Virus record (IMG/VR): IMGVR_UViG_3300047510_001751
Span: 64,001 to 128,000 of that record
DNA: 64,000 bases
Strand: one strand, 5' to 3'
Source: a virus
Shown here: one piece after another, positions 1 to 64,000 of the stretch
How the letters are laid out: each line of letters starts with the position of its first letter
How positions within the stretch are numbered: position 1 is the first letter of the stretch
The notes under the pieces: generated by a model
The model's input: the letters and a program-made list of their open reading frames with translations, nothing else
Told to the model about the DNA's origin: nothing
The model's database searches: none
Program-made: the position numbers and the translations under genes

Positions 1-166
1 GAGTTTTCAATTCGCCTGTCATTTCATAACGTTTAAGCAATCTTTTGATGTACTTAAAACGATTCAAATCTTCTTCAAAGTCTTCGTATGTAACTGAAGA
101 AGGATTGTCATAATGTTTAATAGCAAAGATAACCCAGTTATCTTTTGTCAACTCACCAAAGTTCAT
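1..166 (-). CDS. Conserved T4-like phage hypothetical protein (runs off window edge)
   Basis: Hand translation MNFGELTKDNWVIFAIKHYDNPSSVTYEDFEEDLNRFKYIKRLLKRYE...; resembles a widespread myovirus ORF; ATG lies just after the stop of the 312-aa ORF. Confidence 0.75.
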   Translation of the reverse strand, partial: MNFGELTKDNWVIFAIKHYDNPSSVTYEDFEEDLNRFKYIKRLLKRYEMTGELKT

Positions 167-172
167 GTATTA

Positions 173-1111
173 TCAAGCAAAAATATTATTGTCAACTGTT
201 AGGGTTGCTGTATTAGAAATGACTTCTTCAGCACCAGCAGATGATGTGAGCTTGACACGATACTGATAACCGTTAGAAGCAGTGGTAAGTGCTGTAAGAG
301 CTAGCGAAGAGCTAGTAGCACCAGAAACATTGGTCCACTTAGCAGTAGAACTAGTTCTACGCTGCCACTGATAAACAAGTGATCCAGTAGAAGCAGCGGC
401 AGTTACCGAGAAGGTAGCAGCAGCAGTTCCAACTGTATCAACAGTGATTACGAGGTCATCAGTTGTATCTACACCACCAATAGTTGAACCAAGAATAGTA
501 ATTGTTTCGGCAGCAGCGAATCCAGTGCCAACAGCAGTGATAGCAACCGAAGCAATCGCTCCACCAGCACCTCTGGTTACAGTAAACGCTGCTCCAGTTC
601 CAGCAGCAGATCCAGCAAGACCAGTTAGAGTATAAACTTCATCTGCTTCTCCAGCTAGAGTTGTTCCAGCACCAGCAGTATAAGCGGTGATTGAACCAGC
701 AGGTGTGTAAGCAGTAGCGTTAGCAGGTTGACCAGAAATAGTGATAGCAGATGCTACGTCAGCAGCAACGTTGTCATCGAGGTCAGCAGTGTTAGCAGGG
801 GCATCTTTGAATGCTACGAGATGCTGAGCCTTATGGCGAGTAGCACCAGAAGCATCAGTGTATGTGAAATATTCCCACCAACCAGGAGCAGTCAATCCAC
901 GCTCTCTGTTTTCTGGGAGTGTTGCTTCGACATCATCAATATAAACTGTTCTACGAGCAGCAGTAGCATAACCTTGGGCACCAGGAACAGTGCTTGGACC
1001 ATTAACGATTAGAGTATTATCCCAATCATACTTGTCTACAGAGTTCTTCTCTGTGGTATTCAATACTTTTAAACTTTGTGCGTTATTTTCAGAACGACTG
1101 TAGAGAGCCAT
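173..1111 (-). CDS. Virion surface protein with C-terminal Ig-like domain (Hoc-like decoration/fibre)
   Basis: C-terminus ATFSVTA...YQWQR...W.NVSGATSSSL.L......NGYQYRV is a typical phage Ig-like repeat; TATAAATA late promoter upstream. Confidence 0.7.
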   Translation of the reverse strand: MALYSRSENNAQSLKVLNTTEKNSVDKYDWDNTLIVNGPSTVPGAQGYATAARRTVYIDDVEATLPENRERGLTAPGWWEYFTYTDASGATRHKAQHLVAFKDAPANTADLDDNVAADVASAITISGQPANATAYTPAGSITAYTAGAGTTLAGEADEVYTLTGLAGSAAGTGAAFTVTRGAGGAIASVAITAVGTGFAAAETITILGSTIGGVDTTDDLVITVDTVGTAAATFSVTAAASTGSLVYQWQRRTSSTAKWTNVSGATSSSLALTALTTASNGYQYRVKLTSSAGAEEVISNTATLTVDNNIFA

Positions 1112-1145
1112 TTATTTTCCCCAACGTGAACTTTATATCTACAGA

Positions 1146-1153
1146 TATTTATA
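1146..1153 (-). promoter_or_regulatory. T4-type late (gp55) promoter TATAAATA
   Basis: Exact TATAAATA on minus strand about 35 nt before the ATG at 1111. Confidence 0.8.
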
Positions 1154-1176
1154 AAAAAAGGGGAGTTACCCTCCCC
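1153..1176 (-). terminator. Rho-independent terminator
   Basis: Minus strand GGGGAG-GGTAA-CTCCCC followed by T7. Confidence 0.8.
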
Positions 1177-1318
1177 TAGTAATGTTTTTTAATTTGTTAT
1201 GTATCCAATCATATACACTATTTTCTTTAATTTTTTTGTTATGTCCCATCCACTCTGAGATGGCAAATAATAAAAGAAAAAATATATCAGCTAAAATGTT
1301 TCCTAAAAAACATTCCAT
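1166..1318 (-). CDS. Small membrane protein (50 aa), holin-like candidate
   Basis: Hand translation MECFLGNILADIFFLLLFAISEWMGHNKKIKENSVYDWIHNKLKNITRGG; one hydrophobic segment, basic C-terminus; start overlaps the upstream stop; not in the ORF track. Confidence 0.6.
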   Translation of the reverse strand: MECFLGNILADIFFLLLFAISEWMGHNKKIKENSVYDWIHNKLKNITRGG

Positions 1319-1485
1319 CACTCACGAAGGAGTGCTTTTCTTACCATAACAACAATCATGTCATCGATATCATTGTCTGTCGATTTAGCATAACGCTCAA
1401 GAAGATGAATAACAAATTCTTTTACTTCACGACTATTCATGAAGTGCTCAACAACCTTCTCGGCTACTCCTAGAAATACTTTCAT
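1318..1485 (-). CDS. Small hypothetical protein (55 aa)
   Basis: Hand translation MKVFLGVAEKVVEHFMNSREVKEFVIHLLERYAKSTDNDIDDMIVVMVRKALLRE; CTAAATA late-type box at 1521-1527 upstream. Confidence 0.7.
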   Translation of the reverse strand: MKVFLGVAEKVVEHFMNSREVKEFVIHLLERYAKSTDNDIDDMIVVMVRKALLRE

Positions 1486-1519
1486 GGTTTCAGCTCCGTA
1501 GAATATTTGGGTTCCCTTT

Positions 1520-1642
1520 TTATTTAGCGTCGTTTGGCTTTGGATCGCTTGATTGACTTTTCAAAGCACGATTAACATATTTGTTATGTTTTTTCTTTTG
1601 CTGTTTATACTCAGGGGAATTTTCATCTGGCAAGTTAGGCAT
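1520..1642 (-). CDS. Small basic hypothetical protein (40 aa; alternative GTG start at 1669)
   Basis: Hand translation MPNLPDENSPEYKQQKKKHNKYVNRALKSQSSDPKPNDAK; fills the gap between neighbours; GAGGT upstream. Confidence 0.5.
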   Translation of the reverse strand: MPNLPDENSPEYKQQKKKHNKYVNRALKSQSSDPKPNDAK

Positions 1643-1665
1643 TACCTCTACAGTGGGCAGTGCCT

Positions 1666-2739
1666 TCACTGCTTTTTTTCGTTAATCATCTCCTGACGAA
1701 TAGCAATCATTTCATCAACTTTTTTCTTAGCAGCAAGAATTTTGCCAACTTTTTTACGACGATTTAGTAGATACTTATCTGACTTATCATGATCACCATC
1801 ATTGTCAATATCTTTATCTTCTTTACCAACAGCATCAAGTTTTTTCTCGGTTAGTTCAAACTCTTCTTTCTGAGCTTTCTTCTCAGGAAGACCTTTGTGC
1901 TTAGTAGAAGCAAACTTTTCAGCTTCTTTGCTAGTTAAAGAAGCAGCAGCCTTGTCAACTTTTTCAGAACCATCGGTCATTTCACCTTTCTTCTTAGCAT
2001 GAACCATGCCCATGAATTTTTGCTGAGACTTACTAACAGCTTTCTCAACAATATCTTGAAGAGAAACTTCTTCTTTCATTTTCTTTTCATCTGGGCTCTT
2101 GCCAAATGTCTTATGAACAAGTTTATCTAATTTGGTGTGGAATTTAGTTTCAGACTTTTTATCTGCCCCTTCCTTCTCTTCTTTCATTTCAGCTTTTTTT
2201 TCTGCTTTATCTTCTGCCTTCTCATGCTTTTCTTTAGCAGACTTGCTCATCTTCTTTTCTTTTTCTTCTTCCGCTTTGCTCTCATCTTCTTCTTTTACAC
2301 AGTTGTCAACTGTCTTACCACCTTTCTTTTTGGTTCCTGCTAGCTTATAACCTTTCCAGCAAGCTTTACCATCAAGTCCTTTTTCTTTTTCAAGAATAAT
2401 GGTTTCGCCAGTTTCTAATACTGCTTCGTAAGTTGTGCCAACCAATTCTCCTGGCATCAACTCAGCTTCTTCACGCTGAACGTTTTTAGATCTCACTGTT
2501 GTATACTCAATCTCAGCGCCGTGAGACTGTTTTGTTCCAGTTCCACCAGCAATATTGATAGCTGGATCAGCTGGAGCAGCTTTTGCTTTAGGATCTTTCT
2601 TTGAGAAATCATCCTCATTACCTTTCTTTTGTAATGAAGGGATTCCTTCTTCACCAAGATGTCTCACTGCCGACTCAATCAATGCTTTCGAAAAGTCGTC
2701 ATAATGTGCTACTTGGGTCGTTGCTCGTTGTCTTTCCAT
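1666..2739 (-). CDS. Highly charged modular late protein (DUF3008-like segment, acidic DxDxDG motif); probable head-internal/core protein
   Basis: Motifs SKSQQKFMGMVHA...KFASTKHKGLPEK, CWKGY..GTKKKGGKTVDNCV, DKDIDNDGDHDKSD; ATAAATA at 2767-2773. Confidence 0.6.
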   Translation of the reverse strand: MERQRATTQVAHYDDFSKALIESAVRHLGEEGIPSLQKKGNEDDFSKKDPKAKAAPADPAINIAGGTGTKQSHGAEIEYTTVRSKNVQREEAELMPGELVGTTYEAVLETGETIILEKEKGLDGKACWKGYKLAGTKKKGGKTVDNCVKEEDESKAEEEKEKKMSKSAKEKHEKAEDKAEKKAEMKEEKEGADKKSETKFHTKLDKLVHKTFGKSPDEKKMKEEVSLQDIVEKAVSKSQQKFMGMVHAKKKGEMTDGSEKVDKAAASLTSKEAEKFASTKHKGLPEKKAQKEEFELTEKKLDAVGKEDKDIDNDGDHDKSDKYLLNRRKKVGKILAAKKKVDEMIAIRQEMINEKKQ

Positions 2740-2766
2740 CTGTAAAGCGTTATAATTTCCTTGTAT

Positions 2767-2773
2767 TATTTAT
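2767..2773 (-). promoter_or_regulatory. Late promoter ATAAATA
   Basis: ATAAATA about 28 nt upstream of the ATG at 2739. Confidence 0.65.
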
Positions 2774-2775
2774 GT

Positions 2776-2988
2776 TTAGGAAATATTTACTTCACGAATA
2801 TCTTTAACCCAAGCACGGAACATTTGATTATCTTCCGTAACAGCAATCACATAGTTAACACCTGGACGAATTATTTTGCCTTTCTGTCCAGTGTTAACAT
2901 TCATAATATAATCACCTTCCTGAAAAATTTCTTTTTGAAGATAAAACTCTTGAGTTACTTCTTGTTTTAGTTGTTTGAAACTTTTCAT
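2776..2988 (-). CDS. Hypothetical protein (70 aa), SH3/KOW-like, N-terminus MKSFKQLK
   Basis: ORF track; short beta-rich pattern (GDYIMNVNTGQKGKIIRPGVNYVIAVTE). Confidence 0.7.
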   Translation of the reverse strand: MKSFKQLKQEVTQEFYLQKEIFQEGDYIMNVNTGQKGKIIRPGVNYVIAVTEDNQMFRAWVKDIREVNIS

Positions 2989-3005
2989 TTTTGGGTTGTT
3001 TTAAA

Positions 3006-3092
3006 CGGAGGGTGGGCGAGTCGAACGCCCAAGGGCTTTAACACCTCAACTGTTTTCAAGACAGGTTCCGTCGCCAATCGGATTGACCCTCC
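3006..3092 (-). tRNA. trnS: tRNA-Ser (anticodon UGA)
   Basis: Minus strand GGAGGGT...ACCCTCC acceptor stem, anticodon loop CT-TGA-AA, long variable arm, T arm GGGCG-TTCGACT-CGCCC; no encoded CCA; one mismatch at top of anticodon stem. Confidence 0.93.
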
Positions 3093-3120
3093 AGTATTAA
3101 TGGGGCATTTGCCCCAATAT

Positions 3121-3127
3121 TATTTAT
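3121..3127 (-). promoter_or_regulatory. Late promoter ATAAATA upstream of tRNA-Ser
   Basis: ATAAATA overlapping the mazG stop, about 29 nt before the tRNA 5' end. Confidence 0.55.
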
Positions 3128-3534
3128 CGATCATCTTCTGCTCGGTGTTCCGAATAGTAGATATCGAAGTTACCACCAGGATAACGCTTCTCAAGCTTTT
3201 TCACATTACGCTCAATTACTTCATTAAAAGAAACTCCTAGAGCTTGAGTTGCTTGAGCAACATACCACATAATATCGCCCAACTCAATAATAAGATGTTC
3301 TCTATTATCGTCGTTCCAAGGTTTACCCTGGAACACCATCTTCTTAACAATCTCAAGAAACTCACCGCCTTCAGCATTAATACCAACGCCAGCAGTAAGC
3401 AGTCGTTCAATATTGGCACCTTTAGAATCAAGTTCAACAAGGCGATCAGCCAATGAACAAAAATCTTTAGAAGCATCACTGGTAACGGCATCAACGAATT
3501 CCTCGTAACGCTTAAACACAATAGTATCAGTCAT
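3124..3534 (-). CDS. mazG: MazG-family nucleoside triphosphate pyrophosphohydrolase
   Basis: GINAEGGEFLEIVKK...IELGDIMWY...N..KL..RYP motif of all-alpha NTP-PPases, as in cyanophage MazG. Confidence 0.9.
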   Translation of the reverse strand: MTDTIVFKRYEEFVDAVTSDASKDFCSLADRLVELDSKGANIERLLTAGVGINAEGGEFLEIVKKMVFQGKPWNDDNREHLIIELGDIMWYVAQATQALGVSFNEVIERNVKKLEKRYPGGNFDIYYSEHRAEDDR

Positions 3535-3537
3535 AAA

Positions 3538-4926
3538 TTAAATTACAAATTGAGAAAATTTATTAGTACGTTTTTGTTTAAAAGATGTATCTTCTAAAGG
3601 CTCAAAGGATTCTTCTTCCGCTTCAGAAACAAGATCTCCGTCTGAGTCCTCTACATTATACAACTTCATCTTCGCTCTGTCAATACCCACGGTAAACTTA
3701 CGATAGTAGGTGGGGTCGTTGTATCGGTTCTTGAGTTGCTTAACCATGAGCCTACCAGATTGTTCAAGCTCTTCAGTGCTAATAAGAGCAAACATAAAAT
3801 CAGCTGTGGCAGGAAGACCAAAGGATTCAGAAGTGTCGGTGAGATCAATGTCACTATTCCCAAAACCAGAACGAGTGGTCTGAGTTGCTGTGACAAGTGG
3901 TACGTCATTTTCAACAGCCAAACCCCTAAGCTCCTCAGCAATAGCTTTAACATATGTGTAAGAGTTTACGATATGTCCTTTATATCTAGCAGAGGCACAG
4001 ATATTAAGGTAATCAATAAAGATAATGTCTGGACGAAAATCTTTCTTGAGTGACAAATCGCTAAGCAATGCTTTGAAATGTCCAGCGTGAGCAGATGCTG
4101 TAGGGTATTCTTTAATAATAAGTTTGCCTTGTGTCTTTCTACCGATCTCCTGAACTCTAGAAGTAAAGATAGATTCGGGAAGTGCTCCAATATCTTTAAT
4201 GTTTACATTTAAGAGATTAGCGTCAATCCTTTCAGCAATCTTTTCCTCTGCCATTTCAAGAGTGATGTATAGCACATTCTTCCCCTGGGAAAGGCAAGCA
4301 GCAGCAACATGACACATAAACAAAGATTTACCAACACCAGTTCCAGCAAGAGCAACGTTAAGTGTTTTATTTGGTAGACCACCTTTGGTGATAAGATTAA
4401 ACTTCTCCAAATCGAAAGCAATTTTAGCTTCGTCTTTGTGGTAGTAATCATATCTTTGTTCGGCATTGTCTACGTAATCGTGTCCGATGTATTCATCAAA
4501 CGATACTGCCAAGGCTTCTTGAAGGATGGACGGGATAGCATCTCTTGATAACTTTTGATCTCCCCCGTCAGCAATTTTGATTGAAGCGAGTAGGGCGTTG
4601 TATATGGCCCTATCTTTACACCACTTTTCCGTGGAGTTGATGAGCCAATCTTTGTCAACCCACTCTTCACTGTATCCGTTGATCTTCGTAACGCTTTCTT
4701 TATAAGTGTCTTCAGTGAGATCATTTCTATTCTGTAAGTTAATAATTACAACTTCCTTGGTAGGAATTTTATCATACTTAGTAGAGAAATCTTGAATCTC
4801 TTCAAAGATAACTCTTTCATCAATTTCCTGAAAATAATCTGCCTTGAGGAAGGGCACTACCTTTCGGTAATACTCTTCATTACAAAGCAGATTACGTAAT
4901 ATAGATTGTTCAATCTTCTCCGTCAT
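3538..4926 (-). CDS. gp41: Replicative DNA helicase (T4 gp41, DnaB-like)
   Basis: Walker [44 protein letters not shown]. Confidence 0.96.
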
Positions 4927-5941
4927 CGCTTACCCCATAAAGAAATTCTACTGATGCCTGTTCCTCAAGCTTAGCCATTACTTCCTCAGTAAAATACAGC
5001 TCAGGATTTCGTAAAATTTCTTTACCGTAAACTTTTTTTCCATTGACTTCATAACGACCAGCTGAGTTCTTCCATATACTAGCACGTTCTCCGAGTTCTA
5101 GCAACCCGTAATGACGCTCCAAGCCACGCTCATCAAAGAACAGGCGAGTCTCGACCTTTGATCCTTCACGGGTCAGACGGGACTTCTTCGCCTCACATTT
5201 AATAATGTTTCCGATGAGATCGGTTCCGTCTTTTTCTTTTTTCTTTGAGAGATAAATGATTGTGCTAGCAGAATACTTAAGACCACTACCACCGCCCATT
5301 TCTTTCGTAGGAACGTAAGCGCCAACAACGTCATAGGTATGATTAGTAACGAGCATAGGGATGTTTGCTTTGCCAAGTTTCAGTGTAAGAATTCTAAACA
5401 CTGATTTGGTAAGCTGTGCCTTGGTCATGTCACGAACATTTTTGTCGTTGGAAGCATCCTCGACTTCTTTGTTGGTGGCAAGCATTCCAAGGGAATCAAG
5501 AACAAACATGAGGGGCTTACGCTCCTCTTTAGGTTGCTCCATGTATTTATCAATGATCCTAACGGCCTGGGTTCTAAACTCTTCGATTGTATCCACTGGG
5601 AAAATAACCATTCGCTTAGAATCGATCCCTCTGCTTTCGATCATCTGCTTACTAATGGCAGACTCAGTTTCAAAGTAAATAACACCAGCATCAGGATTAA
5701 TATCGAGGAAATTACGAACGACACTAAGACAAAAGAAAGTCTTGCCTGTGCCTGATTCTCCAGCGATAGCTGTGATTTTATTTGAGGGAATGCCCCCAAA
5801 CAAAGATCCAGAAACCAAGGCATTAAACACGTAGCTACCAGTGTCAACAAAAGATTCAACGTCGCCAGCAGCAATGCCATCAGAAACAAGAGCGGCGTAT
5901 TCATTTTTACTATCTTTAATTACCTGTTGTAAAAAATCCAT
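4910..5941 (-). CDS. uvsX: RecA-like recombinase UvsX
   Basis: [39 protein letters not shown]. Confidence 0.96.
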
Positions 5942-5948
5942 AAAACTC

Positions 5949-8444
5949 CTAATTAAAAAAACTCATGAGCGAAATTTTTCGCTCGGCATTCCATCCGATA
6001 CATTCTAGCACATTTTTAAGAGGATCGTAAAATGACTTCTCAAATTGTGTTCTATAGTCCACATACTTATCCAAATTAAATTCTTCGGGCAATTTGCCAA
6101 AAAATGAAATCACATTTTCTTGGATGGGGTTTGGCATCTTGAGGTAGAGAAACTTGATCTTCTCTCCTTCCTGGATAAGAGGGTACTTGTGAGTAAGATC
6201 ATTACTTCGTACATAGTGATTATACAGTAATGCACCTCTGACCTGAATAGGCGTCCTCTCTCTATAAATCGATCCTTTAGATCCATATTTTTGTAATCCA
6301 TTACAACCTCGTGGAAAAGCAATATCGAGATAATTTTGTTTTCGAGTATCCTCTTTTATCTGCTCAATGAAATCAATAAGATCTTCATTAGTTTGATTAA
6401 TAATAATTGTGTAAGCTTTGTACAACTTGTCTCGAAAGTATGCTGGGGTAGATGATCTAGCAGTTTCCATACCACAGATTTTCATCTTTGGTTCTTTGTA
6501 TCGAACACCTTCACTATCCCATACGTTAAGAACATAACGTTTCTTGGCAGTCCAGAATCCACGATTAGCAATATTTTCTCGTTTCATTACCATTTTTTGA
6601 TCGTATGCTCTCACATAGTCCGCCAGTTCTTGGTAAGAATTTTCAATATACTTTTCAAGTTCCATCGAACAGATCTTATCAAGGAACGAGACAATGCCTT
6701 CATTAGTTTTCTCTCTTCCTTGGTATACACGATCAACCAAAGGACCCAGATTAAGGTACATAGAATCAGTATCACAAGCAATGACATAATCAACATTCTT
6801 AGTTTTTAGAACTTTATTAAGATACTGATTCATTTTTTGCTCAATCCATCGGATAGAAAGTTGACCCGACATTGTAATAGCTTCAGCAATCTCAAGTTTG
6901 TAATAACGAAAATGCTCGTTACCGATAGCACCATAAGCAGAGTTAAGTTGAATCTTACGTGCCATCTGAATATTATTACAGCGGGCAATCTCTTTCTTCA
7001 ATTCAACCGTTGGATTGTTTTCATACTCTTGCTTGGCAGCCAGCATTTTCTTTTTGTAAATAGTACGTTCCTCATAGATTTTTTCCATGAGTTTTGGCAG
7101 GAATCCTTGATACTCAGTTGTATAAAAAGTGCCATTAGCACAGAGAGTTTTTCCTGACAAGTCACTCAGATCAATCTCCTGGTTCAAAAGTCTATCTACG
7201 TTGGCATGGGGATGTCTTTCACTCAGAAGTGTTTCGGGCGAAAGATTATATTGCATAATTAAATGAGGATACAGACTGTTAAGGTCAAAGTTTACAACCC
7301 AGTCATACATTCCAGGTATGGGTTCTTTCACAAAAGCGCCAGCATACTTATTATCTTTACTGCTTTCTTTTTTGGGAGGAATAGTAATTTTTTGTTTAGC
7401 CAAGTATACGTATATGATGTTATCCCACATCCGAACCTGAGAATATACATCCTCAAAATTTACCTTGGCATCATATGCCATAGTAAAAGCAAGTTCAAGT
7501 AGTTTCATTTTATCGTCTAGTTTATCAACGAGTCGAACGTCAATGATGTTATACTTGACAAACTTATCCCAATCTTTAGTATAGAACTCTTTAAAAGTAT
7601 CAAACTCAGAGTGGTCAAGTTTTTTCTGATCAAGTTCCACAAAAGCAATATGATCGAGACGGTATGATTCCTGGTTAGTATAAGTAAATTTCTTATAGAG
7701 TTCCAAGTAATCAAGAGTAGCAATCCCCATGAGATCGTAAGCAAAATTCTTACGACCTTTAATAAAGATCTCTCGTGACATAGTATTCTTCCATGGAGAA
7801 AGAAGACGAGCTTCTGCTTCTCCAATCATTCGTTCAATACGACGATAAATGTATGGGATATCAAACAGTTGAACGTTCCATCCAGTAATTACATCTGGAT
7901 AGTTTTCCATCCACCAATGAAGAAATCCCTTTAGCAATCCAACTTCAGAATCAAAGTGAAGATAATTAACTTCCTTATCTTCATTTACATATGGGCGGGA
8001 TCCAAATACAGTAATCCTGCCCATGTCACTATCTTTAATACTGATCAAAAGAATCTCTTGGTCAGCAGATTCGATATCAGGAAATCCATTCTCGGCACCA
8101 GTTTCAATGTCCAAAGTAAAGACACGAATTTTACTGGTGTCGTATTTCATTTCATCTTCAGGATACTCCTCAAAGATGTATTGGTTTAGAAAACGTGTTT
8201 GACCATAGATTTTAAAATCATCAATATCTTTATGATCCTCAATAAATTGTTTGGCATCACGAATGCTACCCTGTTTAACAGGACGAACATTTTTACCATC
8301 TAGTGTTTTCCATTCTTCCTGTTTAGCGGAAGGCAAATATAGTGTTGGATTAAATTGTACTTTGTCTTGAAATTTTTTACCATTTTCATAACCACGAACG
8401 AGAATAGAATTTCCCGATTGTTCAACACTGGTGTAAAATTTCAT
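5949..8444 (-). CDS. gp43: Family B DNA polymerase (T4 gp43)
   Basis: Exonuclease DIET, polymerase [27 protein letters not shown]; no intein-sized insertion. Confidence 0.98.
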
Positions 8445-8728
8445 TCTTCAGATTCTTCAACAGTAGGTACAGGTTTTTCAATGTCAACCGAAGCACGGTA
8501 TTGATTGTATAGAAAATCTGATGGATCAGCAATCAAACTGATTTCAGATGATCTCACAATAAACTCACGGTCTCTGGCGTGGAGAGGGAAGGCACCCAAA
8601 CAGGTGCCGTCAACTTCATACGGGTATCTTAGCACACAATCAGGATCTCCGAACTCCACATCAGGAATTTCTTCAACTTCCGAAACAATCCAGACACCAG
8701 CAAATCTAATCAATTTAATATCATTCAT
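8441..8728 (-). CDS. Hypothetical protein, Sm-like phage family
   Basis: IKLIRF...IVSEV...CVLRYPY...RSSEISLIADP pattern shared with neighbours. Confidence 0.7.
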   Translation of the reverse strand: MNDIKLIRFAGVWIVSEVEEIPDVEFGDPDCVLRYPYEVDGTCLGAFPLHARDREFIVRSSEISLIADPSDFLYNQYRASVDIEKPVPTVEESEE

Positions 8729-9134
8729 TTGGCATCACTTCTGGATTAATAACTTTTTCAATTTCTTCTTGCTGAAGTTTAGCATTTTCAGTTTGTTCAA
8801 GTATTTTTTCTACTTGTTCAACTTTTGCTTGATATGCCATAGCTAGTCCAGGATCTGGTTGACCAATAGCAAGAATTCCGTCATAAGGAATTCTAAATTG
8901 AACATCGGTAGAATAAGGACACCACTTACTAAATTTAACTTGTAAATCTTGTTCAGGATTTTCTATGTTACCTACTTCAATAAGTTTTAATTCATAAGGA
9001 TGATTCATTACTAAGCAAATTCCTTTTCGATTTTCGCCTTCACCTTCAAAAACTTCTTGAAGAAAAGTAATTAATTTTTCTCCTGTTTTTAAAATTGCAA
9101 TAGATGGAGTATTATTCATTTTAAGATTCCTCAT
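8721..9134 (-). CDS. Hypothetical protein, Sm-like phage family
   Basis: ILKTGEKLI...LVMNHPY...FSKWCPYSTDVQFRIPYDGILAIGQP. Confidence 0.75.
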   Translation of the reverse strand: MRNLKMNNTPSIAILKTGEKLITFLQEVFEGEGENRKGICLVMNHPYELKLIEVGNIENPEQDLQVKFSKWCPYSTDVQFRIPYDGILAIGQPDPGLAMAYQAKVEQVEKILEQTENAKLQQEEIEKVINPEVMPNE

Positions 9135-9474
9135 TAAACATTTCAGGGTTGTTAATTATACTGTAATATGGTTCTACAGTTTCAATATATTTTTCCAGTA
9201 TTTGATCTTTTGGTTCTCCTATAGTCACAACGTAATCAAAGGGAACTCTAAATTGTAAATTTTTAGAAAACGGGGACCATTGTTGAAAAATAATTTTTAC
9301 TTCGTTATCGTCTACAGTATCTTTTGGGTATGTGTAAGAGATTACCATAGGAACTTCAAATAAGAAACACAATGGTTCATCCGTTTCTTCGACCATTAAT
9401 TCTGTCAATTTACAAATGATATGCTGCTTATTTTTCAGCATAACAATTTTAATGTTTTCCATAAGCACAGCCAT
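9121..9474 (-). CDS. Hypothetical protein, Sm-like phage family (start may be a few codons downstream, MENIK)
   Basis: IVMLKNKQHII...FEVPMVI...FQQWSPFSKNLQFRVPFDYVVTIGEP; clear paralogue of 8721..9134. Confidence 0.75.
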   Translation of the reverse strand: MAVLMENIKIVMLKNKQHIICKLTELMVEETDEPLCFLFEVPMVISYTYPKDTVDDNEVKIIFQQWSPFSKNLQFRVPFDYVVTIGEPKDQILEKYIETVEPYYSIINNPEMFNEES

Positions 9475-9483
9475 GATTTTTCA

Positions 9484-9512
9484 ATTATACCATAAAAAGA
9501 AATGGGGGTCAA
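9484..9512 (-). promoter_or_regulatory. Host sigma70-type promoter (TTGACC-17-TATAAT, extended -10)
   Basis: Minus strand TTGACC CCCATTTCTTTTTATGG TATAAT directly upstream of the Sm-like genes and gp43. Confidence 0.85.
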
Positions 9513-9537
9513 GGTTGGATTTTGCCAACCAGACCCC
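9494..9537 (-). terminator. Terminator/structured element downstream of hsp20
   Basis: GGGGTC..GGTTGG-CAAAAT-CCAACC..GACCCC hairpin followed by ATTTCTTTTT. Confidence 0.7.
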
Positions 9538-9557
9538 AGCGCCGACGATATTCGATA

Positions 9558-10052
9558 CTATTTATTAATCATATTTTCGCCAGGAAAATTAGAATTTCTA
9601 TCTTCTGTTAAAAATTGTGGGGTAGGAATATTTTTAATTCCTTCGATTGTATAAACTGTTTTCTTTTGATGCTCTGGCACAATTTTTTCTAATGAAATTG
9701 TTAACAGACCATCTTGAAATTCTACAGAGGATACTCGTACATCATCCGAGAGTTGCCAGGAATTATTGAAGGAACGTTTGGAGAGACCTTTGTGTAGGTA
9801 GATTCGTTCAGTATCTCGTTTTTCAACTTTTGAGGTAACTCGGAGAATGTTCTGTTCTGTAGAGACCTCGATCTCATCTGCTTTAAATCCAGCAAGAGCG
9901 ATTTCAATTTCGTAGTTATGGGCATCGTGTTTGATTAAATTGTAGGGTGGATAACTGGTGTTATGTCCAGACATTGCCTCTAGACGATTGAATACGTCGT
10001 CTAGACCTACTGAAAATGGGGAATAGATATCCCAAGTATATTTAGTTGCCAT
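9558..10052 (-). CDS. hsp20: Small heat shock protein Hsp20 (IbpA-like)
   Basis: YPPYNL...EIALAGF...YLHKGLSKRSF...W.LSD...A/V.F.DGLL.I.L alpha-crystallin signature; AAGGAG SD supports the ATG at 10052 rather than 10100. Confidence 0.95.
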   Translation of the reverse strand: MATKYTWDIYSPFSVGLDDVFNRLEAMSGHNTSYPPYNLIKHDAHNYEIEIALAGFKADEIEVSTEQNILRVTSKVEKRDTERIYLHKGLSKRSFNNSWQLSDDVRVSSVEFQDGLLTISLEKIVPEHQKKTVYTIEGIKNIPTPQFLTEDRNSNFPGENMINK

Positions 10053-10103
10053 GTGTTTCTCCTTAAGTAAGCGAGTTTTATTTGAACCCCATGTGGGCAT
10101 TCA
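10053..10103 (-). promoter_or_regulatory. hsp20 5' leader with ROSE-like RNA thermometer candidate
   Basis: CTCGCTT-ACTT-AAGGAG: anti-SD with UCGCU and bulged G pairs the SD; upstream hairpin; TGtTATAAT extended -10 at 10110-10118. Confidence 0.55.
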
Positions 10104-10124
10104 TTATTAATTATAACACGAGAC

Positions 10125-10157
10125 AAAAAAAGTGGGGTGTCGAAAACCCCACTTTAT
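10125..10157. terminator. Rho-independent terminator (possibly bidirectional) after regA operon
   Basis: AAAGTGGGG-loop-CCCCACTTT stem with T7 on minus strand and TTTATT on plus strand. Confidence 0.75.
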
Positions 10158-10282
10158 TATACGGTCATTAGGATAATATATCCTTGTTTTCTATACCAAT
10201 CAAGATGACTTTTCCCCCATGGTACGGTTAACCACTTAACTTGTTTGTCAGGTGTCATCACCATAAGGGTCATCATCCTCAT
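10157..10282 (-). CDS. Small hypothetical protein (41 aa)
   Basis: Hand translation MRMMTLMVMTPDKQVKWLTVPWGKSHLDWYRKQGYIILMTV; ATGA overlap with regA stop. Confidence 0.6.
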   Translation of the reverse strand: MRMMTLMVMTPDKQVKWLTVPWGKSHLDWYRKQGYIILMTV

Positions 10283-10701
10283 GATTCAGTTTTCTTTCTT
10301 CCAATATTGTACTTGCTTTCAAGAGTCCACTCATCCTTTTCTTTAAATGAAAGAACTTTGATTTGATTGAGAGGAGCAACATCTTCAATCTTTCCAGGTT
10401 CAACTACAGTGATGAGTCCCCAGTCAGATAAAAGTTGAATAATACGATTACGACGTTGAACATCATTCAACGAAAGGTTCGTATGCTTCCCATCAAGAGC
10501 AAATAGTTCTTTGAAATGTACAATATAATATCTACCTTGCTTGTGTAGAATATGGCAAGATTGGTAGATCTTTTTTTCTTTACGTGAAGCAACACCGATT
10601 CTCGTAAGGGTTTCACGAACTTTCAAAAAGTCGTCTGGCTCTGCCAGAGAAACCTCTACCATATCAGATTGTTGCCACTGGATTTCAATATCAGTTGTCA
10701 T
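10279..10701 (-). CDS. regA: Translational repressor RegA
   Basis: PDDFLKVRETLTRIG...QSCHILHKQGRYYIVHFKELF.LDG signature. Confidence 0.96.
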   Translation of the reverse strand: MTTDIEIQWQQSDMVEVSLAEPDDFLKVRETLTRIGVASRKEKKIYQSCHILHKQGRYYIVHFKELFALDGKHTNLSLNDVQRRNRIIQLLSDWGLITVVEPGKIEDVAPLNQIKVLSFKEKDEWTLESKYNIGRKKTES

Positions 10702-11084
10702 TTTGTTCCACCCTTATACAATGCTTTTTTTATAGCTTCAAGTTGATCTGTCGTAAGAATCTGTAATGCTTCGAGAGCTTTATTATGACTGTAACCATAA
10801 TACTCTTTCACCAATTCAAGATGCTCTAGAGTTTGTTTTTTAACCCAGGGACTAAATCGTTTCCTTGGTTTCAAAGTATTTATATAAAAGTCAAACTGAA
10901 GCTTCTTGTCTAGATGAGCATTCTTATTCATCTCATTAGCATACAGAATAGTATCTGTAAATGAAGACAAGCATTTGTTCACAATAAAAGGAGGATAACC
11001 TTTTACTGCTTCAGGGTCATCGTCAAGTATTTTCTTTTTTGTCTGATTGATTGAATTAAGATAATCTTTTAATTCGTACTTCAT
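10698..11084 (-). CDS. gp62: Clamp loader small subunit (T4 gp62)
   Basis: Y.PFIVNKCLS...KRFSPW...VKEYYGYS..KA; position between gp44 and regA. Confidence 0.92.
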   Translation of the reverse strand: MKYELKDYLNSINQTKKKILDDDPEAVKGYPPFIVNKCLSSFTDTILYANEMNKNAHLDKKLQFDFYINTLKPRKRFSPWVKKQTLEHLELVKEYYGYSHNKALEALQILTTDQLEAIKKALYKGGTK

Positions 11085-11224
11085 TGAAATACAGCAGTTA
11101 CACCCATTACTTTAGCATTAGGATTACGAGCAAGAGCTACCTCACGAGCTTCTTGGTAATCTCTAGCTTCCACTTCCTCGTTAAAAACTTTACCAGCGAC
11201 ATAGAGTTGAACACGGCAGCGCAT
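11081..11224 (-). CDS. Small hypothetical protein (47 aa)
   Basis: Hand translation MRCRVQLYVAGKVFNEEVEARDYQEAREVALARNPNAKVMGVTAVFQ; GGAGG SD; ATGA overlap with gp62. Confidence 0.75.
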   Translation of the reverse strand: MRCRVQLYVAGKVFNEEVEARDYQEAREVALARNPNAKVMGVTAVFQ

Positions 11225-11226
11225 AA

Positions 11227-11472
11227 TTAAAATCCTCCTTGGGTTTCATCAATAATAGCAAGCAGAGAGATGTCGTCAAAGACCACGGGGACAGATTTGG
11301 AAGTGTCCCAATCTGGATGATGGTATTTCAAAAATTCACGAAAAGTCATTTTCATTTCTTTCTGAGTCATACCACAGTGAGCTGCCGCTGCTGGCAGATT
11401 CATTGTGGAACGAAACAATCCCCAGTTTGCTTCAGCAACATTTTCTGGTGTGGTTTTCACTTTCAAATTCAT
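11227..11472 (-). CDS. Hypothetical protein (81 aa), possible HTH
   Basis: MNLPAAAAHCGMTQKEMKMTFREF resembles a helix-turn-helix; coupled to the gp44 stop. Confidence 0.65.
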   Translation of the reverse strand: MNLKVKTTPENVAEANWGLFRSTMNLPAAAAHCGMTQKEMKMTFREFLKYHHPDWDTSKSVPVVFDDISLLAIIDETQGGF

Positions 11473-12416
11473 TTGAATTCACATCCCATCATAATTTCAG
11501 TAAGACATGCCAGAAGATTAATCTCTTGATCAGCAACCACAGTAATGTCTTTCATGTATTTGGCGATAATCAATACAGCTTCGGGAATATAAGGACCTTT
11601 GAGAGTGTCGTAAAGACAGTCATAAAGTTTCCTCATTACAATAGCTGGATCATTATCAACATTATCCACCACCCATTTTTTTACAGTAGTGAACTCTTTA
11701 TTTTTCAACGATTTGATAAGATCATCCAGATTAATGTCGGCAATGTCAACAAGAATAGAAGAATCAATCCGTCCGTTGGCACTGTGTCTCTGTGTTTCAT
11801 TAATGAGTCTCCTCCAATCTGGATAATACCTCTTAATCAGTTTGATTAGAACTTTATCTTGATACTCAATTTGATTATCATCAAGAATATTTTTTAGTCG
11901 AACATAGAACTTTGCTTGTAACTTATCTTCTTCTGATTTCTTGATCTTGAAATCAACTACAGTACAACGAGAGTGTAGAGGTTCAATGATCTTGTTGGGA
12001 AAGTTACAAGTAAAGATGAATCGACAGTTGGTGTGGAACTCTTCCACGGCGGTCCTAAGCGAGAGCTGAACGTCCTGTGTGGTGTTGTCTGCCTCGTCAA
12101 TAATGACGACCTTGTGGGCGGCACCAGAGGTCAATGAGACAGTTGTGGCGAATTGCCTGACCTTGTTTCGAACCGTATCCAGGAAGCGTCCTTCGTCAGA
12201 ACCATTGATCACAATATAAGAAGCATCAATCTCATCACAGATTGCTTTAGCAACAGTGGTTTTGCCAATGCCAGCAGAACCACAAAAAAGGAGATTTGGG
12301 ATCTCCTTCTGTTCGATAAAGCCTTTCAGTGAATCTTTAATGTTTACTGGAAGAATACAATCCTCAATAGTATGAGGACGATATTCTTCGACCCACAAAA
12401 ATTTTTTATTCATCAA
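11469..12416 (-). CDS. gp44: Clamp loader large subunit (T4 gp44)
   Basis: WVEEYRP, GSAGIGKTT, INGSD, IIDEAD, FIFTCN, LHSRC (RFC-type AAA+). Confidence 0.96.
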   Translation of the reverse strand: MMNKKFLWVEEYRPHTIEDCILPVNIKDSLKGFIEQKEIPNLLFCGSAGIGKTTVAKAICDEIDASYIVINGSDEGRFLDTVRNKVRQFATTVSLTSGAAHKVVIIDEADNTTQDVQLSLRTAVEEFHTNCRFIFTCNFPNKIIEPLHSRCTVVDFKIKKSEEDKLQAKFYVRLKNILDDNQIEYQDKVLIKLIKRYYPDWRRLINETQRHSANGRIDSSILVDIADINLDDLIKSLKNKEFTTVKKWVVDNVDNDPAIVMRKLYDCLYDTLKGPYIPEAVLIIAKYMKDITVVADQEINLLACLTEIMMGCEFK

Positions 12417-13081
12417 GGTTCAAGAGCAATGTAATACACAAGGGGAAGCGAACTATGTTTCCATTCAGTAATCAACTTACTGGAGATTTTTACATCATAG
12501 TTGCCAGGAACAAGATTAACATGCTCCATTTTCATTGTCAACTCATACTCGCCAGTGTTGTCTCCCAGGATTTCTTGAGCATACACGTTACTGGTTTCGT
12601 TTTCCCGATCACATAGGTTCAGTGATACCGTACCACCAGCAGATGATTTAAACACTAGATCAGGAATGCCGTAAACATTAGCTGCTTTACGGAGTGCTTC
12701 AAGTTCACTACTAGTAATAGAAAACTCGATGTCGGCACCAGGGAAGTTTACCTTACGATCGGGGGCAGTTTTGAGAGTGATCTCAGGATCGGAGAAGTAA
12801 TACTTGGCACTACGACCATCACCTCGAATTGTCAGATACTCAGCATTATTGAATTCAAGAACTGGATTCTGGAACAAAGACAGACCAGCAAGGAATTGAT
12901 TCAAGTCATAGATAGCAAAGGTCTGAGGGAAAACTTCAGAACAATCATATTGAGAAATCAGATTCTCTCCAACATTAATTGTTTTGAGTTGAGATCCTTC
13001 ACGAATTAGAATAGATCCATTGATAGTTGAATAGTTTTTCAGAACTTCTTTAGTTTGATTAGAAAGTGTTACTTTATTCAT
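12413..13081 (-). CDS. gp45: Sliding clamp (T4 gp45)
   Basis: LKNYSTINGSI...FAIYDLNQFL...YYIALEP; canonical position. Confidence 0.93.
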   Translation of the reverse strand: MNKVTLSNQTKEVLKNYSTINGSILIREGSQLKTINVGENLISQYDCSEVFPQTFAIYDLNQFLAGLSLFQNPVLEFNNAEYLTIRGDGRSAKYYFSDPEITLKTAPDRKVNFPGADIEFSITSSELEALRKAANVYGIPDLVFKSSAGGTVSLNLCDRENETSNVYAQEILGDNTGEYELTMKMEHVNLVPGNYDVKISSKLITEWKHSSLPLVYYIALEP

Positions 13082-13386
13082 TTAAACTCCTGGAGACCGT
13101 TTTCAGTGCGAGAATAGTGCCGATCAAAGTGAAGCAGCAGCATGGCATAATGAATAACTTTAAGAAGGTCTCGTTTGTTAAGCCCATCCTTGTCGCCATA
13201 TCGGCTGCCATACTTAAGGATGTTTGCTTGACAAAAGGAGGCAGCAAGACCTTTAGCTGCCATCAAGTCAATCGTTTGTATATCAGCATATCCTTGTTCG
13301 TCACCACAGTAGTGACCGTGATATGTACTCAACACATAATCTTCAATGTCTTTGAGGATTCTCTCCTCGTTGTATTTCCACTGCAT
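13078..13386 (-). CDS. DUF3310-like protein
   Basis: HY...IQTID......FCQANILKYGSRYG.KDG.N..DLLKVIHY motif; GGAGG SD supports the ATG at 13386. Confidence 0.65.
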   Translation of the reverse strand: MQWKYNEERILKDIEDYVLSTYHGHYCGDEQGYADIQTIDLMAAKGLAASFCQANILKYGSRYGDKDGLNKRDLLKVIHYAMLLLHFDRHYSRTENGLQEFK

Positions 13387-13387
13387 T

Positions 13388-13555
13388 TCATTCCTCCATA
13401 ACATACTGTAGATCTTCATGATAGCATTCTTTAAGTGTTCCGTCAAGTGTCTTCACAAATAGTTTGAATTCATGACCACCCAAAATCTTGACGGAATTGC
13501 CGTCCCGAAGAACGGCAATGTTGCCAATGTAACCGTGAAACTCAGACTTCTTCAT
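13388..13555 (-). CDS. Small hypothetical protein (55 aa)
   Basis: MKKSEFHGYIGNIAVLRDGNSVKILGG...; internal ATG overlapping the end of the AAA+ gene. Confidence 0.6.
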   Translation of the reverse strand: MKKSEFHGYIGNIAVLRDGNSVKILGGHEFKLFVKTLDGTLKECYHEDLQYVMEE

Positions 13556-14678
13556 TCTCAGTTTCTTGTTGAATTTGAGAATCCTGTTCGGCACCAACAC
13601 TGGCATCAATTTTGTCATACAGTTCCATGAAACTAGTCTTGGTTTCATCATCAAAGCGATTCACACAAACTTGAATTGCTTTCATACGCTTACCAAAAAT
13701 ACTGTAAGCACGAACGATGTGAGTCAGGCGACGAGTAGAGATTACTTCATCTACACCACCATCCTTAAAAGTTTTACGGATGATATCTGCCCAAGCAGCA
13801 AGCTTCCCACAGAACTCTTCATCAAGACAACCAAGCTTAGCAGAAAGCTTTTCAAGAATCTTCTGCTCAGTCTTGGGAGCAGGATAATCCTGCTCAAAGG
13901 TGAGAGCAAATCGCTCAAGGAATGCTTCGTTCAGAACGTTAGTGCCGATAAAGCGACCATCATCAGAACCCTTTCCCTTTGTGTTGGCAGTGGCAACGAT
14001 AGTGAAACCAGCAGCAGGCTTCACGTAACGACCAGTTTTTTTCAGGAACACACCCTTGCCTTCGAGGATGGATTGGAGACACAAGATCTTGTTGGAAGCA
14101 AGATCAACTTCATCAAGAAGAAGAACAGCTCCACGCTCAAGTGCTTCAATCACAGGACCATTGTGCCACACAGTTTCTCCGTTGATCAGGCGGAAACCAC
14201 CAATCAAATCGTCTTCATCAGTTTCAATAGTGATGTTGACACGAATCAATTCACGCTTCAGCTGAGCACAAGCTTGCTCTACGCCGAAAGTTTTGCCGTT
14301 GCCAGACATACCAGTGATAAAGATAGGGTAAAACAACCCAGAAGAAATAATTTTCTTAACATCACTAAAATTACCAAAGCTGACGAAGTTAGCATCTTTA
14401 TCAGGAATCAGGTTTTCACGGTGAATCACAACATGCTCTACCGCCTGCTCAGCAGGTTCAGCAGCAGGAGCATGATAAGTATTTTCAATATCTTGAGCAG
14501 TCAGGTTCCAACGACCATGACCAGTTTTAAAAGTTTCTAGACGCTTGGCAATAGTGGGATAAGAACTACCAAATTCAGCAGCAGCAGCAATTACAGCGTT
14601 GCTACCAAAGTCTTCCCCAAAATGAGTAGAAATATAAGCGATAAGAGCTTCTTGTTCAATGTTTGCTTTACGAGCCAT
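13542..14678 (-). CDS. cobS: MoxR/CobS-like AAA+ ATPase with N-terminal extra domain
   Basis: GMSGNGKT Walker A, RVNITIETDEDDLIGG, LLLDEVD Walker B, ATANTKGKG, NEAFLERF. Confidence 0.88.
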   Translation of the reverse strand: MARKANIEQEALIAYISTHFGEDFGSNAVIAAAAEFGSSYPTIAKRLETFKTGHGRWNLTAQDIENTYHAPAAEPAEQAVEHVVIHRENLIPDKDANFVSFGNFSDVKKIISSGLFYPIFITGMSGNGKTFGVEQACAQLKRELIRVNITIETDEDDLIGGFRLINGETVWHNGPVIEALERGAVLLLDEVDLASNKILCLQSILEGKGVFLKKTGRYVKPAAGFTIVATANTKGKGSDDGRFIGTNVLNEAFLERFALTFEQDYPAPKTEQKILEKLSAKLGCLDEEFCGKLAAWADIIRKTFKDGGVDEVISTRRLTHIVRAYSIFGKRMKAIQVCVNRFDDETKTSFMELYDKIDASVGAEQDSQIQQETENEEV

Positions 14679-14707
14679 GATAAGTAATCTCCGTTGTGGA
14701 TGAAGTA

Positions 14708-14760
14708 ATTATAGCAGAGGTGGGGCACTGGGGTGTGCCCCATGGACGGTTTGGGAACTG
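14708..14760 (-). promoter_or_regulatory. Promoter with upstream CAGTT-N4-AA..GTCC motif, GC hairpin and TATAAT
   Basis: Minus strand CAGTT CCCA AACCGTCC-N30 (contains TGGGGCAC/GTGCCCCA hairpin)-TATAAT. Confidence 0.6.
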
Positions 14761-14761
14761 G

Positions 14762-16993
14762 TTAGGAAACCAGAGTGGTGAAAGAAGACAGAAGCTTTTT
14801 GTTTGTCGTCTTCTTCTTAAGCATAGTACGGAATGCTCGTCCGATGTCAGCTGTAGTGGCCTCCTCCTCAACTGTCATAGCGACAGTGCCAGCAGATAGG
14901 TTGTTAGAAGCTACCACGTAAAGAGCATCATATCCAATACCATTAATTTCACATGAACGCTCTTTCTTCCAAATTTTCATGAGATCGGAAGAATCTTGTC
15001 CGTGCTCATCTTTGTTAAAGTTTTTAGTCAATTGATAAAAACTACCACCACCCATGATTCGAAAACCAATCAAATTAACTTCAGGAAAATTATCTTTAAG
15101 GTTTTCCAAAAGAATGGCAGTCATATCGCTACTCGAATTACCAAAATCAAAGTTACGATAAACGTGACCAATCTTACGATCACGAAGAGCATTAATGCTA
15201 CTCACGTAATTGTGACCAAGATAGTTGTAGTTAGAACCATGACGATTTTTTAGATTGACATTGTAGTTCAGGTTGTTACCTTCGCCATCAGTCAAAATAA
15301 CAACATTAACTTTCTGAAGTTTGTTGTTTGTTTTAAACTGAGGAATGATCTGATGAAGAGCAATGATAGATTCATTAAGCGGAGTGCCACTAAGATCCAT
15401 ACCCGCTGGAATGCTAAAAGAATTATTCATGTGGTAATGAGAATCCTCCCGACAAGCAAGACGCCACAGGTTAAGGATACACTGATCCAGAACTTTGGTA
15501 TTGGCACGAGAGCTGAGGAAGTTCATCAAACGGAATCGGTTATGAACATCAATAATACCATCATCCTGTTTATGGAGTTTTTTAGGAGCGGCGTAGCTAC
15601 TATCAACATAAGCATTAGACCACTCGTAAGTAAATCCATATACTTCAAAAGGAATTTGAACTTTTTTACAGAACCACACAAGGTTCAACAGTTGCTTGAC
15701 AGTATCCAGCAGATAGTCGGACATAGAACCAGACCAATCAAGAATAAAAACCAGACCATGATTCTTTCCATCAGCAACCACAGAAATCTTACGGAAGATA
15801 TCTTCGTTATACTTGTAAGTATGAAGCTTACTGGTGTCAAGAGTTCCAGTACGAGCCGTGGACATACGCTGATAAGCGTCTGCTGACTTCTTCATTTCAA
15901 ACTCTTTAACCAGATAGTTCACTTCTTTCTGAGATTCAGTTTTATATTTACGATAATCAGCATCCACTTTAGTGAAAATACTTTTATCAGGACCATAGGT
16001 AAAAGAGTATTTTCGATCAGATTCTTCAAAGCAATCGTTCATATAGGCCATGAGCATTTTGTAATCAGCAATTACGTGATTCAAATTAAGTTCTGGACGT
16101 TCAACATAATAAGTTTCTTGACCAGAATACCCAGACAGGTTTTGAGCTTTTTCATCAAAAGCTTGTTGAGTTTTAGAAATTTGCTCGTCAGTAGATTCAG
16201 TAGGACCACCGCCTTCATTACTGTCAGCAGTGTTGTCGTTAGGACCACTGCCTTTGCTACCAGAATTGTTATCGTTTTTTTCTTGATTTTCGGATTCGTT
16301 AGAACCACTGCCACCTTGTCCACCTTCGATCTGAGTGCCTTCACCACTAACCTGAACCTGTTGATCAGATTCACCTTGATTAGATTGACTATCGCCAGCT
16401 ACAATCTCGCTGTTAGCAGGAAGATTTGCAGAATCCTGAGCTTCTTGTTTAATGTAACGCTGAAGCTCTTCACAAATGTAAAGAACCTGATCAAAAGTTT
16501 CTGCCTGCTCAATCATTTCAATGAAAGCAGATTCACGCTCATTGAAAGGCATCCGAGCATAAGCACCAACCTTAAAATGAAGATTGATTCGATCAATCAA
16601 AGATAGATCATTAAGATCTTCATCAGCAATGCTGAAGAAATCATCATCGTTCAGTTCTTTATACCCGTTGTAGAAAGTACGAGCAAGACCAGGAAACTTA
16701 CGCTTCATGAGTTTCTCGATACGAGCATCTTCCACAACGTTCACAAAATCTTTAGGAACATCATCGGGAACTTTAGTAGTCCAATCTTCATTTGGAGTAT
16801 AGATAGCATGTCCCACTTCATGACCCACCAGAAGGTCGTAGACGACGCTAGAAGCCCTGTTCCAGATCGGAAGGGTCAGTACACGCCGAAGCACATCAAA
16901 GGACGCTGTAGGGACCCTCTTGTGCTCAATGATGAGGTTTTCGGTAGCCAGCAGTTTGGCAAGAGTGCCTTTGACTTCGTGGTTAACGGACAT
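14762..16993 (-). CDS. Zincin-like (HExxH) plus von Willebrand A domain protein (CobT-like partner)
   Basis: N-terminal VGHEVGHA and NVVEDARIE; acidic low-complexity linker; C-terminal MIDAS ILDWSGSM, SGTPLN, ILTDGEG. Confidence 0.85.
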   Translation of the reverse strand: MSVNHEVKGTLAKLLATENLIIEHKRVPTASFDVLRRVLTLPIWNRASSVVYDLLVGHEVGHAIYTPNEDWTTKVPDDVPKDFVNVVEDARIEKLMKRKFPGLARTFYNGYKELNDDDFFSIADEDLNDLSLIDRINLHFKVGAYARMPFNERESAFIEMIEQAETFDQVLYICEELQRYIKQEAQDSANLPANSEIVAGDSQSNQGESDQQVQVSGEGTQIEGGQGGSGSNESENQEKNDNNSGSKGSGPNDNTADSNEGGGPTESTDEQISKTQQAFDEKAQNLSGYSGQETYYVERPELNLNHVIADYKMLMAYMNDCFEESDRKYSFTYGPDKSIFTKVDADYRKYKTESQKEVNYLVKEFEMKKSADAYQRMSTARTGTLDTSKLHTYKYNEDIFRKISVVADGKNHGLVFILDWSGSMSDYLLDTVKQLLNLVWFCKKVQIPFEVYGFTYEWSNAYVDSSYAAPKKLHKQDDGIIDVHNRFRLMNFLSSRANTKVLDQCILNLWRLACREDSHYHMNNSFSIPAGMDLSGTPLNESIIALHQIIPQFKTNNKLQKVNVVILTDGEGNNLNYNVNLKNRHGSNYNYLGHNYVSSINALRDRKIGHVYRNFDFGNSSSDMTAILLENLKDNFPEVNLIGFRIMGGGSFYQLTKNFNKDEHGQDSSDLMKIWKKERSCEINGIGYDALYVVASNNLSAGTVAMTVEEEATTADIGRAFRTMLKKKTTNKKLLSSFTTLVS

Positions 16994-17015
16994 TGGTTTC
17001 GTTTGAACTGACGTT

Positions 17016-17069
17016 ATTGTAGTACAAAAAAAGGAGGGTGTTACCCCTCCTGTGCCACTTCATTAACTG
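17016..17069 (-). promoter_or_regulatory. Promoter with upstream CAGTT-N4-AAGTGGCA motif and TACAAT -10
   Basis: Minus strand CAGTT AATG AAGTGGCA-N31 (contains hairpin)-TACAAT; same layout as 14708..14760. Confidence 0.55.
17026..17050 (-). terminator. Rho-independent terminator after gp46
   Basis: GGAGGG-GTAACA-CCCTCC followed by T7. Confidence 0.8.
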
Positions 17070-18780
17070 TCTCTCGGACAGTGCTAAAGTTTTTAATTTT
17101 TTCACACTTCCAAGTTTTATCAAACTTCTCTTCCATGCCTTCCTTGTGAGAGATTACAAACACGTTCGTGTTCTCATCAAAGTTTTTCAGAATCCATCCT
17201 AGCTCACTAGTGCCTGATTGGTCAAGCGATCCATCAAAGATTTCATCTAGGATCAAGAGGTTAGTATCCACGCTACTCTTAAGCTTAGCAATAGCTCTCC
17301 AAGTAAGCAGAAGAGCGATATCAATACGAGCTTTTTCTCCTTCAGAAAATGATTCATACGAAAATGAGTCCCTATAACGTGATTTAATTGTCTCTTCAAA
17401 ACTCTCGTTCAATGTAAAATTTACATAAAAATCCATGTTCTGAAGATACTCATTAATGAGTTTATTCATTACAGGAAGATAACGTTTGATGATTCTGGTT
17501 TTGATGCCGTTGTCTTTAAGTAGTTGACTAGCAGCCAGAAGACAATCACGTTCTTCCTTAACAGCAATCATTTGATTTTTGGATTCATGTAAAGCTTTTT
17601 CTAAACCCTGAAGTTTAGAATCTTCTTCATTTCGATTGGAGTTGTTGTTCTGTAGATCAGAAATTTCTCGCTGAAGATCTTGAATCTGTGACTGGTATGA
17701 ACTGATTTGAAACTGATGGATTTGAATGTCGTTAAAAAGACTCGTCCACTTTTTACTCAATTCGGTGAAATTAGATTCTCGTTCTTCCTCAAGTTTGATA
17801 GCTAGTTCCATTTCTTCCATACCCTGCTTGAGTTCTTTAATAGAATTCATAATCTCAGCTACTTTAGTATCACGAAGTTCTTCGTGAATATGCTGAGTAC
17901 ATGTGGGGCAAGTAGTGTTCTCTGTAAAGAACTGATGTTCTTTTTTATGAGACGTGAACTTCTGCTGAATTTTACCACGAAGGTTTCCGAGCTTTTTTAG
18001 TTTAGTAGTAGCGTTAGAAAACTCTTCCATTTCTTGCTTGATAGATCCAGATTCTTGATTAAGTTGATCAAGTTTAACGGATACATCTTTCTCAAGTTTA
18101 GTAAAATGAAATACTTTATTGTTCTTTTCTTGAATATCGTTTTGATTTTGAAGATCAAGATTAGCAATAAAGTTCTTCTGCATCGTAACCTTTTCTTGAA
18201 GAAGATCTATCTGATAGTCACGATCTTTAATATCATCATTGGCAAACTTAAGCTTCTCTTTCAAGTTAACATTCATCACCGAAAAAATTTGAATGTCGAG
18301 AATGTCTTCGATAATTTCCCTTCGTGATGCCAGTGGCAATCTCATAAATGGAACAAAAGTAGAAGAACCAAGAACGACAATCTGAGTGAATGATTTGTAG
18401 TTCATCTTAAGAATGTTCTTCTCAAGATAGTTTTGATAATCTGCCGTAGAAGATGATTGATCAAGCAACACACCGTTCTGCCAAACTTCGAAAATGGCTG
18501 GCTTAATCCCACGTACAATTTTGAATTGATTTTTTCCCGACTCAAACTCAATCTCTGTAACAAGATCAGAACCATTGACACTGTTCAGAAGCATCGGCTT
18601 GTTGATCTTTCGGAATGGTTTCCCGAATAGAGAAAACGTTAGAGCATCTAGGATGGTGCTTTTACCAGCTCCATTGGTTCCTACAATCAGATTAGTTTTT
18701 GCTCCATTCAAATTAAATTCTGTAAAGGTGTTACCCGTAGAAAGAAAATTCTTCCATTTCAATTTTTTAAAAACAATCAT
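17041..18780 (-). CDS. gp46: Recombination endonuclease ATPase subunit (T4 gp46, Rad50/SbcC-like)
   Basis: GTNGAGKST, coiled coils with CPTC hook, FSEGEKARI signature, LILDEIFD. Confidence 0.96.
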   Translation of the reverse strand: MIVFKKLKWKNFLSTGNTFTEFNLNGAKTNLIVGTNGAGKSTILDALTFSLFGKPFRKINKPMLLNSVNGSDLVTEIEFESGKNQFKIVRGIKPAIFEVWQNGVLLDQSSSTADYQNYLEKNILKMNYKSFTQIVVLGSSTFVPFMRLPLASRREIIEDILDIQIFSVMNVNLKEKLKFANDDIKDRDYQIDLLQEKVTMQKNFIANLDLQNQNDIQEKNNKVFHFTKLEKDVSVKLDQLNQESGSIKQEMEEFSNATTKLKKLGNLRGKIQQKFTSHKKEHQFFTENTTCPTCTQHIHEELRDTKVAEIMNSIKELKQGMEEMELAIKLEEERESNFTELSKKWTSLFNDIQIHQFQISSYQSQIQDLQREISDLQNNNSNRNEEDSKLQGLEKALHESKNQMIAVKEERDCLLAASQLLKDNGIKTRIIKRYLPVMNKLINEYLQNMDFYVNFTLNESFEETIKSRYRDSFSYESFSEGEKARIDIALLLTWRAIAKLKSSVDTNLLILDEIFDGSLDQSGTSELGWILKNFDENTNVFVISHKEGMEEKFDKTWKCEKIKNFSTVRETVNEVAQEG

Positions 18781-19046
18781 ACTAACTCAGTAGGAGGAAC
18801 AATAAAATCATCTTCGGTGATTATAGCATATTTTTGATCTCGCTCACGGCAAGCATTTACAATTACGTCTTCTGGAATTTCTACAACTTGTAATTTATAT
18901 TTTTCTGTTTGTATTTCAAGTTGCTCTTGATATCGTTCAGCGTCATCTTCACACTCAAAAATAGGAATAATTTGTTCTCCGTTAGTGTCGTCAATAACAG
19001 AAAATACTCCCTCTGGTTTATTTTTAAGTGTGAGAATAAACATCAT
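18777..19046 (-). CDS. Hypothetical protein, DUF3110-like
   Basis: EGVFSV....GEQIIPIFECEDDAERY..QLE pattern resembles the cyanobacterial DUF3110 family. Confidence 0.55.
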   Translation of the reverse strand: MMFILTLKNKPEGVFSVIDDTNGEQIIPIFECEDDAERYQEQLEIQTEKYKLQVVEIPEDVIVNACRERDQKYAIITEDDFIVPPTELV

Positions 19047-20092
19047 ACTACTTCACAGCTTTCAATATATAGTGACTTCATAATATTTTTAAGTTGATTT
19101 TTATTCACAGAAATTTCTACATCATCAATATATTCATTGAGAAGAGAAAGCGTATCCTTGGCTTCGAGATCAGCATCAACGTGTTTGACCGAATCCTTTT
19201 CGACTAATGTTTCAACTACTTTTAAATCATGAACACCAACATCAAATAATGCTTCAATTGTTTTTTCAAATCTAAAATAATCAGTTTTGTTTTCTACGAT
19301 AACTTTAACAAAAGTGTTTGAATACTCACTGGGATTGATGCTGAAATTAGGATCAGCATCATCATAATAAATTTTTTGGAAAATTTCGTATGGGTTCTTG
19401 ACGAAAGATAACTTGTTGGATGTCGGTTCATACAGGTGAAAGCCTCGTGGATCTTTGTAATCATTCCAGAACATCTGGTATGGATTGCCAAGATAAGTGA
19501 CATTACCCTTTCTTGACTTATGGTGAAAGTGTCCAGAAAACACTTGCTTAAATTTGATAAACACATCTGGGTCCATACCACCTTCGTGAACAAGACCAGG
19601 AGAAACTTCAAACCCGTTTAGTTCAAGATGCCCCATTACAACTTTAGCAGTTGTTTGCTTTAGATGTTGATGAACTTCAGCTTCATTCTCAGAATTGATC
19701 CAAGGGAGCATACAGATAGGAACACCTTCAATAACTGTGGTGGTGGGCTTTGAGTAGACGATGATGTTGTCATAGTCAGAAAGAAGTAGATCTGGAGAAT
19801 TTATATCATTTGTGTTCTTATAATAAACATCATGATTTCCCGTAATCATATGAAGGGTGATACCAAGGTCACGGATACGATCAAAATAATAGCGGCGAAT
19901 ACGATTCCAAACATTAAAATCAATGCCCTTACGATTATCAAACGTATCTCCGAGATCGATAATGGTAGATATTCCCTGTTGTTGAAGAGTCGGAAAAAAT
20001 ACTTCATTATAAAATTCCAAAAAGTATTCCCAAAAAATCACACTACCTTTACGACCGTCGAGATGCTGGTCAGTAATAAGAGCTACTGTCAT
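19043..20092 (-). CDS. gp47: Recombination endonuclease nuclease subunit (T4 gp47, Mre11/SbcD-like)
   Basis: TDQH, DLGDTFD, GNHD, FSGHFH metallophosphoesterase motifs. Confidence 0.96.
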   Translation of the reverse strand: MTVALITDQHLDGRKGSVIFWEYFLEFYNEVFFPTLQQQGISTIIDLGDTFDNRKGIDFNVWNRIRRYYFDRIRDLGITLHMITGNHDVYYKNTNDINSPDLLLSDYDNIIVYSKPTTTVIEGVPICMLPWINSENEAEVHQHLKQTTAKVVMGHLELNGFEVSPGLVHEGGMDPDVFIKFKQVFSGHFHHKSRKGNVTYLGNPYQMFWNDYKDPRGFHLYEPTSNKLSFVKNPYEIFQKIYYDDADPNFSINPSEYSNTFVKVIVENKTDYFRFEKTIEALFDVGVHDLKVVETLVEKDSVKHVDADLEAKDTLSLLNEYIDDVEISVNKNQLKNIMKSLYIESCEVV

Positions 20093-20580
20093 CGTTTGTT
20101 TTTAATCTCAAGGTTTTCTTTAATCCCAGACATATCAGAATAATTTTGATTAAGTCCTGCCATATCTCCTTCAAAACTTTCTGTATACATTACATGCTCG
20201 TATCCACTACGCTCAAGTATCTTTGTTTTAATTTCAAGTTGTTTTTTCTCTTTAGCAATTCTACGAAGAAAGGCAAAGTAAATTACCTGAGTAAAATAGG
20301 CAAAAGGATTACTTGATTTTTCTGGATCAAAGTTATGAATGTATTGTAAACAGTTTTCTATGCCATCCGAGATCATTTCATCACGGAACATATAGTTTAC
20401 AAAGTTAGGTTTGTATGACAAGTGTGTGGCAATCTTCAGAAAACAGTCACCAATGTAGTTAGGAACACGAGGCTTCGGCAGACCTTTCTCTTTAGCATCA
20501 AGAACTTTTTTTCTGTAAACGCTTATTGCCTCTAAGAAATCCTTGTTATTGACGTAGTTCTCTGTTTTCTTTTTTGCCAT
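20089..20580 (-). CDS. gp55: Late-transcription sigma factor (T4 gp55)
   Basis: YVNNKDFL...EMISDGIENCLQY..NFDP.KS.NPFAYFTQ..YFAFLRRI; likely start MAKKK at 20580. Confidence 0.95.
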   Translation of the reverse strand: MAKKKTENYVNNKDFLEAISVYRKKVLDAKEKGLPKPRVPNYIGDCFLKIATHLSYKPNFVNYMFRDEMISDGIENCLQYIHNFDPEKSSNPFAYFTQVIYFAFLRRIAKEKKQLEIKTKILERSGYEHVMYTESFEGDMAGLNQNYSDMSGIKENLEIKNKR

Positions 20581-20613
20581 GATACATGTCTCTATCCAAA
20601 TTGTTATGGTATC

Positions 20614-20642
20614 AGTATAGACCATATTGGGTTGTTTGTCAA
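20614..20642 (-). promoter_or_regulatory. sigma70 promoter for gp55 (TTGACA-17-TATACT)
   Basis: Minus strand TTGACA AACAACCCAATATGGTC TATACT. Confidence 0.85.
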
Positions 20643-20647
20643 GGGGG

Positions 20648-20676
20648 TTGACAAAACCTCAGAAACCCAGTAGAAT
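20648..20676 (+). promoter_or_regulatory. sigma70 promoter on the plus (antisense) strand (TTGACA-17-TAGAAT)
   Basis: Plus strand TTGACA AAACCTCAGAAACCCAG TAGAAT. Confidence 0.7.
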
Positions 20677-20726
20677 CACTCTGTTAGGGGTTCAGATAAA
20701 TAATATCTTTAAATACTTTAAATTAC

Positions 20727-21149
20727 TTAGGACTTCTTATAGATCTCTTCAAGAAACCTTTTAGTTTCCTTTACAGATCCTAAGTAACCCATTTGTTTAC
20801 TGAATTTATTTGGTTTAACATTTATAGAATTATTTGATTCAGATAATAATTCTTTATTAGAATCATCGTTAAGATTGTTTAGGTAAAATGATTCAATTCT
20901 TTTATCTAACTCTGTCATAGTGATCACTTGTTCCATTTTAATCACAAACAAAGAATCATAAGTTGAATGTATCCAATCTTTTAGAATAAATCCTTCAACA
21001 GGTTTACCATTCTTTTTTTGTGATAGTTTCTCTACCAATAAAGGATTCTCTACTAATAAAGAATTCTCATCTGGTAAATAACATACTTTAGCTATAATTT
21101 CTTCACCAGATGATAACTTTATGGTAGAGAAGAATTCTTCTTCCATCAT
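20727..21149 (-). CDS. Hypothetical protein, Sm-like phage family
   Basis: TIKLSSGEEIIAKV...LVENPL...LKDWI...FVIKMEQVITMTE. Confidence 0.75.
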   Translation of the reverse strand: MMEEEFFSTIKLSSGEEIIAKVCYLPDENSLLVENPLLVEKLSQKKNGKPVEGFILKDWIHSTYDSLFVIKMEQVITMTELDKRIESFYLNNLNDDSNKELLSESNNSINVKPNKFSKQMGYLGSVKETKRFLEEIYKKS

Positions 21150-22609
21150 TTTAGGTTTACCTTGATAACTTCATATTTAAAATTTTCTTCTTGATAAATT
21201 TTAATTCTTTCTTGAAGGTGTCTTAAAGTATAATTTTGTCTTGTTTTAGTAGAGATATCATCAGCGATATCATAGAGTGTAGCTATTTCTTTGCCTTCTC
21301 CTTTTCTAAGAACTCTACCAATTGATTGTAGATTTCTAATACGAGATTTAGACGGAGAAGCAAATATAATGTTATGAAGACGTTTAATGTTAATACCAGT
21401 GCTAAACGTTCCATAGGAAGCAATAATAACGGCATTATCTTCTTTTTCGGCAATACTTCTTACTGCTTCTCGATCTTCAGTGTCGATAGAACCATGAACA
21501 AAAAATACTTTACGATTTTCACCAACTGTATTATTTATGAGTTCGTATAAAGGTTCACCATGCTTTTCCACATAGTTAAACAAAACTAATGTGTTGCCAT
21601 CAATGTCGTTTACGAGATTTTTAATAAGATTATTTCTTTTTTTATTAGTAACAATGTAATCCATCTCTTCATGATAGTCCTCAAAATATTGATACTCATG
21701 CTTACACAAAAGAATTTTAATACGAAGATTAGATAGATGTCCTTTTTTAATTAGATCATCTGTCTTAGTTACTCTTTCACAATGACCAAACAATCCTTCT
21801 AGAACCCACTTGTGAGTTTTGGTTCCGTCAAGTGTACCAGTAAATCCAAATCTGTACTTAGCATTATGAAGCTTTTCCATAATACCAGTAAGTGATTTAG
21901 ATTTAAACAGGTGTGCTTCGTCACCGATTACACAATCAATGTCATCAAAATATCTTTTAGGGAATTTGTAAATGGATTGCCATGTAGAAATGATAATAGG
22001 TTTGTCAGAATTCTTTTCTTGTCCCGAATAAATTTTGTGAATATGTTCATCGGCATTCCATCCATAATCAATGAAGTCCTTGACCATCTGTTCTACGAGA
22101 GAAGTAGTAGGAACGATGATTAAGATTTTCTTATCTGTGGCGTGATAATATCTCACCAAAGAATAGATCATCAAAGATTTACCTGATCCAGTAGGAGACA
22201 AGAATAAGCCACGATTATATTTGAGAGCAAGATAGACAGTGTAATACTGATAATCTCTGGCTTGAATGTTAGAAATTTTATCAACAAAAGTTTTTACTCC
22301 AGCAGGAGAAACCATCTCGTTGGTATCTGTTACTTCACCATACCAATCGTTCTTAACTGATTCTATAGAGTATCCTCTTTCCTTAGCCCACAGAAGAAAC
22401 TGCTGGTACAAACCAACATACATTTCCCCTGTGCCAGGAGAGTATAGACGAATAGTTCCATCCCAGTATCTAAATTTGGGATTTCTTTTTAGAAATTTTG
22501 CTTCTGGAACTTCAAAGGTAAAGTAGTCAGATAATTCTTGATGTACGTAAGGCTCTGCTTGAATTTGATAAAATACTTCGTTCTTTTTCTTAACAATAAT
22601 TCTTGTCAT
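21146..22609 (-). CDS. uvsW: SF2 RNA-DNA/DNA-DNA helicase UvsW
   Basis: SPTGSGKS, GDEAH, GFTGT, TFSTGINI, QSIGRVLR. Confidence 0.96.
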   Translation of the reverse strand: MTRIIVKKKNEVFYQIQAEPYVHQELSDYFTFEVPEAKFLKRNPKFRYWDGTIRLYSPGTGEMYVGLYQQFLLWAKERGYSIESVKNDWYGEVTDTNEMVSPAGVKTFVDKISNIQARDYQYYTVYLALKYNRGLFLSPTGSGKSLMIYSLVRYYHATDKKILIIVPTTSLVEQMVKDFIDYGWNADEHIHKIYSGQEKNSDKPIIISTWQSIYKFPKRYFDDIDCVIGDEAHLFKSKSLTGIMEKLHNAKYRFGFTGTLDGTKTHKWVLEGLFGHCERVTKTDDLIKKGHLSNLRIKILLCKHEYQYFEDYHEEMDYIVTNKKRNNLIKNLVNDIDGNTLVLFNYVEKHGEPLYELINNTVGENRKVFFVHGSIDTEDREAVRSIAEKEDNAVIIASYGTFSTGINIKRLHNIIFASPSKSRIRNLQSIGRVLRKGEGKEIATLYDIADDISTKTRQNYTLRHLQERIKIYQEENFKYEVIKVNLK

Positions 22610-23085
22610 TAAGTAGTACCATTAATAAACTTTTCCCAGTCAATAGCCGATTTGATTTGAAATCCACGATTGGAAATCATTTTCATTACACTGTCCAGGA
22701 AATAAAGAGCCTGTTCAACGTATTTAATTTTTGCTTCTATGTTGATGATGTCCTCATCTGATTCCAGATAAGTCTTCATCTTCTCTGCTGTTTTAATACT
22801 TGAGCCGAAAGGTTTCTCGGCATACACTTTGGCGTCTGCTTCGCCAGAATAATATTCTCTTTTTTCTCTTACTACACGCCTAAGTTCAAACTCTAAAGAC
22901 GTTTTAACTTGGCTAAGATCTGTGTAGTAGTTTAAGTATTTATTGTGTTGAAAAGGGATCTCTAATGCTAACTTACCGAGATCTTCTGTATACTGTTTGT
23001 TTTTAAATTGGAAGTCAACTAAACTGTCTTCATTCCATTCTTCTTTAATACGATCAAATAATTTAACGATGTTCTCAAATTTCAT
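22609..23085 (-). CDS. uvsY: Recombination mediator UvsY
   Basis: HNKYL..Y...YYSG.A....Y...PF...RGFQIK.AIDW.KF..G pattern; position next to uvsW. Confidence 0.88.
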   Translation of the reverse strand: MKFENIVKLFDRIKEEWNEDSLVDFQFKNKQYTEDLGKLALEIPFQHNKYLNYYTDLSQVKTSLEFELRRVVREKREYYSGEADAKVYAEKPFGSSIKTAEKMKTYLESDEDIINIEAKIKYVEQALYFLDSVMKMISNRGFQIKSAIDWEKFINGTT

Positions 23086-23594
23086 AGTAATTTAAAGTTT
23101 TTATCACGAAGAGTAAAATTAGTATACTTAAATGTTACCTGTGCTGTAAAATATTCAATGTCATCTACTGTGGCATCAAAGTCAATTGGCGTTAAACTAA
23201 TTGGAAATAGATTTTCAAAGTCAACAAAAAATGCCGAATTAAAGTTGGAAGTTACTACCATTAGTTGACCTTTGGAGTATTCAACTTGATCTGCCGAATG
23301 TTGATCAGCTCCTCCGTTTTTACGAATCCATTGTAATATTGAATTGTAATTAATTAAATTTTCATCAATAATAAAGCTAAGTGAAAAATCATCATACGAA
23401 ATTCCTCCACCTGGAGCGATAGGAAAATTCCTAAATCGTGTCGGAACTTCTGTAAACGGCATGTTTACCCCAGGTAGATTTGCTCTTTGGCAGAAAAAAT
23501 CAACCCCTTCAAATAATTCTAATTTCATTTTAAAACCAATAGGAGCAAGAAAGTTCCTATTCCTAGGTTGCTCCTTATACCATTCAGCAGTCAT
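23082..23594 (-). CDS. gp3: Tail completion/tube terminator (T4 gp3-like)
   Basis: NFLAPIGF...FFCQRANLPG...F.IDEN..NY...LFPISL...F.A....EY.TA.VTFKY. Confidence 0.85.
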   Translation of the reverse strand: MTAEWYKEQPRNRNFLAPIGFKMKLELFEGVDFFCQRANLPGVNMPFTEVPTRFRNFPIAPGGGISYDDFSLSFIIDENLINYNSILQWIRKNGGADQHSADQVEYSKGQLMVVTSNFNSAFFVDFENLFPISLTPIDFDATVDDIEYFTAQVTFKYTNFTLRDKNFKLL

Positions 23595-23616
23595 GTCAAC
23601 TTCCCAAGCTAGTAAC

Positions 23617-23623
23617 TATTTAT
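23617..23623 (-). promoter_or_regulatory. Late promoter ATAAATA (gp3)
   Basis: ATAAATA about 23 nt before the gp3 ATG, right after the gp23 terminator. Confidence 0.7.
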
Positions 23624-23629
23624 TTCCAT

Positions 23630-23657
23630 AAAAAAAAGAGCCCCCGAAGGGACTCTT
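23630..23657 (-). terminator. gp23 terminator with C(UUCG)G tetraloop
   Basis: Minus strand AAGAGTCCC-TTCG-GGGGCTC followed by T-run. Confidence 0.88.
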
Positions 23658-23675
23658 GAGATCTTGGAGTATGAC

Positions 23676-25115
23676 TCACATGAGGTTCTTGATACGAACT
23701 CTTCTGTAGTACATGTTCTTGGAAGCGGTGAGAGCTTCAGCATCGGGAACAGGTACACCATCGCCATCAACACCGTTGAATACGAATGGGTTAGCAACCA
23801 TACCGTAACGGGTCTTGAAGCCGATCTTAGGCTGGAAGGTGTTAGGATCAATCGAACGTAGCATCTGGAGAGGTACGTATGGGCAATAGAAGAGACCAGC
23901 ATCGTAAGGATTGGTGCCCTTATAACCCATGACGTAGTAGTGATCGTTTGAAAGGTTAGCTGAATAAGGATCAACGAAGACCTTGATACGACCGTTGATG
24001 GTGCCAACCATGAGGTTGCCAGTGTCATCAACCTGACCGATGGAAGGACCACCAGCACCGTTTAGACCAGAAGTGTAATCAAGTACACCAGCCATTGCTA
24101 GAGCCGAAGCTACGTCAGCAGAGCAGATGACGAAGTTACCCTTGCCTCTACGAGTTTCCTGAGCGATAGCATTAGCATCACGCTCAACTTGGAATAGAAG
24201 ACCCTTGAACTTCTCAACAGACCAACGACCATTTGAATCAACGTCGAGGTCAAATACACCAGCGGTAGCAACGTTGTTCTGAGCACCAGGCTTAGCGATG
24301 GTGTATACAGTACGAACAACTTCACGGTTGATTTCAGCAAGGATCTCCGAGCTGAGGATGTTGGCAAGTTCTTGCTCAGCGTCAAGACCGTGAACAGCCT
24401 TAAGATCCTGAGCTAGCTCTAGAGTGTACTCCGAACGTAGGGCTCTGGTTCTGGCGGTTACAGCAGTCTTCTCGATGCTGAAGCTCATTTCGTTGAATAG
24501 GGTCGAACCTGATCCAAGAACTTCAGCAGTCTCACGAGCAATAGGACGTACACCACGCTCATAAGTGCCAGCACCCGAACCGTCATCGTTAAGAAGACCA
24601 GGGTTGGCTTCGGTGTATGAAGGATCGTTAGCAACGCCAAGGGGAACAGCTGGATCGTTGTAAGCAGCAGGACCCTGAGTGTTGGCTGAGAAGTTTACAT
24701 CAGGCTCGTTGAAGAGAGCTTCACGACCCTTACGTAGACCAGCAGCACCGTTGTGCTGATAGTGAGCCTTCATAGCGAAGATAAGTCCAGTAGGACCGCT
24801 CATTGGCTGAACGCCACAGATGTCATATGCCATTAGGTTAGGCATGGCACGACGGACTAGGCTGATCATGATAGGATCGAAACCAGCTAGACCACCAGTT
24901 TTGGTGTCAAGACCTGAACCTGAAAGGGCGTTACCACCAATAGCACCAACAGTGTTAGGACCTTCGGTGAGCATTCTGTCCTCACGGAGAGCACGCTCTT
25001 GGTTTTCTAGGATTACAGCGGTTACAGCCTGCTTGTGACGATCTGTGATGGATGGAGCATCAGGAGCGTTGAGAACAGGTGCCCACTTTTCTGTAAGATG
25101 GGAAGCGTTGAACAT
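23676..25115 (-). CDS. gp23: Major capsid protein (T4 gp23)
   Basis: L.EKWAPVL, ICGVQPMSGPTGLIFAM, EYTLELAQDLKAVHGLDAE, FQPKIGFKTRYG. Confidence 0.98.
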   Translation of the reverse strand: MFNASHLTEKWAPVLNAPDAPSITDRHKQAVTAVILENQERALREDRMLTEGPNTVGAIGGNALSGSGLDTKTGGLAGFDPIMISLVRRAMPNLMAYDICGVQPMSGPTGLIFAMKAHYQHNGAAGLRKGREALFNEPDVNFSANTQGPAAYNDPAVPLGVANDPSYTEANPGLLNDDGSGAGTYERGVRPIARETAEVLGSGSTLFNEMSFSIEKTAVTARTRALRSEYTLELAQDLKAVHGLDAEQELANILSSEILAEINREVVRTVYTIAKPGAQNNVATAGVFDLDVDSNGRWSVEKFKGLLFQVERDANAIAQETRRGKGNFVICSADVASALAMAGVLDYTSGLNGAGGPSIGQVDDTGNLMVGTINGRIKVFVDPYSANLSNDHYYVMGYKGTNPYDAGLFYCPYVPLQMLRSIDPNTFQPKIGFKTRYGMVANPFVFNGVDGDGVPVPDAEALTASKNMYYRRVRIKNLM

Positions 25116-25151
25116 TTTTACCTCTTAAAACGTATTGTTGTCGTTTGATAA

Positions 25152-25158
25152 TATTTAT
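25152..25158 (-). promoter_or_regulatory. Late promoter ATAAATA (gp23)
   Basis: ATAAATA about 37 nt before the gp23 ATG; AGAGG SD follows. Confidence 0.75.
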
Positions 25159-25166
25159 GATTTAAA

Positions 25167-26321
25167 TTATTTCCAGCGTGAGAGAGCATGAACGTAAGCA
25201 GCCATTGCTGGCGATACATCCTCGCTTAGTGCTACTGGGGTGTCATCACTTACTTCAGCTTTAGAAACTGATTCTGGGAAGTATGATTTACGGAGAGTTT
25301 TTACAGATTCTGTAAATTGCTCTACACTTTCATATCTAACACCTTCAGATAATGAAGCAAGTTTTTCTTTTTGAGTATCGGCAAGTCCTTCCGAAACTTG
25401 GTTTAAGATTACGACTTTGCTTGACTCAGCAAGACGATTATTAAGATCCACATTACGCTCAATTTGTTCGTTGAGGCGCTCTTCCATCTCACGAAGTTCG
25501 TCAGCCATTTCGTCAACAACACTGGTCTTATCCTCGGGGATAGAAATCCAATGTTCTTTACAAAGATTCATGAAACCAGCAATGAAATCTTCAGTGATTT
25601 CATTACGGATGCCACGATCAATAGCGACTTGATTTTCTTCAATCCATTGACCGATACCATACTTGACAGTACCGAGAACTTCTTCAGAGAGTTCTTCTTT
25701 GATAGCTTCTACTTGCTCAACAAGCTTGGCTTCAAACTGTTCTTCAAGTTTGGTATACTCTTCTTGAAGCTTAGCCTTAACAGCAGCTTCAAAAATTGTT
25801 TTTGCTTTTGTTTTGTAATCTTCTGTTAACTCTTCGCCTTCGGTCAAAGCGGCGACATCAGAAGAAAGGTCAAGCTCTTCAAAAGAAGGCTTGATTGGAT
25901 AAGTTACGTTAGGACCAGTTGTAGTTCCATAGGCAACTTGTGTGCCCACTGTAGGAGTAGCAGCCATATCACCAGGACTCTTTTGATGAGCCTGCTGAGC
26001 GTCACCCGAAATTTGAGAAATAGGAGCCGCTGCTTTAGCACCAGGATTCTCTTCGCCATCATCATCGTGTGGATGTGGAAGAGTGGCAGTACCACCAAGA
26101 TCAGTAGCAGGCTTTTGACCAATAGCTACTGATGGTGGAACTGAAGGCTGTGGATCTTTTCCACCAGCTCCTGATGTTTGAGCATCTGAAATTTGAGTGG
26201 GCTCTTTACCTGTAGCAGGAATTACCGAAGCAGAAACTGTAGGCATTGGATCACCAGCTTCGAGAACAAGATTCTGTCCTTTTACAAGCTCCTCAAACTT
26301 TTCGTTTAACATATCTGACAT
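25167..26321 (-). CDS. gp22: Prohead core scaffold protein (T4 gp22)
   Basis: KAKTIFEAAV, W..EN.VAI..GIR.E..E.F...., LADTQKEKL..L.EGV; between gp21 and gp23. Confidence 0.92.
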   Translation of the reverse strand: MSDMLNEKFEELVKGQNLVLEAGDPMPTVSASVIPATGKEPTQISDAQTSGAGGKDPQPSVPPSVAIGQKPATDLGGTATLPHPHDDDGEENPGAKAAAPISQISGDAQQAHQKSPGDMAATPTVGTQVAYGTTTGPNVTYPIKPSFEELDLSSDVAALTEGEELTEDYKTKAKTIFEAAVKAKLQEEYTKLEEQFEAKLVEQVEAIKEELSEEVLGTVKYGIGQWIEENQVAIDRGIRNEITEDFIAGFMNLCKEHWISIPEDKTSVVDEMADELREMEERLNEQIERNVDLNNRLAESSKVVILNQVSEGLADTQKEKLASLSEGVRYESVEQFTESVKTLRKSYFPESVSKAEVSDDTPVALSEDVSPAMAAYVHALSRWK

Positions 26322-26358
26322 TTGAGTTTCCTCGTACTTCTAACAATTATTCTAAGAT

Positions 26359-26365
26359 TATTTAT
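26359..26365 (-). promoter_or_regulatory. Late promoter ATAAATA (gp22)
   Basis: ATAAATA in the gp21-gp22 gap. Confidence 0.7.
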
Positions 26366-26369
26366 GAAA

Positions 26370-27014
26370 TTACAGATTTGAAAGGAAATTCTCAAATGCT
26401 TTGAGCTTCCTTTCTTCCAGATTTTTCCTAGTTGATTCGGAAATATATCTGTGATATTTAGCAATTTGCTGTTCACGGAGAATTCCGTTTTCCCAAATCC
26501 ACTCTTTACCTTCCATGATTCCGTTAACAAAAGCATCGGGAGCTGATGGATCTGCTACGATATCGGCAGCGGTTGCCAACATAAAATCATCACGAACATA
26601 ATTGGCACCATTACGCTCTTCAAGTGAACCCATACCTCTAGAAGATACGCCGAGTTTTACACCTTCATCTAAAAGTGACTTAGCAATTTTACCCATAGGA
26701 GTATCAAGAATTCTAGCCTTTCCGTAGAAGTTAGCACCTTCCGCACGAAGTTCAACAATTCTGTGAGACACCCTATCAAGGTTTACAGTAGGACCATCGG
26801 GATGACCAAGTTCGCCTAGAGCACGACCAGATTGTACATACTGTTCGTTGTATCTTTGAACTTCTCTGTTCAAAACATTGAAAGGATATACTCTACCATT
26901 TCTATTTTTGATTTCGGATTGTAAAAAAATACCTTCAATGTAAAGGTTTTTTTTGCCTTCTGTTTCTTCTATGAGGACGCTAATCTCCTCAATATTTTCT
27001 GTGATGAGTTTCAT
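26370..27014 (-). CDS. gp21: Prohead core protease (T4 gp21)
   Basis: LYIEGIFLQ...NRNGRVYP, ALGELGHP, GVSSRG.GS, ADIVADPSAP.AFV. Confidence 0.96.
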   Translation of the reverse strand: MKLITENIEEISVLIEETEGKKNLYIEGIFLQSEIKNRNGRVYPFNVLNREVQRYNEQYVQSGRALGELGHPDGPTVNLDRVSHRIVELRAEGANFYGKARILDTPMGKIAKSLLDEGVKLGVSSRGMGSLEERNGANYVRDDFMLATAADIVADPSAPDAFVNGIMEGKEWIWENGILREQQIAKYHRYISESTRKNLEERKLKAFENFLSNL

Positions 27015-27187
27015 TCTTCTGTTTCTAGTGGTTCTACTGGTTCATCAAAATATGTGGAAGCAACAGATTTTTTGTACATACCAAGAGCTTCCCCAGCGGT
27101 TGATTTCATGACATCTTTAATCATGTCAAGAGCATCTGCTTTTTGCTTTCCAGCAATAGCATTGACAATATCCAAAGTGTTAGACAT
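27011..27187 (-). CDS. Small prohead core protein (gp67-like), 58 aa
   Basis: Hand translation MSNTLDIVNAIAGKQKADALDMIKDVMKSTAGEALGMYKKSVASTYFDEPVEPLETEE; position between gp20 and gp21; CTAAATA at 27214-27220. Confidence 0.7.
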   Translation of the reverse strand: MSNTLDIVNAIAGKQKADALDMIKDVMKSTAGEALGMYKKSVASTYFDEPVEPLETEE

Positions 27188-27212
27188 AGTAATATAATTT
27201 TAACTTATAATT

Positions 27213-28901
27213 TTATTTAGCAGAACCTTTATTTGATGAAGCTTTTGGAGCTGGTTTTGGTTTTGCTTTTTCTAAATCAATCTTTCGTTGGGTTTCAGCA
27301 TCCGCTTCAGCATTAGAAATTTCTGGGGCATAAGCGTCATTTTCTAATGATTTTTGAGTAAGAATATTTGTATCAACTGGATTTAAAGCAAGACCAGAAT
27401 CAATATCTTTTTTCATCTGCTTATCCATTTCCTTGTATTCTTTCTCTGTCTGCATCAGAACTTGCTTACGAATAAACTCAGAAGAAATGTACTTACCAAC
27501 AAATGGATCCATCTGTGTGACAAGACCAATACGTTCCTTCATTAATTCCATTTGCTTGAGTTCATTGAAATGATTATCAAACAGGAAGTCATACTGAATA
27601 TGCTCTTCCATATCATCCCAATCTTCTGGAGCAATAATGCCCTTGAGAATGAGTTGAGTCTTAAGCATATCACTGAAGATTTCACTAAATCTTTTACGAA
27701 GACGACCAATAAACTTAGCAAACTTAAGTTCGTCTCTAAGAATTTCAGTTGTTTTTCCGAGATTAAATGCCTTGTTATCGTCTGTTAAACGAGACGGTGG
27801 CAGGTTAAGCGAGTTGTATAGTTTCTTTTTAAAATATTCAACGTCCTTAAGTTCACCAAGATTCTGACCACCAGGAAGTGTAGTGATCTCAGTTCCTCTA
27901 CCACCTTCACGGCGAGGGAGCCAGAAATCTTCCAGCATAGACATATGCTTTTTATCATCACGAATTTCGCCAGTGGCTGAATCGTATACAAGTTTGTTAC
28001 GATAGCGAGCCATAACATCACGAAGATATTGCTCGGCTTTTACTTTAGGAAGATTGCCTACATCAATGTAGAAAATTCTACGCTCTGGAGCACGAGACAA
28101 TCTGTAGATAACCAACGAATCCTCAATCATTCTAAGCTGATTAAGAGCTTTGATTGATTTGTGGAGGAAACTAATTGTCATCTTTTTGTTTGGATCTTTC
28201 AATCCAGAATCACATGAAGCTACTGAATCAACTGAAATTCTAATACCCTGATTGTTTGAGTAATCAAAAGCTCCCGCTGTATTAGGAACACCAGCTGGAG
28301 TAAATCCTCTTGGGTTATAAATGTAATACTCGATATATTCACCCCAGTCAAACTCTAAAGCAGAACCTTTCTCCTTCATCTTTTCTGCTTCAGTTCGCTG
28401 AATCTTGTGACGAACTTTTTTAATCTTCAGTGGGTCAATATATCTAAGTTCTAAAATACCTTTTTTGGGGTTGTCAAGATCTACTACTTTATGATAGTAT
28501 AGTCTACCGTCAATATACCAATTACGAATAATCTGATGGCAATGCTTATCAAATTGTAGTAATCTTAAAATATGGTTAAACTCGTTTCTGATTTTATTTT
28601 TGATGTTTGTTCCTATGTCTAGGTTAGACAATTCAATTTCTACTGGAGCATCATCAGCATCAGAAACTACAAACTCGTTAATAATTTCGTCGATAGCTGA
28701 GTCACATTCTGGGTGAAGTGACATACTACGATATCTTTGAATCAATTCATATTCATTTCGGGAGGCACCTTCTACATCTACATACGTGCCAAAATAGCCA
28801 CCTGCTACGGTGGCTACGTTATCATCTTGGTTGGGCGGAATTGGGGATTGCCCCTGAAGTTCCGCCCTCTTGTTGATTTTAAATCCAAACAGTTGACTCA
28901 T
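27213..28901 (-). CDS. gp20: Portal protein (T4 gp20)
   Basis: WYIDGRLYYH, YRLSRAPERRIFYIDVGNLPKVKAEQY, EDFWLPRREGGRGTEI. Confidence 0.98.
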   Translation of the reverse strand: MSQLFGFKINKRAELQGQSPIPPNQDDNVATVAGGYFGTYVDVEGASRNEYELIQRYRSMSLHPECDSAIDEIINEFVVSDADDAPVEIELSNLDIGTNIKNKIRNEFNHILRLLQFDKHCHQIIRNWYIDGRLYYHKVVDLDNPKKGILELRYIDPLKIKKVRHKIQRTEAEKMKEKGSALEFDWGEYIEYYIYNPRGFTPAGVPNTAGAFDYSNNQGIRISVDSVASCDSGLKDPNKKMTISFLHKSIKALNQLRMIEDSLVIYRLSRAPERRIFYIDVGNLPKVKAEQYLRDVMARYRNKLVYDSATGEIRDDKKHMSMLEDFWLPRREGGRGTEITTLPGGQNLGELKDVEYFKKKLYNSLNLPPSRLTDDNKAFNLGKTTEILRDELKFAKFIGRLRKRFSEIFSDMLKTQLILKGIIAPEDWDDMEEHIQYDFLFDNHFNELKQMELMKERIGLVTQMDPFVGKYISSEFIRKQVLMQTEKEYKEMDKQMKKDIDSGLALNPVDTNILTQKSLENDAYAPEISNAEADAETQRKIDLEKAKPKPAPKASSNKGSAK

Positions 28902-28926
28902 ATTAAATTAAATAGATTCGATGATC

Positions 28927-28933
28927 TATTTAT
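28927..28933 (-). promoter_or_regulatory. Late promoter ATAAATA (gp20)
   Basis: ATAAATA in the gp19-gp20 gap. Confidence 0.7.
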
Positions 28934-28938
28934 TTAAT

Positions 28939-29574
28939 TCACTTATTGACAAGTTTGGTTACGCCAGCAATGCCAGTAGCAGCAGCATCAGTAATAGATG
29001 TAGCTGTTGGAGTTTCAACAGTCCAGTATGAATATTGGAACTCTACGGAGAACTCAGAAATCTGATCATTGCTATCATAACCAAGATCAATTTGAGATAC
29101 GTTGGTTGGGAAAGCGTGATGTAAAGTATACTCTCTAAGGATAGTACCTTTTTCGGTAGAATTCTTTTCAAGTTGCTTCACTCTAACTGCTGCTGCCATA
29201 TAACCGTCAGAATTATTTGGTCTGAACTTAGGAGCATTATTGCCATTATGTGTGTTCATTGATTCCAACCATTGCTCAAAATAAGCACGGATTGCCATGT
29301 CCTTATCATTGAAGAATGTTGGGGACCAAGTATCAAATGTTCTGTCGCCAGCAATTTTAACTGTTCTTCCTCTAAAAGGAACTTCAATAACACCTAAGTT
29401 AGAAGCAGGAAGTGCTGCTGATTTACAGAGAAGATCTACCAAATTTTTATCTTCTCCAGTAGCACCTGGATTACCTGTTCCTAAATCACTTGGCCATACG
29501 ATATCGATGGCGAACATGTTAGGCTTAGTGCCTTGTCCAATTCTTTGAATAAAATCGTTAATTTTTGTTGCCAT
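28939..29574 (-). CDS. gp19: Tail tube protein (T4 gp19)
   Basis: LCKSAALPAS.LG.IEVPFRGR.VKIAGDRTF..W...AFPT.VS.I.L. Confidence 0.95.
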   Translation of the reverse strand: MATKINDFIQRIGQGTKPNMFAIDIVWPSDLGTGNPGATGEDKNLVDLLCKSAALPASNLGVIEVPFRGRTVKIAGDRTFDTWSPTFFNDKDMAIRAYFEQWLESMNTHNGNNAPKFRPNNSDGYMAAAVRVKQLEKNSTEKGTILREYTLHHAFPTNVSQIDLGYDSNDQISEFSVEFQYSYWTVETPTATSITDAAATGIAGVTKLVNK

Positions 29575-29607
29575 TGTTTTTTACCTCGTTGTTTTGTTTG
29601 TGATTAA

Positions 29608-31785
29608 TCAGCGACCAACTACTTCAGCAAACGAAACACCAGTCTTAGTAGCCGTTAAGGTTACGGTAATGTAGTTGATAGAACGGGTTGGCTTGATATA
29701 AATTTCAGCAACAAATTCGTTTCTATCAATAACATCTGGAGTATTGTTTGAGTCATCACAAACAACCAGGAAGTCGGTTACACCTCTTCTTGCTTGAACT
29801 TCACTCATATAGGAGTTTAGAGCACTAGCAAAAGATGCTCTTGTTGTCTCATCATTCTGTTCGAATAAAACTTGCTTGGCAAGTCCTTCGGCTCTCTTTT
29901 GTACATTTAGGAATAAACGACGAACGTTAATTCTGTCAAAAGCAGATGGAGAAGCGAGAGCAGTCTTGTCTCCAAATAGAGTTACGCCAGCACCAGGGAA
30001 AGAAACAATAGGATTGACTCTTGCCTGATATAGCTCATCTCTATCAGCTTTATTTGGGTTGTAAGCAAGTTTAACAGCGTTTCTTAGTGAACCTCTGTTA
30101 ACACCAGCAGGTGAATACCAATCATCGAGAGTAGATGAAGTAGCTACACATAGACCAGCAATATCTCCATTACATGGAATGTAGCGATACTTGTCGTTGA
30201 AACGATCATAGAAATACTTATAACCGCTATCAAATACACCATATGATGTAGAAGCTAAACCATTAAAGAAATTAATCGTGTTGGTTTTTTGTTGTGATGT
30301 TGAAAGAGCACCACCTGTGCCAACTTGATTTCCTTTGTGTGGAGATACAAATGCTACACAATCTTTTCTTGAAGAAGCAATAGAAAGAACTTTAGCAGCT
30401 TTAGCTTTAGTTTCTGACTCAAGCCCCATTGATCCTCCCATGAGAACGAAATCAATTACGGATTCTTCGGTATCTAAGAATAAATCGTAGGCGTTTCCGA
30501 TTTCTCCATTATCATAAACGTAATCATCAGTACCACCAGAAAGATCGACTGTTGAAAGACCATCACGGGTAAAAGCAGTATTTGCCATTTCAATTGAATC
30601 ATCACCCCAATCAATGCCTACGGCAATTCCAGTGTAAGCATAAGATGATTGTTCGTTTAGAACTTCTTTGTAATATGTTTTTGCTCCTTCTGTGCTTCTA
30701 CCATCGGAAAGTTTTGAAAGATATGTAAATCTTTCTACGATAGTATTAGCAGCACCCGAAATAGCCCCAGTAGTATCAATAATAACTACGTGAAGTTCGT
30801 CGTTAGAAATACCTCTGTCGGAAGCAAATTGTGAAGTACCTGGACGAGGACCAATTGCTCCTAAAGTTAATCCAGTAGCTCCAATTTCAGCTGTAGAATA
30901 CCAATCTTTAACAGCACTTACTCCTGTTTCATCATCTAAAATTGTAGCAACCGTTACAATAATATCAGAACCACCGCCAGTAGCAGCACCAGCAAGAGTA
31001 ATTGTATCTCCAATTTCGTATCCATTTCCAGCAGTTAACAGAGTTACTGTTACAGCGCCACCTACGCCAGCACCAGCATCAGCAACAACAACCTGGAAAG
31101 AAGCACCGCCAGCATGAGCAGCAGGAGTATAAGTTCCAGGAGTTCTACCAGCTTCGGTTACTCCATCATGAGTAAATGTAGCAATTGGATCTTCTGTTTC
31201 AGTGATGCTATCACCAGCATTGATCAAACCACCCAATACGTTGTTAACTGTTACTTCTCTAGTTACCGAATTGTATAAACCTACTAAAGCGGTTTTTCCA
31301 GAAGCAAAAGTTAAAGTAGATCCTAAAACAGGAGTAACATCAGGAGCTTTATCAAAAGTAAGAACTTGATCGTAACCTCTATCGACTAAAACTACTTTAA
31401 CCGAATTGCCCCATGTACCAGCTGTCTTAGCAACAAAAGTTTCTGATGAACCTGTGCCAGCTTCCCAATCAAGATCGTTTCTTACTAGAACTCCAGTACC
31501 ACTAGCAGAAGCATTTTTAACATTGGTAGCAGCACGAGCTACAGCTAGTCTGCCGCCATAACCAAGAAACTCAGAAGCTACGTACCAATCTTCAGCATTG
31601 GCATCAGCAGGCTTTCCGAAAACATCAATTAGTTGTTTTTGGCTGCTGACATTTACAATTTGATTAATAGGTCCTTTTTGGAATGTCGAAGCAAATGCGG
31701 CGGTAATCTGCTGAGCACCAGTGATTACAGCATTTGATAAATCACGCTCCTTAATTACAATACCAGGCGAGACTTGACTTGCCAT
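29608..31785 (-). CDS. gp18: Tail sheath protein (T4 gp18) with an inserted surface module
   Basis: SPGIVIKERD, WYSPAG.NRG, GDKT...SAFDRINVRRLF, IKPTRSINYI. Confidence 0.97.
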   Translation of the reverse strand: MASQVSPGIVIKERDLSNAVITGAQQITAAFASTFQKGPINQIVNVSSQKQLIDVFGKPADANAEDWYVASEFLGYGGRLAVARAATNVKNASASGTGVLVRNDLDWEAGTGSSETFVAKTAGTWGNSVKVVLVDRGYDQVLTFDKAPDVTPVLGSTLTFASGKTALVGLYNSVTREVTVNNVLGGLINAGDSITETEDPIATFTHDGVTEAGRTPGTYTPAAHAGGASFQVVVADAGAGVGGAVTVTLLTAGNGYEIGDTITLAGAATGGGSDIIVTVATILDDETGVSAVKDWYSTAEIGATGLTLGAIGPRPGTSQFASDRGISNDELHVVIIDTTGAISGAANTIVERFTYLSKLSDGRSTEGAKTYYKEVLNEQSSYAYTGIAVGIDWGDDSIEMANTAFTRDGLSTVDLSGGTDDYVYDNGEIGNAYDLFLDTEESVIDFVLMGGSMGLESETKAKAAKVLSIASSRKDCVAFVSPHKGNQVGTGGALSTSQQKTNTINFFNGLASTSYGVFDSGYKYFYDRFNDKYRYIPCNGDIAGLCVATSSTLDDWYSPAGVNRGSLRNAVKLAYNPNKADRDELYQARVNPIVSFPGAGVTLFGDKTALASPSAFDRINVRRLFLNVQKRAEGLAKQVLFEQNDETTRASFASALNSYMSEVQARRGVTDFLVVCDDSNNTPDVIDRNEFVAEIYIKPTRSINYITVTLTATKTGVSFAEVVGR

Positions 31786-31824
31786 TTTATTCTCCTCTCG
31801 GTGTTAACCATTTAAATCTAAAAT

Positions 31825-31832
31825 TATTTATA
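31825..31832 (-). promoter_or_regulatory. Late promoter TATAAATA (gp18)
   Basis: Exact TATAAATA about 40 nt upstream of the gp18 ATG. Confidence 0.8.
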
Positions 31833-31836
31833 GAAA

Positions 31837-33483
31837 TCAATAGTTCCACATGTATGAAACATCTTCTTGAGTTTCTCCATACCACACACTACCATCCTCT
31901 ACAAAACCTTCATCCCCTTCCAAACCAGTTGTGATAAATCCAAATGGTGCCATATCTTGTTCAATCTGATTTTTTTGCTCCTCGTAGATTCTTTTACGAA
32001 CATCATTGTCCGTCATCTCTTTAAAATAATCTTGAACAGCCAACCAAGAAAAGATAACTAAACACATTACGAGGTCATCATGAAATCCATCGTCAGCTTC
32101 AAACGATTGCTTTTTCTGAATAAATGTGGTAAGCTCAGATATGATTTCGTAATCTCTAAACAAGAGTTTATCATCTTCGATCATCTGCTTCAGGTTTTGA
32201 CAACCAACTTTTTTCACAGTGATTGACATCTTAATACCAAGTTGAGTTTTGTTGCCAGAAAAACCTTGACCAACAATCTGTCCAGCACGACCTCTCATTG
32301 AACACATTAATACGTTAGGATATTCTAGATCGTAATTAAGAATAGAAGCAACCTGATCACCAACGTCATTTACTTCACACAACACATAGGCATTATTATA
32401 TGCTCGGGCAACGTCGTTAATAACGTTGGGAAATAGCATAGGCTTGATTTCGTTGTTTCTATATTTTCCTACGATTTTGTATGGGACTGTTGTAATATCA
32501 AATATAATAAAAGCAGAATAATCGCCTCCAATACCTCGGCTAACGTCTGCTGTAATAATGTATTCAGATTTTGAATTTGGAGTTTCATAAATGTCAAGAC
32601 CTTTATTAGAACTAATTGGTGTGTCAAATACAAGTGTTCTTAATTTAGAAGCAGCAATAAGAGTATCAACCGATCCTAAAAATTCACACTCAAATTCCTG
32701 AGTGAACTGTCGTTGAGAAGTATTTTTAATTGTTTCTTCTTTCCACTTAGCATCACGACCAGGAACTTCAGACCAATGAACCTCAGTCCAGATATAATTA
32801 TTCCTTTGGTTTTGAGCGTCTACCCACAACTTATAGAAGTGGTTCATACCATATGGGGTAGAAATAATAATAACTTTAGTTTTTTGTCCCGATGAAATGG
32901 TAGGATATACAGACGAGAAGAAATCTTCGGCAATGTGATTTGGAACGAAAGCAAATTCGTCCAAGAAAATAATGTTAAATGACATTCCTCGTACAGCAGA
33001 TGCTGACGTTGAGGCAGCCATAATCTTAGAACCATTCTCTAGTTCCATAGAACCTTTGTTCCACGAGAGAACACCCTGTTGTAACCACTTAGGAAGATTC
33101 TCGTATGCTGTCTGTAATCTTCCTAGTAGGTCACGAGCAGTGGATGCTTTGTTTGCTAGAATACCAATGTTGGAACTATCATTAAACAAAGCATAGTGAA
33201 GCAGATAGGAAACCACAACAGTAGATTTCCCTGTCTGTCTTGGAAGTTTAGCAATGTTGAATCTGTTTTCGTGAAACTTTTTGACTAATTCTTTCTGGAA
33301 GTCATACATCCTAAAAGGAATCAAACCCTCGTCAACCTGAACAATTTTGACATAATTCAGGGCAAAGTATACGGGATCTTCTTTACATTTTAAATATTCT
33401 TTAATTTCTTCTTTAGTCCACTGGTGGGCAACGTTCGCTTTCTTTAAAAGCGGATTGCCCAAATAAATCTGATCACTACTCAT
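31837..33483 (-). CDS. gp17: Terminase large subunit (T4 gp17)
   Basis: PRQTGKST, IFLDEFAF, ISTPYG, ADVSRG.GGDYS, HDDLVM. Confidence 0.97.
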   Translation of the reverse strand: MSSDQIYLGNPLLKKANVAHQWTKEEIKEYLKCKEDPVYFALNYVKIVQVDEGLIPFRMYDFQKELVKKFHENRFNIAKLPRQTGKSTVVVSYLLHYALFNDSSNIGILANKASTARDLLGRLQTAYENLPKWLQQGVLSWNKGSMELENGSKIMAASTSASAVRGMSFNIIFLDEFAFVPNHIAEDFFSSVYPTISSGQKTKVIIISTPYGMNHFYKLWVDAQNQRNNYIWTEVHWSEVPGRDAKWKEETIKNTSQRQFTQEFECEFLGSVDTLIAASKLRTLVFDTPISSNKGLDIYETPNSKSEYIITADVSRGIGGDYSAFIIFDITTVPYKIVGKYRNNEIKPMLFPNVINDVARAYNNAYVLCEVNDVGDQVASILNYDLEYPNVLMCSMRGRAGQIVGQGFSGNKTQLGIKMSITVKKVGCQNLKQMIEDDKLLFRDYEIISELTTFIQKKQSFEADDGFHDDLVMCLVIFSWLAVQDYFKEMTDNDVRKRIYEEQKNQIEQDMAPFGFITTGLEGDEGFVEDGSVWYGETQEDVSYMWNY

Positions 33484-33721
33484 TCAAACCCCTTTGTATA
33501 TCTTTATCAATAGCATCCATATTATTTAACCTGTTCTCCCATCCTTTACCATCAGTGGTTCCTTTACGAGGATTGATACAAGTATCATCGCCAAACTTGT
33601 CACAAACAAGAGATGCTAATTCTGATTCATCGCCTTTTTTGTTTGTGCCAGTCCAGAAATGTTGCCCGCCGATCCACTGAGCCCCACACTTGGGACATGC
33701 TTTGGTATCCATGAGTATCAC
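33476..33721 (-). CDS. Small Cys-rich hypothetical protein (CPKC...C...C)
   Basis: ORF track; four Cys; 3' end overlaps the gp17 start. Confidence 0.75.
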   Translation of the reverse strand: MILMDTKACPKCGAQWIGGQHFWTGTNKKGDESELASLVCDKFGDDTCINPRKGTTDGKGWENRLNNMDAIDKDIQRGLNE

Positions 33722-33736
33722 CTTAAGACGGTTAAT

Positions 33737-33778
33737 ATTATATTTAGAATACAGTGTTCACGCTGTAACAATAGTTAC
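33737..33778 (-). promoter_or_regulatory. NtcA-activated class II promoter (GTA-N8-TAC-N22-TATAAT)
   Basis: Palindromic GTAAC-TATT-GTTAC box at 33765-33778, exactly 22 nt, then TATAAT at 33737-33742. Confidence 0.8.
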
Positions 33779-33799
33779 TGAAGTTATGTTAAGAAATCC

Positions 33800-34054
33800 T
33801 CACCCTTCGTGCTTGTTATCCATGTAGGAAGCAACAGAATCCATGTAGTCAGCTGCTAAAGTTACCTTTGATTGAACCCAACCAGGAACCTGCATGGTTG
33901 GTGATTGAATAGATGCTTTGAGACGATCACAGCAATGCTTGATCTCTTCAATTTGATTCATGATCATTGCTCCTTCATCATCAAGCTCTTTTCCCATTGC
34001 CACATCAATGTGGTTTTCTGTTAATGATTCTTTGAGTTGTTTAAAAGTTTTCAT
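33800..34054 (-). CDS. Hypothetical protein (84 aa), N-terminus MKTFKQLKE
   Basis: GGAGG SD before the ATG at 34054; W(V)QSKVTLAADYMDSV motif seen in T4-like head-associated small proteins. Confidence 0.7.
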   Translation of the reverse strand: MKTFKQLKESLTENHIDVAMGKELDDEGAMIMNQIEEIKHCCDRLKASIQSPTMQVPGWVQSKVTLAADYMDSVASYMDNKHEG

Positions 34055-34055
34055 T

Positions 34056-34775
34056 TTAATCCTCCAGTAAAAGTAAATCGAATGCTGCTGTGTAACGACC
34101 ATTATTTGATCTAGTAGTTATACGAACATCAATATCAGATTTTTCGGGAATACGAATTGGGAATGAAAATTCATAATCATATTCTCCTCCAGTGGATACT
34201 TCAAACGAGTGACCTATCCTAAATGATGCTTGACCGAAATAACGAACAAACATATGACCGCTGCCATCAGCAGATGCTTGTGCTGTAGCAACTCCTTTAT
34301 ATAAGTAAGCGGTCTTGCCAGCAGGCACGGTGTAGATTGCCATAAGAGTTTGTGCTTTTGTAGCAGTAATTCTCAATACATCTGTACCATTCTTTGTAAA
34401 GTTTATGTCGCCCACATTATTTGTGGAACCATTTACGAGATACGCTCTAAACACACGCTTGAATGAAACCGTTCCAGCAACAGTAGCGGTGCTTGATAGC
34501 GTAAATGTTTCCGATATTTCGTTGTAGTTAGCATCTAGTCCAAGTACAGTAACTTGCTTTCCATTATCGGAAGCGTTGGCAATAGAAGCAGTAATAATTC
34601 CAGCAGTATCAAAAGCACTCCATGGATAAATGGTGTCGTTTTTATCCCACACAGTTCCTGTAGTGCTTTGAGATAGTGCGGGGACAGCGCCAAACTTATG
34701 AATGGTTGATGCTCCACGGACTTTGCCCCTTGATACATTTAATCTAAAATTTTCGTCCCAATTAAAATTAGCCAT
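34056..34775 (-). CDS. Hypothetical protein (239 aa), probable virion protein
   Basis: ORF track; beta-rich; sits in the late operon between gp16 and gp17. Confidence 0.7.
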   Translation of the reverse strand: MANFNWDENFRLNVSRGKVRGASTIHKFGAVPALSQSTTGTVWDKNDTIYPWSAFDTAGIITASIANASDNGKQVTVLGLDANYNEISETFTLSSTATVAGTVSFKRVFRAYLVNGSTNNVGDINFTKNGTDVLRITATKAQTLMAIYTVPAGKTAYLYKGVATAQASADGSGHMFVRYFGQASFRIGHSFEVSTGGEYDYEFSFPIRIPEKSDIDVRITTRSNNGRYTAAFDLLLLED

Positions 34776-35026
34776 TAGTTTTTATAAGCGACTTTAACAG
34801 CTTTAATACCAGAGCCACCCTCAATAGTGTCTGTGGGATCTTTTTCTACATAGGCAACTTCGCCACCAGCCAAAGTAAAAGTTCCTAAAGTAACAGGAGT
34901 ATCATCAGCATTTTTTAAAGTAACTAAAGCGGCAGAGCCAGTGTTATAAAGCCTTACAACAGTTGCTTTGCCAACATCAGTAGCAGCTGCAAGAGTAGTT
35001 TCCGATCCCAATAATTTGACTAACAT
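34775..35026 (-). CDS. Hypothetical protein (83 aa)
   Basis: ORF track; ATAAATA at 35046-35052 upstream. Confidence 0.7.
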   Translation of the reverse strand: MLVKLLGSETTLAAATDVGKATVVRLYNTGSAALVTLKNADDTPVTLGTFTLAGGEVAYVEKDPTDTIEGGSGIKAVKVAYKN

Positions 35027-35048
35027 TGCTTTATCTTTTATTGACTAT

Positions 35049-35471
35049 TTATCCTTCGGGTAAATTTTTGCCCATTTCTTTAATCATCTTTTGAAGATCA
35101 GCAGTGCTACCAACAAACATTGTATTGTTAACTGTAGTTGGTCCAGCACCTTTCATTGGAGCATCGAGGTCTTTCATTTTCTTCTGAAGATCAATTAATT
35201 TATCAGTCATGTCTGAGACCTGCTTCATAGCGTTCACAGCGACTTCAAACGCTCGGGGGTGCCCAGACTCCTGAGCAACCTCTAAAGCCCCTTGTACAGC
35301 CTCCTGGCCCTTCTCTATGAGGTCGTAGAGTTGACCACGAGTATATTCGTAATCTTTTTCTGGATCATCTTTTTTGGCAGGAGGTATTTTTTCTGATTTA
35401 ACAATTTCTGTTGTTTCAGTTTCAACTTCAATATCAAATATTTGTTCCATATTTTTTTCAAATTCGTTCAT
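35049..35471 (-). CDS. gp16: Terminase small subunit (T4 gp16)
   Basis: DYEYTRGQLY.LIEKGQEA...A.ES.HPRAFEV...NNT.FVGSTADLQK. Confidence 0.93.
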   Translation of the reverse strand: MNEFEKNMEQIFDIEVETETTEIVKSEKIPPAKKDDPEKDYEYTRGQLYDLIEKGQEAVQGALEVAQESGHPRAFEVAVNAMKQVSDMTDKLIDLQKKMKDLDAPMKGAGPTTVNNTMFVGSTADLQKMIKEMGKNLPEG

Positions 35472-36280
35472 AGTAGATCAATAGTTCCATTAAATCCAAA
35501 GTCATCGTCTGGCATCACAAAAGCATCATCTGCTGAAGTAATTACTCCATCTTCATTATAATCTTCTAATGCTTTTGGACTATACGAGAATCTAGCATTA
35601 CGCTTACTTTCTTGTAGATCGCCAACAGTTTCGTAAATAATAGCCTTACGGATGATGTCAGCCTGATTGAAAGGACCATAGATATATGACTTGGCAGTAA
35701 ATTGAAAAGTCCAAGTAATTGATCTACGGTTAGCGTACTCACCATCCCATGAATCATCAAGATCAATATTGTTTAATACTATAGCAACGTCTTTCTTTTC
35801 ATCCATGTCTGGAATGAAATTAATTGTGACATTGAAATTTGGTTGGAAGTATGGTAGAATCTGTTCGACAATCTGTAGTCCATCATCCTGTGACTTCACT
35901 AGAACTCCTAGTTCAAAATCAATATTGTAAGGAACAGGAACATACTGAACTCTTACTTCATTGCCATTATCAGCAACAACAGTTCTGTATTTTTGAATAG
36001 GACTTACTTTTCTGGCACTATCATAATTAATATTAGTCATCTCGAAATACATACGAGGTAATCTCATATACTCGTATGGTGCTCCTGGAGTAGGATCTGG
36101 GTTCTGCTCGATACGAGCCAAGAACTTATCCTTTGGACCATAAGCAAGAGGAACTTTCTGGACCTCAAGAACTTCTTTGGTTTGAGGATCTTTTCTTTGA
36201 ACCTCGATATTGTTGAATAGTGTTCCGAAGCCAACTACAGTTTTTCGTATTGCTTCGTTATAAAAATGAGTTCCTAACAT
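35468..36280 (-). CDS. gp15: Tail sheath stabiliser/completion protein (T4 gp15)
   Basis: FY..AIRKTVVGFGTLFNNI, VPLAYGPKDKFL, QIVEQILPYFQP. Confidence 0.95.
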   Translation of the reverse strand: MLGTHFYNEAIRKTVVGFGTLFNNIEVQRKDPQTKEVLEVQKVPLAYGPKDKFLARIEQNPDPTPGAPYEYMRLPRMYFEMTNINYDSARKVSPIQKYRTVVADNGNEVRVQYVPVPYNIDFELGVLVKSQDDGLQIVEQILPYFQPNFNVTINFIPDMDEKKDVAIVLNNIDLDDSWDGEYANRRSITWTFQFTAKSYIYGPFNQADIIRKAIIYETVGDLQESKRNARFSYSPKALEDYNEDGVITSADDAFVMPDDDFGFNGTIDLL

Positions 36281-37158
36281 TAAAAGCTATCCATAAAATT
36301 GCCATACTCTCCAAATGGATTCTTTTCACTAAAATCAAGAATGCCATCTGACTCGTCTTGAATATATTTATTTTGATCGTAATCAGTATTAGGATCTTCT
36401 TGAGTTCTGAACGATTCTACAACCCAATCAGCTTCAGATTCTGAGCCAACTAACATTTCATCTTCAACAAATGTTCCATCTCTAGTAATAACACGAAGAG
36501 TATTTGTTTCGGAATTCCAACTAGAAACTTTAGCAGTAACACCAGATACACTTCCAGTTACAATTTCGCCAACTTCATAAGGAACAATACCACTACCAGA
36601 AACCATCACAATATCAATAGCAGGAGTAAGAATATTTTCAATGAGATCAATATCAGCAATTCCAGTATCAATAGATTCATTGCCCATCTCATAGATCTCG
36701 GCAGTGATCTGATAAAACTGTAGTTTACCAAATTGATGGAATACAGCTTCTACTTCCACGAATTTAATTTCGTAAAGATCTTTGGTGAGAGGGAAGAATA
36801 ATAAGTCACCTTCCAGTGGTCTTATAATACTCTTATAATCGTTAGCTGTTGCTTCTTGAATCCATCTTCTCTGGGATACAATAAATTTAATCTCATCAGT
36901 TACCTTGAGACCAAATTTACTAATAAATTCTGATTGTCCAAATCCTTCTACATTTTGAAGATACATTTCAATCTTGAATTGCTCTTCAAATTTTGAGTAG
37001 ATAATATCGTCTAGTGTATTTTCATTCAGTAACGTTCTTGGTAGATAATAGATATCCGTTCCAAACAGTTTAATCTGTTCGTCAACAAGATCTTGAACGA
37101 GACTTTGCTCGCCCGAATATCCACTATAGTATTCTGGAAAGTAAGGACTAGTAGGCAT
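36280..37158 (-). CDS. gp14: Neck protein (T4 gp14)
   Basis: E.IKLFGTD.YYLPR, SKFGL, P.EGDL.FFP, FSEKNPFG. Confidence 0.95.
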   Translation of the reverse strand: MPTSPYFPEYYSGYSGEQSLVQDLVDEQIKLFGTDIYYLPRTLLNENTLDDIIYSKFEEQFKIEMYLQNVEGFGQSEFISKFGLKVTDEIKFIVSQRRWIQEATANDYKSIIRPLEGDLLFFPLTKDLYEIKFVEVEAVFHQFGKLQFYQITAEIYEMGNESIDTGIADIDLIENILTPAIDIVMVSGSGIVPYEVGEIVTGSVSGVTAKVSSWNSETNTLRVITRDGTFVEDEMLVGSESEADWVVESFRTQEDPNTDYDQNKYIQDESDGILDFSEKNPFGEYGNFMDSF

Positions 37159-37159
37159 C

Positions 37160-37990
37160 TTATCCGATCATATCCATTGGAGGTAGGGAGTAATCTGTGA
37201 GCATTCTTGCTTCTAGATCTTTAACTTCATTGTCGCCATCCTCCCAGATCTGACGACCATTTAATGTAATGCCACCAGGCAATTGAACGTTATTATATTT
37301 GATGAGGTTCTGACCCCACTGACGCTTCATTAAGGCAGTGGCGTAACGCTTAACAAAACTATCATTCCATACCTGACCCCATTCTGCTGGATCTAAAGCA
37401 CGATAGCAATCAATAACCAGATAGTTGCCCTCAGTAATTCTATCAACATCAATGTCAAGATATAATCTATCTTGTCTCTTGTTGAAACGAAACTCAACGA
37501 GAGCACCAGTGTTAATGACCATATCGATATCTTCAAAATATCTTTTGATCATGTAGTAGTTTGCTAGGTCAAAGTGACCAAAAGTATAACCAGCAGAAAA
37601 TGAAAAGATATCCATGAGGAAATACTGATTACTAAATCCCCACATGTCATTACGAGCAAAGTTAGAGGTAACACCAAATACCTTTTGTATACCAATTACA
37701 TGATCTGGTACTTCAATGAAATTTTTTCTATTAATCCATTCTGATCCATCTGGATCTGCTGTGTTAGTAAGTTCGTCTGTTTCTTTAAATCTTGTTACAT
37801 CATCGGCAGTAATTTGATGCTTGAGATACATTCTCTCGATGCCATCAAAGTGATACTCTTGGTAATATTGGATAGCAGTATCAATAATATCATCAACTTG
37901 ATCATCATCAATATTAATTTGTAGCACAGGAGCACCTAACTGTCTCTTACAGTAATTAACTAGTTCCTGTCTTGATGATGGCTTTGCCAT
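37160..37990 (-). CDS. gp13: Neck protein (T4 gp13)
   Basis: LGAPVL.IN.DDDQ, YATAL.KRQWGQNL.KY...LPGG.TLNG. Confidence 0.95.
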   Translation of the reverse strand: MAKPSSRQELVNYCKRQLGAPVLQINIDDDQVDDIIDTAIQYYQEYHFDGIERMYLKHQITADDVTRFKETDELTNTADPDGSEWINRKNFIEVPDHVIGIQKVFGVTSNFARNDMWGFSNQYFLMDIFSFSAGYTFGHFDLANYYMIKRYFEDIDMVINTGALVEFRFNKRQDRLYLDIDVDRITEGNYLVIDCYRALDPAEWGQVWNDSFVKRYATALMKRQWGQNLIKYNNVQLPGGITLNGRQIWEDGDNEVKDLEARMLTDYSLPPMDMIG

Positions 37991-38002
37991 TTAATTAGAT
38001 AC

Positions 38003-38036
38003 AAAAAATCCCTACCTGTATTTAGCAGATAGGGAT
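38003..38036 (-). terminator. Terminator whose loop holds the gp13 late promoter (CTAAATA)
   Basis: Minus strand ATCCCTATCTG-CTAAATA-CAGGTAGGGAT followed by T-run. Confidence 0.75.
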
Positions 38037-38056
38037 ATTGGGTTATATTTATTTAA

Positions 38057-38242
38057 TTATTCTGCTGAAGCTTCTTCTGTCTCTTCTGCTGGAGGATTGA
38101 GAAGAGCTAGGGTTTCAAGACCACCCTGAAGTTTCAGTTTATATTCTTTTGCTTTTTCGAGGTTTGCTTCGAGTTCGAAAATTTGCTTTTCTGCTGTAGC
38201 AAGTTGCTCTTCGAAGTTCTTTTTGAGTTGTTCAGTGTCCAT
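38057..38242 (-). CDS. Small coiled-coil protein (61 aa)
   Basis: MDTEQLKKNFEEQL...LKLQGGLETL; TATAAATA at 38272-38279 upstream supports the ATG at 38242. Confidence 0.75.
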   Translation of the reverse strand: MDTEQLKKNFEEQLATAEKQIFELEANLEKAKEYKLKLQGGLETLALLNPPAEETEEASAE

Positions 38243-38270
38243 GTCGTTAATGTAAAATGATGTGACTAAT

Positions 38271-38948
38271 TTATTTATATACCTCCATAAAGTAAACCAT
38301 AGTGTGCCTAACATCAGTTGCCCATCTGGGACCTATTGTTGAAGCATGATGAACATTACCATCGTATATAATTAATCTATTATATTTTGCTGGCAAAAAT
38401 CCAATTTTATTTACATCAGAATGCTCTACCCATGATTGTGATGTTTTATGTAATCCATGTTTATTAAATATTGCTGTTCCATCAGTATCGTCATATTCTT
38501 TATTAAAATATGTAATACTTGCTATAGTATTTGGACCATCTTGATGAGGACCGTAGTAACAATTTTTGTATTTTAAATACGCTTCTGGCGTTATATTAAA
38601 TAAATTATTTGACAACAAAAATGTTTTTTCCGTTGATATATCTACAGGAATTAAATTAAAACATTTGTTTACTATATCTTCTAAAACAGATATAAACAAT
38701 TCTTTTTTGTAAAAAACAAATTGTGACCTACCATCATAATACTCCGTTCCATTGGCAGGAACATCATACGCTCCCGCTAATTTTACAGTTGGTATTTTTA
38801 AAGCTAACTCATGTATTTTATCAGGATACGTCCAAAAATCATCAATAACTAAGTAATCTCCCCACGTATCACTATAAACTTTAACGTCAAAATTATTTAC
38901 GGAAAAAATATCCGAAGTAATTAAATCAGGTAAATTAATATTATTCAT
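38271..38948 (-). CDS. 2OG-Fe(II) oxygenase-like protein (DUF6445-like)
   Basis: PHQD (HxD)...YNRLIIYDG..HHA...R; VIDDFW..PD motif. Confidence 0.75.
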   Translation of the reverse strand: MNNINLPDLITSDIFSVNNFDVKVYSDTWGDYLVIDDFWTYPDKIHELALKIPTVKLAGAYDVPANGTEYYDGRSQFVFYKKELFISVLEDIVNKCFNLIPVDISTEKTFLLSNNLFNITPEAYLKYKNCYYGPHQDGPNTIASITYFNKEYDDTDGTAIFNKHGLHKTSQSWVEHSDVNKIGFLPAKYNRLIIYDGNVHHASTIGPRWATDVRHTMVYFMEVYK

Positions 38949-39535
38949 ACAAATCTAGGACCTAATATCCATCCAACCAAAGATTTTCTATTACCTTTTT
39001 TTACTTTTAAAACTCTATGTTTTAATGAGCTATCAAATACAGCAATAACTCCTCGTTCTTTTGGCACAGTAAATAATTCATTAGTAGATGAAGACATTAT
39101 TTGAACATCACCACCTTCATATTCAGATGGATCCGATAATTGTAATGTAAAAGATAATTTTCTTACATCTCCATTTTGATATGGATTGATAGAATCTGTG
39201 TGCCAATTATAAAATTCTCCTTCGGAATATGTAGTATATTGAATTTGATTTTGATCGAAAGAATGAATATTATAATTAAAATTTTCTTTATTTGCTATTT
39301 TTATAAAATAATCACACATAGCCCCAACCCACGTAGAAGAATTAATAAATTGAATTTTACTTTTTCTTATATTTAAATTTACTCCCTCTCCCGTCATTCC
39401 GTAATCTAATTCATCTTCATTCACATTAAAATTATTTTTTAATTCCTTTTCAATAATATCAACTATATCTTTGGGCAATCCAGTGCTAACCCAATACATA
39501 TCAAATTTTTCTGACGGCGAATTAAATTTAAGCAT
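38945..39535 (-). CDS. 2OG-Fe(II) oxygenase (PKHD/prolyl-4-hydroxylase-like)
   Basis: YNWHTD, RKLSFTLQLS....YEGG, HRV..V..G.RKSLVGW. Confidence 0.92.
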   Translation of the reverse strand: MLKFNSPSEKFDMYWVSTGLPKDIVDIIEKELKNNFNVNEDELDYGMTGEGVNLNIRKSKIQFINSSTWVGAMCDYFIKIANKENFNYNIHSFDQNQIQYTTYSEGEFYNWHTDSINPYQNGDVRKLSFTLQLSDPSEYEGGDVQIMSSSTNELFTVPKERGVIAVFDSSLKHRVLKVKKGNRKSLVGWILGPRFV

Positions 39536-40112
39536 TACTGTCCTCCATAAAAGATTTTAATATATCCTGAATATAAATATTACCCTCACCGCCATCATAT
39601 TGAAATACCATAGTCAATCTTCCGTTAGATTCAGATAAACATGTAGATGGTCTAGATCCGTGATGTAAAGATGTTGGAGCAATAACAACTCTACCTGGCT
39701 TGGGTAAAACCGAAATTGTAAAATCTGGGTTTTCTGATTTCGAAAAATATGTATCACCTCCCCAATGTTGCTCCCATTTAGTGTTTAGATATACTATAAA
39801 ACTAATTCCGTATGGGGTATCATAGCAATCTCGATGAGTGTCACAAAAATCTAATTGTTTAAATAAATTAATCAATACTCTATTAAAATTTGGGATATCA
39901 AAAGAAAAATTTTGTTTTAATTTTTCCAAAACCAAATTTACTACAAAATCATCTTTTTCTGGAAAGGCAGTAAAACTAGAAATTCTGTTTGTTATATCGT
40001 TAGTTAATCTATAAATTTGTAATCCATACGCCCACTTTTCTAAATCTTCAATTTCTTCTGGTAAAAAAATGTCATCAACAATAATGACATCTTCAATGTA
40101 ATTAATTTTCAC
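39528..40112 (-). CDS. 2OG-Fe(II) oxygenase (prolyl-hydroxylase-like)
   Basis: THRD, IVYLN..W...WGG.T.F, PKPGRVV....HHGS...R. Confidence 0.9.
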   Translation of the reverse strand: MKINYIEDVIIVDDIFLPEEIEDLEKWAYGLQIYRLTNDITNRISSFTAFPEKDDFVVNLVLEKLKQNFSFDIPNFNRVLINLFKQLDFCDTHRDCYDTPYGISFIVYLNTKWEQHWGGDTYFSKSENPDFTISVLPKPGRVVIAPTSLHHGSRPSTCLSESNGRLTMVFQYDGGEGNIYIQDILKSFMEDSNA

Positions 40113-40728
40113 GACTATAAATGCTCCGAAACCATCCAGTTAAAATATATTTGTTTTTTGTAAATACTGTATTGCCTCTATGTAAATGAGTATAAGCAGC
40201 GGGCCAAATGAGAGTAGTACCAGCGGTAGGTTTAACTCTTAATTTTTGATGAAAAAATTCTGTTTCAGCTTCTCCATCAGGCATATCATTTAAATAAATC
40301 ATCCATGCTACATGCCTACTATTAAAAAATTGAGATGATCCCACACGTTCAGTGTGCCAAACATGATAACCTCCCCCAGGCGGGGTTCGCTGCATTTTAA
40401 TTTCCGTACAGGCTAAAGCAGTTGTATTTAAATCTGGATATTCTTTAGAATATTTGTCGTATGCTATTTGTAAATATTCGTAACAAGTATCAGATAATCC
40501 ATTATCTAAAATATTTAAAAATATTGAAATATCATTTCTTCCAGTTATACCCAAATTAAATTGTTTATCACCTGAAGATATTACGGTGTCATCTTCTGTA
40601 GTGTAATTTACATCTCCAAAATTCATTAATTTTTTGTTTGTTGTAAATTCAAACCATTCAATATATTCTTCACATAATTGTTTAGGCAAAAGATTTTCAA
40701 AAATTCCAATATGATCAATTATTTTCAT
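40102..40728 (-). CDS. 2OG-Fe(II) oxygenase
   Basis: GGGYHVWHTE, MIYLND, KPTAGT.LIWPA..THLHRG...KYILTGW. Confidence 0.92.
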   Translation of the reverse strand: MKIIDHIGIFENLLPKQLCEEYIEWFEFTTNKKLMNFGDVNYTTEDDTVISSGDKQFNLGITGRNDISIFLNILDNGLSDTCYEYLQIAYDKYSKEYPDLNTTALACTEIKMQRTPPGGGYHVWHTERVGSSQFFNSRHVAWMIYLNDMPDGEAETEFFHQKLRVKPTAGTTLIWPAAYTHLHRGNTVFTKNKYILTGWFRSIYSREN

Positions 40729-40748
40729 AGTTAATTTTTATCTACTAG

Positions 40749-40755
40749 TATTTAG
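40749..40755 (-). promoter_or_regulatory. Late-type promoter CTAAATA for the oxygenase cluster
   Basis: CTAAATA overlapping the adhesin stop, about 21 nt before the ATG at 40728; same variant precedes gp13 and the gp67-like gene. Confidence 0.55.
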
Positions 40756-42332
40756 GTTGTCCCAGAAACAGTTCCTGTGTATGAATATGTATATGCTTGA
40801 TTTGCTCTGACTGCTCTTCCAGCAGCTCCCCCTGTTCCTCCACCTGCTGCACCCCAATCACCTCCAGACGCTCCTGGATTTCCAGCACCACCAGTATTTC
40901 CTGTTGCTCCAGTATTTCCTCGTGCTCCAGAATTTCCTGAAGCACCTCTACTTCCTGCATTTCCTGCCGCTCCAGCAGCACCATTGTTTCCAGGATTACC
41001 GTTATTCCCTCTTCCTCCAGCATTACCAGTGGCTCTTACCGTTTCTGAACTATTCGAACAGTTAGTGTTCCTCCGACTAGTTACTTGTCTTGTCCAAGAA
41101 CCAGGAGCTGTATTTGTTCTTCCAGCGTTACCAGGCGCACCAGCACCACCAGCACCAGCACCAGATCCAGCAGTTCCAGCAATACCTGCGCTTCTTGTCC
41201 ATGTTGTTGGTGAGGCAAGACCAGCGTTTCCTGGAGTGCCAGCAGTGCCAGCAGAACCAGTGCTGCCAGATAACCCAGCATTACCTGTTATTGGTCCTGT
41301 TAAATTATTATATCCTCTTCCAGCGCCTCCAGTTCCACCAGCACCGCCTGCTCCACCAGCACCGCCTGCTCCACCAGCGCCACCAGTTCCACCAGCGCCA
41401 CCTGGACCACCTAATCCATTTTGACCAGGATTTCCTGAATTACCTGGATTACCTCTAGCACCACCAGCACCACCAGTACCAGCTCCACCTGTTGTAGATC
41501 TAGAACCAGAATTAACAGGTCCACCAAGACGCCTGTTACACTGGGTGGGGAAACTAAAGGGAGACCATCTTTGTGTTGTTCTGTCTGGTCTTGTTACTGT
41601 AACATTATTTCCATTTGCTCCAGTATTTCCAGGATTTCCAAATGCTCCAGCCGTTCCAGCAGTTGCTCCATTACCAGCAGCTCCAGTATTTCCAGTATTT
41701 CCATTGGCTCCAGTATTTCCTGCTGCTCCAGTATTGCCAGGAGTGCCACTATTACCCCCTGTACCACCACCACCACCGCCTCTAATGGAACCAGTAGAAC
41801 CACTTACTGTGTAACCAACTACCGAAATCAGAACAGCATCTCCTCCAGGATTTCCTGCTACTCCAGCAGCACCTCCTGTACCTCCCCCACCATAAATGTT
41901 TCCGCCAGAAACTTGAATATTTACATTTCCAGCAACAGTTCCCGTACCAGATGATAGTGCTGTATTTCCAGCTGAAGTAGCTCCAACTGTACCTGTAATT
42001 ACCACACGTTTAGGAATTACTTTATTGTAGTTACTATTCCATTGAGTTAATGTAGAAATAGTAACATTTGTATCAGTTCCAGATTGTGTTACTACAGATT
42101 CTTTTATTGTATTTCTGTATTTACTAGCAGATATTAGAGCATTGGTTGTAGGAACGGCAGCATTTTCAGTAGCATCATAAATGTATGGTGCTACTGTAGT
42201 ATTAGTTGTTTTTCTTTTTAATTCACTATATGAAATTGAACCTGATGTTGTTCCTTTGTAAGTGTTTCTTAAAGCACTTAAGGAAATAGCACCAGATCCA
42301 AAATTAGTTGTGGTACTGGACGTAATAGCCAT
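40752..42332 (-). CDS. Gly-rich distal tail adhesin (gp38-like) with extended G-X-X repeats
   Basis: NIYGGGGTGG...GGDAV...SIRGGGGGG and terminal GGDWGAAGG..GGAAGRAV resemble T-even gp38; long G-X-X tracts; lies right after an S74-chaperone fibre. Confidence 0.7.
   Translation of the reverse strand: MAITSSTTTNFGSGAISLSALRNTYKGTTSGSISYSELKRKTTNTTVAPYIYDATENAAVPTTNALISASKYRNTIKESVVTQSGTDTNVTISTLTQWNSNYNKVIPKRVVITGTVGATSAGNTALSSGTGTVAGNVNIQVSGGNIYGGGGTGGAAGVAGNPGGDAVLISVVGYTVSGSTGSIRGGGGGGTGGNSGTPGNTGAAGNTGANGNTGNTGAAGNGATAGTAGAFGNPGNTGANGNNVTVTRPDRTTQRWSPFSFPTQCNRRLGGPVNSGSRSTTGGAGTGGAGGARGNPGNSGNPGQNGLGGPGGAGGTGGAGGAGGAGGAGGAGGTGGAGRGYNNLTGPITGNAGLSGSTGSAGTAGTPGNAGLASPTTWTRSAGIAGTAGSGAGAGGAGAPGNAGRTNTAPGSWTRQVTSRRNTNCSNSSETVRATGNAGGRGNNGNPGNNGAAGAAGNAGSRGASGNSGARGNTGATGNTGGAGNPGASGGDWGAAGGGTGGAAGRAVRANQAYTYSYTGTVSGTT
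41335..41370. repeat. Exact 18-nt tandem repeat (2 copies plus degenerate flanks) in a poly-GGA coding tract
   Basis: ccaccagcaccgcctgct x2. Confidence 0.9.
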
Positions 42333-42333
42333 A

Positions 42334-45300
42334 TTACTTATTCTTTAATGACTGTACTTCTTCTTTGAGTTCTTTAATAGCTTCAATTAGTAGTGGAACT
42401 AATCTTTCATACTGAACGGCAAGATAACCATTATCTCTTTCAATTACTGCTTCTGGGAGAACTTCTTTGATCTCTTGAGCAATAACACCAGCTTCACGCT
42501 TAGTTGTATCCTTGCCTTCCGCTAATTCATTCCAATTATATTTAACACCAGAAATCTGTGTTACTTTATCTAGAGCATTATCAATCGTTTCGATATTTGT
42601 CTTTAATCTTCTGTCAGATGAAGCAAACGCTGTAATATCACCTGTACAAGACAAATCACCTGTATTGCTAATCCAAGCTACGTCAGAACTACCTCTACGG
42701 AATCTTACAACTTCAGTTGAACTTGCTCCAGCATTAATATACCATCTGTTTGAATGGTACTCAAGCTTACCTTCGCTAGCACCAGCATCGCCAGTCCAAG
42801 TAGCAACGTTATCTTGACGGAAAGAGCTAGCTCCTCCTAGACGAAGAACACTGTTAGTTCCGCTAGTAAATGTGAATTGAGCACTACCAGCAAGAGCACC
42901 ATTGTTATTATATTGAACCTGAGTATTAGATCCACCAATATCAAATGTTGCCCATTCAATACCAGAAGCAGTTGATTTAATAAATTTACCAGCTCCACTA
43001 TTAGCTAAGAAAATAGTTGCTCCGTCTCCAGATTGATAAGGAACACTGCCAGCAGCACCGCCAGCAAGATTAGTGGCGGTTGTTGCTGTTGTAGCGTTAC
43101 CACTCAAGGCAGCAGTAATAGTACCAGCAGAGAAGTTACCCGAAGCATCTCTGGCAACAAGATTTGTATTACCAGAGGTTGAAGCAGTAACATTAATTGT
43201 TCTTGCTGTGCCACCATTAAATGTAGTGCCAGCGTCATAAGTTAGATATGTTCCAAGTGATAAAGCAGCAGCAGTTGAAGCAGTGATTGTAATGTTAGCA
43301 CTGCCATTAAAGGATACTCCGTTTATTGTTCTGGCAGTTTGTAGTGTCGTGGCAGTAGAAGCGTTACCACTTAAGGTGGCAGTGATAGTACCAGCAGCAA
43401 AGTTGCCAGAACCATCTCTCTTAACCAGCGTGTTATTCGTATTTAATGAAGAAACTGGGTTATTGCCTGTGTGTAAAATAGTGTACTTAGTTGAAGTACC
43501 AACGGACCATCCACCCCAGAATAAATCGTTAGTAGCACCATCAAGACCAAAGTAACCAGCGTAATCTCCAGATACGTGGAACGTTAAGAAAGCATCTCTT
43601 CCAGCAGTATCATTGAAAATAGTTAATGTTTTATTACCAGAACCAGAACCTTGATCACCAGAAGTAGTGTTAATAAGTACTTGATTGCCAGCCAAGAAAG
43701 TTAAACTTCCTGACATAGTATCACCAGACTTCAATACGTTTAGAGAAGCAGCTCCAGTCAAGGAAGCGGTAATTGTCCCAGCAGCAAAGTTACCAGAACC
43801 ATCTCTTTGAACAGCAGTGCTAGCATTGTTTAATGAGGAGAACGTAATATTACCAGCATTCCAAATTACGTTGCTGTTTAATGTAAGAGCATTAGCGTTT
43901 CCTGCTAAAATATTTAATGATCCACTACCATTGGCTGAGTTTCCGCCAGAAACAGCAAGACGTACATTATAAAGACCAGCAGGAGAACTACTAGATCTAA
44001 AATCAATTACTGGAACAGAAGCAGTTCCATCAGTTCTTCCAAGTGATAATCTAGCAGTGCCAGAAACAGATTCTAGTTTAGCAACATCAAATGTTCCAGC
44101 AAAATCACTGATATTGTAATCATTAATAATTTCATTTGTTTGTGTATTACCAATTCGGAAAGCAGCAGCAATATTACCAGATAATAATCTACCAGTTAAG
44201 ATAGTATAATCTAGAGTGTCATCAATATTATTTGAAGTTGATACATTAAGAAGTTCAAAATCACCAACTTTAATACCAATCGAATCAAATAAATCAATCG
44301 TTAATCCAGATACAAATGGTGCTTCCGAAAGAATCTTACCAGAAATATAAACATCAAAGAATGTTTGAGCAACATAAGATTTTACAGTTAATGAATTATC
44401 AACTGATGTAGATCCCAAGAAAGAAGAAATGTGGGAAGGACCAATGATACCAGAATTAATATTATAAGCATTTTGATAGAAAGTACCTTGTCTGCCATCA
44501 AGTAGGTCGGCATCCATTCCAGTGCCAACACCATCATTAATAGAAGTCCAAACTTTAGCCCAGGTGCTGAATGAAGCAACACCAGAACCAGAACCACGAA
44601 TCCATAGGTTATTGTTATCAGTGAAAGCTAATTGCCTTACGCCACCACCAGAGGCATCAGAACCAGTACCAAATTGACGGAATGTAATTACACCGTGTCT
44701 TGTACCACCATCGGCAAGACCGTCAGCAGTATTGTTTCTCGTATCAGCAATAACACCTTCATTGAAAGTTGATGGAGATGGCGATGAAGATGGGTTATTA
44801 ACGCTTGTTGTTAATCTGAGAGTATTAGCTGATTGACCAGAGATATCAATGCCATACAAACCACTACCTAGTTTATCTGGGCTAATAGAAAGATTAACTA
44901 AATTCTGACCATCTCTATAATATAAACCTTGTTGACCATCGAGTAAGTCGGCATCAAGACCAGAACCAGTACCAGTTTTAAGTTCTACTGAACCATCACC
45001 TGAATCTCCAATGTTAAATTGTGACTTTTTAAACCTAGCAACGCCAGTGTTGCCATATTCATTAGCTTCAAGAGTTTTAGCATCAACACGCTTAATGTCG
45101 ATACCAACATTAGCAAAGTTTTTAACACTTGTATTTGTTTTTGCTTCAAGAACAGCATTAGCACCCAAACCAATTTGAACTGGCATTTGAGTGATAGAGA
45201 AATCTGATGAATAAGCACTACCTCCACTAGTTACTAGTACAGTTGTGATGCTACCACCTTCAATGGTAAAGTTAGCTTTTAAACCACTTCCTGTACCACC

Positions 45301-48300
45301 AGAAACTGCTAGATCAAAATATTGTCCATCAGTAAATCCAGTACCACCAGAAGCGACTAAAATTTTATCTACAAAATTACTTAAAGTAAGTGTAGCATCT
45401 AGTAGAACAGGAGATTCTGGTCTACTAAATTCAATAATGGTATTTTGTGTAATAAGTTGGGTTACTGATGTTGAAAGAGTAACAGTAGTAAATGAAACGT
45501 TATTAACTACTGTTACAAATGTATTTGCTACAGTAGTTCCTGTTGGAACACCTGGAGCTATTACCAAATGACCAATTAAAATTTGGTTATTTAATTTAAA
45601 TTGTAATGTATTTTGATTTGCTGCTGTTTGATCAGTAGTAAAATCAAAATATCTTTCTTCTGCTGGTTTGATTGATTGTACTGCTAAAGCATAAGAAGAG
45701 TCACCTCTCAAGAATGAGAAGGAGTTAGCTTCTCCAGCATTACCAGCAAGTCTGGAAGATGAAATAATACCAGAAGTAATATCTTGTGCTGAAATTGAAG
45801 AAGTGGAAAGTGATACCCAGTTACTTGGATTAGATCCAGAAGTATTAACTGTTCTTATTACAGGTACAGTAACTGGAGAAACGTTAGTAGATTGAATTGT
45901 GTCAGTATCAGCAATCTTGATGTTGTTTACAATATCAATATAAACTCTAGATTCAATTAAACCATTTGCTTCTGCTTGTACACCGCCCACTCCAGGGGCA
46001 GAGAACGAAATTGATGGAGGTGAAGTATAACCAAATCCGCCTTTGTAACCATTATAATCTACGATAGTTACTGTAACTACTCTTCCATTAACGACAGTAC
46101 ACGAAGCTTGGGCTGATACTCCTCCTGGTTGATCTGGAGCACTAATAGAAACTGAAGGAGGATTTAAATCGTCATAACCATTACCTTGGTTAGAAATACT
46201 AATTCTATAAAGAACACCTTGACGATATTCTGTAACTTCTCCTTGGCCAGTAGAAAGGCTGCCAGTAATAAACGCCCCAGTAGCAAACTCTAAGTCAGTA
46301 TTTACTGAAATACCAATAAACTGACTTTCTAAATCATTATTTAAAATATATGATGTGGTTGTTCCAAGTTCAATAGCAATGTCACCAGCAAGTGGACCTT
46401 CTAAAGCAAGTCTTTCTGCTGTAGTTTGAATCGTAAATACGTTGAATGGTCTTAGAGCTGGAATTTGATCTAGAGAAATCTTACCAGAATCAGTAAGTTC
46501 TACAAGGTTTCTTGGAACGGCGTTGGTTGAATATGGTTTGTTGAGGTATTGACCTAGGTTATTTGAAATGTAATCTTTAACAGCTTTCTGTGTTGGAATT
46601 TTACTATCAGAAGAGAAATTACCACCAAGAGTGTTAGAAGCATCGAAACCAGTAACAACAACGTCACCTCCTTTTAGCTTAAGAAACTCAACTTCCGAGA
46701 TCGAAACCGTACCAGTGAAGGTAATGTTACCAGTTCTGTTCTCAATCTTAGCAAAGTAACCTACTTTAAAGTCACCAAGTTCATCCGTACCAGAAGTATA
46801 AACACGACCGTAAGCTTGAGATACTTGCTCAAATGCTTCATTTTTAACGCCACCATTTTCTGGGAGTGCTCTATAGTCGTTACCAGCACCAGCATATTCC
46901 CAAGTGTGGGAAGATGAGTTAACAATTGATGGTCTGTGTAAACGAATTTGCTTGCCAACTAGTTCAGCATTACCAACTGTAATTGCTTGACCATTACTCT
47001 TTCTTTGGAGAAGCATTGCTTCATTAATATCAATAGTCGAAGTAAATGGAGGACCAACAGTAGTTAATCTTACGTTATCAACAAAATATTCAATATCAGA
47101 ATCTTGGTTTTCGTAATCAGCAAATTTAACAATATAGTGCTCAAGAGGTTCTCTTCCGAGACCACCAACAGTAAATACAGTTCTACCTGTAGCAGTTGTA
47201 GTTACATTAGTAATTGTACCAATATCAAATGCGTATGGATCTTTTCTGAATCCTCTAGCTCTTAGAGCATATGTACCAAAGTTGGTAGCTGAGTTTGTAA
47301 CAGAAGCATAACCACCAGTATCAGCATAGATTCCATCCTGAGCAAATAGAACGAATACAGAAACTAACTGAACATATCCATCATTTACAATTCTATAACC
47401 AGTACCACCGAAGGAAATAATGGTAAACTGAGCAGCAACCATCGACTTACCCTGATTTGGGAAAGTAGCTTTTGGATCAGCATTTCCAATTGGTGGATTT
47501 AGACCTGGACGTGGGCAGTTTGGTTGACGTATTTTATCTCCGTCAATTTCACAACCACCACCACCAAGGAATGAAATTACAGAGGCGTTTTGAATATATG
47601 GAGATGCCTCAATGAATGGAAGATCCAAGTAAATAGAATCTACGTTAACTCTCTTATTGTCAGCATCATAGATTGTATTTTCTGGGAATACAACTGTTGG
47701 TTCAAATAAAGTACCGAAACTCTTTTCTACTACGCTACCATTAGCAAGAATATCATCTAAAATGCTAAACGCTGTTGTAATAGTAGTAGCAACGTTAGCA
47801 CATGTTGGAGTATTTGTATCAACAATTGTAGTTGAATCAATGAATTGAGGAGCCGTAGCAAATTCTGGAATATAAACAACGCCAGTGCCATCGCCAGTCT
47901 TCCAATTTCTCATAGCAAGGATTGCTAAATCTCTTGCTTTAGTAAATGCTTGTCTAGTTGGTAGTAGTTCACTTTGTGGAATACCAGTTAAGGCATTTCC
48001 AGTGTAATAAGATTCTCCTGAAGTAACAATACCAGCATTACCACCAAGAATTAAATCTCTTCTGAGAGCACCCAGAATAAATCCAATATCTCTACGGCAC
48101 TTAATAGTGGTAGTAGTTAAGAAATCTCCTTCATTAATAGCAGGAAGTGAAGTTAAATTACCAGCAGCAATAGCAGTTGTAGCAATAGCAATAAGAGTAC
48201 CAATGCTATTACGTACATCAATACATGAATCTGGATTATTGTTATTGTTTAGTTCTCCTTCTACCCCATAACCAAATACAGTTGGAAGATATCCAGGATT

Positions 48301-51300
48301 TGGATCACCTGTAATTGTTAAATCTCTTTCATTTAGCTGATTGGTTACAGCTAATCTCATTACATCTCTTGCTTTGTTGAAGGCAGTGATTGACTGTGAA
48401 GTTTCTCCTACCAATCCATTTGAAAGAGGAATTGTATTAGTTAAGAAATATCTCTTGGTTGCTCTAATAGTATTCTTGTTGCCACCATCATATAAGTCAG
48501 AAGCAACAGCGTCAACGATATAACCAATGTCTCTACGGCACTTGCTTTCGCTAGCAAAATAAGTAGTAGCAGTCTCAGCAGGTAGACCAGTTAGATTACC
48601 AGCACTAATTCTATCTGTGATGAGTGTAGTAAAGTTAGTAATTGCTGTCTGAACATCTGAGCAAGCAGCAGGATCTGTATTAGCTACATTTCCACCGCCA
48701 CCACCGTAGGTAGCAGGACCAGTGCTGACTGTAAGATCCTTATAGTATAAACCGTTATAAACGGCAAGCTTCATCATGTCTCTTGCTTTATTGAAAGCAA
48801 CTACAGACTGTGCTTCTTCTCCTAATAAACCGTCAGAAATTGGTGATCCGCTATTAAAATATTGAAGAACAAAATTTCTCGAATACTTGTTGCTTCCAGA
48901 GAAAAGATCTAGAGCAATAGCATCAACAAAGTATCCAATATCTCTACGGCACTTGAGATTACCACTTGCTTTTCTCACAGCAGGAAGACCTGATGTATTG
49001 CCAGTTTGAAGTGTAGTTGTGAGAATAGAGACAAGGTTGCTAACAGCAGTTCTAACGTTAGCACATGAAGATTCGCTAATGTTAGATAGTGTATCTGGAT
49101 CTGCTGTAATAGTTGTATCCTTAACATATAGCTGATTTGTTAAGGCTTTGTTCATCCAATCTCTTGCTTTGTTGAAGGCAACAATAGACTGTGATACTTC
49201 ACCATCCAATCCATTTGTTAATAGAGTGGTAGCATTTTCAAAATATCTGAGGGTATAATCAATAATTCTTGAGTTACCGCCTGTTTGAATATCATAGGCA
49301 ACAGCATCTACGATGTAACCGATATCTCTACGACACTTAGCTTCTCCAGCAGGAGTTACGCTAGCACCTGTAGTAGTTGGTGGAAGAACATTAGCACCAT
49401 TAATATTGCCAGCAAGTAATCTTGTTTGAGCAATAGTTGCTAGTGTTTCTACGGCAGTTTGTACATCAATACAAGCAGCGGCATTTCCTGATTCTAGAAC
49501 AGCAATATCTGGACCTGGAACACCATAAGAAGCAGGACCAGCAGTTATAGTAAGATCCTTTATATAAAGCTGATTACTTACAGCTTTCTTCATCATTTCT
49601 ACTGCCATAGTAAAAGCAGTATCAGCTTCTGATTCTTCTCCAGATAATCCGTTGGCAATTTTAATACCAGTTTCTGGATCAAAGTATAATTTAGTAAATC
49701 CTAAAGTAAATTGGTTGCCACCATCATAAATGTCTAGAGCAATAGCATCAACAAAGTAACCAATATCACGCTTACACTTAGCTTCGCCAGCAGTTACGAA
49801 AGAATCTCCAGTAGTTGGTGTTGGTAGAGCATTAGCGCCATTAATATTACCAGCAGTAATTCTGTCGGTGATTAATGTGGTGAGTGTTTGTAGTGCTGAT
49901 TGAACGTCAGAACAAGCTGTTGGGTCGGTATTAGAAACTGATCCGCCACCACCACCATAATTAGTAGGACCAGCAGTTACACTAAGATCTATGTAAGCTA
50001 ACTGATTAGTTACAGCTAAAGCACACTGCTCTCTCGCTTCATTAAAAGCAAATACTGATTGAGCAGTTTCTCCTACTAAACCATTAGAAATAGCTAAACC
50101 ACTTCCATCAAAATAAAGTTTTGTGAAAGCAATTGAATACTGGTTTCCTCCAGTTGCCATGTCAAGAGAAATGGCGTCAACAAAGTAACCAATATCACGC
50201 TTACATCTAGCGTCGTCATTACCAGGCACAGTAAATCCTGGGTATTGTGTTTGCATTGAAGCAAAAGCATTATCAATAATTAATGTTCTGTTCTTCTGAA
50301 TTAAACGATAACCATCTTTAAATCTAGATCTAGCGTTAGTTTGAGCATCACCAGGATAGTAAAAATCTGGATAATCTACAGCAATTTGTGCTGCTGCTCT
50401 ATCAATAATTTCTTGACGATTCTGTTGAATTAATCTGTAACCATCCTTAAATCTTGATCTAGCAGTAGTTTGAGGATCATTTGGATAGTAGAAATCAGGG
50501 AATTGAATAGCAATCTCAGCAGCAGCTCTTACCTTAATTTCTTCTTTGTTTGCTTTGATTAAATTGGCAGCATCATAGTATCTGCTCTGGTAATCTCTGT
50601 TTATATTTGGAAGACCAATTAGGTTTCCAGCAGTTAATCTTGTAGTAATAATTGCTGTTAGGTTAGCAATGTATGTTTGTACATCAGAACAAGCAGTTGG
50701 ATCTGTGTTAGGTACTGTAGTGCCACCAGAAGCATAGATAGCAGAACCAGCAGTTACACTCGTATCAGTTACACCAAGCTGGTTAGCAACTGCTTTCTTC
50801 ATCTCATCTCTTGCTGAATTAAAAGCAAGAACAGATTGTGGAATTTCACCAGCTAATCCATTAGTAGTCAAACTACCAGCATTATCAAAATATTGCTTTA
50901 AGAAAGCAATAGAATTTGAATTGCCTCCTAAGAATACATCAAGAGATACAGCATCAATAAAGTAGCCAATATCACGCTTACACTTAGTACCATCTGGATC
51001 GGCAGGAATAGAGCCACCAGAAGAAGTATAAGCAGTGTCAATGATAGCAGTTTTATTTTGCTGAATTAAACGATAAGCATCAGCATAACGGGAACGCTCG
51101 TTAGTTTGTAGATCACCTGGATAATAGAAATCTGGATATTGTACAGCAATTTCAGCAGCAGCTGTATCAACAATAGTTTCCTTATTCTTTTGAATTAAAC
51201 GATAAGCATCATTGTATCTGCTTTGAGCATTAGTCTGAGTATCACCAGGATAGTAAAAATCTGGATGCTCAACGGCAACTTCTGCTAAAGCACGGTCAAG

Positions 51301-54051
51301 AATTTCTTCTCTGTTAGCTTTAATTAGATTTGTAGAATCCTTGTATCTGGCAGCAGAAGCATTAGGACTGATAAAAAGTTCTGGATAAGCGTCTTCAATG
51401 TATCGTGAAGTTTCTTGCTTAATAAACTCTTGGTTTCTAGCAATTAAATAGCTAGCTTCTACAAATCTATCTGTTTGGTTATTGGAAATAATAGCAATGA
51501 AGAGATTTGCTAAGTTATTAATAGCAGCTTCTACGTTAGCACAATAAGGCCAAACAGAATCAATTGTTACATCTGGATCGAAGTATCTAGAAATATTAGA
51601 AAACTGAGGAGAATACAAATCGTCATTTTCATTAATTCTCCATCCTCTCATAGCAAGGACAGCTAAATTTCTAGCAATATCAAATGCTCTAATTGTTTCT
51701 GAAAGTTCGGTAGCAATATAGCCAATGCCAGTACCTAAAACATAATACTTAGCAGCTTCAATAGTGTTATGGTTTCCACCATATTCCATATCACGAAGAA
51801 TAGCACTTACAAAGTGTCCGATATCTCTAATACACTTTGCTTCGTTTGGATTGGTAAATTCAGGAAACTCAGCAATTACTTGCTTATAAGTTTCATCTTT
51901 GATAAACTCAAGATTATTCTTAATTAGATTTCTAGCATCTTGATATCTTCTAGAAATATAAGGAGTAGCTTCAAACTTGTTTGGTGAGTTTAAAAGAGAT
52001 AGAGTTACATAATGTGATACAGGAGAAACTGTAGCATTTGCTGGAGTGTAATTGCTATCAGTAAACTCAGGCATGTTATCTTTAGGGATAACAAATCTTC
52101 TAGATCTACTATCATCATCAATTAGCACACCAACTTTATCAAGGTCGTAAATCCTTTGAATGCCATTTAAGTTTGCTAATTCAGGAGGAAGACCAGAAAT
52201 TCTAACTTCTTGACCTTCGTGAAAATCATGAATATTATCTATACCTTGTAATTGATTTGTATAGAAAATAATACCACCAACTTGAGCTTGTTGAGAAGCA
52301 TCAATTCTTACAATTGGGAAAGTTGTTGTTGTATCAGTTCCATGTTCTACAACTTCGCCTTCTGGTCTGATAGATGAAAGATCTACAATAGTAAAAGTAA
52401 ATTCTTGTGCCCAATCAGATCCATTCCAAGTATATGTAATACCATCATTTGGATGGGTGTATACATCACCAATTGATGGTGACGATGGCCACCCAGTATA
52501 TTCTACGGGAGCTTCAATATAATAACGAACACTTTCACCCTCAGCAAATACACCAACAGAAGTCTCAAAATCAACAGAACCTTTTTGATATGCTGTTGGT
52601 CCTGTAGTCGAATCAAAAGTTACAACTTTAACAGAACCAATAGCACTAGTGTTTACACCGTTAATTGTTTCTCCAACAACTAACTTATTACCGCCAGCAT
52701 TAAAATCAAATACTGCTCTAAAAAGTGTTTTGCCGAAAATTTGATGACCAATAGGGAATCTTCTCTTGAAGTCTCCTCCGTATGTTGGATCATAATATAA
52801 TCTTTGCTTATCATCAAATACACAAGCAAAGTTCCATGTGGATACGGGATTACCCAGAGTGTCTAGTTTATCCCTAAAGACCATACCAGTGATATAGTTT
52901 TTATCGGCAAACTTAAATACGTTTTTACCAGGATTGTTTGGTCTTACAATTACAATTCTAAGCGAGTCACCAACAACCGAACAATCGGGTGGAATAGAAA
53001 TTGGGTTATCTTCTACATAATCACCACCAGCGATAATAACAGTTTCTTTTATATTTCTAGATTCTGTAGCAATTTGACAACCACGTTTGATTGTTCTTAC
53101 GGGAGAAGCTACAGATCTACCATCATTTTCATCATCACCAATTTGCTGAGAAACATAAACACGACCACCAACGTCATTGGTAGCAAGATTTAATACGTAT
53201 TCAGTGGTAGCAATTTTATTTGAATTATCTCCTAGAGGAGGAGTGATAGATCTTGGCCAAGAAAGTTCACCAAAATATGGTTGGTTTGAATCATTTACAC
53301 GGAAACCAACATGCTCTAACTGAACTGTTCCATTGGTTACTATTCCCTCAGTATGTAATGGAGGTGTTGTTCCAGTAATGCCAGTATTTTTTGCTCTATA
53401 TAAATTTCCTTCGAAATAACGGATAGCATTTTTCGTTAACGAAACATTCGAAACCCAAACTTGTTCTGAATTATTATCAAATAATTTAAGATATGGTGCT
53501 CTAATATTAAGATCCGCAGTTACAAAATTTTCTAGGTCTAGATTAAGAATACGAGCAGTATCTGAAATGATAGATGAAGACGTTCTAATAGCACCGTTTA
53601 CATCAATTTCATAATCGATAGTATCCAGTGTACATGTCGCTACAGCACCGCCACCTGTAGTATCACCCTCGGCATTTTGAATTGTGATTGAAGGTGGTGT
53701 GGAATAACCAGATCCTGGATTAGATACAATAACAGCTATAACTCTACCGTTAGATAAAATTGTGCTGGCGGTAGCTTGAATAGAACCGATACCAGCGGGC
53801 GGAGGATCTATAATTACTAAAGGGGGGGAAGTATACCCCGTTCCTTGGGCAGTGACATTAATATTATCTACACGACTTCCTGTTCTATTAACACCAATTC
53901 TTGGTAATTTGGTAGTTGAATCAATTAAAGCTCTAAAAACTTCCTTTTCATCAGATCCTTGACCCGATCTAATTATAAAATTATCGCTACCAATAATATT
54001 AGGCGAATCAGATTTGATGTATTGCTTATCAGAATTAAATTCTAATCCCAT
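42334..54051 (-). CDS. Giant tail fibre/structural protein (3905 aa) with C-terminal peptidase S74 intramolecular chaperone
   Basis: C-terminal SDRRLKTNI..I.NAL.KV..I.GV.Y.W...GVIAQE...V.PE.V...LAV.YERLVPLLIEAIKEL; DADLLDG fibre repeats; beta-helix-like segments. Confidence 0.9.
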   Translation of the reverse strand: MGLEFNSDKQYIKSDSPNIIGSDNFIIRSGQGSDEKEVFRALIDSTTKLPRIGVNRTGSRVDNINVTAQGTGYTSPPLVIIDPPPAGIGSIQATASTILSNGRVIAVIVSNPGSGYSTPPSITIQNAEGDTTGGGAVATCTLDTIDYEIDVNGAIRTSSSIISDTARILNLDLENFVTADLNIRAPYLKLFDNNSEQVWVSNVSLTKNAIRYFEGNLYRAKNTGITGTTPPLHTEGIVTNGTVQLEHVGFRVNDSNQPYFGELSWPRSITPPLGDNSNKIATTEYVLNLATNDVGGRVYVSQQIGDDENDGRSVASPVRTIKRGCQIATESRNIKETVIIAGGDYVEDNPISIPPDCSVVGDSLRIVIVRPNNPGKNVFKFADKNYITGMVFRDKLDTLGNPVSTWNFACVFDDKQRLYYDPTYGGDFKRRFPIGHQIFGKTLFRAVFDFNAGGNKLVVGETINGVNTSAIGSVKVVTFDSTTGPTAYQKGSVDFETSVGVFAEGESVRYYIEAPVEYTGWPSSPSIGDVYTHPNDGITYTWNGSDWAQEFTFTIVDLSSIRPEGEVVEHGTDTTTTFPIVRIDASQQAQVGGIIFYTNQLQGIDNIHDFHEGQEVRISGLPPELANLNGIQRIYDLDKVGVLIDDDSRSRRFVIPKDNMPEFTDSNYTPANATVSPVSHYVTLSLLNSPNKFEATPYISRRYQDARNLIKNNLEFIKDETYKQVIAEFPEFTNPNEAKCIRDIGHFVSAILRDMEYGGNHNTIEAAKYYVLGTGIGYIATELSETIRAFDIARNLAVLAMRGWRINENDDLYSPQFSNISRYFDPDVTIDSVWPYCANVEAAINNLANLFIAIISNNQTDRFVEASYLIARNQEFIKQETSRYIEDAYPELFISPNASAARYKDSTNLIKANREEILDRALAEVAVEHPDFYYPGDTQTNAQSRYNDAYRLIQKNKETIVDTAAAEIAVQYPDFYYPGDLQTNERSRYADAYRLIQQNKTAIIDTAYTSSGGSIPADPDGTKCKRDIGYFIDAVSLDVFLGGNSNSIAFLKQYFDNAGSLTTNGLAGEIPQSVLAFNSARDEMKKAVANQLGVTDTSVTAGSAIYASGGTTVPNTDPTACSDVQTYIANLTAIITTRLTAGNLIGLPNINRDYQSRYYDAANLIKANKEEIKVRAAAEIAIQFPDFYYPNDPQTTARSRFKDGYRLIQQNRQEIIDRAAAQIAVDYPDFYYPGDAQTNARSRFKDGYRLIQKNRTLIIDNAFASMQTQYPGFTVPGNDDARCKRDIGYFVDAISLDMATGGNQYSIAFTKLYFDGSGLAISNGLVGETAQSVFAFNEAREQCALAVTNQLAYIDLSVTAGPTNYGGGGGSVSNTDPTACSDVQSALQTLTTLITDRITAGNINGANALPTPTTGDSFVTAGEAKCKRDIGYFVDAIALDIYDGGNQFTLGFTKLYFDPETGIKIANGLSGEESEADTAFTMAVEMMKKAVSNQLYIKDLTITAGPASYGVPGPDIAVLESGNAAACIDVQTAVETLATIAQTRLLAGNINGANVLPPTTTGASVTPAGEAKCRRDIGYIVDAVAYDIQTGGNSRIIDYTLRYFENATTLLTNGLDGEVSQSIVAFNKARDWMNKALTNQLYVKDTTITADPDTLSNISESSCANVRTAVSNLVSILTTTLQTGNTSGLPAVRKASGNLKCRRDIGYFVDAIALDLFSGSNKYSRNFVLQYFNSGSPISDGLLGEEAQSVVAFNKARDMMKLAVYNGLYYKDLTVSTGPATYGGGGGNVANTDPAACSDVQTAITNFTTLITDRISAGNLTGLPAETATTYFASESKCRRDIGYIVDAVASDLYDGGNKNTIRATKRYFLTNTIPLSNGLVGETSQSITAFNKARDVMRLAVTNQLNERDLTITGDPNPGYLPTVFGYGVEGELNNNNNPDSCIDVRNSIGTLIAIATTAIAAGNLTSLPAINEGDFLTTTTIKCRRDIGFILGALRRDLILGGNAGIVTSGESYYTGNALTGIPQSELLPTRQAFTKARDLAILAMRNWKTGDGTGVVYIPEFATAPQFIDSTTIVDTNTPTCANVATTITTAFSILDDILANGSVVEKSFGTLFEPTVVFPENTIYDADNKRVNVDSIYLDLPFIEASPYIQNASVISFLGGGGCEIDGDKIRQPNCPRPGLNPPIGNADPKATFPNQGKSMVAAQFTIISFGGTGYRIVNDGYVQLVSVFVLFAQDGIYADTGGYASVTNSATNFGTYALRARGFRKDPYAFDIGTITNVTTTATGRTVFTVGGLGREPLEHYIVKFADYENQDSDIEYFVDNVRLTTVGPPFTSTIDINEAMLLQRKSNGQAITVGNAELVGKQIRLHRPSIVNSSSHTWEYAGAGNDYRALPENGGVKNEAFEQVSQAYGRVYTSGTDELGDFKVGYFAKIENRTGNITFTGTVSISEVEFLKLKGGDVVVTGFDASNTLGGNFSSDSKIPTQKAVKDYISNNLGQYLNKPYSTNAVPRNLVELTDSGKISLDQIPALRPFNVFTIQTTAERLALEGPLAGDIAIELGTTTSYILNNDLESQFIGISVNTDLEFATGAFITGSLSTGQGEVTEYRQGVLYRISISNQGNGYDDLNPPSVSISAPDQPGGVSAQASCTVVNGRVVTVTIVDYNGYKGGFGYTSPPSISFSAPGVGGVQAEANGLIESRVYIDIVNNIKIADTDTIQSTNVSPVTVPVIRTVNTSGSNPSNWVSLSTSSISAQDITSGIISSSRLAGNAGEANSFSFLRGDSSYALAVQSIKPAEERYFDFTTDQTAANQNTLQFKLNNQILIGHLVIAPGVPTGTTVANTFVTVVNNVSFTTVTLSTSVTQLITQNTIIEFSRPESPVLLDATLTLSNFVDKILVASGGTGFTDGQYFDLAVSGGTGSGLKANFTIEGGSITTVLVTSGGSAYSSDFSITQMPVQIGLGANAVLEAKTNTSVKNFANVGIDIKRVDAKTLEANEYGNTGVARFKKSQFNIGDSGDGSVELKTGTGSGLDADLLDGQQGLYYRDGQNLVNLSISPDKLGSGLYGIDISGQSANTLRLTTSVNNPSSSPSPSTFNEGVIADTRNNTADGLADGGTRHGVITFRQFGTGSDASGGGVRQLAFTDNNNLWIRGSGSGVASFSTWAKVWTSINDGVGTGMDADLLDGRQGTFYQNAYNINSGIIGPSHISSFLGSTSVDNSLTVKSYVAQTFFDVYISGKILSEAPFVSGLTIDLFDSIGIKVGDFELLNVSTSNNIDDTLDYTILTGRLLSGNIAAAFRIGNTQTNEIINDYNISDFAGTFDVAKLESVSGTARLSLGRTDGTASVPVIDFRSSSSPAGLYNVRLAVSGGNSANGSGSLNILAGNANALTLNSNVIWNAGNITFSSLNNASTAVQRDGSGNFAAGTITASLTGAASLNVLKSGDTMSGSLTFLAGNQVLINTTSGDQGSGSGNKTLTIFNDTAGRDAFLTFHVSGDYAGYFGLDGATNDLFWGGWSVGTSTKYTILHTGNNPVSSLNTNNTLVKRDGSGNFAAGTITATLSGNASTATTLQTARTINGVSFNGSANITITASTAAALSLGTYLTYDAGTTFNGGTARTINVTASTSGNTNLVARDASGNFSAGTITAALSGNATTATTATNLAGGAAGSVPYQSGDGATIFLANSGAGKFIKSTASGIEWATFDIGGSNTQVQYNNNGALAGSAQFTFTSGTNSVLRLGGASSFRQDNVATWTGDAGASEGKLEYHSNRWYINAGASSTEVVRFRRGSSDVAWISNTGDLSCTGDITAFASSDRRLKTNIETIDNALDKVTQISGVKYNWNELAEGKDTTKREAGVIAQEIKEVLPEAVIERDNGYLAVQYERLVPLLIEAIKELKEEVQSLKNK
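43100..43810 (-). repeat. Three RD(G/A)SGNF(A/S)AGTITA fibre junction repeats
   Basis: QRDGSGNFAAGTITA, KRDGSGNFAAGTITA, ARDASGNFSAGTITA; similar at DNA level. Confidence 0.85.
48080..51840 (-). repeat. Helical repeats in the giant fibre (8x [K/R]CxRDIG[Y/F/H], 4x PDFYYP..QT...SR[Y/F]..YRLIQ)
   Basis: Counted in the translated ORF. Confidence 0.85.
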
Positions 54052-54100
54052 GATTGTATCTCTTCCAAGAATTGTTGTTATTACAGGAATTTATTATTAC

Positions 54101-54107
54101 TATTTAT
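54101..54107 (-). promoter_or_regulatory. Late promoter ATAAATA (giant fibre)
   Basis: ATAAATA in the 54051-54114 gap. Confidence 0.65.
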
Positions 54108-54113
54108 CAGGTC

Positions 54114-54623
54114 TTACCAAGAAACTGATACAACTTGTATGTTAGAAATCCACTTAACAACGCCAGTTGCTCCATTAGCTTCTACGCTAAAACTAAACTC
54201 ACCAGCGTTACCAGTATCGTAATTTTCTACTGACCAAGTTTGTCCTAATGGAACATCATCTCTAATAATTGTATTTAAAGATGCTAAAGTAGAAACATCA
54301 CCATTAGAGGCACATTTAACTGTTGTTTCTATTTTAGTAGAGTAAATTCCTATACCATTTTGCCCAACAGCAATTATATTAGCGGTAATAAAATTTACTG
54401 TATTATTTTCTAATTGAATATAAGAATTTTGTGTACTACTTTTAGATAAAATAGCAGTATTTAATGCTTTTAAAATAAAATCAGATTTTTTCGTGTCTGT
54501 ATAATTAACATTTTTTAATTCAAACGAGTTAACATTTTGAAGATCATAATTATCAGAAATAATAGTGGTTTGTTTTACTCCAAACCCACCTTCTGAATTA
54601 AAAGTTTTTGTATCTACTGGCAT
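54114..54623 (-). CDS. Hypothetical virion protein (169 aa)
   Basis: ORF track; beta-sandwich-like pattern resembling the C-terminus of the upstream 1376-aa protein. Confidence 0.7.
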   Translation of the reverse strand: MPVDTKTFNSEGGFGVKQTTIISDNYDLQNVNSFELKNVNYTDTKKSDFILKALNTAILSKSSTQNSYIQLENNTVNFITANIIAVGQNGIGIYSTKIETTVKCASNGDVSTLASLNTIIRDDVPLGQTWSVENYDTGNAGEFSFSVEANGATGVVKWISNIQVVSVSW

Positions 54624-54628
54624 TTGTA

Positions 54629-57600
54629 TTATCTAATAAAGGTTTTTAAAATAGTAAATTCTATACTGGAACCATCGGAAATAGCATTATCTAATGTAGT
54701 TGTTAGTCTAACATCTCCATTAGAATCGAAATCAAAAGTAGCGTCGTATAAAAGATTTCCCGAAAGTAAGCTTTCGTACTCTATGTTATATATGTTTGCT
54801 CCGTTAGCAATAATATTATAATCAACCATATGTTTTTCGTAAGTTGATAAATCAACAGCTATAATAGTTAACTTACAAGCAGAAGCTAAATCAGGATCAT
54901 ATAAAACATAAGAATTAAAATTATTAGTTCCTTTTAATAAAGTAAATTTATTAGTTTCTAATACAACATTTGCCAAACCAAAATAAGTTAAAGTTCTATC
55001 TAAAATTTTCTCTCCTGTATAAGAACCTTCAGTAAAAGTTTTATTTACGTAGATATCACCAGTAGCACTTAATCTTAGTAAAGCATCATTAGTAACACCA
55101 GATTTTAATCCGATATCTAAATTATTTTTGCCAGAATAAAGCTTTGTTATTGTAGAACTTGTCGAATCAATACCAAAGGTATCACTGGAGTATCTGACAC
55201 CATCGACATTAATGTTTAGGATATTATTATTTGATGTTATAGTATTTGCTGTTTGGAATGTTAGTGCTGTTTTTGTAACACGTAAAGTATTGTCTCCGTC
55301 ATTATAAAAATATAAGATGTTTTCATTAGCTCCAGATGATGATTCTGGGATAATATAGGTATTACCATCAACGTCTCTTACACCACCTAAACTTGTCCAA
55401 GCAGTGCCGTTATATCCTTCGTATTGTGTTGTTGCTGTATTAAATCTAACAGCACCAGCTTGAGGAATTCCTCTATTTGAACTATTTCCTACAGGAAGAA
55501 CAAACGAAGTAGTTGAGTTAACTTTAACTAATTTTCCAGTAAATGGAGTAATAGTAATATCTTCTGTTACGCTAGAAATATCACTATCCGTAAGTTTTAA
55601 TTTGTTGTTTACATTTACTACACTATTAATATTAACGTTATTAATATTATTAAATGTCAAATTACCGTAAATAGTTCTAATAAATTCATAATCATTTGTA
55701 GTTCCTGTTGTATGTGTAGGACCAGCACCACCAGAAGTTAAGTTTGTCGTTATTCTATAAACATTAGTTTCATTATATACTAAATTATTTTCCTCATAAA
55801 CTGTAGCAGGCTCCCATTTTTGAACACCAACTATATCAATTGATGATATAGTATTAGCAGATCTAAATTCAAGTTTATCCTGATCTAACTGTAATGAATT
55901 AAAGTTATTATTGTAAAAATATAAAATATTTTCGTTAGATCCAGCTGAAGTTTCTGGAATAATATACGTGTTGCCATCAACGTCTCTTACGCCACCTAAA
56001 CTACTCCAAGCAGTTAATCCATAACCTTCAAATTGTTGATTGCTTGTATTAAATCTAATAGCTCCAGTTGTTGCTGAACCTCGTTGTCCAGTTGTTCCAA
56101 AAGGAATAACTAAACATGACTGAGAATCAACAACTACATTAGTGCCCACAGAGGGTCTGATTGTTAACCCAGATGATTGGGTTGCTATTAAATTTGAAGT
56201 AAAAGTTAAATTTTGATTTACACTTAATGAAGTATTATTTAAATTAAGAGAACCATTAGAAGAAACTATGGAATTTATACCTTCAAAAACTAGTTCATTT
56301 TCTGTGATGTTTAATGTATTTGTATTATTATTATAGAAATAAAATACATTATCATTTGCTCCTACAGAAGATTCGGCAAGCAAATATGTATTGCCATCAG
56401 TATCTCTAACACTTCCTAAGCTAGACCAAACATTTGTGTCGCCATCGTAACCTTCAAATTGTCTGGTATCAGTATTAAATCTAATAGCTCCAGTTTCAGC
56501 ATCTAGCTGTGGTCTTTGTACCTGAGAACCTACAGGAACAATTAGTGCTCTGTTAGAATCGAGCTTTATATTTTTTCCTGGGGAGGGCTTTAAAATTAAT
56601 GGAGTTTCTAAAAGAGTAGAAATTGTATTATCTACAATAGTTGTAATATCATTTACATTTAATCCATCAAGACATTTAACTTCACCGTTGGTAGTTAGAT
56701 TACCGTTAGAAGATTCAATTGATAAGGTTGTGGCATTATTATCAATAATATTAATTCTACTTGTATTGATATTAATATCGTTAACTACATCAAATTCTAA
56801 AATATTTGATGATGATAATTTTGGTGTTGAAATATCTGTTATTGCTGATAATGTGTCTGTTACGATTACATCTGAAGCAATATTATCAATAAACCCAGAT
56901 GTTCCTGTAAATGATACTGCCTCGACATCTCCAGTTAAAACTTCTACTTTTACTGGATTTGTTACAGATATACCAGTTGCTGTGAATATAAATCCACTAC
57001 CATCACTCGTATCTATAATTTCATATGTTGCTTGGTCAGCAATATTATTAACACCAGATATTACAATTACATCTTCTACATCATATCCTGTTCCAGGATC
57101 ATTTATTTCAATATTAGTAATATTGCCACCACCGATTTCGGTAATTACAATAGTGGCGGTTCCACTTCCAATAGTAATTAAATCATTGATTGAATATCCC
57201 GATCCAGGAGTATTAATTACTGCCGAAGTTACTTCTCCGCCAGTTACTCCAGATACAGAAAATTGACCTCCCGTACCATCAGGAATTGTTAATACGTCAC
57301 CAATTTCATAATTTTGCCCGCCGTTTACAATATTAATACCTGAAATAGTGCCACCCAAAACAGATGTTACTGTTGCTGTGCCTCCAGTACCCCCATCAAT
57401 AGTTAAAATATCATTTACTTGATACTCAACTCCCCCTGAATTAATAATAACTGAAGAAATCTCACCTCCAGGAGTAACCGAAGATATAGATAATATAACA
57501 TCATCTGGCGCTGGCTCTCCAGTCTCTGGATCTAATGCCTGAGAACCAGGAATAGACACAAGTTCTCCTTGAACATATCCACTACCACCAGAATTTATAG

Positions 57601-58759
57601 TTATATTTGATGGAATTCCTCCAGCATCAACCACGTAATCAAAAGTTAAACCAACCCCAGTTGATAAGAAATCTAAGGGATTTGTTGGTTGATTTGTATA
57701 TGTTCCTGGAGTGTAAACGCTACCAACATTATCTACATTAAAAGAAGAAACAACATTTTGTGGTTCTGCTATAATATCTATCGTAGCATTATTGCCAAAT
57801 CCACCGCTTACAGTTGTTGTTGATGTGGTGTATCCAGAACCAACCGAAGTTAAACTAAGTTGATCGATTTCTCCAGCATTTAGTACAGAAATTGAAACTG
57901 ATGCCCCAGTTCCATTTCCTCCTGTGGGACTATAAACTCCATCAAAATAATTAGAACCAGGAATTATATTTTCTATAGTTCCAATAATACCTCCCGTTGA
58001 GGCAACAATATCTAGAGTAAGACCAGAACCTAATCCACCAGTGGTAGATACGTTCTGTGTAGTAACATATCCTTCTGTTCCATTTAAAAATCCAATCTGT
58101 TCAGGAACTCCATTTACTGAAGCAGTAATATCTACTGTTAGACCAGTTCCAGATCCGCCAGTCGTAGGTACATTTAAACCAGAAACATAAGTTTGCCCAC
58201 TGGTTATTAAACTTAATTCGACTACTCTTCCCGTGGGATCATTCGATATTCCTTGAGGAGCAACAGTTAGATCATCACCAATTACATAACTATAACCGCC
58301 ATCAGTAATAATTACATCAGAAACAGATCCATTGACATCTACGGTAATGGTAGCTTTTGCTCCCGTTCCTGTACCACCCAAAACATTTATATCTGAATAA
58401 GTTCCTTCAGCATATCCAGATCCATTATTAGTAATTTGTATATTTGCTGTTGATAAAGATCTTTTTTCAGTGTATAAATTTTGAGCAAAATATGATCCAG
58501 TGGGGGATAATGATAAAACAGGTTTTCCACCACCAGCAAAACCTAGACGTTGAGCGCCATCTTTGTAAATTCCTAAAGTAATATCAGATTCAAATGTCAA
58601 TGATGGCGAAGTTAAAGATCCATCAGCATATTCTGTTTTAAAAACAGTAATGCTAGATTGTCCCGATGTATAATCATACACATCTTGAGCAATTAAATTA
58701 ATCTTTTGCCTTTGAGTTTCAAATGTGTCTGTTTTAGCAACGGATCTAAGAACTGCCAT
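54629..58759 (-). CDS. Large repeat-rich virion structural protein (baseplate/fibre), 1376 aa
   Basis: N-terminal KTDTFETQRQKIN; many GxGY modules; three GAIRFNT...EGY...W.SLG.VRD.DGNTY repeats. Confidence 0.8.
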   Translation of the reverse strand: MAVLRSVAKTDTFETQRQKINLIAQDVYDYTSGQSSITVFKTEYADGSLTSPSLTFESDITLGIYKDGAQRLGFAGGGKPVLSLSPTGSYFAQNLYTEKRSLSTANIQITNNGSGYAEGTYSDINVLGGTGTGAKATITVDVNGSVSDVIITDGGYSYVIGDDLTVAPQGISNDPTGRVVELSLITSGQTYVSGLNVPTTGGSGTGLTVDITASVNGVPEQIGFLNGTEGYVTTQNVSTTGGLGSGLTLDIVASTGGIIGTIENIIPGSNYFDGVYSPTGGNGTGASVSISVLNAGEIDQLSLTSVGSGYTTSTTTVSGGFGNNATIDIIAEPQNVVSSFNVDNVGSVYTPGTYTNQPTNPLDFLSTGVGLTFDYVVDAGGIPSNITINSGGSGYVQGELVSIPGSQALDPETGEPAPDDVILSISSVTPGGEISSVIINSGGVEYQVNDILTIDGGTGGTATVTSVLGGTISGINIVNGGQNYEIGDVLTIPDGTGGQFSVSGVTGGEVTSAVINTPGSGYSINDLITIGSGTATIVITEIGGGNITNIEINDPGTGYDVEDVIVISGVNNIADQATYEIIDTSDGSGFIFTATGISVTNPVKVEVLTGDVEAVSFTGTSGFIDNIASDVIVTDTLSAITDISTPKLSSSNILEFDVVNDININTSRINIIDNNATTLSIESSNGNLTTNGEVKCLDGLNVNDITTIVDNTISTLLETPLILKPSPGKNIKLDSNRALIVPVGSQVQRPQLDAETGAIRFNTDTRQFEGYDGDTNVWSSLGSVRDTDGNTYLLAESSVGANDNVFYFYNNNTNTLNITENELVFEGINSIVSSNGSLNLNNTSLSVNQNLTFTSNLIATQSSGLTIRPSVGTNVVVDSQSCLVIPFGTTGQRGSATTGAIRFNTSNQQFEGYGLTAWSSLGGVRDVDGNTYIIPETSAGSNENILYFYNNNFNSLQLDQDKLEFRSANTISSIDIVGVQKWEPATVYEENNLVYNETNVYRITTNLTSGGAGPTHTTGTTNDYEFIRTIYGNLTFNNINNVNINSVVNVNNKLKLTDSDISSVTEDITITPFTGKLVKVNSTTSFVLPVGNSSNRGIPQAGAVRFNTATTQYEGYNGTAWTSLGGVRDVDGNTYIIPESSSGANENILYFYNDGDNTLRVTKTALTFQTANTITSNNNILNINVDGVRYSSDTFGIDSTSSTITKLYSGKNNLDIGLKSGVTNDALLRLSATGDIYVNKTFTEGSYTGEKILDRTLTYFGLANVVLETNKFTLLKGTNNFNSYVLYDPDLASACKLTIIAVDLSTYEKHMVDYNIIANGANIYNIEYESLLSGNLLYDATFDFDSNGDVRLTTTLDNAISDGSSIEFTILKTFIR
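55300..56560 (-). repeat. Three approx. 70-aa repeats P.G...QR...GA[IV]RFNT...Q[FY]EGY...W[ST]SLG.VRD.DGNTY...ES.G.N[DE]N..YFYN
   Basis: Seen in protein and DNA (ttgccatcaacgtctct... recurs). Confidence 0.85.
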
Positions 58760-58943
58760 TTCTTATTATCTCTCTGAGAAGCTGTTTGATTTCAGATATT
58801 TCTTCCTTCAAAGTATTTATGTCATCTCTCATGACATTAAATTCTGTTGACAATTTTTTTGTGGGGCGTTCTTTACTTATGATCGCCCCAGTAGTCATGT
58901 CTCTAACTAAACTTGGATGCCCCTCTACAGAAATGTATTTCAT
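58746..58943 (-). CDS. Small hypothetical protein with C-terminal coiled coil (65 aa)
   Basis: MKYISVEGHPSLVRDMTTGAII...INTLKEEISEIKQLL; overlaps both neighbours. Confidence 0.75.
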   Translation of the reverse strand: MKYISVEGHPSLVRDMTTGAIISKERPTKKLSTEFNVMRDDINTLKEEISEIKQLLREIIRNGSS

Positions 58944-61900
58944 CAGTATGAAGCAACGGCACGAAGATCTTGAATCTTCGGAATATAAGCTGGGTCTTCA
59001 GTTTTCATAACAATTTTAATAGCAAATGATGTAAATTCTGGTAAATTATTAGCACTATATTTAAATTCTTGATAGAATGATTGCTTTTCAAATTGCCCAG
59101 AAATTGAATTAGATACTGTAGCTAAATCATCATTATCAGGATTGCCATCTACATTGAAATAATTCCAATTAATGTCATCAAAATTAGATTGAGCCGATGT
59201 TTCTTTAATTTTATACAAAACTTTAACATTTTCCGTATCTTTTAAATTAATCGTTAATCTAACATCAATAGAAGTTCCTGGAGAATTGATCGAAACTTCT
59301 TTAGTGACATATTTAGAAACAGCGGAGCTATTCTTAGCATCAGTTTCTTTAACATAATCAACTCCAGTAGTAAATTCCATGGAAGCAACTTCCACATATT
59401 TTTCGTCAGAAGATCTTAAAATATCGCCAACTCTAAAAATATCTGGAGTTTGATTTGCTGAATTTTCTTGTCTAACAAAAGGACTATCTTTAGTAATTTT
59501 ACTAGTATAATCATTATTAATTGGAGCATATGAATTTTCAACAATCATTTCTTTATCTTTGGAATCCCAAATAATTACTCTACCGTTAATTTTGTTTGAA
59601 TAATCTACGTTTACATTTTGTGGATAATAAGCAATTACGTTAGAATTTTCACTAAAGTTAAACTCTAGCTCAGAAATTGCCGAAATTGTAATATTTATTG
59701 TATCAATTATAATCCCATCAGAACCAATTAATGTGGCAGTTTCATTTTGAATAAACGGAGTTTTGGTTTTTAATCTAATTAAAACAACGCTGTTAGTAAT
59801 TTGAACAATTGTACCTTCTGCTTTAGATGTTGTTCCCACCAAAGTTTGGTTTTGTCCAAGCTGACCAGCTGTTCCTACAATGTTTAAAGATAAATTGTAT
59901 AAAGGTAAGAAACGCAATATTTGATTTCTTTTTCCATATCTATTTTCAAACCCAGTAGAATTTTCTACACGAGAAGATTGAGTTTTTACCGAAGATAATC
60001 TTAAATCAATAACAGGAGAAATATTAGAATTGGAAGAAGATAAAATAAATTTATATGTGAGAGATCTATCAATTTGATTTAATGTTTCGTTAATTCTGGA
60101 TGATAATATTTTTTGATTAGTGAAAAACTGCTCTTCGTTAATAAAAGTCTTTTCAAAATCTGTTTGAGAATATGAAACATAATTAGTGGTGTTTGAATCT
60201 ACAGGAACAATGTTAGTTGTCTTGACAAAAGATTCTACATTAGTGCCATCTAGTTTTAAAAATGCTACCTGAGCATAAAGTTTTTCGAATTTTCTATTAT
60301 AAGAAGCGAGAACTTTATTTCCTCCCCCCAAAACGCTAGCCCCAGCTCTATTAGGACCCACAATATTGTATGTATCGATACCCGAATTAGTAATTTTGAA
60401 TAATTCACTATTTAAACTTACCGATGAAATACCGCCAACGTCTTCACAATTTTTAAAGAATACGTAAGATTTTCCTTTATCTTCAAATCCATTATCTCTG
60501 TGAGATACTTTAATAATAGAATTATTATTTTTAAATAATGATGAAGTAGCATTAGTAGCAGACCTTACACTAGTTTCAAATGGAGAAGTATCTAGAAGCT
60601 CGTAACCTAGGTTTTCATTTGTCACCAAAAGCTCGGCATTTCTTGAGGTATCAAATTCTGCTTTATAAAGGTTAAATTTAATATCTTCAAATAAATCTTC
60701 CGTCCAGTTGTCTGTGTTTTGTGATTTGTACACTGATCCTAATGAAGGTTGAGCGGAAACTACGTTGCTAGTAGAAATTTCAGTTTCTCCCAACTTAGAA
60801 GCCCACAACTCATATTCAATAGAATCTGTTTCAACGTTTAAAGCATACTCTGTGTTATTTTGTAAGTAAACTGGATATTTAAAATTAAATCTAGTAGGAA
60901 CAGTAGATGGTGTCACACCGTCTCTATCGACAGCTACACCCATTGAAACCGCTGGGGCATCAATCTCAATTACTGACTCGATTACAGCTCCTCCTGAGCC
61001 CGTACCGACGCCTCTAATAACAACTGACGGGGCTTCGGTATATCCCCTACCAGTTAATGATAAGTTTGTGTTATAAATTTTTCCTTCAGAAACATCAACT
61101 GTACCCGTGGCTGTACTGCCACCTGGCAATTGAGGACTTTCAATAATAATAGTAGCACTTGTATAATTTTCGCCCACCTGAGTCACTTTTAAGTCAACAA
61201 CTTTTCCAGAATCCTTAGCTATAAACACAGACACATTAGTATTGTTTCTGGCATTATACTCTCGAATAGAAGGTATAATTAATTGTTCATTTTGTACAAA
61301 TGATACTCCATTATGATTTTCTAAAATTAAAGTATATACTTGTTCTTTATTTAATTCAAAAGTTGTTGATGTTTCGTCTCCAATTTGAATATTATTTTTA
61401 TCAAATACTTTTAAAACAGGTCCACTAGCGTTGGAATTTTTTCCATTGACGAATTCAGATTTTTTAATGGAGATAGTTTCTACATCTCCTGTTACGTAAA
61501 TTTTTAATAAAGTTTCTGGTCTTAGAGTACATTCAGATCCAGGAACAATATATTTTCCAGGCTTACCAGTATCAACGTTAGTCAAATAAGTTCTAATTGG
61601 AATCGAAGAACTCTTCTTGGCAAAATATAAATCAACGCCAGTAACAAATATACCCCCCTCGTAATTTTCAATTTTAATAGTTTGAGCTAGAGGATTTGGT
61701 TTAATTTCTAAATCAGTATTGCTATTAACAAGCTGAACTCCTTCGTTTGCTTTAAAGAATGCTGTTTCTGTAGATACAATAGAAGGAGGATTTTGTGGAA
61801 TTACACCAGTAGCATAGAATTTAACATCAGCATAAGTATCTACATTTTCTTTAATTTCGTTTGAAGAACTCGAAGTAAATCTAATTGTTTTAGCTCCAGC

Positions 61901-64000
61901 AACAAATCTAATTTCTTCTGAATTTTCGTCATAAGAAATTGTGTCTGGATTACCAGTCCATCTGCTATTTTCAGTTGGTGCTTTGCCAGCAGGAATCAAT
62001 ATAATACCACTCAAATTTCCATTAATGTCAGTTACTAAAGGAGAATTAAATGTAGATAAAGAATTTCCAGGTACACCAGTAAACCTAGTATCAGGAACAA
62101 TCCACTTACCAATATCTCTATTGTCCATAAAGACGTAAACTTTGGTATTTGGTTTTAATCTATTGACAACAAATTTTACAGGAATAGATCTAGCAAAGAA
62201 TTGTAATTCAGTAGAAACACTAGTTTCGTTTACTGTTTTTGAGTTTACTCCTTTAGCTAATTCGTTGTTTTGTGTGCTTACATTTGAAGAGCTAGCAACT
62301 AAAGCATTTGTTACAGATGATTGAATTTCTTCACTATTAATATTGGCAAGTGATTCAATATTGTAGAAAGATTTATTAGTTCCTGTCCAATTAACAATAA
62401 ATGAATTGTGTAAACTAGCAAATGATTCTTTTACATCTTCTTTGGCTAAGAAAATTGTATTTAATTTTGTGTTCGTATCGTTTACTAATGGAGCTACAGT
62501 TGTGTCATACCATTGATCTATAGTGGGAGAAAGCGACCCCTCTCCAACATATTGAATTACAACAAATGGATTTGGATTTAAAGTTTTTGTAGCATTATCA
62601 TTGCCTAAAAATTTTAAGCTCTTGAATGGAAGAGTGATCACTCCATTATTATTAACATATCCAGCAACACTTCTTTGATCAGTTCTCGTATTAACTTCAA
62701 CTAAACCAAAACAATCTTCTTTTGTTTGTGGTCTTAATACAGATTGCTGTGAGTCAATAGCACATCTATAATCAATGGAAGATAGATTGCCTACTTTATG
62801 AGCTTCAAAGTTATCTACAATAAAACCGCTCTTAAATCTATCTAAACCAATTTCATCCTTAACTTGCATATTTAATGCTTGCTGCTCAAGGATACTTAAA
62901 GTAGTATAATATTCTAGTCTTTCAATTCTTTTCTCAAGCTTTCCAATATCCTTCATTGTATAACGTCTATTGTTAACAGGGATAATTCTTACATCTTTAC
63001 TGTTATTTGTGTAAGCAGGAATATGAAGATAGCATAAAGCAATAGCATCATCAACAGGATCTGGTTTCGATGGATTTAATGAAGAATTGCCTTGTTTTAC
63101 GATAAAATCACCTTTCTTAGTTAAGAATACACCATCAATACGATCTAAGTACTGAGTTTCTGTAAATGAAACTGTATATTCTAAATTACTATCGGATGCT
63201 GGGGTTAAGGAAGTTACACCACCAGATCCAACAAAGTTTACATAATCTCTTCCGTTTGGATTGGATAAAATTGAAATGTCTTGGAAACCAGTGACGGTAG
63301 TTTCACTGTCTACTTTTGGTCTAAAATCAATAGCATCCTTGAGTGAAATTACGCCATTAACAGAAGAATTGAATAGTGGAATTTCATCTACAGAAACTCC
63401 AGCTTCGTGTAGATAAGAATCTACAGTACAAAAATCTCCTTGTGAATGTTCAAAATAATCAAACGCAACTACCAATTGTCCAGTTGGGGGATCAAAACCA
63501 GGCTTCAATACAATTCTAGAAACATCGTAGAAAGTATCTCTTTGACCATCATCAAAAGTAAATTTGTATGTAATGTCAGTACCACTTACTAGGTTGCCAT
63601 TGGCATCCACATTAGGTGGGTTTGTTGTTGTGCCTTCGTAAATATATCTTAATTTGTAAGCATCTGAATATGAGAAAGTTTCAATGGTTTCTCCGTCATA
63701 ATCCTGCCCCCTCAAAGGAATTACTCTATCTCCACTAGAAATCACTACAACTCTTTTATTTCTTATAGCAGTTTTTAATCTAGGTCTTGCTTTATCAATT
63801 TCGATAGTAGCAGTTAACTTAAGTTTGGGAAATGTGCCACCTAGAGGAATATCCCCAAAGTAATTTGTTGGTAAATTAATTACAAAAGCTCCAGCAGAAA
63901 CTTGATTAGCACTAATTTCCGATTGAATAATACTTACATTATCTGGAGAAATGTAAACAATATCACCATTATCAACTACAGTAGAAGAACCTCTATCTAA
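58943..64000 (-). CDS. Very large virion structural protein (DUF4815/VrlC-like), 5' part outside the window
   Basis: Frame stays open from the track's GTG start at 63745 to the window edge (LDRGSSTVVDNG...RLKTAIRNKRVVV); RFKSGFIVDNF, QSLAQTI-like and RIKDLRAVA-like motifs of cyanomyovirus baseplate-associated proteins. Confidence 0.8.
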   Translation of the reverse strand, partial: LDRGSSTVVDNGDIVYISPDNVSIIQSEISANQVSAGAFVINLPTNYFGDIPLGGTFPKLKLTATIEIDKARPRLKTAIRNKRVVVISSGDRVIPLRGQDYDGETIETFSYSDAYKLRYIYEGTTTNPPNVDANGNLVSGTDITYKFTFDDGQRDTFYDVSRIVLKPGFDPPTGQLVVAFDYFEHSQGDFCTVDSYLHEAGVSVDEIPLFNSSVNGVISLKDAIDFRPKVDSETTVTGFQDISILSNPNGRDYVNFVGSGGVTSLTPASDSNLEYTVSFTETQYLDRIDGVFLTKKGDFIVKQGNSSLNPSKPDPVDDAIALCYLHIPAYTNNSKDVRIIPVNNRRYTMKDIGKLEKRIERLEYYTTLSILEQQALNMQVKDEIGLDRFKSGFIVDNFEAHKVGNLSSIDYRCAIDSQQSVLRPQTKEDCFGLVEVNTRTDQRSVAGYVNNNGVITLPFKSLKFLGNDNATKTLNPNPFVVIQYVGEGSLSPTIDQWYDTTVAPLVNDTNTKLNTIFLAKEDVKESFASLHNSFIVNWTGTNKSFYNIESLANINSEEIQSSVTNALVASSSNVSTQNNELAKGVNSKTVNETSVSTELQFFARSIPVKFVVNRLKPNTKVYVFMDNRDIGKWIVPDTRFTGVPGNSLSTFNSPLVTDINGNLSGIILIPAGKAPTENSRWTGNPDTISYDENSEEIRFVAGAKTIRFTSSSSNEIKENVDTYADVKFYATGVIPQNPPSIVSTETAFFKANEGVQLVNSNTDLEIKPNPLAQTIKIENYEGGIFVTGVDLYFAKKSSSIPIRTYLTNVDTGKPGKYIVPGSECTLRPETLLKIYVTGDVETISIKKSEFVNGKNSNASGPVLKVFDKNNIQIGDETSTTFELNKEQVYTLILENHNGVSFVQNEQLIIPSIREYNARNNTNVSVFIAKDSGKVVDLKVTQVGENYTSATIIIESPQLPGGSTATGTVDVSEGKIYNTNLSLTGRGYTEAPSVVIRGVGTGSGGAVIESVIEIDAPAVSMGVAVDRDGVTPSTVPTRFNFKYPVYLQNNTEYALNVETDSIEYELWASKLGETEISTSNVVSAQPSLGSVYKSQNTDNWTEDLFEDIKFNLYKAEFDTSRNAELLVTNENLGYELLDTSPFETSVRSATNATSSLFKNNNSIIKVSHRDNGFEDKGKSYVFFKNCEDVGGISSVSLNSELFKITNSGIDTYNIVGPNRAGASVLGGGNKVLASYNRKFEKLYAQVAFLKLDGTNVESFVKTTNIVPVDSNTTNYVSYSQTDFEKTFINEEQFFTNQKILSSRINETLNQIDRSLTYKFILSSSNSNISPVIDLRLSSVKTQSSRVENSTGFENRYGKRNQILRFLPLYNLSLNIVGTAGQLGQNQTLVGTTSKAEGTIVQITNSVVLIRLKTKTPFIQNETATLIGSDGIIIDTINITISAISELEFNFSENSNVIAYYPQNVNVDYSNKINGRVIIWDSKDKEMIVENSYAPINNDYTSKITKDSPFVRQENSANQTPDIFRVGDILRSSDEKYVEVASMEFTTGVDYVKETDAKNSSAVSKYVTKEVSINSPGTSIDVRLTINLKDTENVKVLYKIKETSAQSNFDDINWNYFNVDGNPDNDDLATVSNSISGQFEKQSFYQEFKYSANNLPEFTSFAIKIVMKTEDPAYIPKIQDLRAVASY

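Follow-up and report, generated by a model that had tools for sequence, protein, structure and literature searches.

The hsp20 locus and its leader

The small heat-shock gene hsp20 is common to all T4-like cyanophages. The question raised by the locus described here is whether the short untranslated region (UTR) at the 5′ end of one such gene folds into an RNA thermometer of the ROSE type, as the initial annotation had proposed after inspection of the window (the whole stretch of 64,000 nucleotides that was analysed).

The window is part of the 128.8-kb record of a T4-like virus of cyanobacteria. In this genome hsp20 lies in a replication module with the gene order gp44 (clamp loader), gp62, regA, terminator, hsp20, three DUF6561 paralogues and gp43 (DNA polymerase). 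The gene (9558..10052, minus strand; AUG at 10052-10050, stop at 9558) encodes a small heat-shock protein (sHSP) of 164 amino acids with an alpha-crystallin domain. The product matches Pfam HSP20 (PF00011, E = 1.1e-16), and 508 phage records hold homologues annotated as Hsp20. Directly upstream is regA (10279-10701; Pfam Translat_reg, E = 1.4e-45). The gp44-gp62-regA unit ends in an intrinsic terminator (10129..10155, minus strand) with a 10-pair stem, including five G-C pairs, followed by a T run, and the position of this terminator upstream of hsp20 is conserved in relatives.

On the other side of hsp20, the three DUF6561 (PF20198) paralogues of 95, 137 and 117 amino acids stand in tandem before gp43 (8441-9474, minus strand). 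They are preceded by a consensus sigma-70-type promoter (TTGACC-17-TATAAT, 9512-9484), with its -35 inside the 3′ arm of a hairpin that follows the hsp20 stop codon.

Between the terminator and hsp20 we identified, from the sequence, an extended -10 element without a -35 (TGtTATAAT, TGTTATAAT; 10110..10118, minus strand). This element, a few bases upstream of the first hairpin, would place the transcription start at about 10102-10104, and hairpin I would then form the 5′ end of the hsp20 mRNA. Hairpin I (10084..10102, minus strand), defined by the minimum free energy (MFE) fold and by covariation, is G+C-rich, with the structure GAAU[G]CCC-ACAU-GGGGUUC (5′ arm GAAUGCCC) and a bulged G at 10098. 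It is followed by a single-stranded, A-rich spacer (AAAUAAAA; 10076..10083, minus strand) that varies in sequence and length among relatives. The 5′ arm of hairpin II is an anti-Shine-Dalgarno (anti-SD) stretch, CUCGCUU (10069..10075, minus strand), which was delimited by conservation and folding and includes the ROSE motif UCGCU (10074-10070). In the MFE fold it is joined by the loop ACUU (10068-10065) to the Shine-Dalgarno (SD) sequence AAGGAG (10064-10059) as 3′ arm (loop and arm together 10059..10068, minus strand). The SD is followed by AAACAC and so ends 6 nt before the hsp20 AUG.

The MFE and centroid folds both predict exactly two hairpins, with G10072 bulged in CUC[G]CUU and the AUG unpaired. 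This folding check returned the two hairpins and the bulged G10072 that the initial annotation had claimed, and its placement of the extended -10, the two hairpins, the anti-SD/SD pairing and the single bulged G on the minus strand was correct to the base.

Conservation and covariation of the two hairpins

Considered as a single sequence, the window leader folds no better than chance (z = -0.98; 31 of 200 shuffles folded equally well or better). With the same folding model, occlusion of the hsp20 SD ranked only fourth among the 20 SD-bearing genes in the window. Neither the z-score nor the SD occlusion within the window discriminates. Taken by itself, this z-score would be compatible with a chance hairpin. 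In addition, an open reading frame of 180 amino acids runs in frame with hsp20 from an ATG at 10100, a codon located inside hairpin I, and if this were the true start the “leader” would be coding sequence. Both versions of this explanation are refuted by alignments of 97 covarying cyanophage leaders and of a further set from other phage clades, and the probability that we assign to it is negligible. The structure exceeds chance because of this comparative evidence, not because of the single-sequence fold. Many relatives have ACG in place of the ATG at 10100, and in others this ATG is in a different frame. Protein similarity begins at the downstream ATG, and we regard the N-terminal extension as an artefact.

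A search with the Hsp20 protein retrieved 72 IMG/VR loci at 57-87% identity, and the leader was present in all 69 of these that included upstream sequence, in 50 distinct versions. RNAalifold, run unguided on related leaders, predicted the same two hairpins. Across 97 distinct leaders from three cyanophage hsp20 clades both hairpins are kept, with 97.1% of cells paired. Each of the seven pairs of hairpin I shows compensatory changes on both sides. The observed covariation was reached by none of 500 shuffles of these leaders, and the signal collapsed when the partner columns were slid.

Hairpin II is paired in 99.7% of cells in the same set. Its anti-SD columns are invariant or nearly so (CUCGCUU in 99 and CUUGCUU in six of 105 distinct leaders scored by pattern), and the bulged G is invariant in all aligned leaders. 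The changes in cyanomyovirus hairpin II are one-sided and keep a wobble pair, from C-G to U.G, or from U-A to U.G where the SD is AAGGGG. Support for hairpin II within cyanophages is mostly conservation, not covariation, as the helix is almost invariant, and true compensation appears only beyond the cyanomyoviruses. In the S-TIM66 clade, CCAC[G]CUU faces AAGGUGG, a compensatory change from U-A to A-U that retains the bulged G, and in Sphingomonas leaders GUC[G]CUU pairs with AAGGAC, which inverts the outer C-G pair. In the wider set that includes pelagiphages and Sphingomonas, two pairs of this helix have changes on both sides. The pairing of the anti-SD with the SD is conserved among homologues, as the original proposal required, and hairpin I covaries.

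We built a covariance model, R1, from 49 phage leaders. Both the window and the full 128.8-kb record contain a single strong R1 match, at hsp20 (10047-10104, minus strand; 55.5 bits, E = 3.5e-11), and the next best match scored 13.8 bits. One copy that ends at ATG+6 was found in 78 of 78 Syn9-type loci and 34 of 34 P-SSM4-type loci, sets that lay outside the training of R1 except for Syn9's own IMG/VR record (L173). In the window and in all related loci, the leader directly abuts the AUG of hsp20. A short leader query located the element upstream of hsp20 in the cultured phages Syn9, S-SSM4, S-SM1, S-RSM4, P-SSM2, P-SSM4, P-RSM4 and S-PM2, and also before hsp20 of the OM43 phage Melnitz. On other phage sHSP leaders, R1 scored 51.7 bits (Bellamy), 30.8 bits (pelagibacter podophage HTVC103P), 27.9 bits (a Pseudomonas jumbo phage) and 22.4 bits (pelagimyophage Mosig), and 56 distinct pelagimyophage-type leaders from IMG/VR carry the module. 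The viruses with this leader are some of the most abundant on Earth. In the S-TIM66/Aurunvirus clade (L237:225-250, L239-L241) hairpin I differs, and R1 barely detects the leader (9.7 bits).

All relatives have AT-rich, -10-like boxes a few bases upstream of hairpin I (TATAAT, TAAATT or TAAATA; ATAAATA in pelagiphages). In most pelagimyophage-type leaders (L246-L325) the T4-late-promoter-like ATAAATA is located just upstream of hairpin I, about 55-75 nt before the sHSP start. The same box is TGnTATAAT in the window, and TGnTATAAT, TAAATT or TAAATA in many cyanophages. Judging by these boxes, the promoter class seems to differ while the ROSE-like leader stays. Alignments of the leaders of relatives contained no conserved late-promoter box between hairpin I and the SD.

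A subset of leaders (S-PM2, L077:330-400, and L001, L005, L021, L023 and L033) contains an extra conserved hairpin, GATGGG...CCCATACGCT, which is absent from the window. It lies between the TATAAT box and hairpin I and may make this a three-hairpin leader, unless CATACGCT is the real -10. In one related viral contig, a sub-threshold match to the glutamine riboswitch (RF01739; L041:251-307, minus strand; 31.4 bits against a cut-off of 35, E = 0.006) occurs about 500 nt upstream of hsp20.

Conservation of the CTCGCTT region could also reflect a protein binding site, either a Pho box for host PhoB or a target of phage RegA. The sequence ATTCAAACTCGCTTAAATA upstream of S-PM2d130 (hsp20) was listed as a putative Pho box (PMC10976474), and it falls exactly on the leader element. 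However, PhoB showed no binding to the fragment upstream of S-PM2 hsp20, and the gene was unresponsive to low phosphate (PMC10976474). Conservation covers CTCGCTT and its pairing partner but does not extend to the upstream half of the predicted Pho box, and the CTCGCTT site is downstream of the -10 box. The leader assignment corrects the published Pho box reading of this S-PM2 sequence. RegA is a candidate repressor because regA is immediately upstream of hsp20. RegA sites are AU-rich and overlap the AUG. The SD-to-AUG stretch is the variable part of the phage leaders, so a RegA site is unsupported, and the leader also precedes sHSP genes of bacteria that lack RegA. We consider a protein binding site, of either kind, very improbable as the explanation for the conserved region. 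A reading of (T/C)GCTT as a T4 MotA-like box was rejected because a promoter there would fire into coding sequence and because, to our knowledge, cyanophages lack MotA/AsiA.

Relation to ROSE-type thermometers

Under the motif definition of the Narberhaus laboratory, a ROSE-like element pairs U(U/C)GCU with the SD, leaves a G bulged, has a stable hairpin on the 5′ side and keeps the AUG free (PMC3669281, PMC4152365). The phage element likewise is the 5′ UTR of an sHSP gene, with imperfect U(U/C)GCU/SD pairing, a predicted bulged G and a stable 5′ hairpin. The Rfam model ROSE_3 (RF02523) aligned with the window leader at 10047-10106 (minus strand) over its full length (model positions 1-69) with 25.7 bits (E = 5e-4 in a scan of 76 nt). 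Scores for relatives were 37.1 bits (E = 8e-7) for L010, 34.1 bits for Melnitz and 22-32 bits for the others. None of the more than 20 phage leaders scanned (22-37 bits) reached the curated ROSE_3 cut-off of 43 bits. The comparison with Rfam ROSE models that the initial annotation had suggested succeeded in part: ROSE_3 aligns end to end with the leader, at a score that lies under the cut-off. The window match emerged only in the 76-nt scan; Rfam scans that covered 401 nt of the window or the entire genome failed to show it, owing to filters and E-value scaling.

The ROSE_3 consensus and the phage leader have in common a GAUGCC...GGGUC hairpin with a bulged G, an anti-SD that reads ACUCGCU, and an unpaired AUG. 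Searching with a pattern derived from the consensus retrieved ibpA leaders of Pseudomonas, Azotobacter and Stutzerimonas, and seven such Pseudomonadaceae leaders score 44.6-69.1 bits on ROSE_3, above its cut-off. R1, although built from phage leaders only, matched all seven over positions 1-59 (17.8-40.1 bits, E = 1.5e-7 to 0.03). It also matched sHSP leaders of Sphingomonadales, a group that is among the bacterial relatives of the phage protein. Sphingomonas sHSP leaders with ROSE motifs are likewise below the ROSE and ROSE_3 cut-offs, and a ROSE_3 search in four Sphingomonadales genomes returned nothing useful.

In combination, the agreement with the motif definition and the reciprocal full-length matches with ROSE_3 members support the ROSE-like reading made in the initial annotation. 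That the leader structure exists and is related to ROSE is almost certain. By sequence comparison, the phage leader is akin to the short ROSE-like thermometers with two hairpins, though diverged from them, and is not a mere look-alike; the phage leaders appear to constitute a viral branch of the ROSE_3-type thermometers. Because none of the phage leaders scanned reaches the Rfam cut-off, standard annotation would not flag them, and annotation that depends on this cut-off would miss a whole viral branch of the ROSE family. Another Rfam family, “freshwater-2,” matched the window at 10050-10118 (minus strand; 15.7 bits) and L010:625-699 (20.4 bits), against a cut-off of 49.9. These matches were rejected, as they rest mostly on the SD-to-AUG stretch AAGGAGAAAAcAAUG. 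The “freshwater-2” consensus ends in a phage-like ribosome-binding site and may itself be a phage leader.

The closest counterpart is the ROSE_3 element of Pseudomonas ibpA. Both are two-hairpin 5′ UTRs (about 50-62 nt) before a class-A small heat-shock gene, with a G+C-rich hairpin I that has a GAUGCC...GGGUC core and a bulged G, a hairpin II formed by the SD and ACUCGCU with a bulged G, and an unpaired AUG. They differ at the end of hairpin II, which consists of three A-U pairs (CUU/AAG) in the phage and of CUGA/UCAG in Pseudomonas ibpA. The phage promoter is of the housekeeping extended -10 type (late-type ATAAATA in pelagiphages), whereas that of Pseudomonas ibpA is a sigma-32 promoter, and the phage element resides in a virus genome with cyanobacterial hosts.

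Like the phage leader, classical ROSE elements of alpha-proteobacteria (RF00435) have a U(U/C)GCU anti-SD in which a G is bulged and a 5′ hairpin of the form GGAYGCC...GGGUCC, but they have three or four hairpins with the AUG inside the last one, in contrast to the two hairpins and free AUG of the phage. ROSE-type leaders also stand upstream of the sHSP genes of Sphingomonadales, which encode the nearest bacterial homologues of the phage protein. In cyanobacteria, SD occlusion likewise controls the small heat-shock genes of Synechocystis (hsp17; PMC3074152, PMC4477652) and Anabaena (“avalong”; PMC4152365). The avalong element is ROSE-like and has two hairpins as in the phage, but its bulge is a U and its hairpin I is long. 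The hsp17 element is a single hairpin of its own class and, unlike the phage leader, lacks U(U/C)GCU.

The phage leader is thus nearer to the proteobacterial type than to the types of its cyanobacterial hosts, in keeping with the kinship of the phage protein to class A (PMC3827213). Cyanophage sHSPs were previously found to group with bacterial class A sHSPs and not with cyanobacterial ones, in a paper that does not mention UTRs or thermometers (PMC3827213). This grouping fits the capture of hsp20 together with its leader from a donor with a class-A sHSP.

Predicted stability and temperature response

Taking structure, conservation and kinship together, we consider it probable that the hsp20 5′ UTR of about 50 nt is a short two-hairpin ROSE-like RNA thermometer. 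Transcription would start from the extended -10, a few bases upstream of hairpin I. The stable hairpin I probably serves as a folding scaffold and as a protective cap at the 5′ end of the mRNA. In the weak hairpin II, CUC[G]CUU on AAGGAG would hide the ribosome-binding site while the AUG remains free. Warming would then open this helix of six pairs, weakened by the bulged G, and allow 30S subunits to bind. By this route Hsp20 synthesis could rise with temperature without a heat-shock sigma factor. The transcription start, the melting of hairpin II and its consequence for translation during infection of cyanobacteria are our inferences. The dependence of initiation on SD pairing may be lower in marine picocyanobacteria than in proteobacteria.

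The validated Pseudomonas elements provide a reference for this mechanism. Short ROSE-like elements of Pseudomonas have UTRs of 61-62 nt in which hairpin I withstands heat and hairpin II melts over the range 25-42°C, with 4.3- to 6.4-fold induction (Krajewski, Nagel and Narberhaus, 2013; PMC3669281). In these elements deletion of the bulged G locks the structure shut, and hairpin II alone suffices (PMC3669281).

Nearest-neighbour energies calculated for hairpin II of the window leader rose from -5.1 kcal/mol at 10°C to -1.0 at 42°C, with intermediate values of -3.8 (20°C), -2.55 (30°C) and -1.7 (37°C). When the bulged G was removed in silico, the values fell to -8.0 kcal/mol at 20°C and -5.5 at 37°C. 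For more than 30 sequence variants of hairpin II, the calculated energies differ little. In the same model, values for the Pseudomonadaceae hairpins lie between -6.6 and -7.8 kcal/mol at 25°C, and between -3.9 and -4.9 at 42°C. With a calculated -3.2 kcal/mol at 25°C, the phage hairpin II falls short of the validated Pseudomonas hairpins by about 4 kcal/mol in predicted stability, and its predicted stability at about 10°C resembles that of the P. putida element at about 42°C.

According to these energies, hairpin II may be largely open already at the growth temperature of the host. Either its set-point is shifted to low temperature (the hosts live at 5-28°C), or it acts as a leaky element or damper. 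Given the weak predicted helix, we would expect a modest, few-fold response over about 10-30°C, not a switch between 30 and 42°C. The folding model overstates effects (for P. putida it predicts a change in open fraction of about 200-fold, against a measured induction of 4.3-fold), so the response should be few-fold at most. Within these bounds, we consider a physiologically meaningful temperature response fairly likely.

The alternative is that an inherited ROSE-type structure now functions as a fixed translational damper and mRNA stabiliser, with hairpin I protecting the 5′ end and hairpin II setting a low, constant initiation rate, and without an ecologically meaningful temperature response. 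The marginal predicted stability of hairpin II at 20-25°C, so far below that of validated thermometers, would suit a damper. Moreover, one and the same hairpin II sequence occurs whether the phages infect warm-water Prochlorococcus, temperate Synechococcus or freshwater hosts, with no tuning to habitat seen, and hsp20 is a core cyanophage gene with a proposed routine role in capsid assembly (PMC3037559). However, a simple damper would need neither the bulged G nor the exact U(U/C)GCU motif, yet all leaders retain both, even in very divergent phages. In Pseudomonas and Anabaena, induction is lost when the bulged residue (G39 and U90, respectively) is deleted (PMC3669281, PMC4152365). In addition, a helix as weak as hairpin II must change its occupancy over 10-30°C. 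We therefore consider a fixed damper unlikely.

A stronger form of the thermometer reading is that the leader is maintained actively as a sensor instead of being baggage that came with the gene, and that the three A-U pairs re-tuned it to lakes and oceans at 10-30°C. We put this forward tentatively, as a possibility that is more doubtful than the temperature response itself. If it were true, the dose of a core chaperone, and hence burst size or the temperature limits of infection, would be tied to water temperature. The leader, present in cyanomyoviruses, pelagiphages and OM43 phages, would then rank with the most abundant marine RNA thermometers, and it would represent post-transcriptional phage control of chaperones in hosts without sigma-32. 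As the leader is always on the hsp20 mRNA and is kin to a validated class of thermometers, it offers a testable route by which temperature could enter the infection programme.

The initial annotation knew of no description of such a thermometer in cyanophages, and full-text searches, in a literature that they cover incompletely, found no publication describing one. A review from 2024 only speculates that viral RNAs might behave like thermometers. The proposed function of the hsp20 leader has a phage counterpart, which we take to be unrelated to the leader in sequence, structure and target gene. This is the phage lambda cIII thermometer (Rfam Lambda_thermo), a phage mRNA whose translation depends on a temperature-sensitive structure. 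In the cIII mRNA the control consists of a switch from one to the other of two alternative structures, with greater activity at lower temperature.

Follow-up and report, generated by a model that had tools for sequence, protein, structure and literature searches.

Class II NtcA promoters of cyanobacteria carry a GTA-N8-TAC box about 22 nt 5' of a TAN3T element, with the centre of the box at -41.5. T4-type late promoters (TATAAATA), which are transcribed with gp55, gp33 and gp45, require no upstream element. In Aeh1, another T4-like phage, CTAAATA serves as a late promoter according to PMC1524935. Sites activated by NtcA are concentrated between -41 and -44, with G1, T2 and C14 as dominant positions, while in the ChIP-seq motif of NtcA G1, T2, A13 and C14 are the most prevalent and position 12 is of medium prevalence (PMC5714215). 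NtcA promoters were predicted in all 16 cyano-T4 genomes studied, with 1-16 in each (Sullivan et al. 2010, PMC3037559), so the idea of such promoters in cyanophages is not new; no experimental test of a predicted cyanophage NtcA promoter was found in the literature. HLR1 consists of octameric direct repeats (G/T)TTACA(T/A)(T/A) with a 2-nt gap, and upstream sites of this type activate transcription (PMC6525291).

Promoter of the gp17 unit

The window, a stretch of 64,000 nt from an IMG/VR virus record, comes from a T4-like cyanomyovirus (Kyanoviridae), the nearest relative of which is the lake phage DSL-LC02. The initial annotation had placed an NtcA-activated promoter inside the packaging module, and this location is borne out, as the promoter lies between gp16 and gp17, with three ORFs without assigned function (83, 239 and 100 aa) between gp16 and the promoter. 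The features are as follows:

31837-33483, minus strand: gp17, terminase large subunit (Terminase_6N, 6e-26; Terminase_6C, 2.8e-12)
33476-33712, minus strand: four-Cys protein of 78 aa, GC 392 / PHROG 484 (alignment and PHROG match)
33718-33733, minus strand: conserved leader AACCGTCTTAAGGTGA, including the ribosome-binding site AAGGTGA (33724-33718)
33737-33742, minus strand: TATAAT, sigma-70-type -10 hexamer, 22 nt past the operator
33741-33747, minus strand: CTAAATA, T4-type late-promoter box, overlapping TATAAT
33755-33759, minus strand: GAACA (consensus AAACA), third conserved block, 5-6 nt 3' of the operator
33765-33778, minus strand: upstream operator GTAAC-TATT-GTTAC (GTAACTATTGTTAC), two GTWAC pentamers, fitting GTA-N8-TAC
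35049-35471, minus strand: gp16, terminase small subunit (PF11053, 1.6e-9), upstream end of the packaging interval

On the minus strand, the triplet GTA (33778-33776) is followed by 8 bases and TAC (33767-33765), and a gap of exactly 22 nt (33764-33743) leads to TATAAT, as had been read earlier and as the coordinates confirm. The left pentamer starts 36 nt 5' of the TAN3T hexamer and, given a -10 at 33742-33737, the operator is centred at about -41.5 relative to the predicted start. There is no -35 hexamer, and no minus-strand -35/-10 pair is listed at the promoter. The window site thus shows every sequence-level feature of a class II NtcA promoter, namely the palindromic consensus, the spacing to TAN3T, the position and the missing -35. 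The overlap between CTAAATA (33747-33741) and the -10 hexamer also stands, and the dual control proposed from it is plausible. A part of the leader (ACCGTCTYAAGGT) is common to DSL-LC02 and many IMG/VR relatives.

The ORF headed by the promoter had been given as an 81-aa Cys protein, which is the length of the listed ORF from GTG 33721. A four-Cys ORF is indeed present, but its start is ATG 33712 behind AAGGTGA, as aligned with 43 relatives and the annotation of DSL-LC02, which gives 78 aa. Its stop codon (TAG, 33478-33476) overlaps the start of gp17 (ATG, 33483-33481) by 8 nt, in agreement with the overlap described before. In the 43-relative alignment residues C6, C9, C37, C45, W13, H18 and W20 are invariant. 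The protein belongs to GC 392 / PHROG 484 by whole-length similarity and its four invariant cysteines (PHROG 484 match, E = 3.6e-27; family without known function), where orthologues annotated GC 392 include S-PM2 p099, P-SSM4 074 and S-SM1 116, and tblastn with the protein retrieved 442 phage records. Homology to host nitrogen-regulated genes, for which a search had been suggested, was not found, the nearest protein clusters all being viral. A host-derived nitrogen-regulated small protein was therefore rejected, with only sub-threshold zinc-finger matches in Pfam, a PHROG of no assigned function and viral neighbours in the atlas. The AlphaFold model has a pLDDT of 66; Foldseek against the PDB returned no match with E < 5, and a PDB profile search gave nothing below E = 0.16.

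Conservation of the pentamer pair

The window has 30 copies of GTA-N8-TAC where shuffles have 12.1, and 29 of these 30 are inside ORFs, the operator being the sole intergenic one. Across the 128.8-kb contig four intergenic copies were found where 3.05 are expected (P = 0.36). A genome-wide NtcA regulon in the phage was thus rejected, as intergenic copies are not enriched and the excess of 30 over 12 is coding. A loose box with TAN3T at 20-24 nt is yielded by about 47% of shuffles, and the exact form with N22 and TATAAT by 0.55%. Taken by itself, the window site is only moderately unlikely; it is its conservation in relatives that marks the element as more than chance.

The right pentamer is found 20-23 nt from a -10 in 73 distinct promoter segments. 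Where the left pentamer is good, the pair splits into N5/GTAAC (25), N4/GTAAC (16), N4/GTTAC (9), N5/GTTAC (5) and N6 (1), where N is the pentamer spacing, and spacing plus distance to the -10 equals 26 in 52 of these 56 promoters. The pair, an element of about 14-16 bp at 21-22 nt from the -10, has one noncoding copy only in the 128.8-kb contig, and the combination of right pentamer and TATAAT is rare. More than 50 distinct orthologous promoters have the element at a constant distance from the -10, and each genome has a single copy, so that it is, on comparative grounds, functional DNA rather than chance. A general promoter class was rejected, as only one copy of the pair exists in each of G000, S-PM2 and two near-complete relatives; in four genomes the counts of GTAAC-N4-6-GTWAC equal those of the reversed control, with no enrichment.

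In 30 distinct N4 promoters the left pentamer reads G80 T97 A93 A77 C80 (per cent), the spacer ends T83 T90, and the right pentamer is G100 T100 W(A57/T43) A100 C100, followed by the columns A100 A90 C87 A83 of the AAACA block. The inner TTGT of the box is thus 83-100% conserved, while position 12 (the T of TAC) is split between A (57%) and T (43%), a state that changes at least 7 times on the tree of the ORF and gp17. The common N4 variant of the box is GTAACTATTGTAAC. The marine form of the element, GTAACATATTGTAAC, has N5 and is kept in the S-PM2 clade, S-RIM2, Syn9 and S-RIM8; the N5 or N6 pentamer spacing of marine orthologues corresponds to GTA-N9/10. The element is missing from several genera among the orthologous promoters compared. 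The scan of orthologous loci put forward with the initial annotation therefore recovers the element and its fixed distance to the -10, but neither the TAC triplet nor N8 is conserved, and the pattern of constant contact triplets and N8 with free inner bases is not seen.

The left pentamer is kept in 0 of 14 promoters with a -35 match of at least 5/6 and in 50 of 54 with a match of at most 3/6, a contrast which represents only 2-3 phylogenetically independent events and is not significant. Activator logic may be inferred from this loss of the left pentamer where a -35 is present.

The late box offers a different account, in which CTAAATA and the phage late machinery transcribe the unit and the pentamers are no protein operator, being kept through DNA shape, as an UP-like element, or as remnants of linkage or recombination. 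Most intergenic regions carry (C/A)TAAATA on the coding strand of the module (in the window, CTAAATA 8 minus and 0 plus, ATAAATA 20 and 2), so that this strand-specific motif dominates the intergenic regions of the structural module. The copy at 33747-33741 resembles T4-type late promoters in lying on the coding strand just 5' of a late-module gene, with similar boxes at about 20 further intergenic sites of the window. Such promoters work without any upstream element, and CTAAATA together with the AT-rich sequence 3' of it could produce TATAAT incidentally. Unlike them, the window promoter has a pentamer pair at a fixed distance and a sigma-70-type -10. In DSL-LC02-like and marine relatives TATAAT and the pentamers persist in the absence of the late box. 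There is free variation in the 17 nt that separate the late box from the right pentamer, itself 100% invariant, and the fixed distance to the -10 and the decay of the left pentamer beside a -35 hexamer also speak against transcription from the late box only, which is accordingly considered rather unlikely.

Candidate regulators

The best explanation, with a probability of roughly 0.45, is a composite promoter in which the box acts as an upstream operator, conserved and present once per genome, probably of activator type and centred near -41. A DNA-binding protein at about -41 would bring in the RNA polymerase of the host as a class II activator does, and transcription driven by the operator would yield the 78-aa four-Cys protein, and gp17 by read-through and translational coupling. 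Through the overlapping CTAAATA, the gp55/gp33 machinery of late transcription would also be able to express the small Cys protein and gp17. NtcA is probably not the factor for which selection has kept the element in the family as a whole, since A or T at position 12 and spacings of 4, 5 and 6 nt are tolerated. The binder could be a host response regulator of the RpaB/HLR1 type, to whose sites the marine form is similar, or a protein encoded by the phage. Cyanobacterial LexA and Pho boxes were dropped, as they do not appear to match the operator in half-site or period.

A true class II NtcA promoter, where NtcA with 2-oxoglutarate at -41.5 would raise the small Cys protein and gp17 under nitrogen limitation, is a live though doubtful rival for the sub-lineage of the window. 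The perfect GTA-N8-TAC-N22-TATAAT without a -35, and the rarity of this exact form in shuffles, favour it, as does the position of the site within the -41 to -44 cluster of activated sites (PMC5714215). The site is also intergenic, the criterion used for the cyano-T4 promoters of 2010, and such predictions in all 16 genomes lend the reading further support (PMC3037559). About 40 of 59 distinct relatives have GT-N10-AC with TAN3T at exactly 22 nt, and the best-kept positions of the N4 lineage are G1, T2, A13 and C14. With position 12 being of medium prevalence in the ChIP-seq motif, GTA-N8-AAC could be a weaker NtcA site, and the same pentamer form, GTAACAAATGTTAC, adjoins the glutamine riboswitch in S-PM2 and a relative.

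Against NtcA stand the A that replaces T12 in over half of the distinct N4 promoters and its repeated toggling, the conservation of inner TTGT although NtcA has no need of inner bases, and the N5/N6 spacing of the marine orthologues, at which binding by a dimer of the CRP family is not expected. Moreover, the genome has no intergenic enrichment of the box, the late box also explains the -10, and nothing connects the downstream genes with nitrogen, the small protein being without host homologue. The glutamine-riboswitch cassettes of cyanophage contigs serve as a control, where 36 of 77 upstream regions carry strict GTA-N8-TAC with variable inner bases (3.8% in shuffles) and position 12 is T in about 85% of the boxes (hand count). 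Their strict triplets and free inner bases are the opposite of what the orthologues of the gp17-unit operator show; no glutamine riboswitch was found in the contig of the window, which is 66% complete.

The nitrogen-regulated NtcA promoter of the initial annotation thus holds for the sequence of the window site, and is weakened by the triplets and spacing of the orthologues, by the contrast with the riboswitch boxes and by the virus-only distribution of the small protein. Unlike class II NtcA promoters, the orthologues lose the TAC triplet or N8 spacing and conserve inner bases, a pattern of constraint that does not look like that of NtcA. As relatives keep the site in forms which NtcA should not bind, nitrogen sensing at this promoter appears possible, but is not the best-supported reading. 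In the sub-lineage of the window, where the operator equals the NtcA consensus, incidental or additional binding of NtcA is possible.

The element could instead be an HLR1 site, through which the host response regulator RpaB would tune the operon to light or redox state. As in HLR1 promoters, two GTTAC(A)-type repeats lie one helical turn apart upstream of a promoter without a -35 (PMC6525291). The agreement is nearly complete for the marine form, whose consensus, read as the reverse complement GTTACAAT-AT-GTTACGAT, fits 15 of 16 specified HLR1 positions. Marine relatives therefore fit two direct octamers with a 2-nt gap, but the window does not, as the repeat period is 9 rather than 10 bp in the window and its lineage, and the halves of the window copy are inverted, forming a palindrome. 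Beyond the pentamers, one further informative position only is matched, and the element is nearer to the start site, its centre being at about -44 versus about -51 for activating HLR1 (PMC6525291). This identification is hence regarded as improbable.

It is more improbable still that one operator serves two regulators, a 1-bp change of spacing having re-wired the packaging-module promoter between NtcA (N4) and RpaB at HLR1 (N5). If so, the N4 form would report nitrogen status and the N5 form light or redox, and expression of the small Cys protein and of terminase would answer to different host signals in different cyanophage lineages. The N4 (GTA-N8-TAC) version is that of the DSL-LC02-like lineage, and the N5 direct repeat that of marine phages.

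Implications for cyanophage regulation

A perfect intergenic GTA-N8-TAC in a cyanophage is, judging from these comparisons, insufficient evidence of an NtcA site. Both a well-behaved control, the boxes of the riboswitch cassettes, and an NtcA look-alike occur in these same viruses, and the look-alike is a clearly delimited operator of 14-16 bp that exists in natural variants of different spacing. If the NtcA reading were true, the promoter would be an experimental case among the cyanophage NtcA promoters predicted since 2010. If a host regulator controls the gp17 unit, packaging of the phage DNA would be linked to the physiology of the host.

Promoter architecture and gene context

The element lies on a virus contig (IMG/VR type) of 128.8 kb with an estimated completeness of 66%, and DNA and protein searches assign the window to the T4-like cyanomyoviruses (Kyanoviridae), with the Dishui Lake Synechococcus phage DSL-LC02 as the nearest isolate and S-PM2 and S-RIM32 further away. 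The minus strand carries every called gene of the window, including those surrounding the NtcA-like box:

35468-36280, minus: 270-aa ORF, in the place of gp15 in S-PM2 (position only)
35049-35471, minus: gp16, terminase small subunit (PF11053)
between gp16 and the small Cys ORF, minus: three unknown ORFs (83, 239 and 100 aa)
33778-33765, minus: GTAAC-TATT-GTTAC box
33747-33741, minus: late-type box CTAAATA
33742-33737, minus: TATAAT
31837-33483, minus: gp17 (Terminase_6N/6C)
29608-31785, minus: 725-aa ORF, where DSL-LC02 has its tail sheath gene (position only)

A tRNA-Ser (anticodon TGA) was also identified by ARAGORN at 3005-3093 of the minus strand; its Rfam tRNA-Sec score (47.1 bits) is exactly at the threshold (47 bits), and it is most likely an ordinary phage-carried long-arm tRNA-Ser.

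The box proposed in the initial annotation is matched base for base, the 22-nt gap to TATAAT is exact, CTAAATA does overlap this -10, and the TAG of the small Cys ORF (33478-33476) overlaps the gp17 ATG (33483-33481), as had been described. The ORF itself, reported as 81 aa, is present, but its start is more probably ATG 33712, preceded by AAGGTGA, than GTG 33721, all relatives reading M-(D/N)-T-K, and the small Cys protein thus has 78 aa. There is no -35 hexamer, and a promoter scan gives no minus-strand -35/-10 pair at the element. Most intergenic regions of the module contain (C/A)TAAATA on the coding strand (strand counts 8/0 for CTAAATA and 20/2 for ATAAATA), and CTAAATA has been described as a late promoter in a different T4-like phage (PMC1524935); the -10 half of the NtcA-like pattern is partly accounted for by this late box.

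Two further features lie nearby. TTAAATA at 33523-33529 (minus strand) falls within codons R-L-N-N-M in the 3' portion of the small ORF, some 40 nt before the gp17 ATG; it could let gp17 be transcribed from an internal late promoter, or may be plain coding sequence. DSL-LC02 and many relatives share with the window the leader block ACCGTCTYAAGGT (33718-33733, minus strand; about 2512-2528 in locus L001), a possible element of translational control; TTACC/GGTAA pairing across the ribosome-binding site is possible in DSL-LC02-like loci and weak in the window.

Conservation and spacing of the pentamer pair

GTA-N8-TAC occurs 30 times in the window against 12.1 in dinucleotide shuffles (2.5-fold over), but this excess, presumably a codon or dipeptide effect, is uninformative on regulation because 29 of the 30 copies are inside ORFs; between genes, the whole contig holds 4 where 3.05 are expected (P = 0.36). 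Shuffles produce a loosely defined NtcA promoter in 47% of cases and the exact form with N22 and TATAAT in 0.55%.

The small protein is encoded by 80 IMG/VR loci (identity 68-96%). One group of upstream regions has GTAAC-N4-GT(T/A)AC, 17 variable bases and (C/A)TAAATA, while in the DSL-LC02-like group TTGAC(A/G) comes immediately after GTGTAAATTGTAAC and is followed by 16 nt and TATAAT, an arrangement that by its sequence is a predicted full sigma-70 promoter. Of 59 distinct sequences, about 40 keep GT-N10-AC together with a TAN3T exactly 22 nt away. For the N4 lineage (4 nt between the pentamers), a logo built on 30 distinct promoters reads G80 T97 A93 A77 C80, spacer end T83 T90, and G100 T100 W(A57/T43) A100 C100, with a conserved AAACA block downstream of the right pentamer. 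A tree of the small ORF and the start of gp17 implies at least 7 switches of state at position 12, the T of TAC.

Among marine relatives, the same element is found in 80 S-PM2-like loci and in S-RIM2, Syn9 and S-RIM8, where it stands upstream of a small TM ORF (cluster GC 836) and the small Cys gene (GC 392) with a pentamer gap of 5 nt, or 6 nt in one clade. Examples are CGTAACATATTGTAACAC ... TATAAT (S-PM2 clade), GTAAC-ATACG-GTAAC-N22-TATAAT (S-RIM2) and GTAAT-N5-GTAGC-N22 (Syn9 and S-RIM8). Among the genera compared, it is absent in S-N03, S-CAM7, S-PRM1, ACG-2014f, S-SM1, P-SSM4 and P-TIM40. The 73 distinct promoters comprise N5/GTAAC (25), N4/GTAAC (16), N4/GTTAC (9), N5/GTTAC (5), N6 (1) and a weak left half (17). 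Spacing and distance to the -10 sum to 26 in 52 of the 56 promoters with a good left pentamer, which is therefore held 36 nt from the -10. The N5 form equals GTA-N9-(T/A)AC, a site that NtcA, as a dimer of the CRP family, would not be expected to tolerate.

The left pentamer is kept in 50 of 54 promoters with a -35 match of at most 3/6 and in none of 14 with at least 5/6. This contrast would be expected of a class II activator site made dispensable by a -35 hexamer; reflecting only 2-3 independent events, it is no more than suggestive. A general promoter class was rejected, since the pentamer pair is not above a reversed control in this contig, S-PM2 and two near-complete relatives; the combination of right pentamer and TATAAT is rare, and the pair is a locus-specific putative operator. 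Judged from sequence, the element is real and conserved, a putative operator within a composite promoter that combines a -10 with a late box and would serve the small Cys protein and gp17. That the locus holds a late promoter only, as the CTAAATA box might suggest, is improbable.

In relatives, the -10 of this promoter lies between inverted-repeat arms that differ among lineages yet remain complementary: GCTACAT-N12-ATGTAGC roughly 260 nt ahead of the small ORF in marine S-PM2-like loci (e.g. L091, L098), GGATACA-N19-TGTATCC in L068-type loci (L068-L073), and TGAACA...TGTTCA with a T-run after it in L017-type loci (L017, L031). They may mark a second operator or an RNA structure in the read-through transcript; no clear counterpart was seen in the window.

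Riboswitch-linked boxes and candidate binding factors

A perfect GTA-N8-TAC, GTAACAAATGTTAC, adjoins a glutamine riboswitch in S-PM2 (559-572 and about 618-665 of AJ630128 segment 141700-142900), where a TTGACT-17-TATAAT promoter lies between box and aptamer, and in relative G002 (locus L165; 608-621 and 644-689). The Rfam RF01739 match scores 36.4 bits in G002, and the same RNA sequence is below threshold in S-PM2; no glutamine riboswitch was found in this contig (66% complete). From 80 aptamer-carrying cyanophage contigs, 77 distinct upstream regions were taken as a control set, and 36 contain a strict GTA-N8-TAC, compared with 3.8% of shuffles. Most of these boxes stand 78-91 nt ahead of the aptamer segment that was matched. 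Their spacing is always 8, their inner bases vary (GTATC..., GTAAC..., ...ATAC, ...TTAC), and T12 is retained in about 85% (hand count from the list), which is how a putatively selected NtcA box appears in these viruses. The element upstream of gp17, by contrast, combines fixed inner bases with a free position 12 and a variable spacing.

An operator for a factor other than NtcA is our leading reading, at a probability of roughly 0.45. Activation of the small Cys/gp17 promoter by NtcA, as originally proposed, is rather unlikely; the N4 lineage does fit at G1, T2 and C14, the most prevalent positions in NtcA ChIP-seq motifs (PMC5714215), and the window box fits perfectly. As a specific case of the other-factor operator, the host response regulator RpaB is a long shot: the reverse complement of the marine form, GTTACAAT-AT-GTTACGAT, matches the description of its HLR1 site (PMC6525291), but the period of 9 and the inverted halves in the window do not fit HLR1. 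Another candidate, and one that would account for the variants in spacing, is a phage-encoded factor co-evolving with its site.

The small Cys protein and the reach of the promoter

The small Cys protein is virus-only (GC 392, PHROG 484), with four Cys, W13, H18 and W20 invariant, and no Pfam family, confident fold or PDB relative was found by Pfam, structure prediction and PDB comparison. In Syn9, S-RIM2 and S-SM1, the GC 392 gene, usually preceded by the small TM ORF, does not abut gp17 and heads a host-derived metabolic island (petE, ptoX, gnd) between gp16 and gp17, and its coupling to gp17 is therefore lineage-specific.

The 2-oxoglutarate/NtcA model was put forward by Sullivan et al. (2010; PMC3037559), who predicted 1-16 NtcA sites per genome across 16 cyano-T4 genomes, and the same site prediction was applied in later work; our literature search found no experimental test of predicted cyanophage NtcA promoters. 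In island-bearing marine lineages, the conserved promoter may drive the petE/ptoX/gnd island. Predicted host-regulator sites in cyanophage promoters are already known as a kind, and the present element adds to them as a further predicted site of moderate interest.

Follow-up and report, generated by a model that had tools for sequence, protein, structure and literature searches.

Layout and transcription signals of the fibre-tip unit

The genes described here form a fibre-tip module of an uncultured T4-like cyanomyovirus and lie on the minus strand of the window, by which we mean the whole 64,000-nucleotide stretch of DNA analyzed. Along this strand come, in order, the gene for a 3905-aa fibre with an S74 end, a 526-aa ORF (G526), four oxygenase genes (ox1–ox4), a small coiled-coil gene and a terminator; the ORF list correspondingly gives the 526-aa ORF and then minus-strand ORFs of 208, 194, 196 and 225 aa. 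Every sequence-level feature named in a preliminary description of this DNA was located, at the coordinates given below. The giant fibre gene (42334..54051, minus strand) is the upstream context of the unit; it ends in an S74 intramolecular chaperone, with a Pfam Peptidase_S74 match on the last 500 aa (E 2e-20), and is preceded by an ATAAATA box at 54107. G526 (40752..42332, minus strand) lies directly behind it, as had been described, and is followed on the same strand by ox1 (40102..40728), ox2 (39528..40112, with a GTG start), ox3 (38945..39535) and ox4 (38271..38948). The overlapping stops and starts noted among the oxygenase genes amount to 11 nt (ox1/ox2), 8 nt (ox2/ox3) and 4 nt (ox3/ox4). 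The small coiled-coil gene (38057..38242, minus strand) encodes 61 aa from its likely start; it was assigned by a phrog_580 match (1e-19, residues 22–82 of the 85-aa ORF) and by S-PM2 synteny, and is a homologue of S-PM2p095. An intrinsic terminator, a hairpin with a T-run at 38008..38036 (minus strand), closes the unit, in agreement with the end proposed for it. Downstream, the gp13 neck protein gene (37160..37990, minus strand; phrog_211 at 2e-46, S-PM2 synteny) marks the boundary.

The late-type box that had been placed just before the enzymes is present as a late-promoter-like CTAAATA at 40749..40755 on the minus strand, 20 nt before the ox1 ATG, and its position is conserved across all relatives of the lineage. 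In relatives L003–L009 the NTAAATA box holds this same position, also where it does not overlap a stop codon. The window contains eight copies of CTAAATA, all on the gene strand, where 18 would be expected on both strands together. A second late-promoter-like box, TATAAATA (38272..38279, minus strand; motif match), lies within the last part of ox4, ahead of the small gene, and is conserved in all lineage relatives. The stem of the terminator hairpin shows compensatory changes in five relatives, and its loop carries the CTAAATA box of gp13 (38025..38019). Downstream of the fibre gene, a weak site within ox2 is the only terminator-like one that we detected before the unit closes. Late transcription of the unit would start at the NTAAATA promoter and also enter from the fibre gene by read-through.

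G526 and the four oxygenases

The proposal that the Gly-rich protein is a fibre-tip adhesin was borne out by fold comparison. The AF2 model of G526, which is poor at residues 220–304 and 380–457 (pLDDT under 50), aligned with S16 gp38 (6f45_D) at Z 18.1 over 223 of 248 residues with 26% identity, and with the PP01 gp38 receptor-binding domain at Z 16.6 (VIA-align); a Foldseek search with the model returned S16 and PP01 gp38 as its only matches. Homologues of G526 carry a precomputed PF05268 GP38 annotation, while a PF05268 search with G526 itself gave no match. In this gp38-type protein an N-terminal domain is combined with a polyglycine core, and the variable segments contain Cys/Arg/Trp loops. 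The G-X-X tracts with Pro at Y and many Asn are present as described: the protein is 26% Gly and 10% Asn, and contains 74 G-X-Y triplets, seven runs of 4–19 triplets and nine Pro residues at the Y position in G-X-P-G. These G-X-Y runs are lineage-specific expansions around the polyglycine core. G526 was also considered as a collagen and rejected, with a Pfam Collagen score of 19.8 bits against a cut-off of 27.2 and Gly motifs that model as a gp38-type core. The idea that the enzymes recognize a collagen-like G-X-Y substrate fell on these grounds. The Pro at the Y position is not conserved among G526 homologues and is free to vary.

The four tandem enzymes share pairwise identities of only 12–24%, and ox1, ox2 and ox3 pass the PF13640 2OG-FeII_Oxy_3 cut-off (E 1e-9, 2e-8 and 1e-15, respectively). 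The 208-aa ox1 is a prolyl-4-hydroxylase-type Fe(II)/2OG dioxygenase whose family profile matched only B. anthracis P4H (8e-7) and PBCV-1 vCPH (3e-5) in the PDB; with its AF2 model (pLDDT 83.5), the best ~50 of at least 500 Foldseek matches were protein prolyl hydroxylases and not AlkB-type enzymes, led by Pseudomonas PPHD in complex with EF-Tu (4iw3). The profile of the 194-aa dioxygenase ox2 matched PDB 9blq, a 'putative hydroxylase' (5.5e-7), and then weakly Tpa1, PPHD and PHD2; ox2 is also a distant relative of a 174-aa oxygenase in a marine cassette. The 196-aa ox3 is a PKHD-type (PiuC-like) Fe(II)/2OG hydroxylase, with profile matches to 3dkq (1e-23) and PiuC (7e-20), then to P3H1, vCPH and PPHD. 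Judged from its sequence, the 225-aa DUF6445 protein ox4 (PF20043 at 5.8e-8; phrog_274 at 1e-4) is a probable fourth dioxygenase, and the atlas lists viral DUF6445 clusters, one of them auto-named P4H. Consistent with the intact triads attributed to all four, the metal-binding and basic residues are H125-x-E127...H181/H183...K193 in ox1, H93-x-D95...H151...R165 in ox2, H112-x-D114...H173...R183 in ox3 and H135-x-D137...H201...R214 in ox4, and triad and basic residue are invariant within the homologues of each family. Their description as intact dioxygenases of the protein-hydroxylase type likewise held, in that the solved relatives and best listed fold matches of ox1 are prolyl hydroxylases. 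None of the four matched an Asp/Asn beta-hydroxylase family, and no glycosyltransferase is present in the unit.

Conservation and linkage in related viruses

The block of fibre, adhesin, ox1–ox4, small gene and gp13 occurs in the same order in nine related contigs, across which the lowest protein identities are about 40–53%. Linkage was surveyed at 44 dereplicated gp38-like loci by counting oxygenases of the four families of ox1–ox4 within 10 kb. Of the 35 oxygenase genes found, 28 lie within 1 kb of the adhesin, five at 1–2 kb and two beyond, which corresponds to a density of 3.45 per 10 kb in the first kilobase and no more than 0.1 per 10 kb past 2 kb. Oxygenases stand upstream or downstream of the adhesin in varying orders and family combinations, and the pattern is thus not one inherited arrangement; kinship was considered as shared ancestry among related loci, because of which locus counts overstate the number of independent events. 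At 23 of the 44 loci there is no adjoining oxygenase. Pro, 'PG', Asn, Lys and Asp contents were alike in adhesins with and without one, and adjacency showed no dependence on adhesin G-X-Y content across these loci. The co-occurrence anticipated between oxygenases and Gly-rich adhesins was observed, with tight clustering at about half of the 44 loci; it is independent of G-X-Y, Pro, 'PG' and Asn.

In 60 distinct contexts of ox1 orthologues, the preceding gene is a large fibre-like or adhesin gene 52 times, usually 0–16 nt away, and the gene that comes after carries a tail assembly chaperone annotation 40 times; one variant of this chaperone matches Pfam Phage_tail_APC. Some members of the ox1 family occur in metabolic-gene islands beside CP12 and cpeT. 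No oxygenases were found near the fibres of S-SRM01 and S-PM2, and in five complete cyanomyovirus genomes PF13640 genes are scattered, with roughly nine of 28 matches adjacent to fibres.

Candidate role and comparison with known systems

Block conservation and the linkage of oxygenases to adhesin genes make hydroxylation of the adhesin or fibre by ox1–ox4 the best-supported reading, which we hold tentatively, at somewhat less than an even chance. The four enzymes, catalytically intact, of the prolyl-hydroxylase/PKHD kind and predicted to be translationally coupled, would act as protein hydroxylases inside the infected cell. Their targets would be newly synthesized proteins of the fibre or adhesin, modified before assembly or in its course, with the adjoining G526 as first candidate substrate, and the presence of four different enzymes suggests several different target sites or residue types. 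Since related viruses keep oxygenases against fibre-tip genes, this virus may alter the chemistry of the apparatus by which it binds its host; substrate and target residue are putative, as is any consequence for stability or host range. Precedents are PBCV-1 and mimivirus, whose own structural proteins are served by virus-encoded hydroxylases. In the literature we found no chemical evidence for a hydroxylated phage virion protein; for bacterial dioxygenases, co-encoded collagen-like and tail-collar proteins have been put forward as substrates (Iyer et al. 2010, PMC2938197).

The same neighborhood could arise with no functional link, if recombination had a hot spot at the end of the fibre module, with common accessory genes piling up there and being co-inherited. 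Fibre regions are known hot spots (PMC3037559), S-PM2 fills the same slot with three lectin-like virion proteins instead, and kin share context, which inflates locus counts; yet the stretch 2–10 kb from the adhesin holds many other accessory ORFs and only two of the 35 oxygenases, linkage is seen again with other enzyme families, in other orders and on either side of the adhesin gene, and the block is intact down to about 40–50% identity. We regard this explanation as unlikely. We consider it quite unlikely that the substrate is a small molecule or free peptide, tailored in secondary-metabolite chemistry, with the fibre neighborhood incidental. Iyer et al. (2010, PMC2938197) suggested organohalogen biosynthesis for the dioxygenase/halogenase array of Syn9, which contains an ox1 orthologue (gp50, E 5e-34); tandem, mutually divergent oxygenases are typical of biosynthetic clusters, and tryptophan halogenases recur beside gp38-like genes. 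The unit, however, has no scaffold-forming enzyme (NRPS, PKS, ATP-grasp or precursor peptide), the nearest solved relatives of ox1 work on proteins rather than small molecules, and the oxygenase genes, with a late promoter ahead of them, sit only 0–30 nt from the fibre, adhesin and fibre-chaperone genes that flank them; the Syn9 array itself lies directly behind fibre genes and Gly-rich 'tail fiber assembly' genes.

Hydroxylation could instead fall on proteins of the host, EF-Tu or ribosomal proteins for example, and tune translation at a late stage of infection: EF-Tu is hydroxylated by PPHD and B. anthracis P4H, two bacterial relatives, the EF-Tu complex of PPHD (4iw3) heads the ox1 fold matches, B. 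anthracis P4H is likewise represented (5v7y), and the ox2 profile weakly matches Tpa1, a relative of ribosomal-protein hydroxylases. This leaves unexplained the roughly 50-fold local concentration beside adhesin genes, the location between a fibre gene and its chaperone gene and the need for four different enzymes, and host-takeover functions are usually early whereas the unit carries late-type boxes; we judge it distinctly improbable. A role in metabolism or repair, in which 2-oxoglutarate use shifts the host nitrogen signal or alkylated DNA or RNA is repaired, appears very improbable. Modulation of 2OG/NtcA has been proposed (Sullivan et al. 2010, with Weigele et al. 2007 cited for DNA repair; PMC3037559), and many cyanophage PF13640 genes lie outside structural modules, but the best listed ox1 fold matches are prolyl hydroxylases rather than AlkB-type, four divergent enzymes are superfluous for merely burning 2OG, and the tight fibre/adhesin linkage and late boxes go unexplained.

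Among known systems, G526 resembles gp38 of the T2/S16/PP01 type (PDB 6f45, 9v85; PF05268) in its conserved Gly-rich motifs with variable segments between them, and its gene lies directly behind a distal fibre gene, as does gp38 in the gp37–gp38 tip complex. It differs from S16/PP01-type gp38 in being about twice as long, with variable segments expanded into G-X-Y runs and Cys/Arg/Trp loops, and the preceding fibre, unlike that of T2/S16/PP01-type gp37–gp38, ends in an S74 chaperone. To our knowledge, enterobacterial gp38 genes have no accompanying oxygenases. PBCV-1 is reportedly a precedent for a virus that hydroxylates its own proline-rich proteins (Eriksson et al. 1999, cited in PMC9301287). 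Its vCPH (5c5t) and B. anthracis P4H (3itq, 5hv0) are, like ox1, single-domain proteins of ~200 aa and rank among the best listed ox1 fold matches, but identity is only 16–20%, ox1 has H-x-E in place of H-x-D, and its gene neighbor is a non-collagen protein, a difference from collagen-type P4H systems. Over nearly its full length the ox3 family profile matches the PKHD-type PiuC and Shewanella Sbal_3634 (PDB 3dkq, 9qn1); no established substrate for PiuC-type enzymes was found in the literature, and the match thus names a family and not a reaction.

Tandem cyanophage dioxygenase arrays are already published and have been interpreted differently. The Syn9 array, gp41–gp54, comprises ten dioxygenases and two tryptophan halogenases (Iyer, Abhiman, de Souza and Aravind 2010, PMC2938197). 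Like ox1–ox4, it belongs to a T4-like cyanomyovirus and lines up in tandem classical Fe(II)/2OG dioxygenases that have diverged from one another; besides the ox1 orthologue gp50, Syn9 has matches to the ox2 and ox4 profiles in gp47, gp51 and gp53, and both arrays adjoin fibre genes, that of Syn9 being preceded by two Gly-rich 'tail fiber assembly' genes. The present unit has only four enzymes, without a halogenase or a JmjC member, and the Gly-rich protein in it is an adhesin of the gp38 type; Syn9 gp38 and gp39, by contrast, fail the profile of the G526 family. For Syn9 the published reading is secondary-metabolite synthesis and not modification of the virion.

Gene order and late transcription signals

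The sequence is a stretch of a 128.8-kb IMG/VR contig from a T4-like cyanomyovirus (estimated completeness 66%) whose closest cultured relatives are Synechococcus phages, for example S-PM2; a near-identity DNA search against isolate phages gave no match, only distant short ones. Throughout the region the genes lie on the minus strand. The giant fibre gene (54051..42334; 3905 aa), whose product matches Peptidase_S74 in its C-terminal region (E 2e-20), is followed after a 1-nt gap by the gene for a 526-aa Gly-rich protein, G526 (42332..40752), then by four tandem oxygenase ORFs, ox1 to ox4 (40728..38271; 208, 194, 196, and 225 aa), whose ends overlap by 11, 8, and 4 nt, by a small coiled-coil gene (likely start 38242; phrog_580) homologous to S-PM2p095, and by a terminator with a hairpin and T-run (38036..38008) that precedes the neck genes gp13 and gp14. 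Since this gene order, the Pfam matches, the 12-24% identity among the oxygenases and their invariant catalytic triads were all recovered, the preliminary description of the locus is correct. Inside G526, the plus strand and alternative reading frames contain several ORFs of 50-146 aa, Pro-rich or Leu/Glu-rich (40904-41954); these are by-products of the GGN/GCN-rich repeats and not genes.

NTAAATA boxes in the window occur nearly all on the gene strand, 15-35 nt upstream of structural-gene starts (fibre, gp13, gp18, and others), and all eight copies of CTAAATA are on the minus strand, against an expectation of 18 over both strands. All relatives of the lineage have the box at an unchanged distance upstream of ox1, even at two loci where box and adhesin stop codon do not overlap. 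Thus, strand bias, spacing, and the conserved box make late expression of the unit well supported by sequence. The published late motif of S-PM2 is NATAAATA (PMC2984593), so that CTAAATA is a near variant and not an exact match; a literature search on CTAAATA returned nothing usable. The hairpin loop of the terminator upstream of gp13 itself holds the NTAAATA late box of gp13, and its stem carries compensatory changes in five relatives with the loop box retained (among loci L003-L009).

A predicted gp38-type adhesin next to the oxygenases

The G-X-Y triplets of G526 number 74, spread over seven runs; its nine G-X-P-G sites are not conserved among homologues. With its N-terminal 190 residues as query, 32 homologues were retrieved; 29 carry a precomputed PF05268.19 (GP38) label, and the one in S-SRM01 bears the annotation 'gp37-gp38 adhesin tip complex'. 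Scanning G526 and the homologues examined with the copies of Pfam used here gave no match to PF05268; because the label was not reproduced, we turned to fold comparison. From 38 sequences, AlphaFold2 gave a model with high confidence over residues 1-215, 305-375, and 465-526 and with two poorly modelled inserts; its conserved Gly-rich stretches have a pLDDT of 91-98 and lack DSSP helix or strand. Foldseek retrieved S16 gp38 and PP01 gp38 and nothing else, and VIA-align gave Z 18.1 to S16 gp38 (223/248 residues) and Z 16.6 to PP01 gp38, with the next best at Z 6.4. The match covers the whole-chain fold of gp38, that is, the N-terminal attachment domain, the beta-helical part, and the polyglycine sandwich.

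Alignments of the family (A2, A5) reveal a common skeleton in which the N-terminal domain is followed by GGDA, IYGGGGGG, GRGYN, and GGDWG, separated by variable inserts that hold G-X-Y runs and Cys/Arg/Trp loops in the G526 lineage and are Cys-rich in most relatives. The Gly columns are invariant, and the X and Y residues, Pro included, vary freely. In most relatives the adhesin gene lies downstream of an S74 fibre gene plus a gene for a 500-900-aa fibre protein. On the strength of this model G526 is predicted to be a gp38-type fibre-tip adhesin and not a collagen. Collagen was rejected as the main reading, as G526 scores 19.8 bits against a PF01391 cut-off of 27.2 and its fold match is gp38, and the collagen matches in a PDB profile search are artefacts of G-X-Y periodicity. 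The longest G-X-Y runs (19 triplets) fall partly inside the confident gp38-type core of what is a monomer model, blind to a triple helix. The argument in the preliminary description that the G-X-X tracts offer the enzymes a collagen substrate is accordingly to be dropped, given the missed Pfam Collagen cut-off, the gp38 fold, and the unconserved Pro; the candidate substrates that replace it are the gp38-type adhesin and the fibre proteins.

The annotated translation of Syn9 gp39 (L168:13150-14328) contains a Gly-rich segment of ~100 residues twice, joined by an odd hydrophobic stretch, and may represent two gp38-like paralogues merged through an annotation or frame problem. The 322-aa 'tail assembly chaperone' of ACG-2014i was rejected as a gp38 homologue (hhalign probability 0.1%; 3% Gly).

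Four divergent oxygenases

Three of the enzymes match 2OG-FeII_Oxy_3 above its cut-off of 27 bits (ox1, 39.6; ox2, 35.5; ox3, 58.8 bits), and ox4 matches DUF6445 (33.4 bits; cut-off 24). Their mutual identity is just 12-24%, and all four possess the H-x-D/E...H triad and the 2OG-binding Lys/Arg, invariant among the 6-35 homologues of each family. When searched against solved structures, the ox1 family profile returned prolyl 4-hydroxylase (P4H) of B. anthracis (8e-7) and the viral collagen P4H of PBCV-1 (3e-5) and no others. An AlphaFold2 model of ox1 (pLDDT 83.5) gave 404 PDB matches at E <= 0.001 with P4H and PHD enzymes leading (PPHD/EF-Tu, vCPH, Dictyostelium PHD, BaP4H, CrP4H, PHD2, and human C-P4H-II), which supports a double-stranded beta-helix for ox1 only. 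Profile and model alike place prolyl 4-hydroxylases as the closest characterised relatives of ox1.

The ox3 profile matched a PKHD/PiuC-type hydroxylase at 1e-23, with P3H1, vCPH, and PPHD as secondary matches, and its profile assignment to the PKHD/PiuC type is clear. For ox2 the best match was an uncharacterised 'putative hydroxylase' (9blq, 5.5e-7), followed weakly by Tpa1, PPHD, and PHD2; literature searches on the PiuC substrate and on PDB 9blq yielded nothing usable. Sequence and profile searches of the PDB with ox4 found no solved relative. This protein belongs to viral DUF6445 clusters in the atlas, and although hhalign aligned it to ox3 with a low probability (5.8%), the catalytic motifs fall in register; motif register, phrog_274, and the atlas are the basis on which ox4 is probably placed in the Fe(II)/2OG superfamily. 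None of the four matched an Asp/Asn beta-hydroxylase family.

PHROG and RefSeq attach the names 'DNA endonuclease V' (phrog_274), 'minor coat protein' (phrog_1644), 'DNA endonuclease' (phrog_2297), and 'ferrochelatase' (phrog_3531) to Fe(II)/2OG-dioxygenase-like proteins, in the window at 38271-40112, in Syn9 (L168; gp46, gp51-54), and at L002. The endonuclease, coat-protein, and ferrochelatase names are probably propagated mis-annotations.

Linkage to fibre genes and candidate roles

The whole block is kept in nine contigs of the lineage at protein identities down to 40-53%. The corresponding slot of S-PM2, between giant fibre and small coiled-coil gene, is occupied by three Laminin_G_3 (lectin-like) virion proteins, p092-p094 (L001:12261-15307), in place of adhesin and oxygenases, and no PF13640 gene lies near the fibre of this phage. 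Conservation in the lineage together with the different content of the S-PM2 slot makes adhesin and enzymes look like one unit exchanged as a whole, and the lectin-like virion proteins in the same position identify the slot as an exchangeable receptor-binding cassette.

We surveyed 80 IMG/VR loci with ox1 orthologues, which reduced to 60 distinct upstream contexts. In 52 of these a large fibre-like or adhesin gene stands immediately before the orthologue, mostly with a gap of 0-16 nt; this preceding gene encodes a Collar-domain fibre ending ...KYIIKAY in 42, a gp38-like protein in 4, and another large protein in 6. The next gene specifies a 322-aa protein annotated as tail assembly chaperone in 40/60 contexts, one variant of which matches Pfam Phage_tail_APC, and a further oxygenase lies within 2.5 kb downstream in 43/60. 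A marine cyanomyovirus cassette is widely conserved (L032-L104; for example L002:6674-14198) and comprises the ...KYIIKAY fibre, a P4H-like oxygenase, the 322-aa protein, a second and a third oxygenase, and 115-aa and 282-aa proteins; the second and third oxygenases are distant counterparts of ox3 and ox2.

A second survey started from 63 loci with gp38-like genes (44 after dereplication). At 21 of the 44, at least one member of the four oxygenase families is found no more than 3 kb from the gp38-like gene. Of 35 such oxygenase genes up to 10 kb away, 28 are at most 1 kb distant, five at 1-2 kb, none at 2-3 kb, and just two farther out, where the flanks beyond 3 kb total 297 kb; these counts are not independent events because the loci are related to one another. 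A lack of co-occurrence between oxygenases and Gly-rich adhesins, one of the outcomes that the preliminary description named as refuting its proposal, is not what these loci show: 33 of the 35 genes lie within 2 kb of the gp38-like gene, and about half of the 44 loci have such a gene close by. Some loci have an ox2-like gene upstream and an ox1-like gene downstream of the adhesin, others ox3-ox2 downstream, ox4 directly downstream, or ox3 directly after adhesins with 68-100 G-X-Y triplets; given these differing arrangements, we conclude that the linkage was rebuilt or reshuffled several times. At the more distant L021, a gp38-like gene without long G-X-Y runs precedes three oxygenases of the ox4 and ox2 kinds. 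P-SSM2 PSSM2_036 and small ORFs behind the L022 adhesin were rejected as oxygenases for want of Pfam support.

A small DUF6171 gene (PF19668) almost always follows the gp38-like adhesin genes of other cyanomyoviruses, sometimes in two or three copies (L019, L021, L023, L024, and most of L105-L167); our contig lacks it and has the oxygenases in that position. Its product could be a partner or chaperone of the adhesin. In many phages a tryptophan halogenase gene is immediately beside the gp38-like gene (S-SRM01, L024; L106-L127; L158-L161).

Our best reading, held tentatively, is that ox1-ox4 are late-expressed protein hydroxylases whose substrates are the phage's own adhesin or fibres. The observations behind the preliminary proposal, that these enzymes hydroxylate a G-X-X adhesin late in infection, are confirmed; its interpretation is partly supported, with the collagen argument removed. 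Mere hitch-hiking in a hot spot, with no functional link, is unlikely, and the tight spacing just described argues against it. Three observations count against the protein-hydroxylase reading: roughly half of gp38-like loci have DUF6171, tryptophan halogenase, or helicase genes instead of a neighbouring oxygenase; PF13640 genes overall are scattered (~9 of 28 matches fibre-adjacent in five complete genomes); and adhesins next to an oxygenase do not differ from the others in their content of Pro, 'PG', Asn, Cys, Trp, Lys, or Asp.

Tailoring of small molecules or peptides by ox1-ox4 is unlikely; Iyer et al. (2010) proposed secondary-metabolite synthesis for the Syn9 array, in which ten tandem dioxygenases are accompanied by two halogenases, and the same authors proposed collagen-like and tail-collar proteins as substrates of dioxygenases co-encoded in bacterial operons (PMC2938197). 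Metabolic or repair roles are improbable; reports from 2005-2010 onwards describe several 2OG-Fe(II) oxygenase genes in a single cyanomyovirus, and DNA repair or 2OG/nitrogen signalling has been proposed for them (PMC3037559). Hydroxylation of host proteins, a role to which the PPHD/EF-Tu match of ox1 is relevant, is distinctly unlikely.

The protein-hydroxylase reading can be extended, with more reserve, to T4-like cyanophages at large, which might hydroxylate their receptor-binding tip and tail-fibre proteins with dedicated, late-expressed enzymes of prolyl-hydroxylase type, whose genes lie next to the adhesin gene or separate a fibre gene from that of its chaperone. A single cyanomyovirus has between one and 24 Fe(II)/2OG oxygenase genes, whose role has been a question ever since the first genomes. 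The locus and its relatives offer a concrete candidate substrate, the gp38-type adhesin and neighbouring fibres; if the extended reading is true, a large share of these long-unexplained genes would be accounted for, and phage adsorption, fibre stability, or host range would gain an extra post-translational layer. Confirmation would, to our knowledge, establish enzymatic hydroxylation for the first time in a virion protein of a bacteriophage, a parallel to PBCV-1 and mimivirus, and would be relevant to sequence-based prediction of cyanophage host range. Cultured phages with a related fibre/oxygenase/chaperone cassette (Syn9, S-CAM, and ACG-2014 isolates) put the substrate within reach of a test. 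In a 2022 paper (PMC9602691) the oxygenase functions are said to 'have not been specifically investigated', and a second paper (PMC9301287) states that what viral prolyl 4-hydroxylase is used for 'remains cryptic'.

The closest published likeness is the Syn9 array, in which gp50 is an ox1 orthologue; immediately upstream of that array are two Gly-rich 'tail fiber assembly' genes and the fibre genes gp32-34. Here, four tandem dioxygenases diverge to 12-24% mutual identity, and the unit differs from that array in having no tryptophan halogenase; the only Trp_halogenase of our contig (G000:C1:120266-121504) lies outside the window, about 37 kb past its end. Given the orthology of gp50 and the fibre-side position of the Syn9 array, the ox1-ox4 locus is a small member of this published kind of array, to which the present analysis adds the gp38-type identity of the neighbouring gene and quantitative evidence of linkage.
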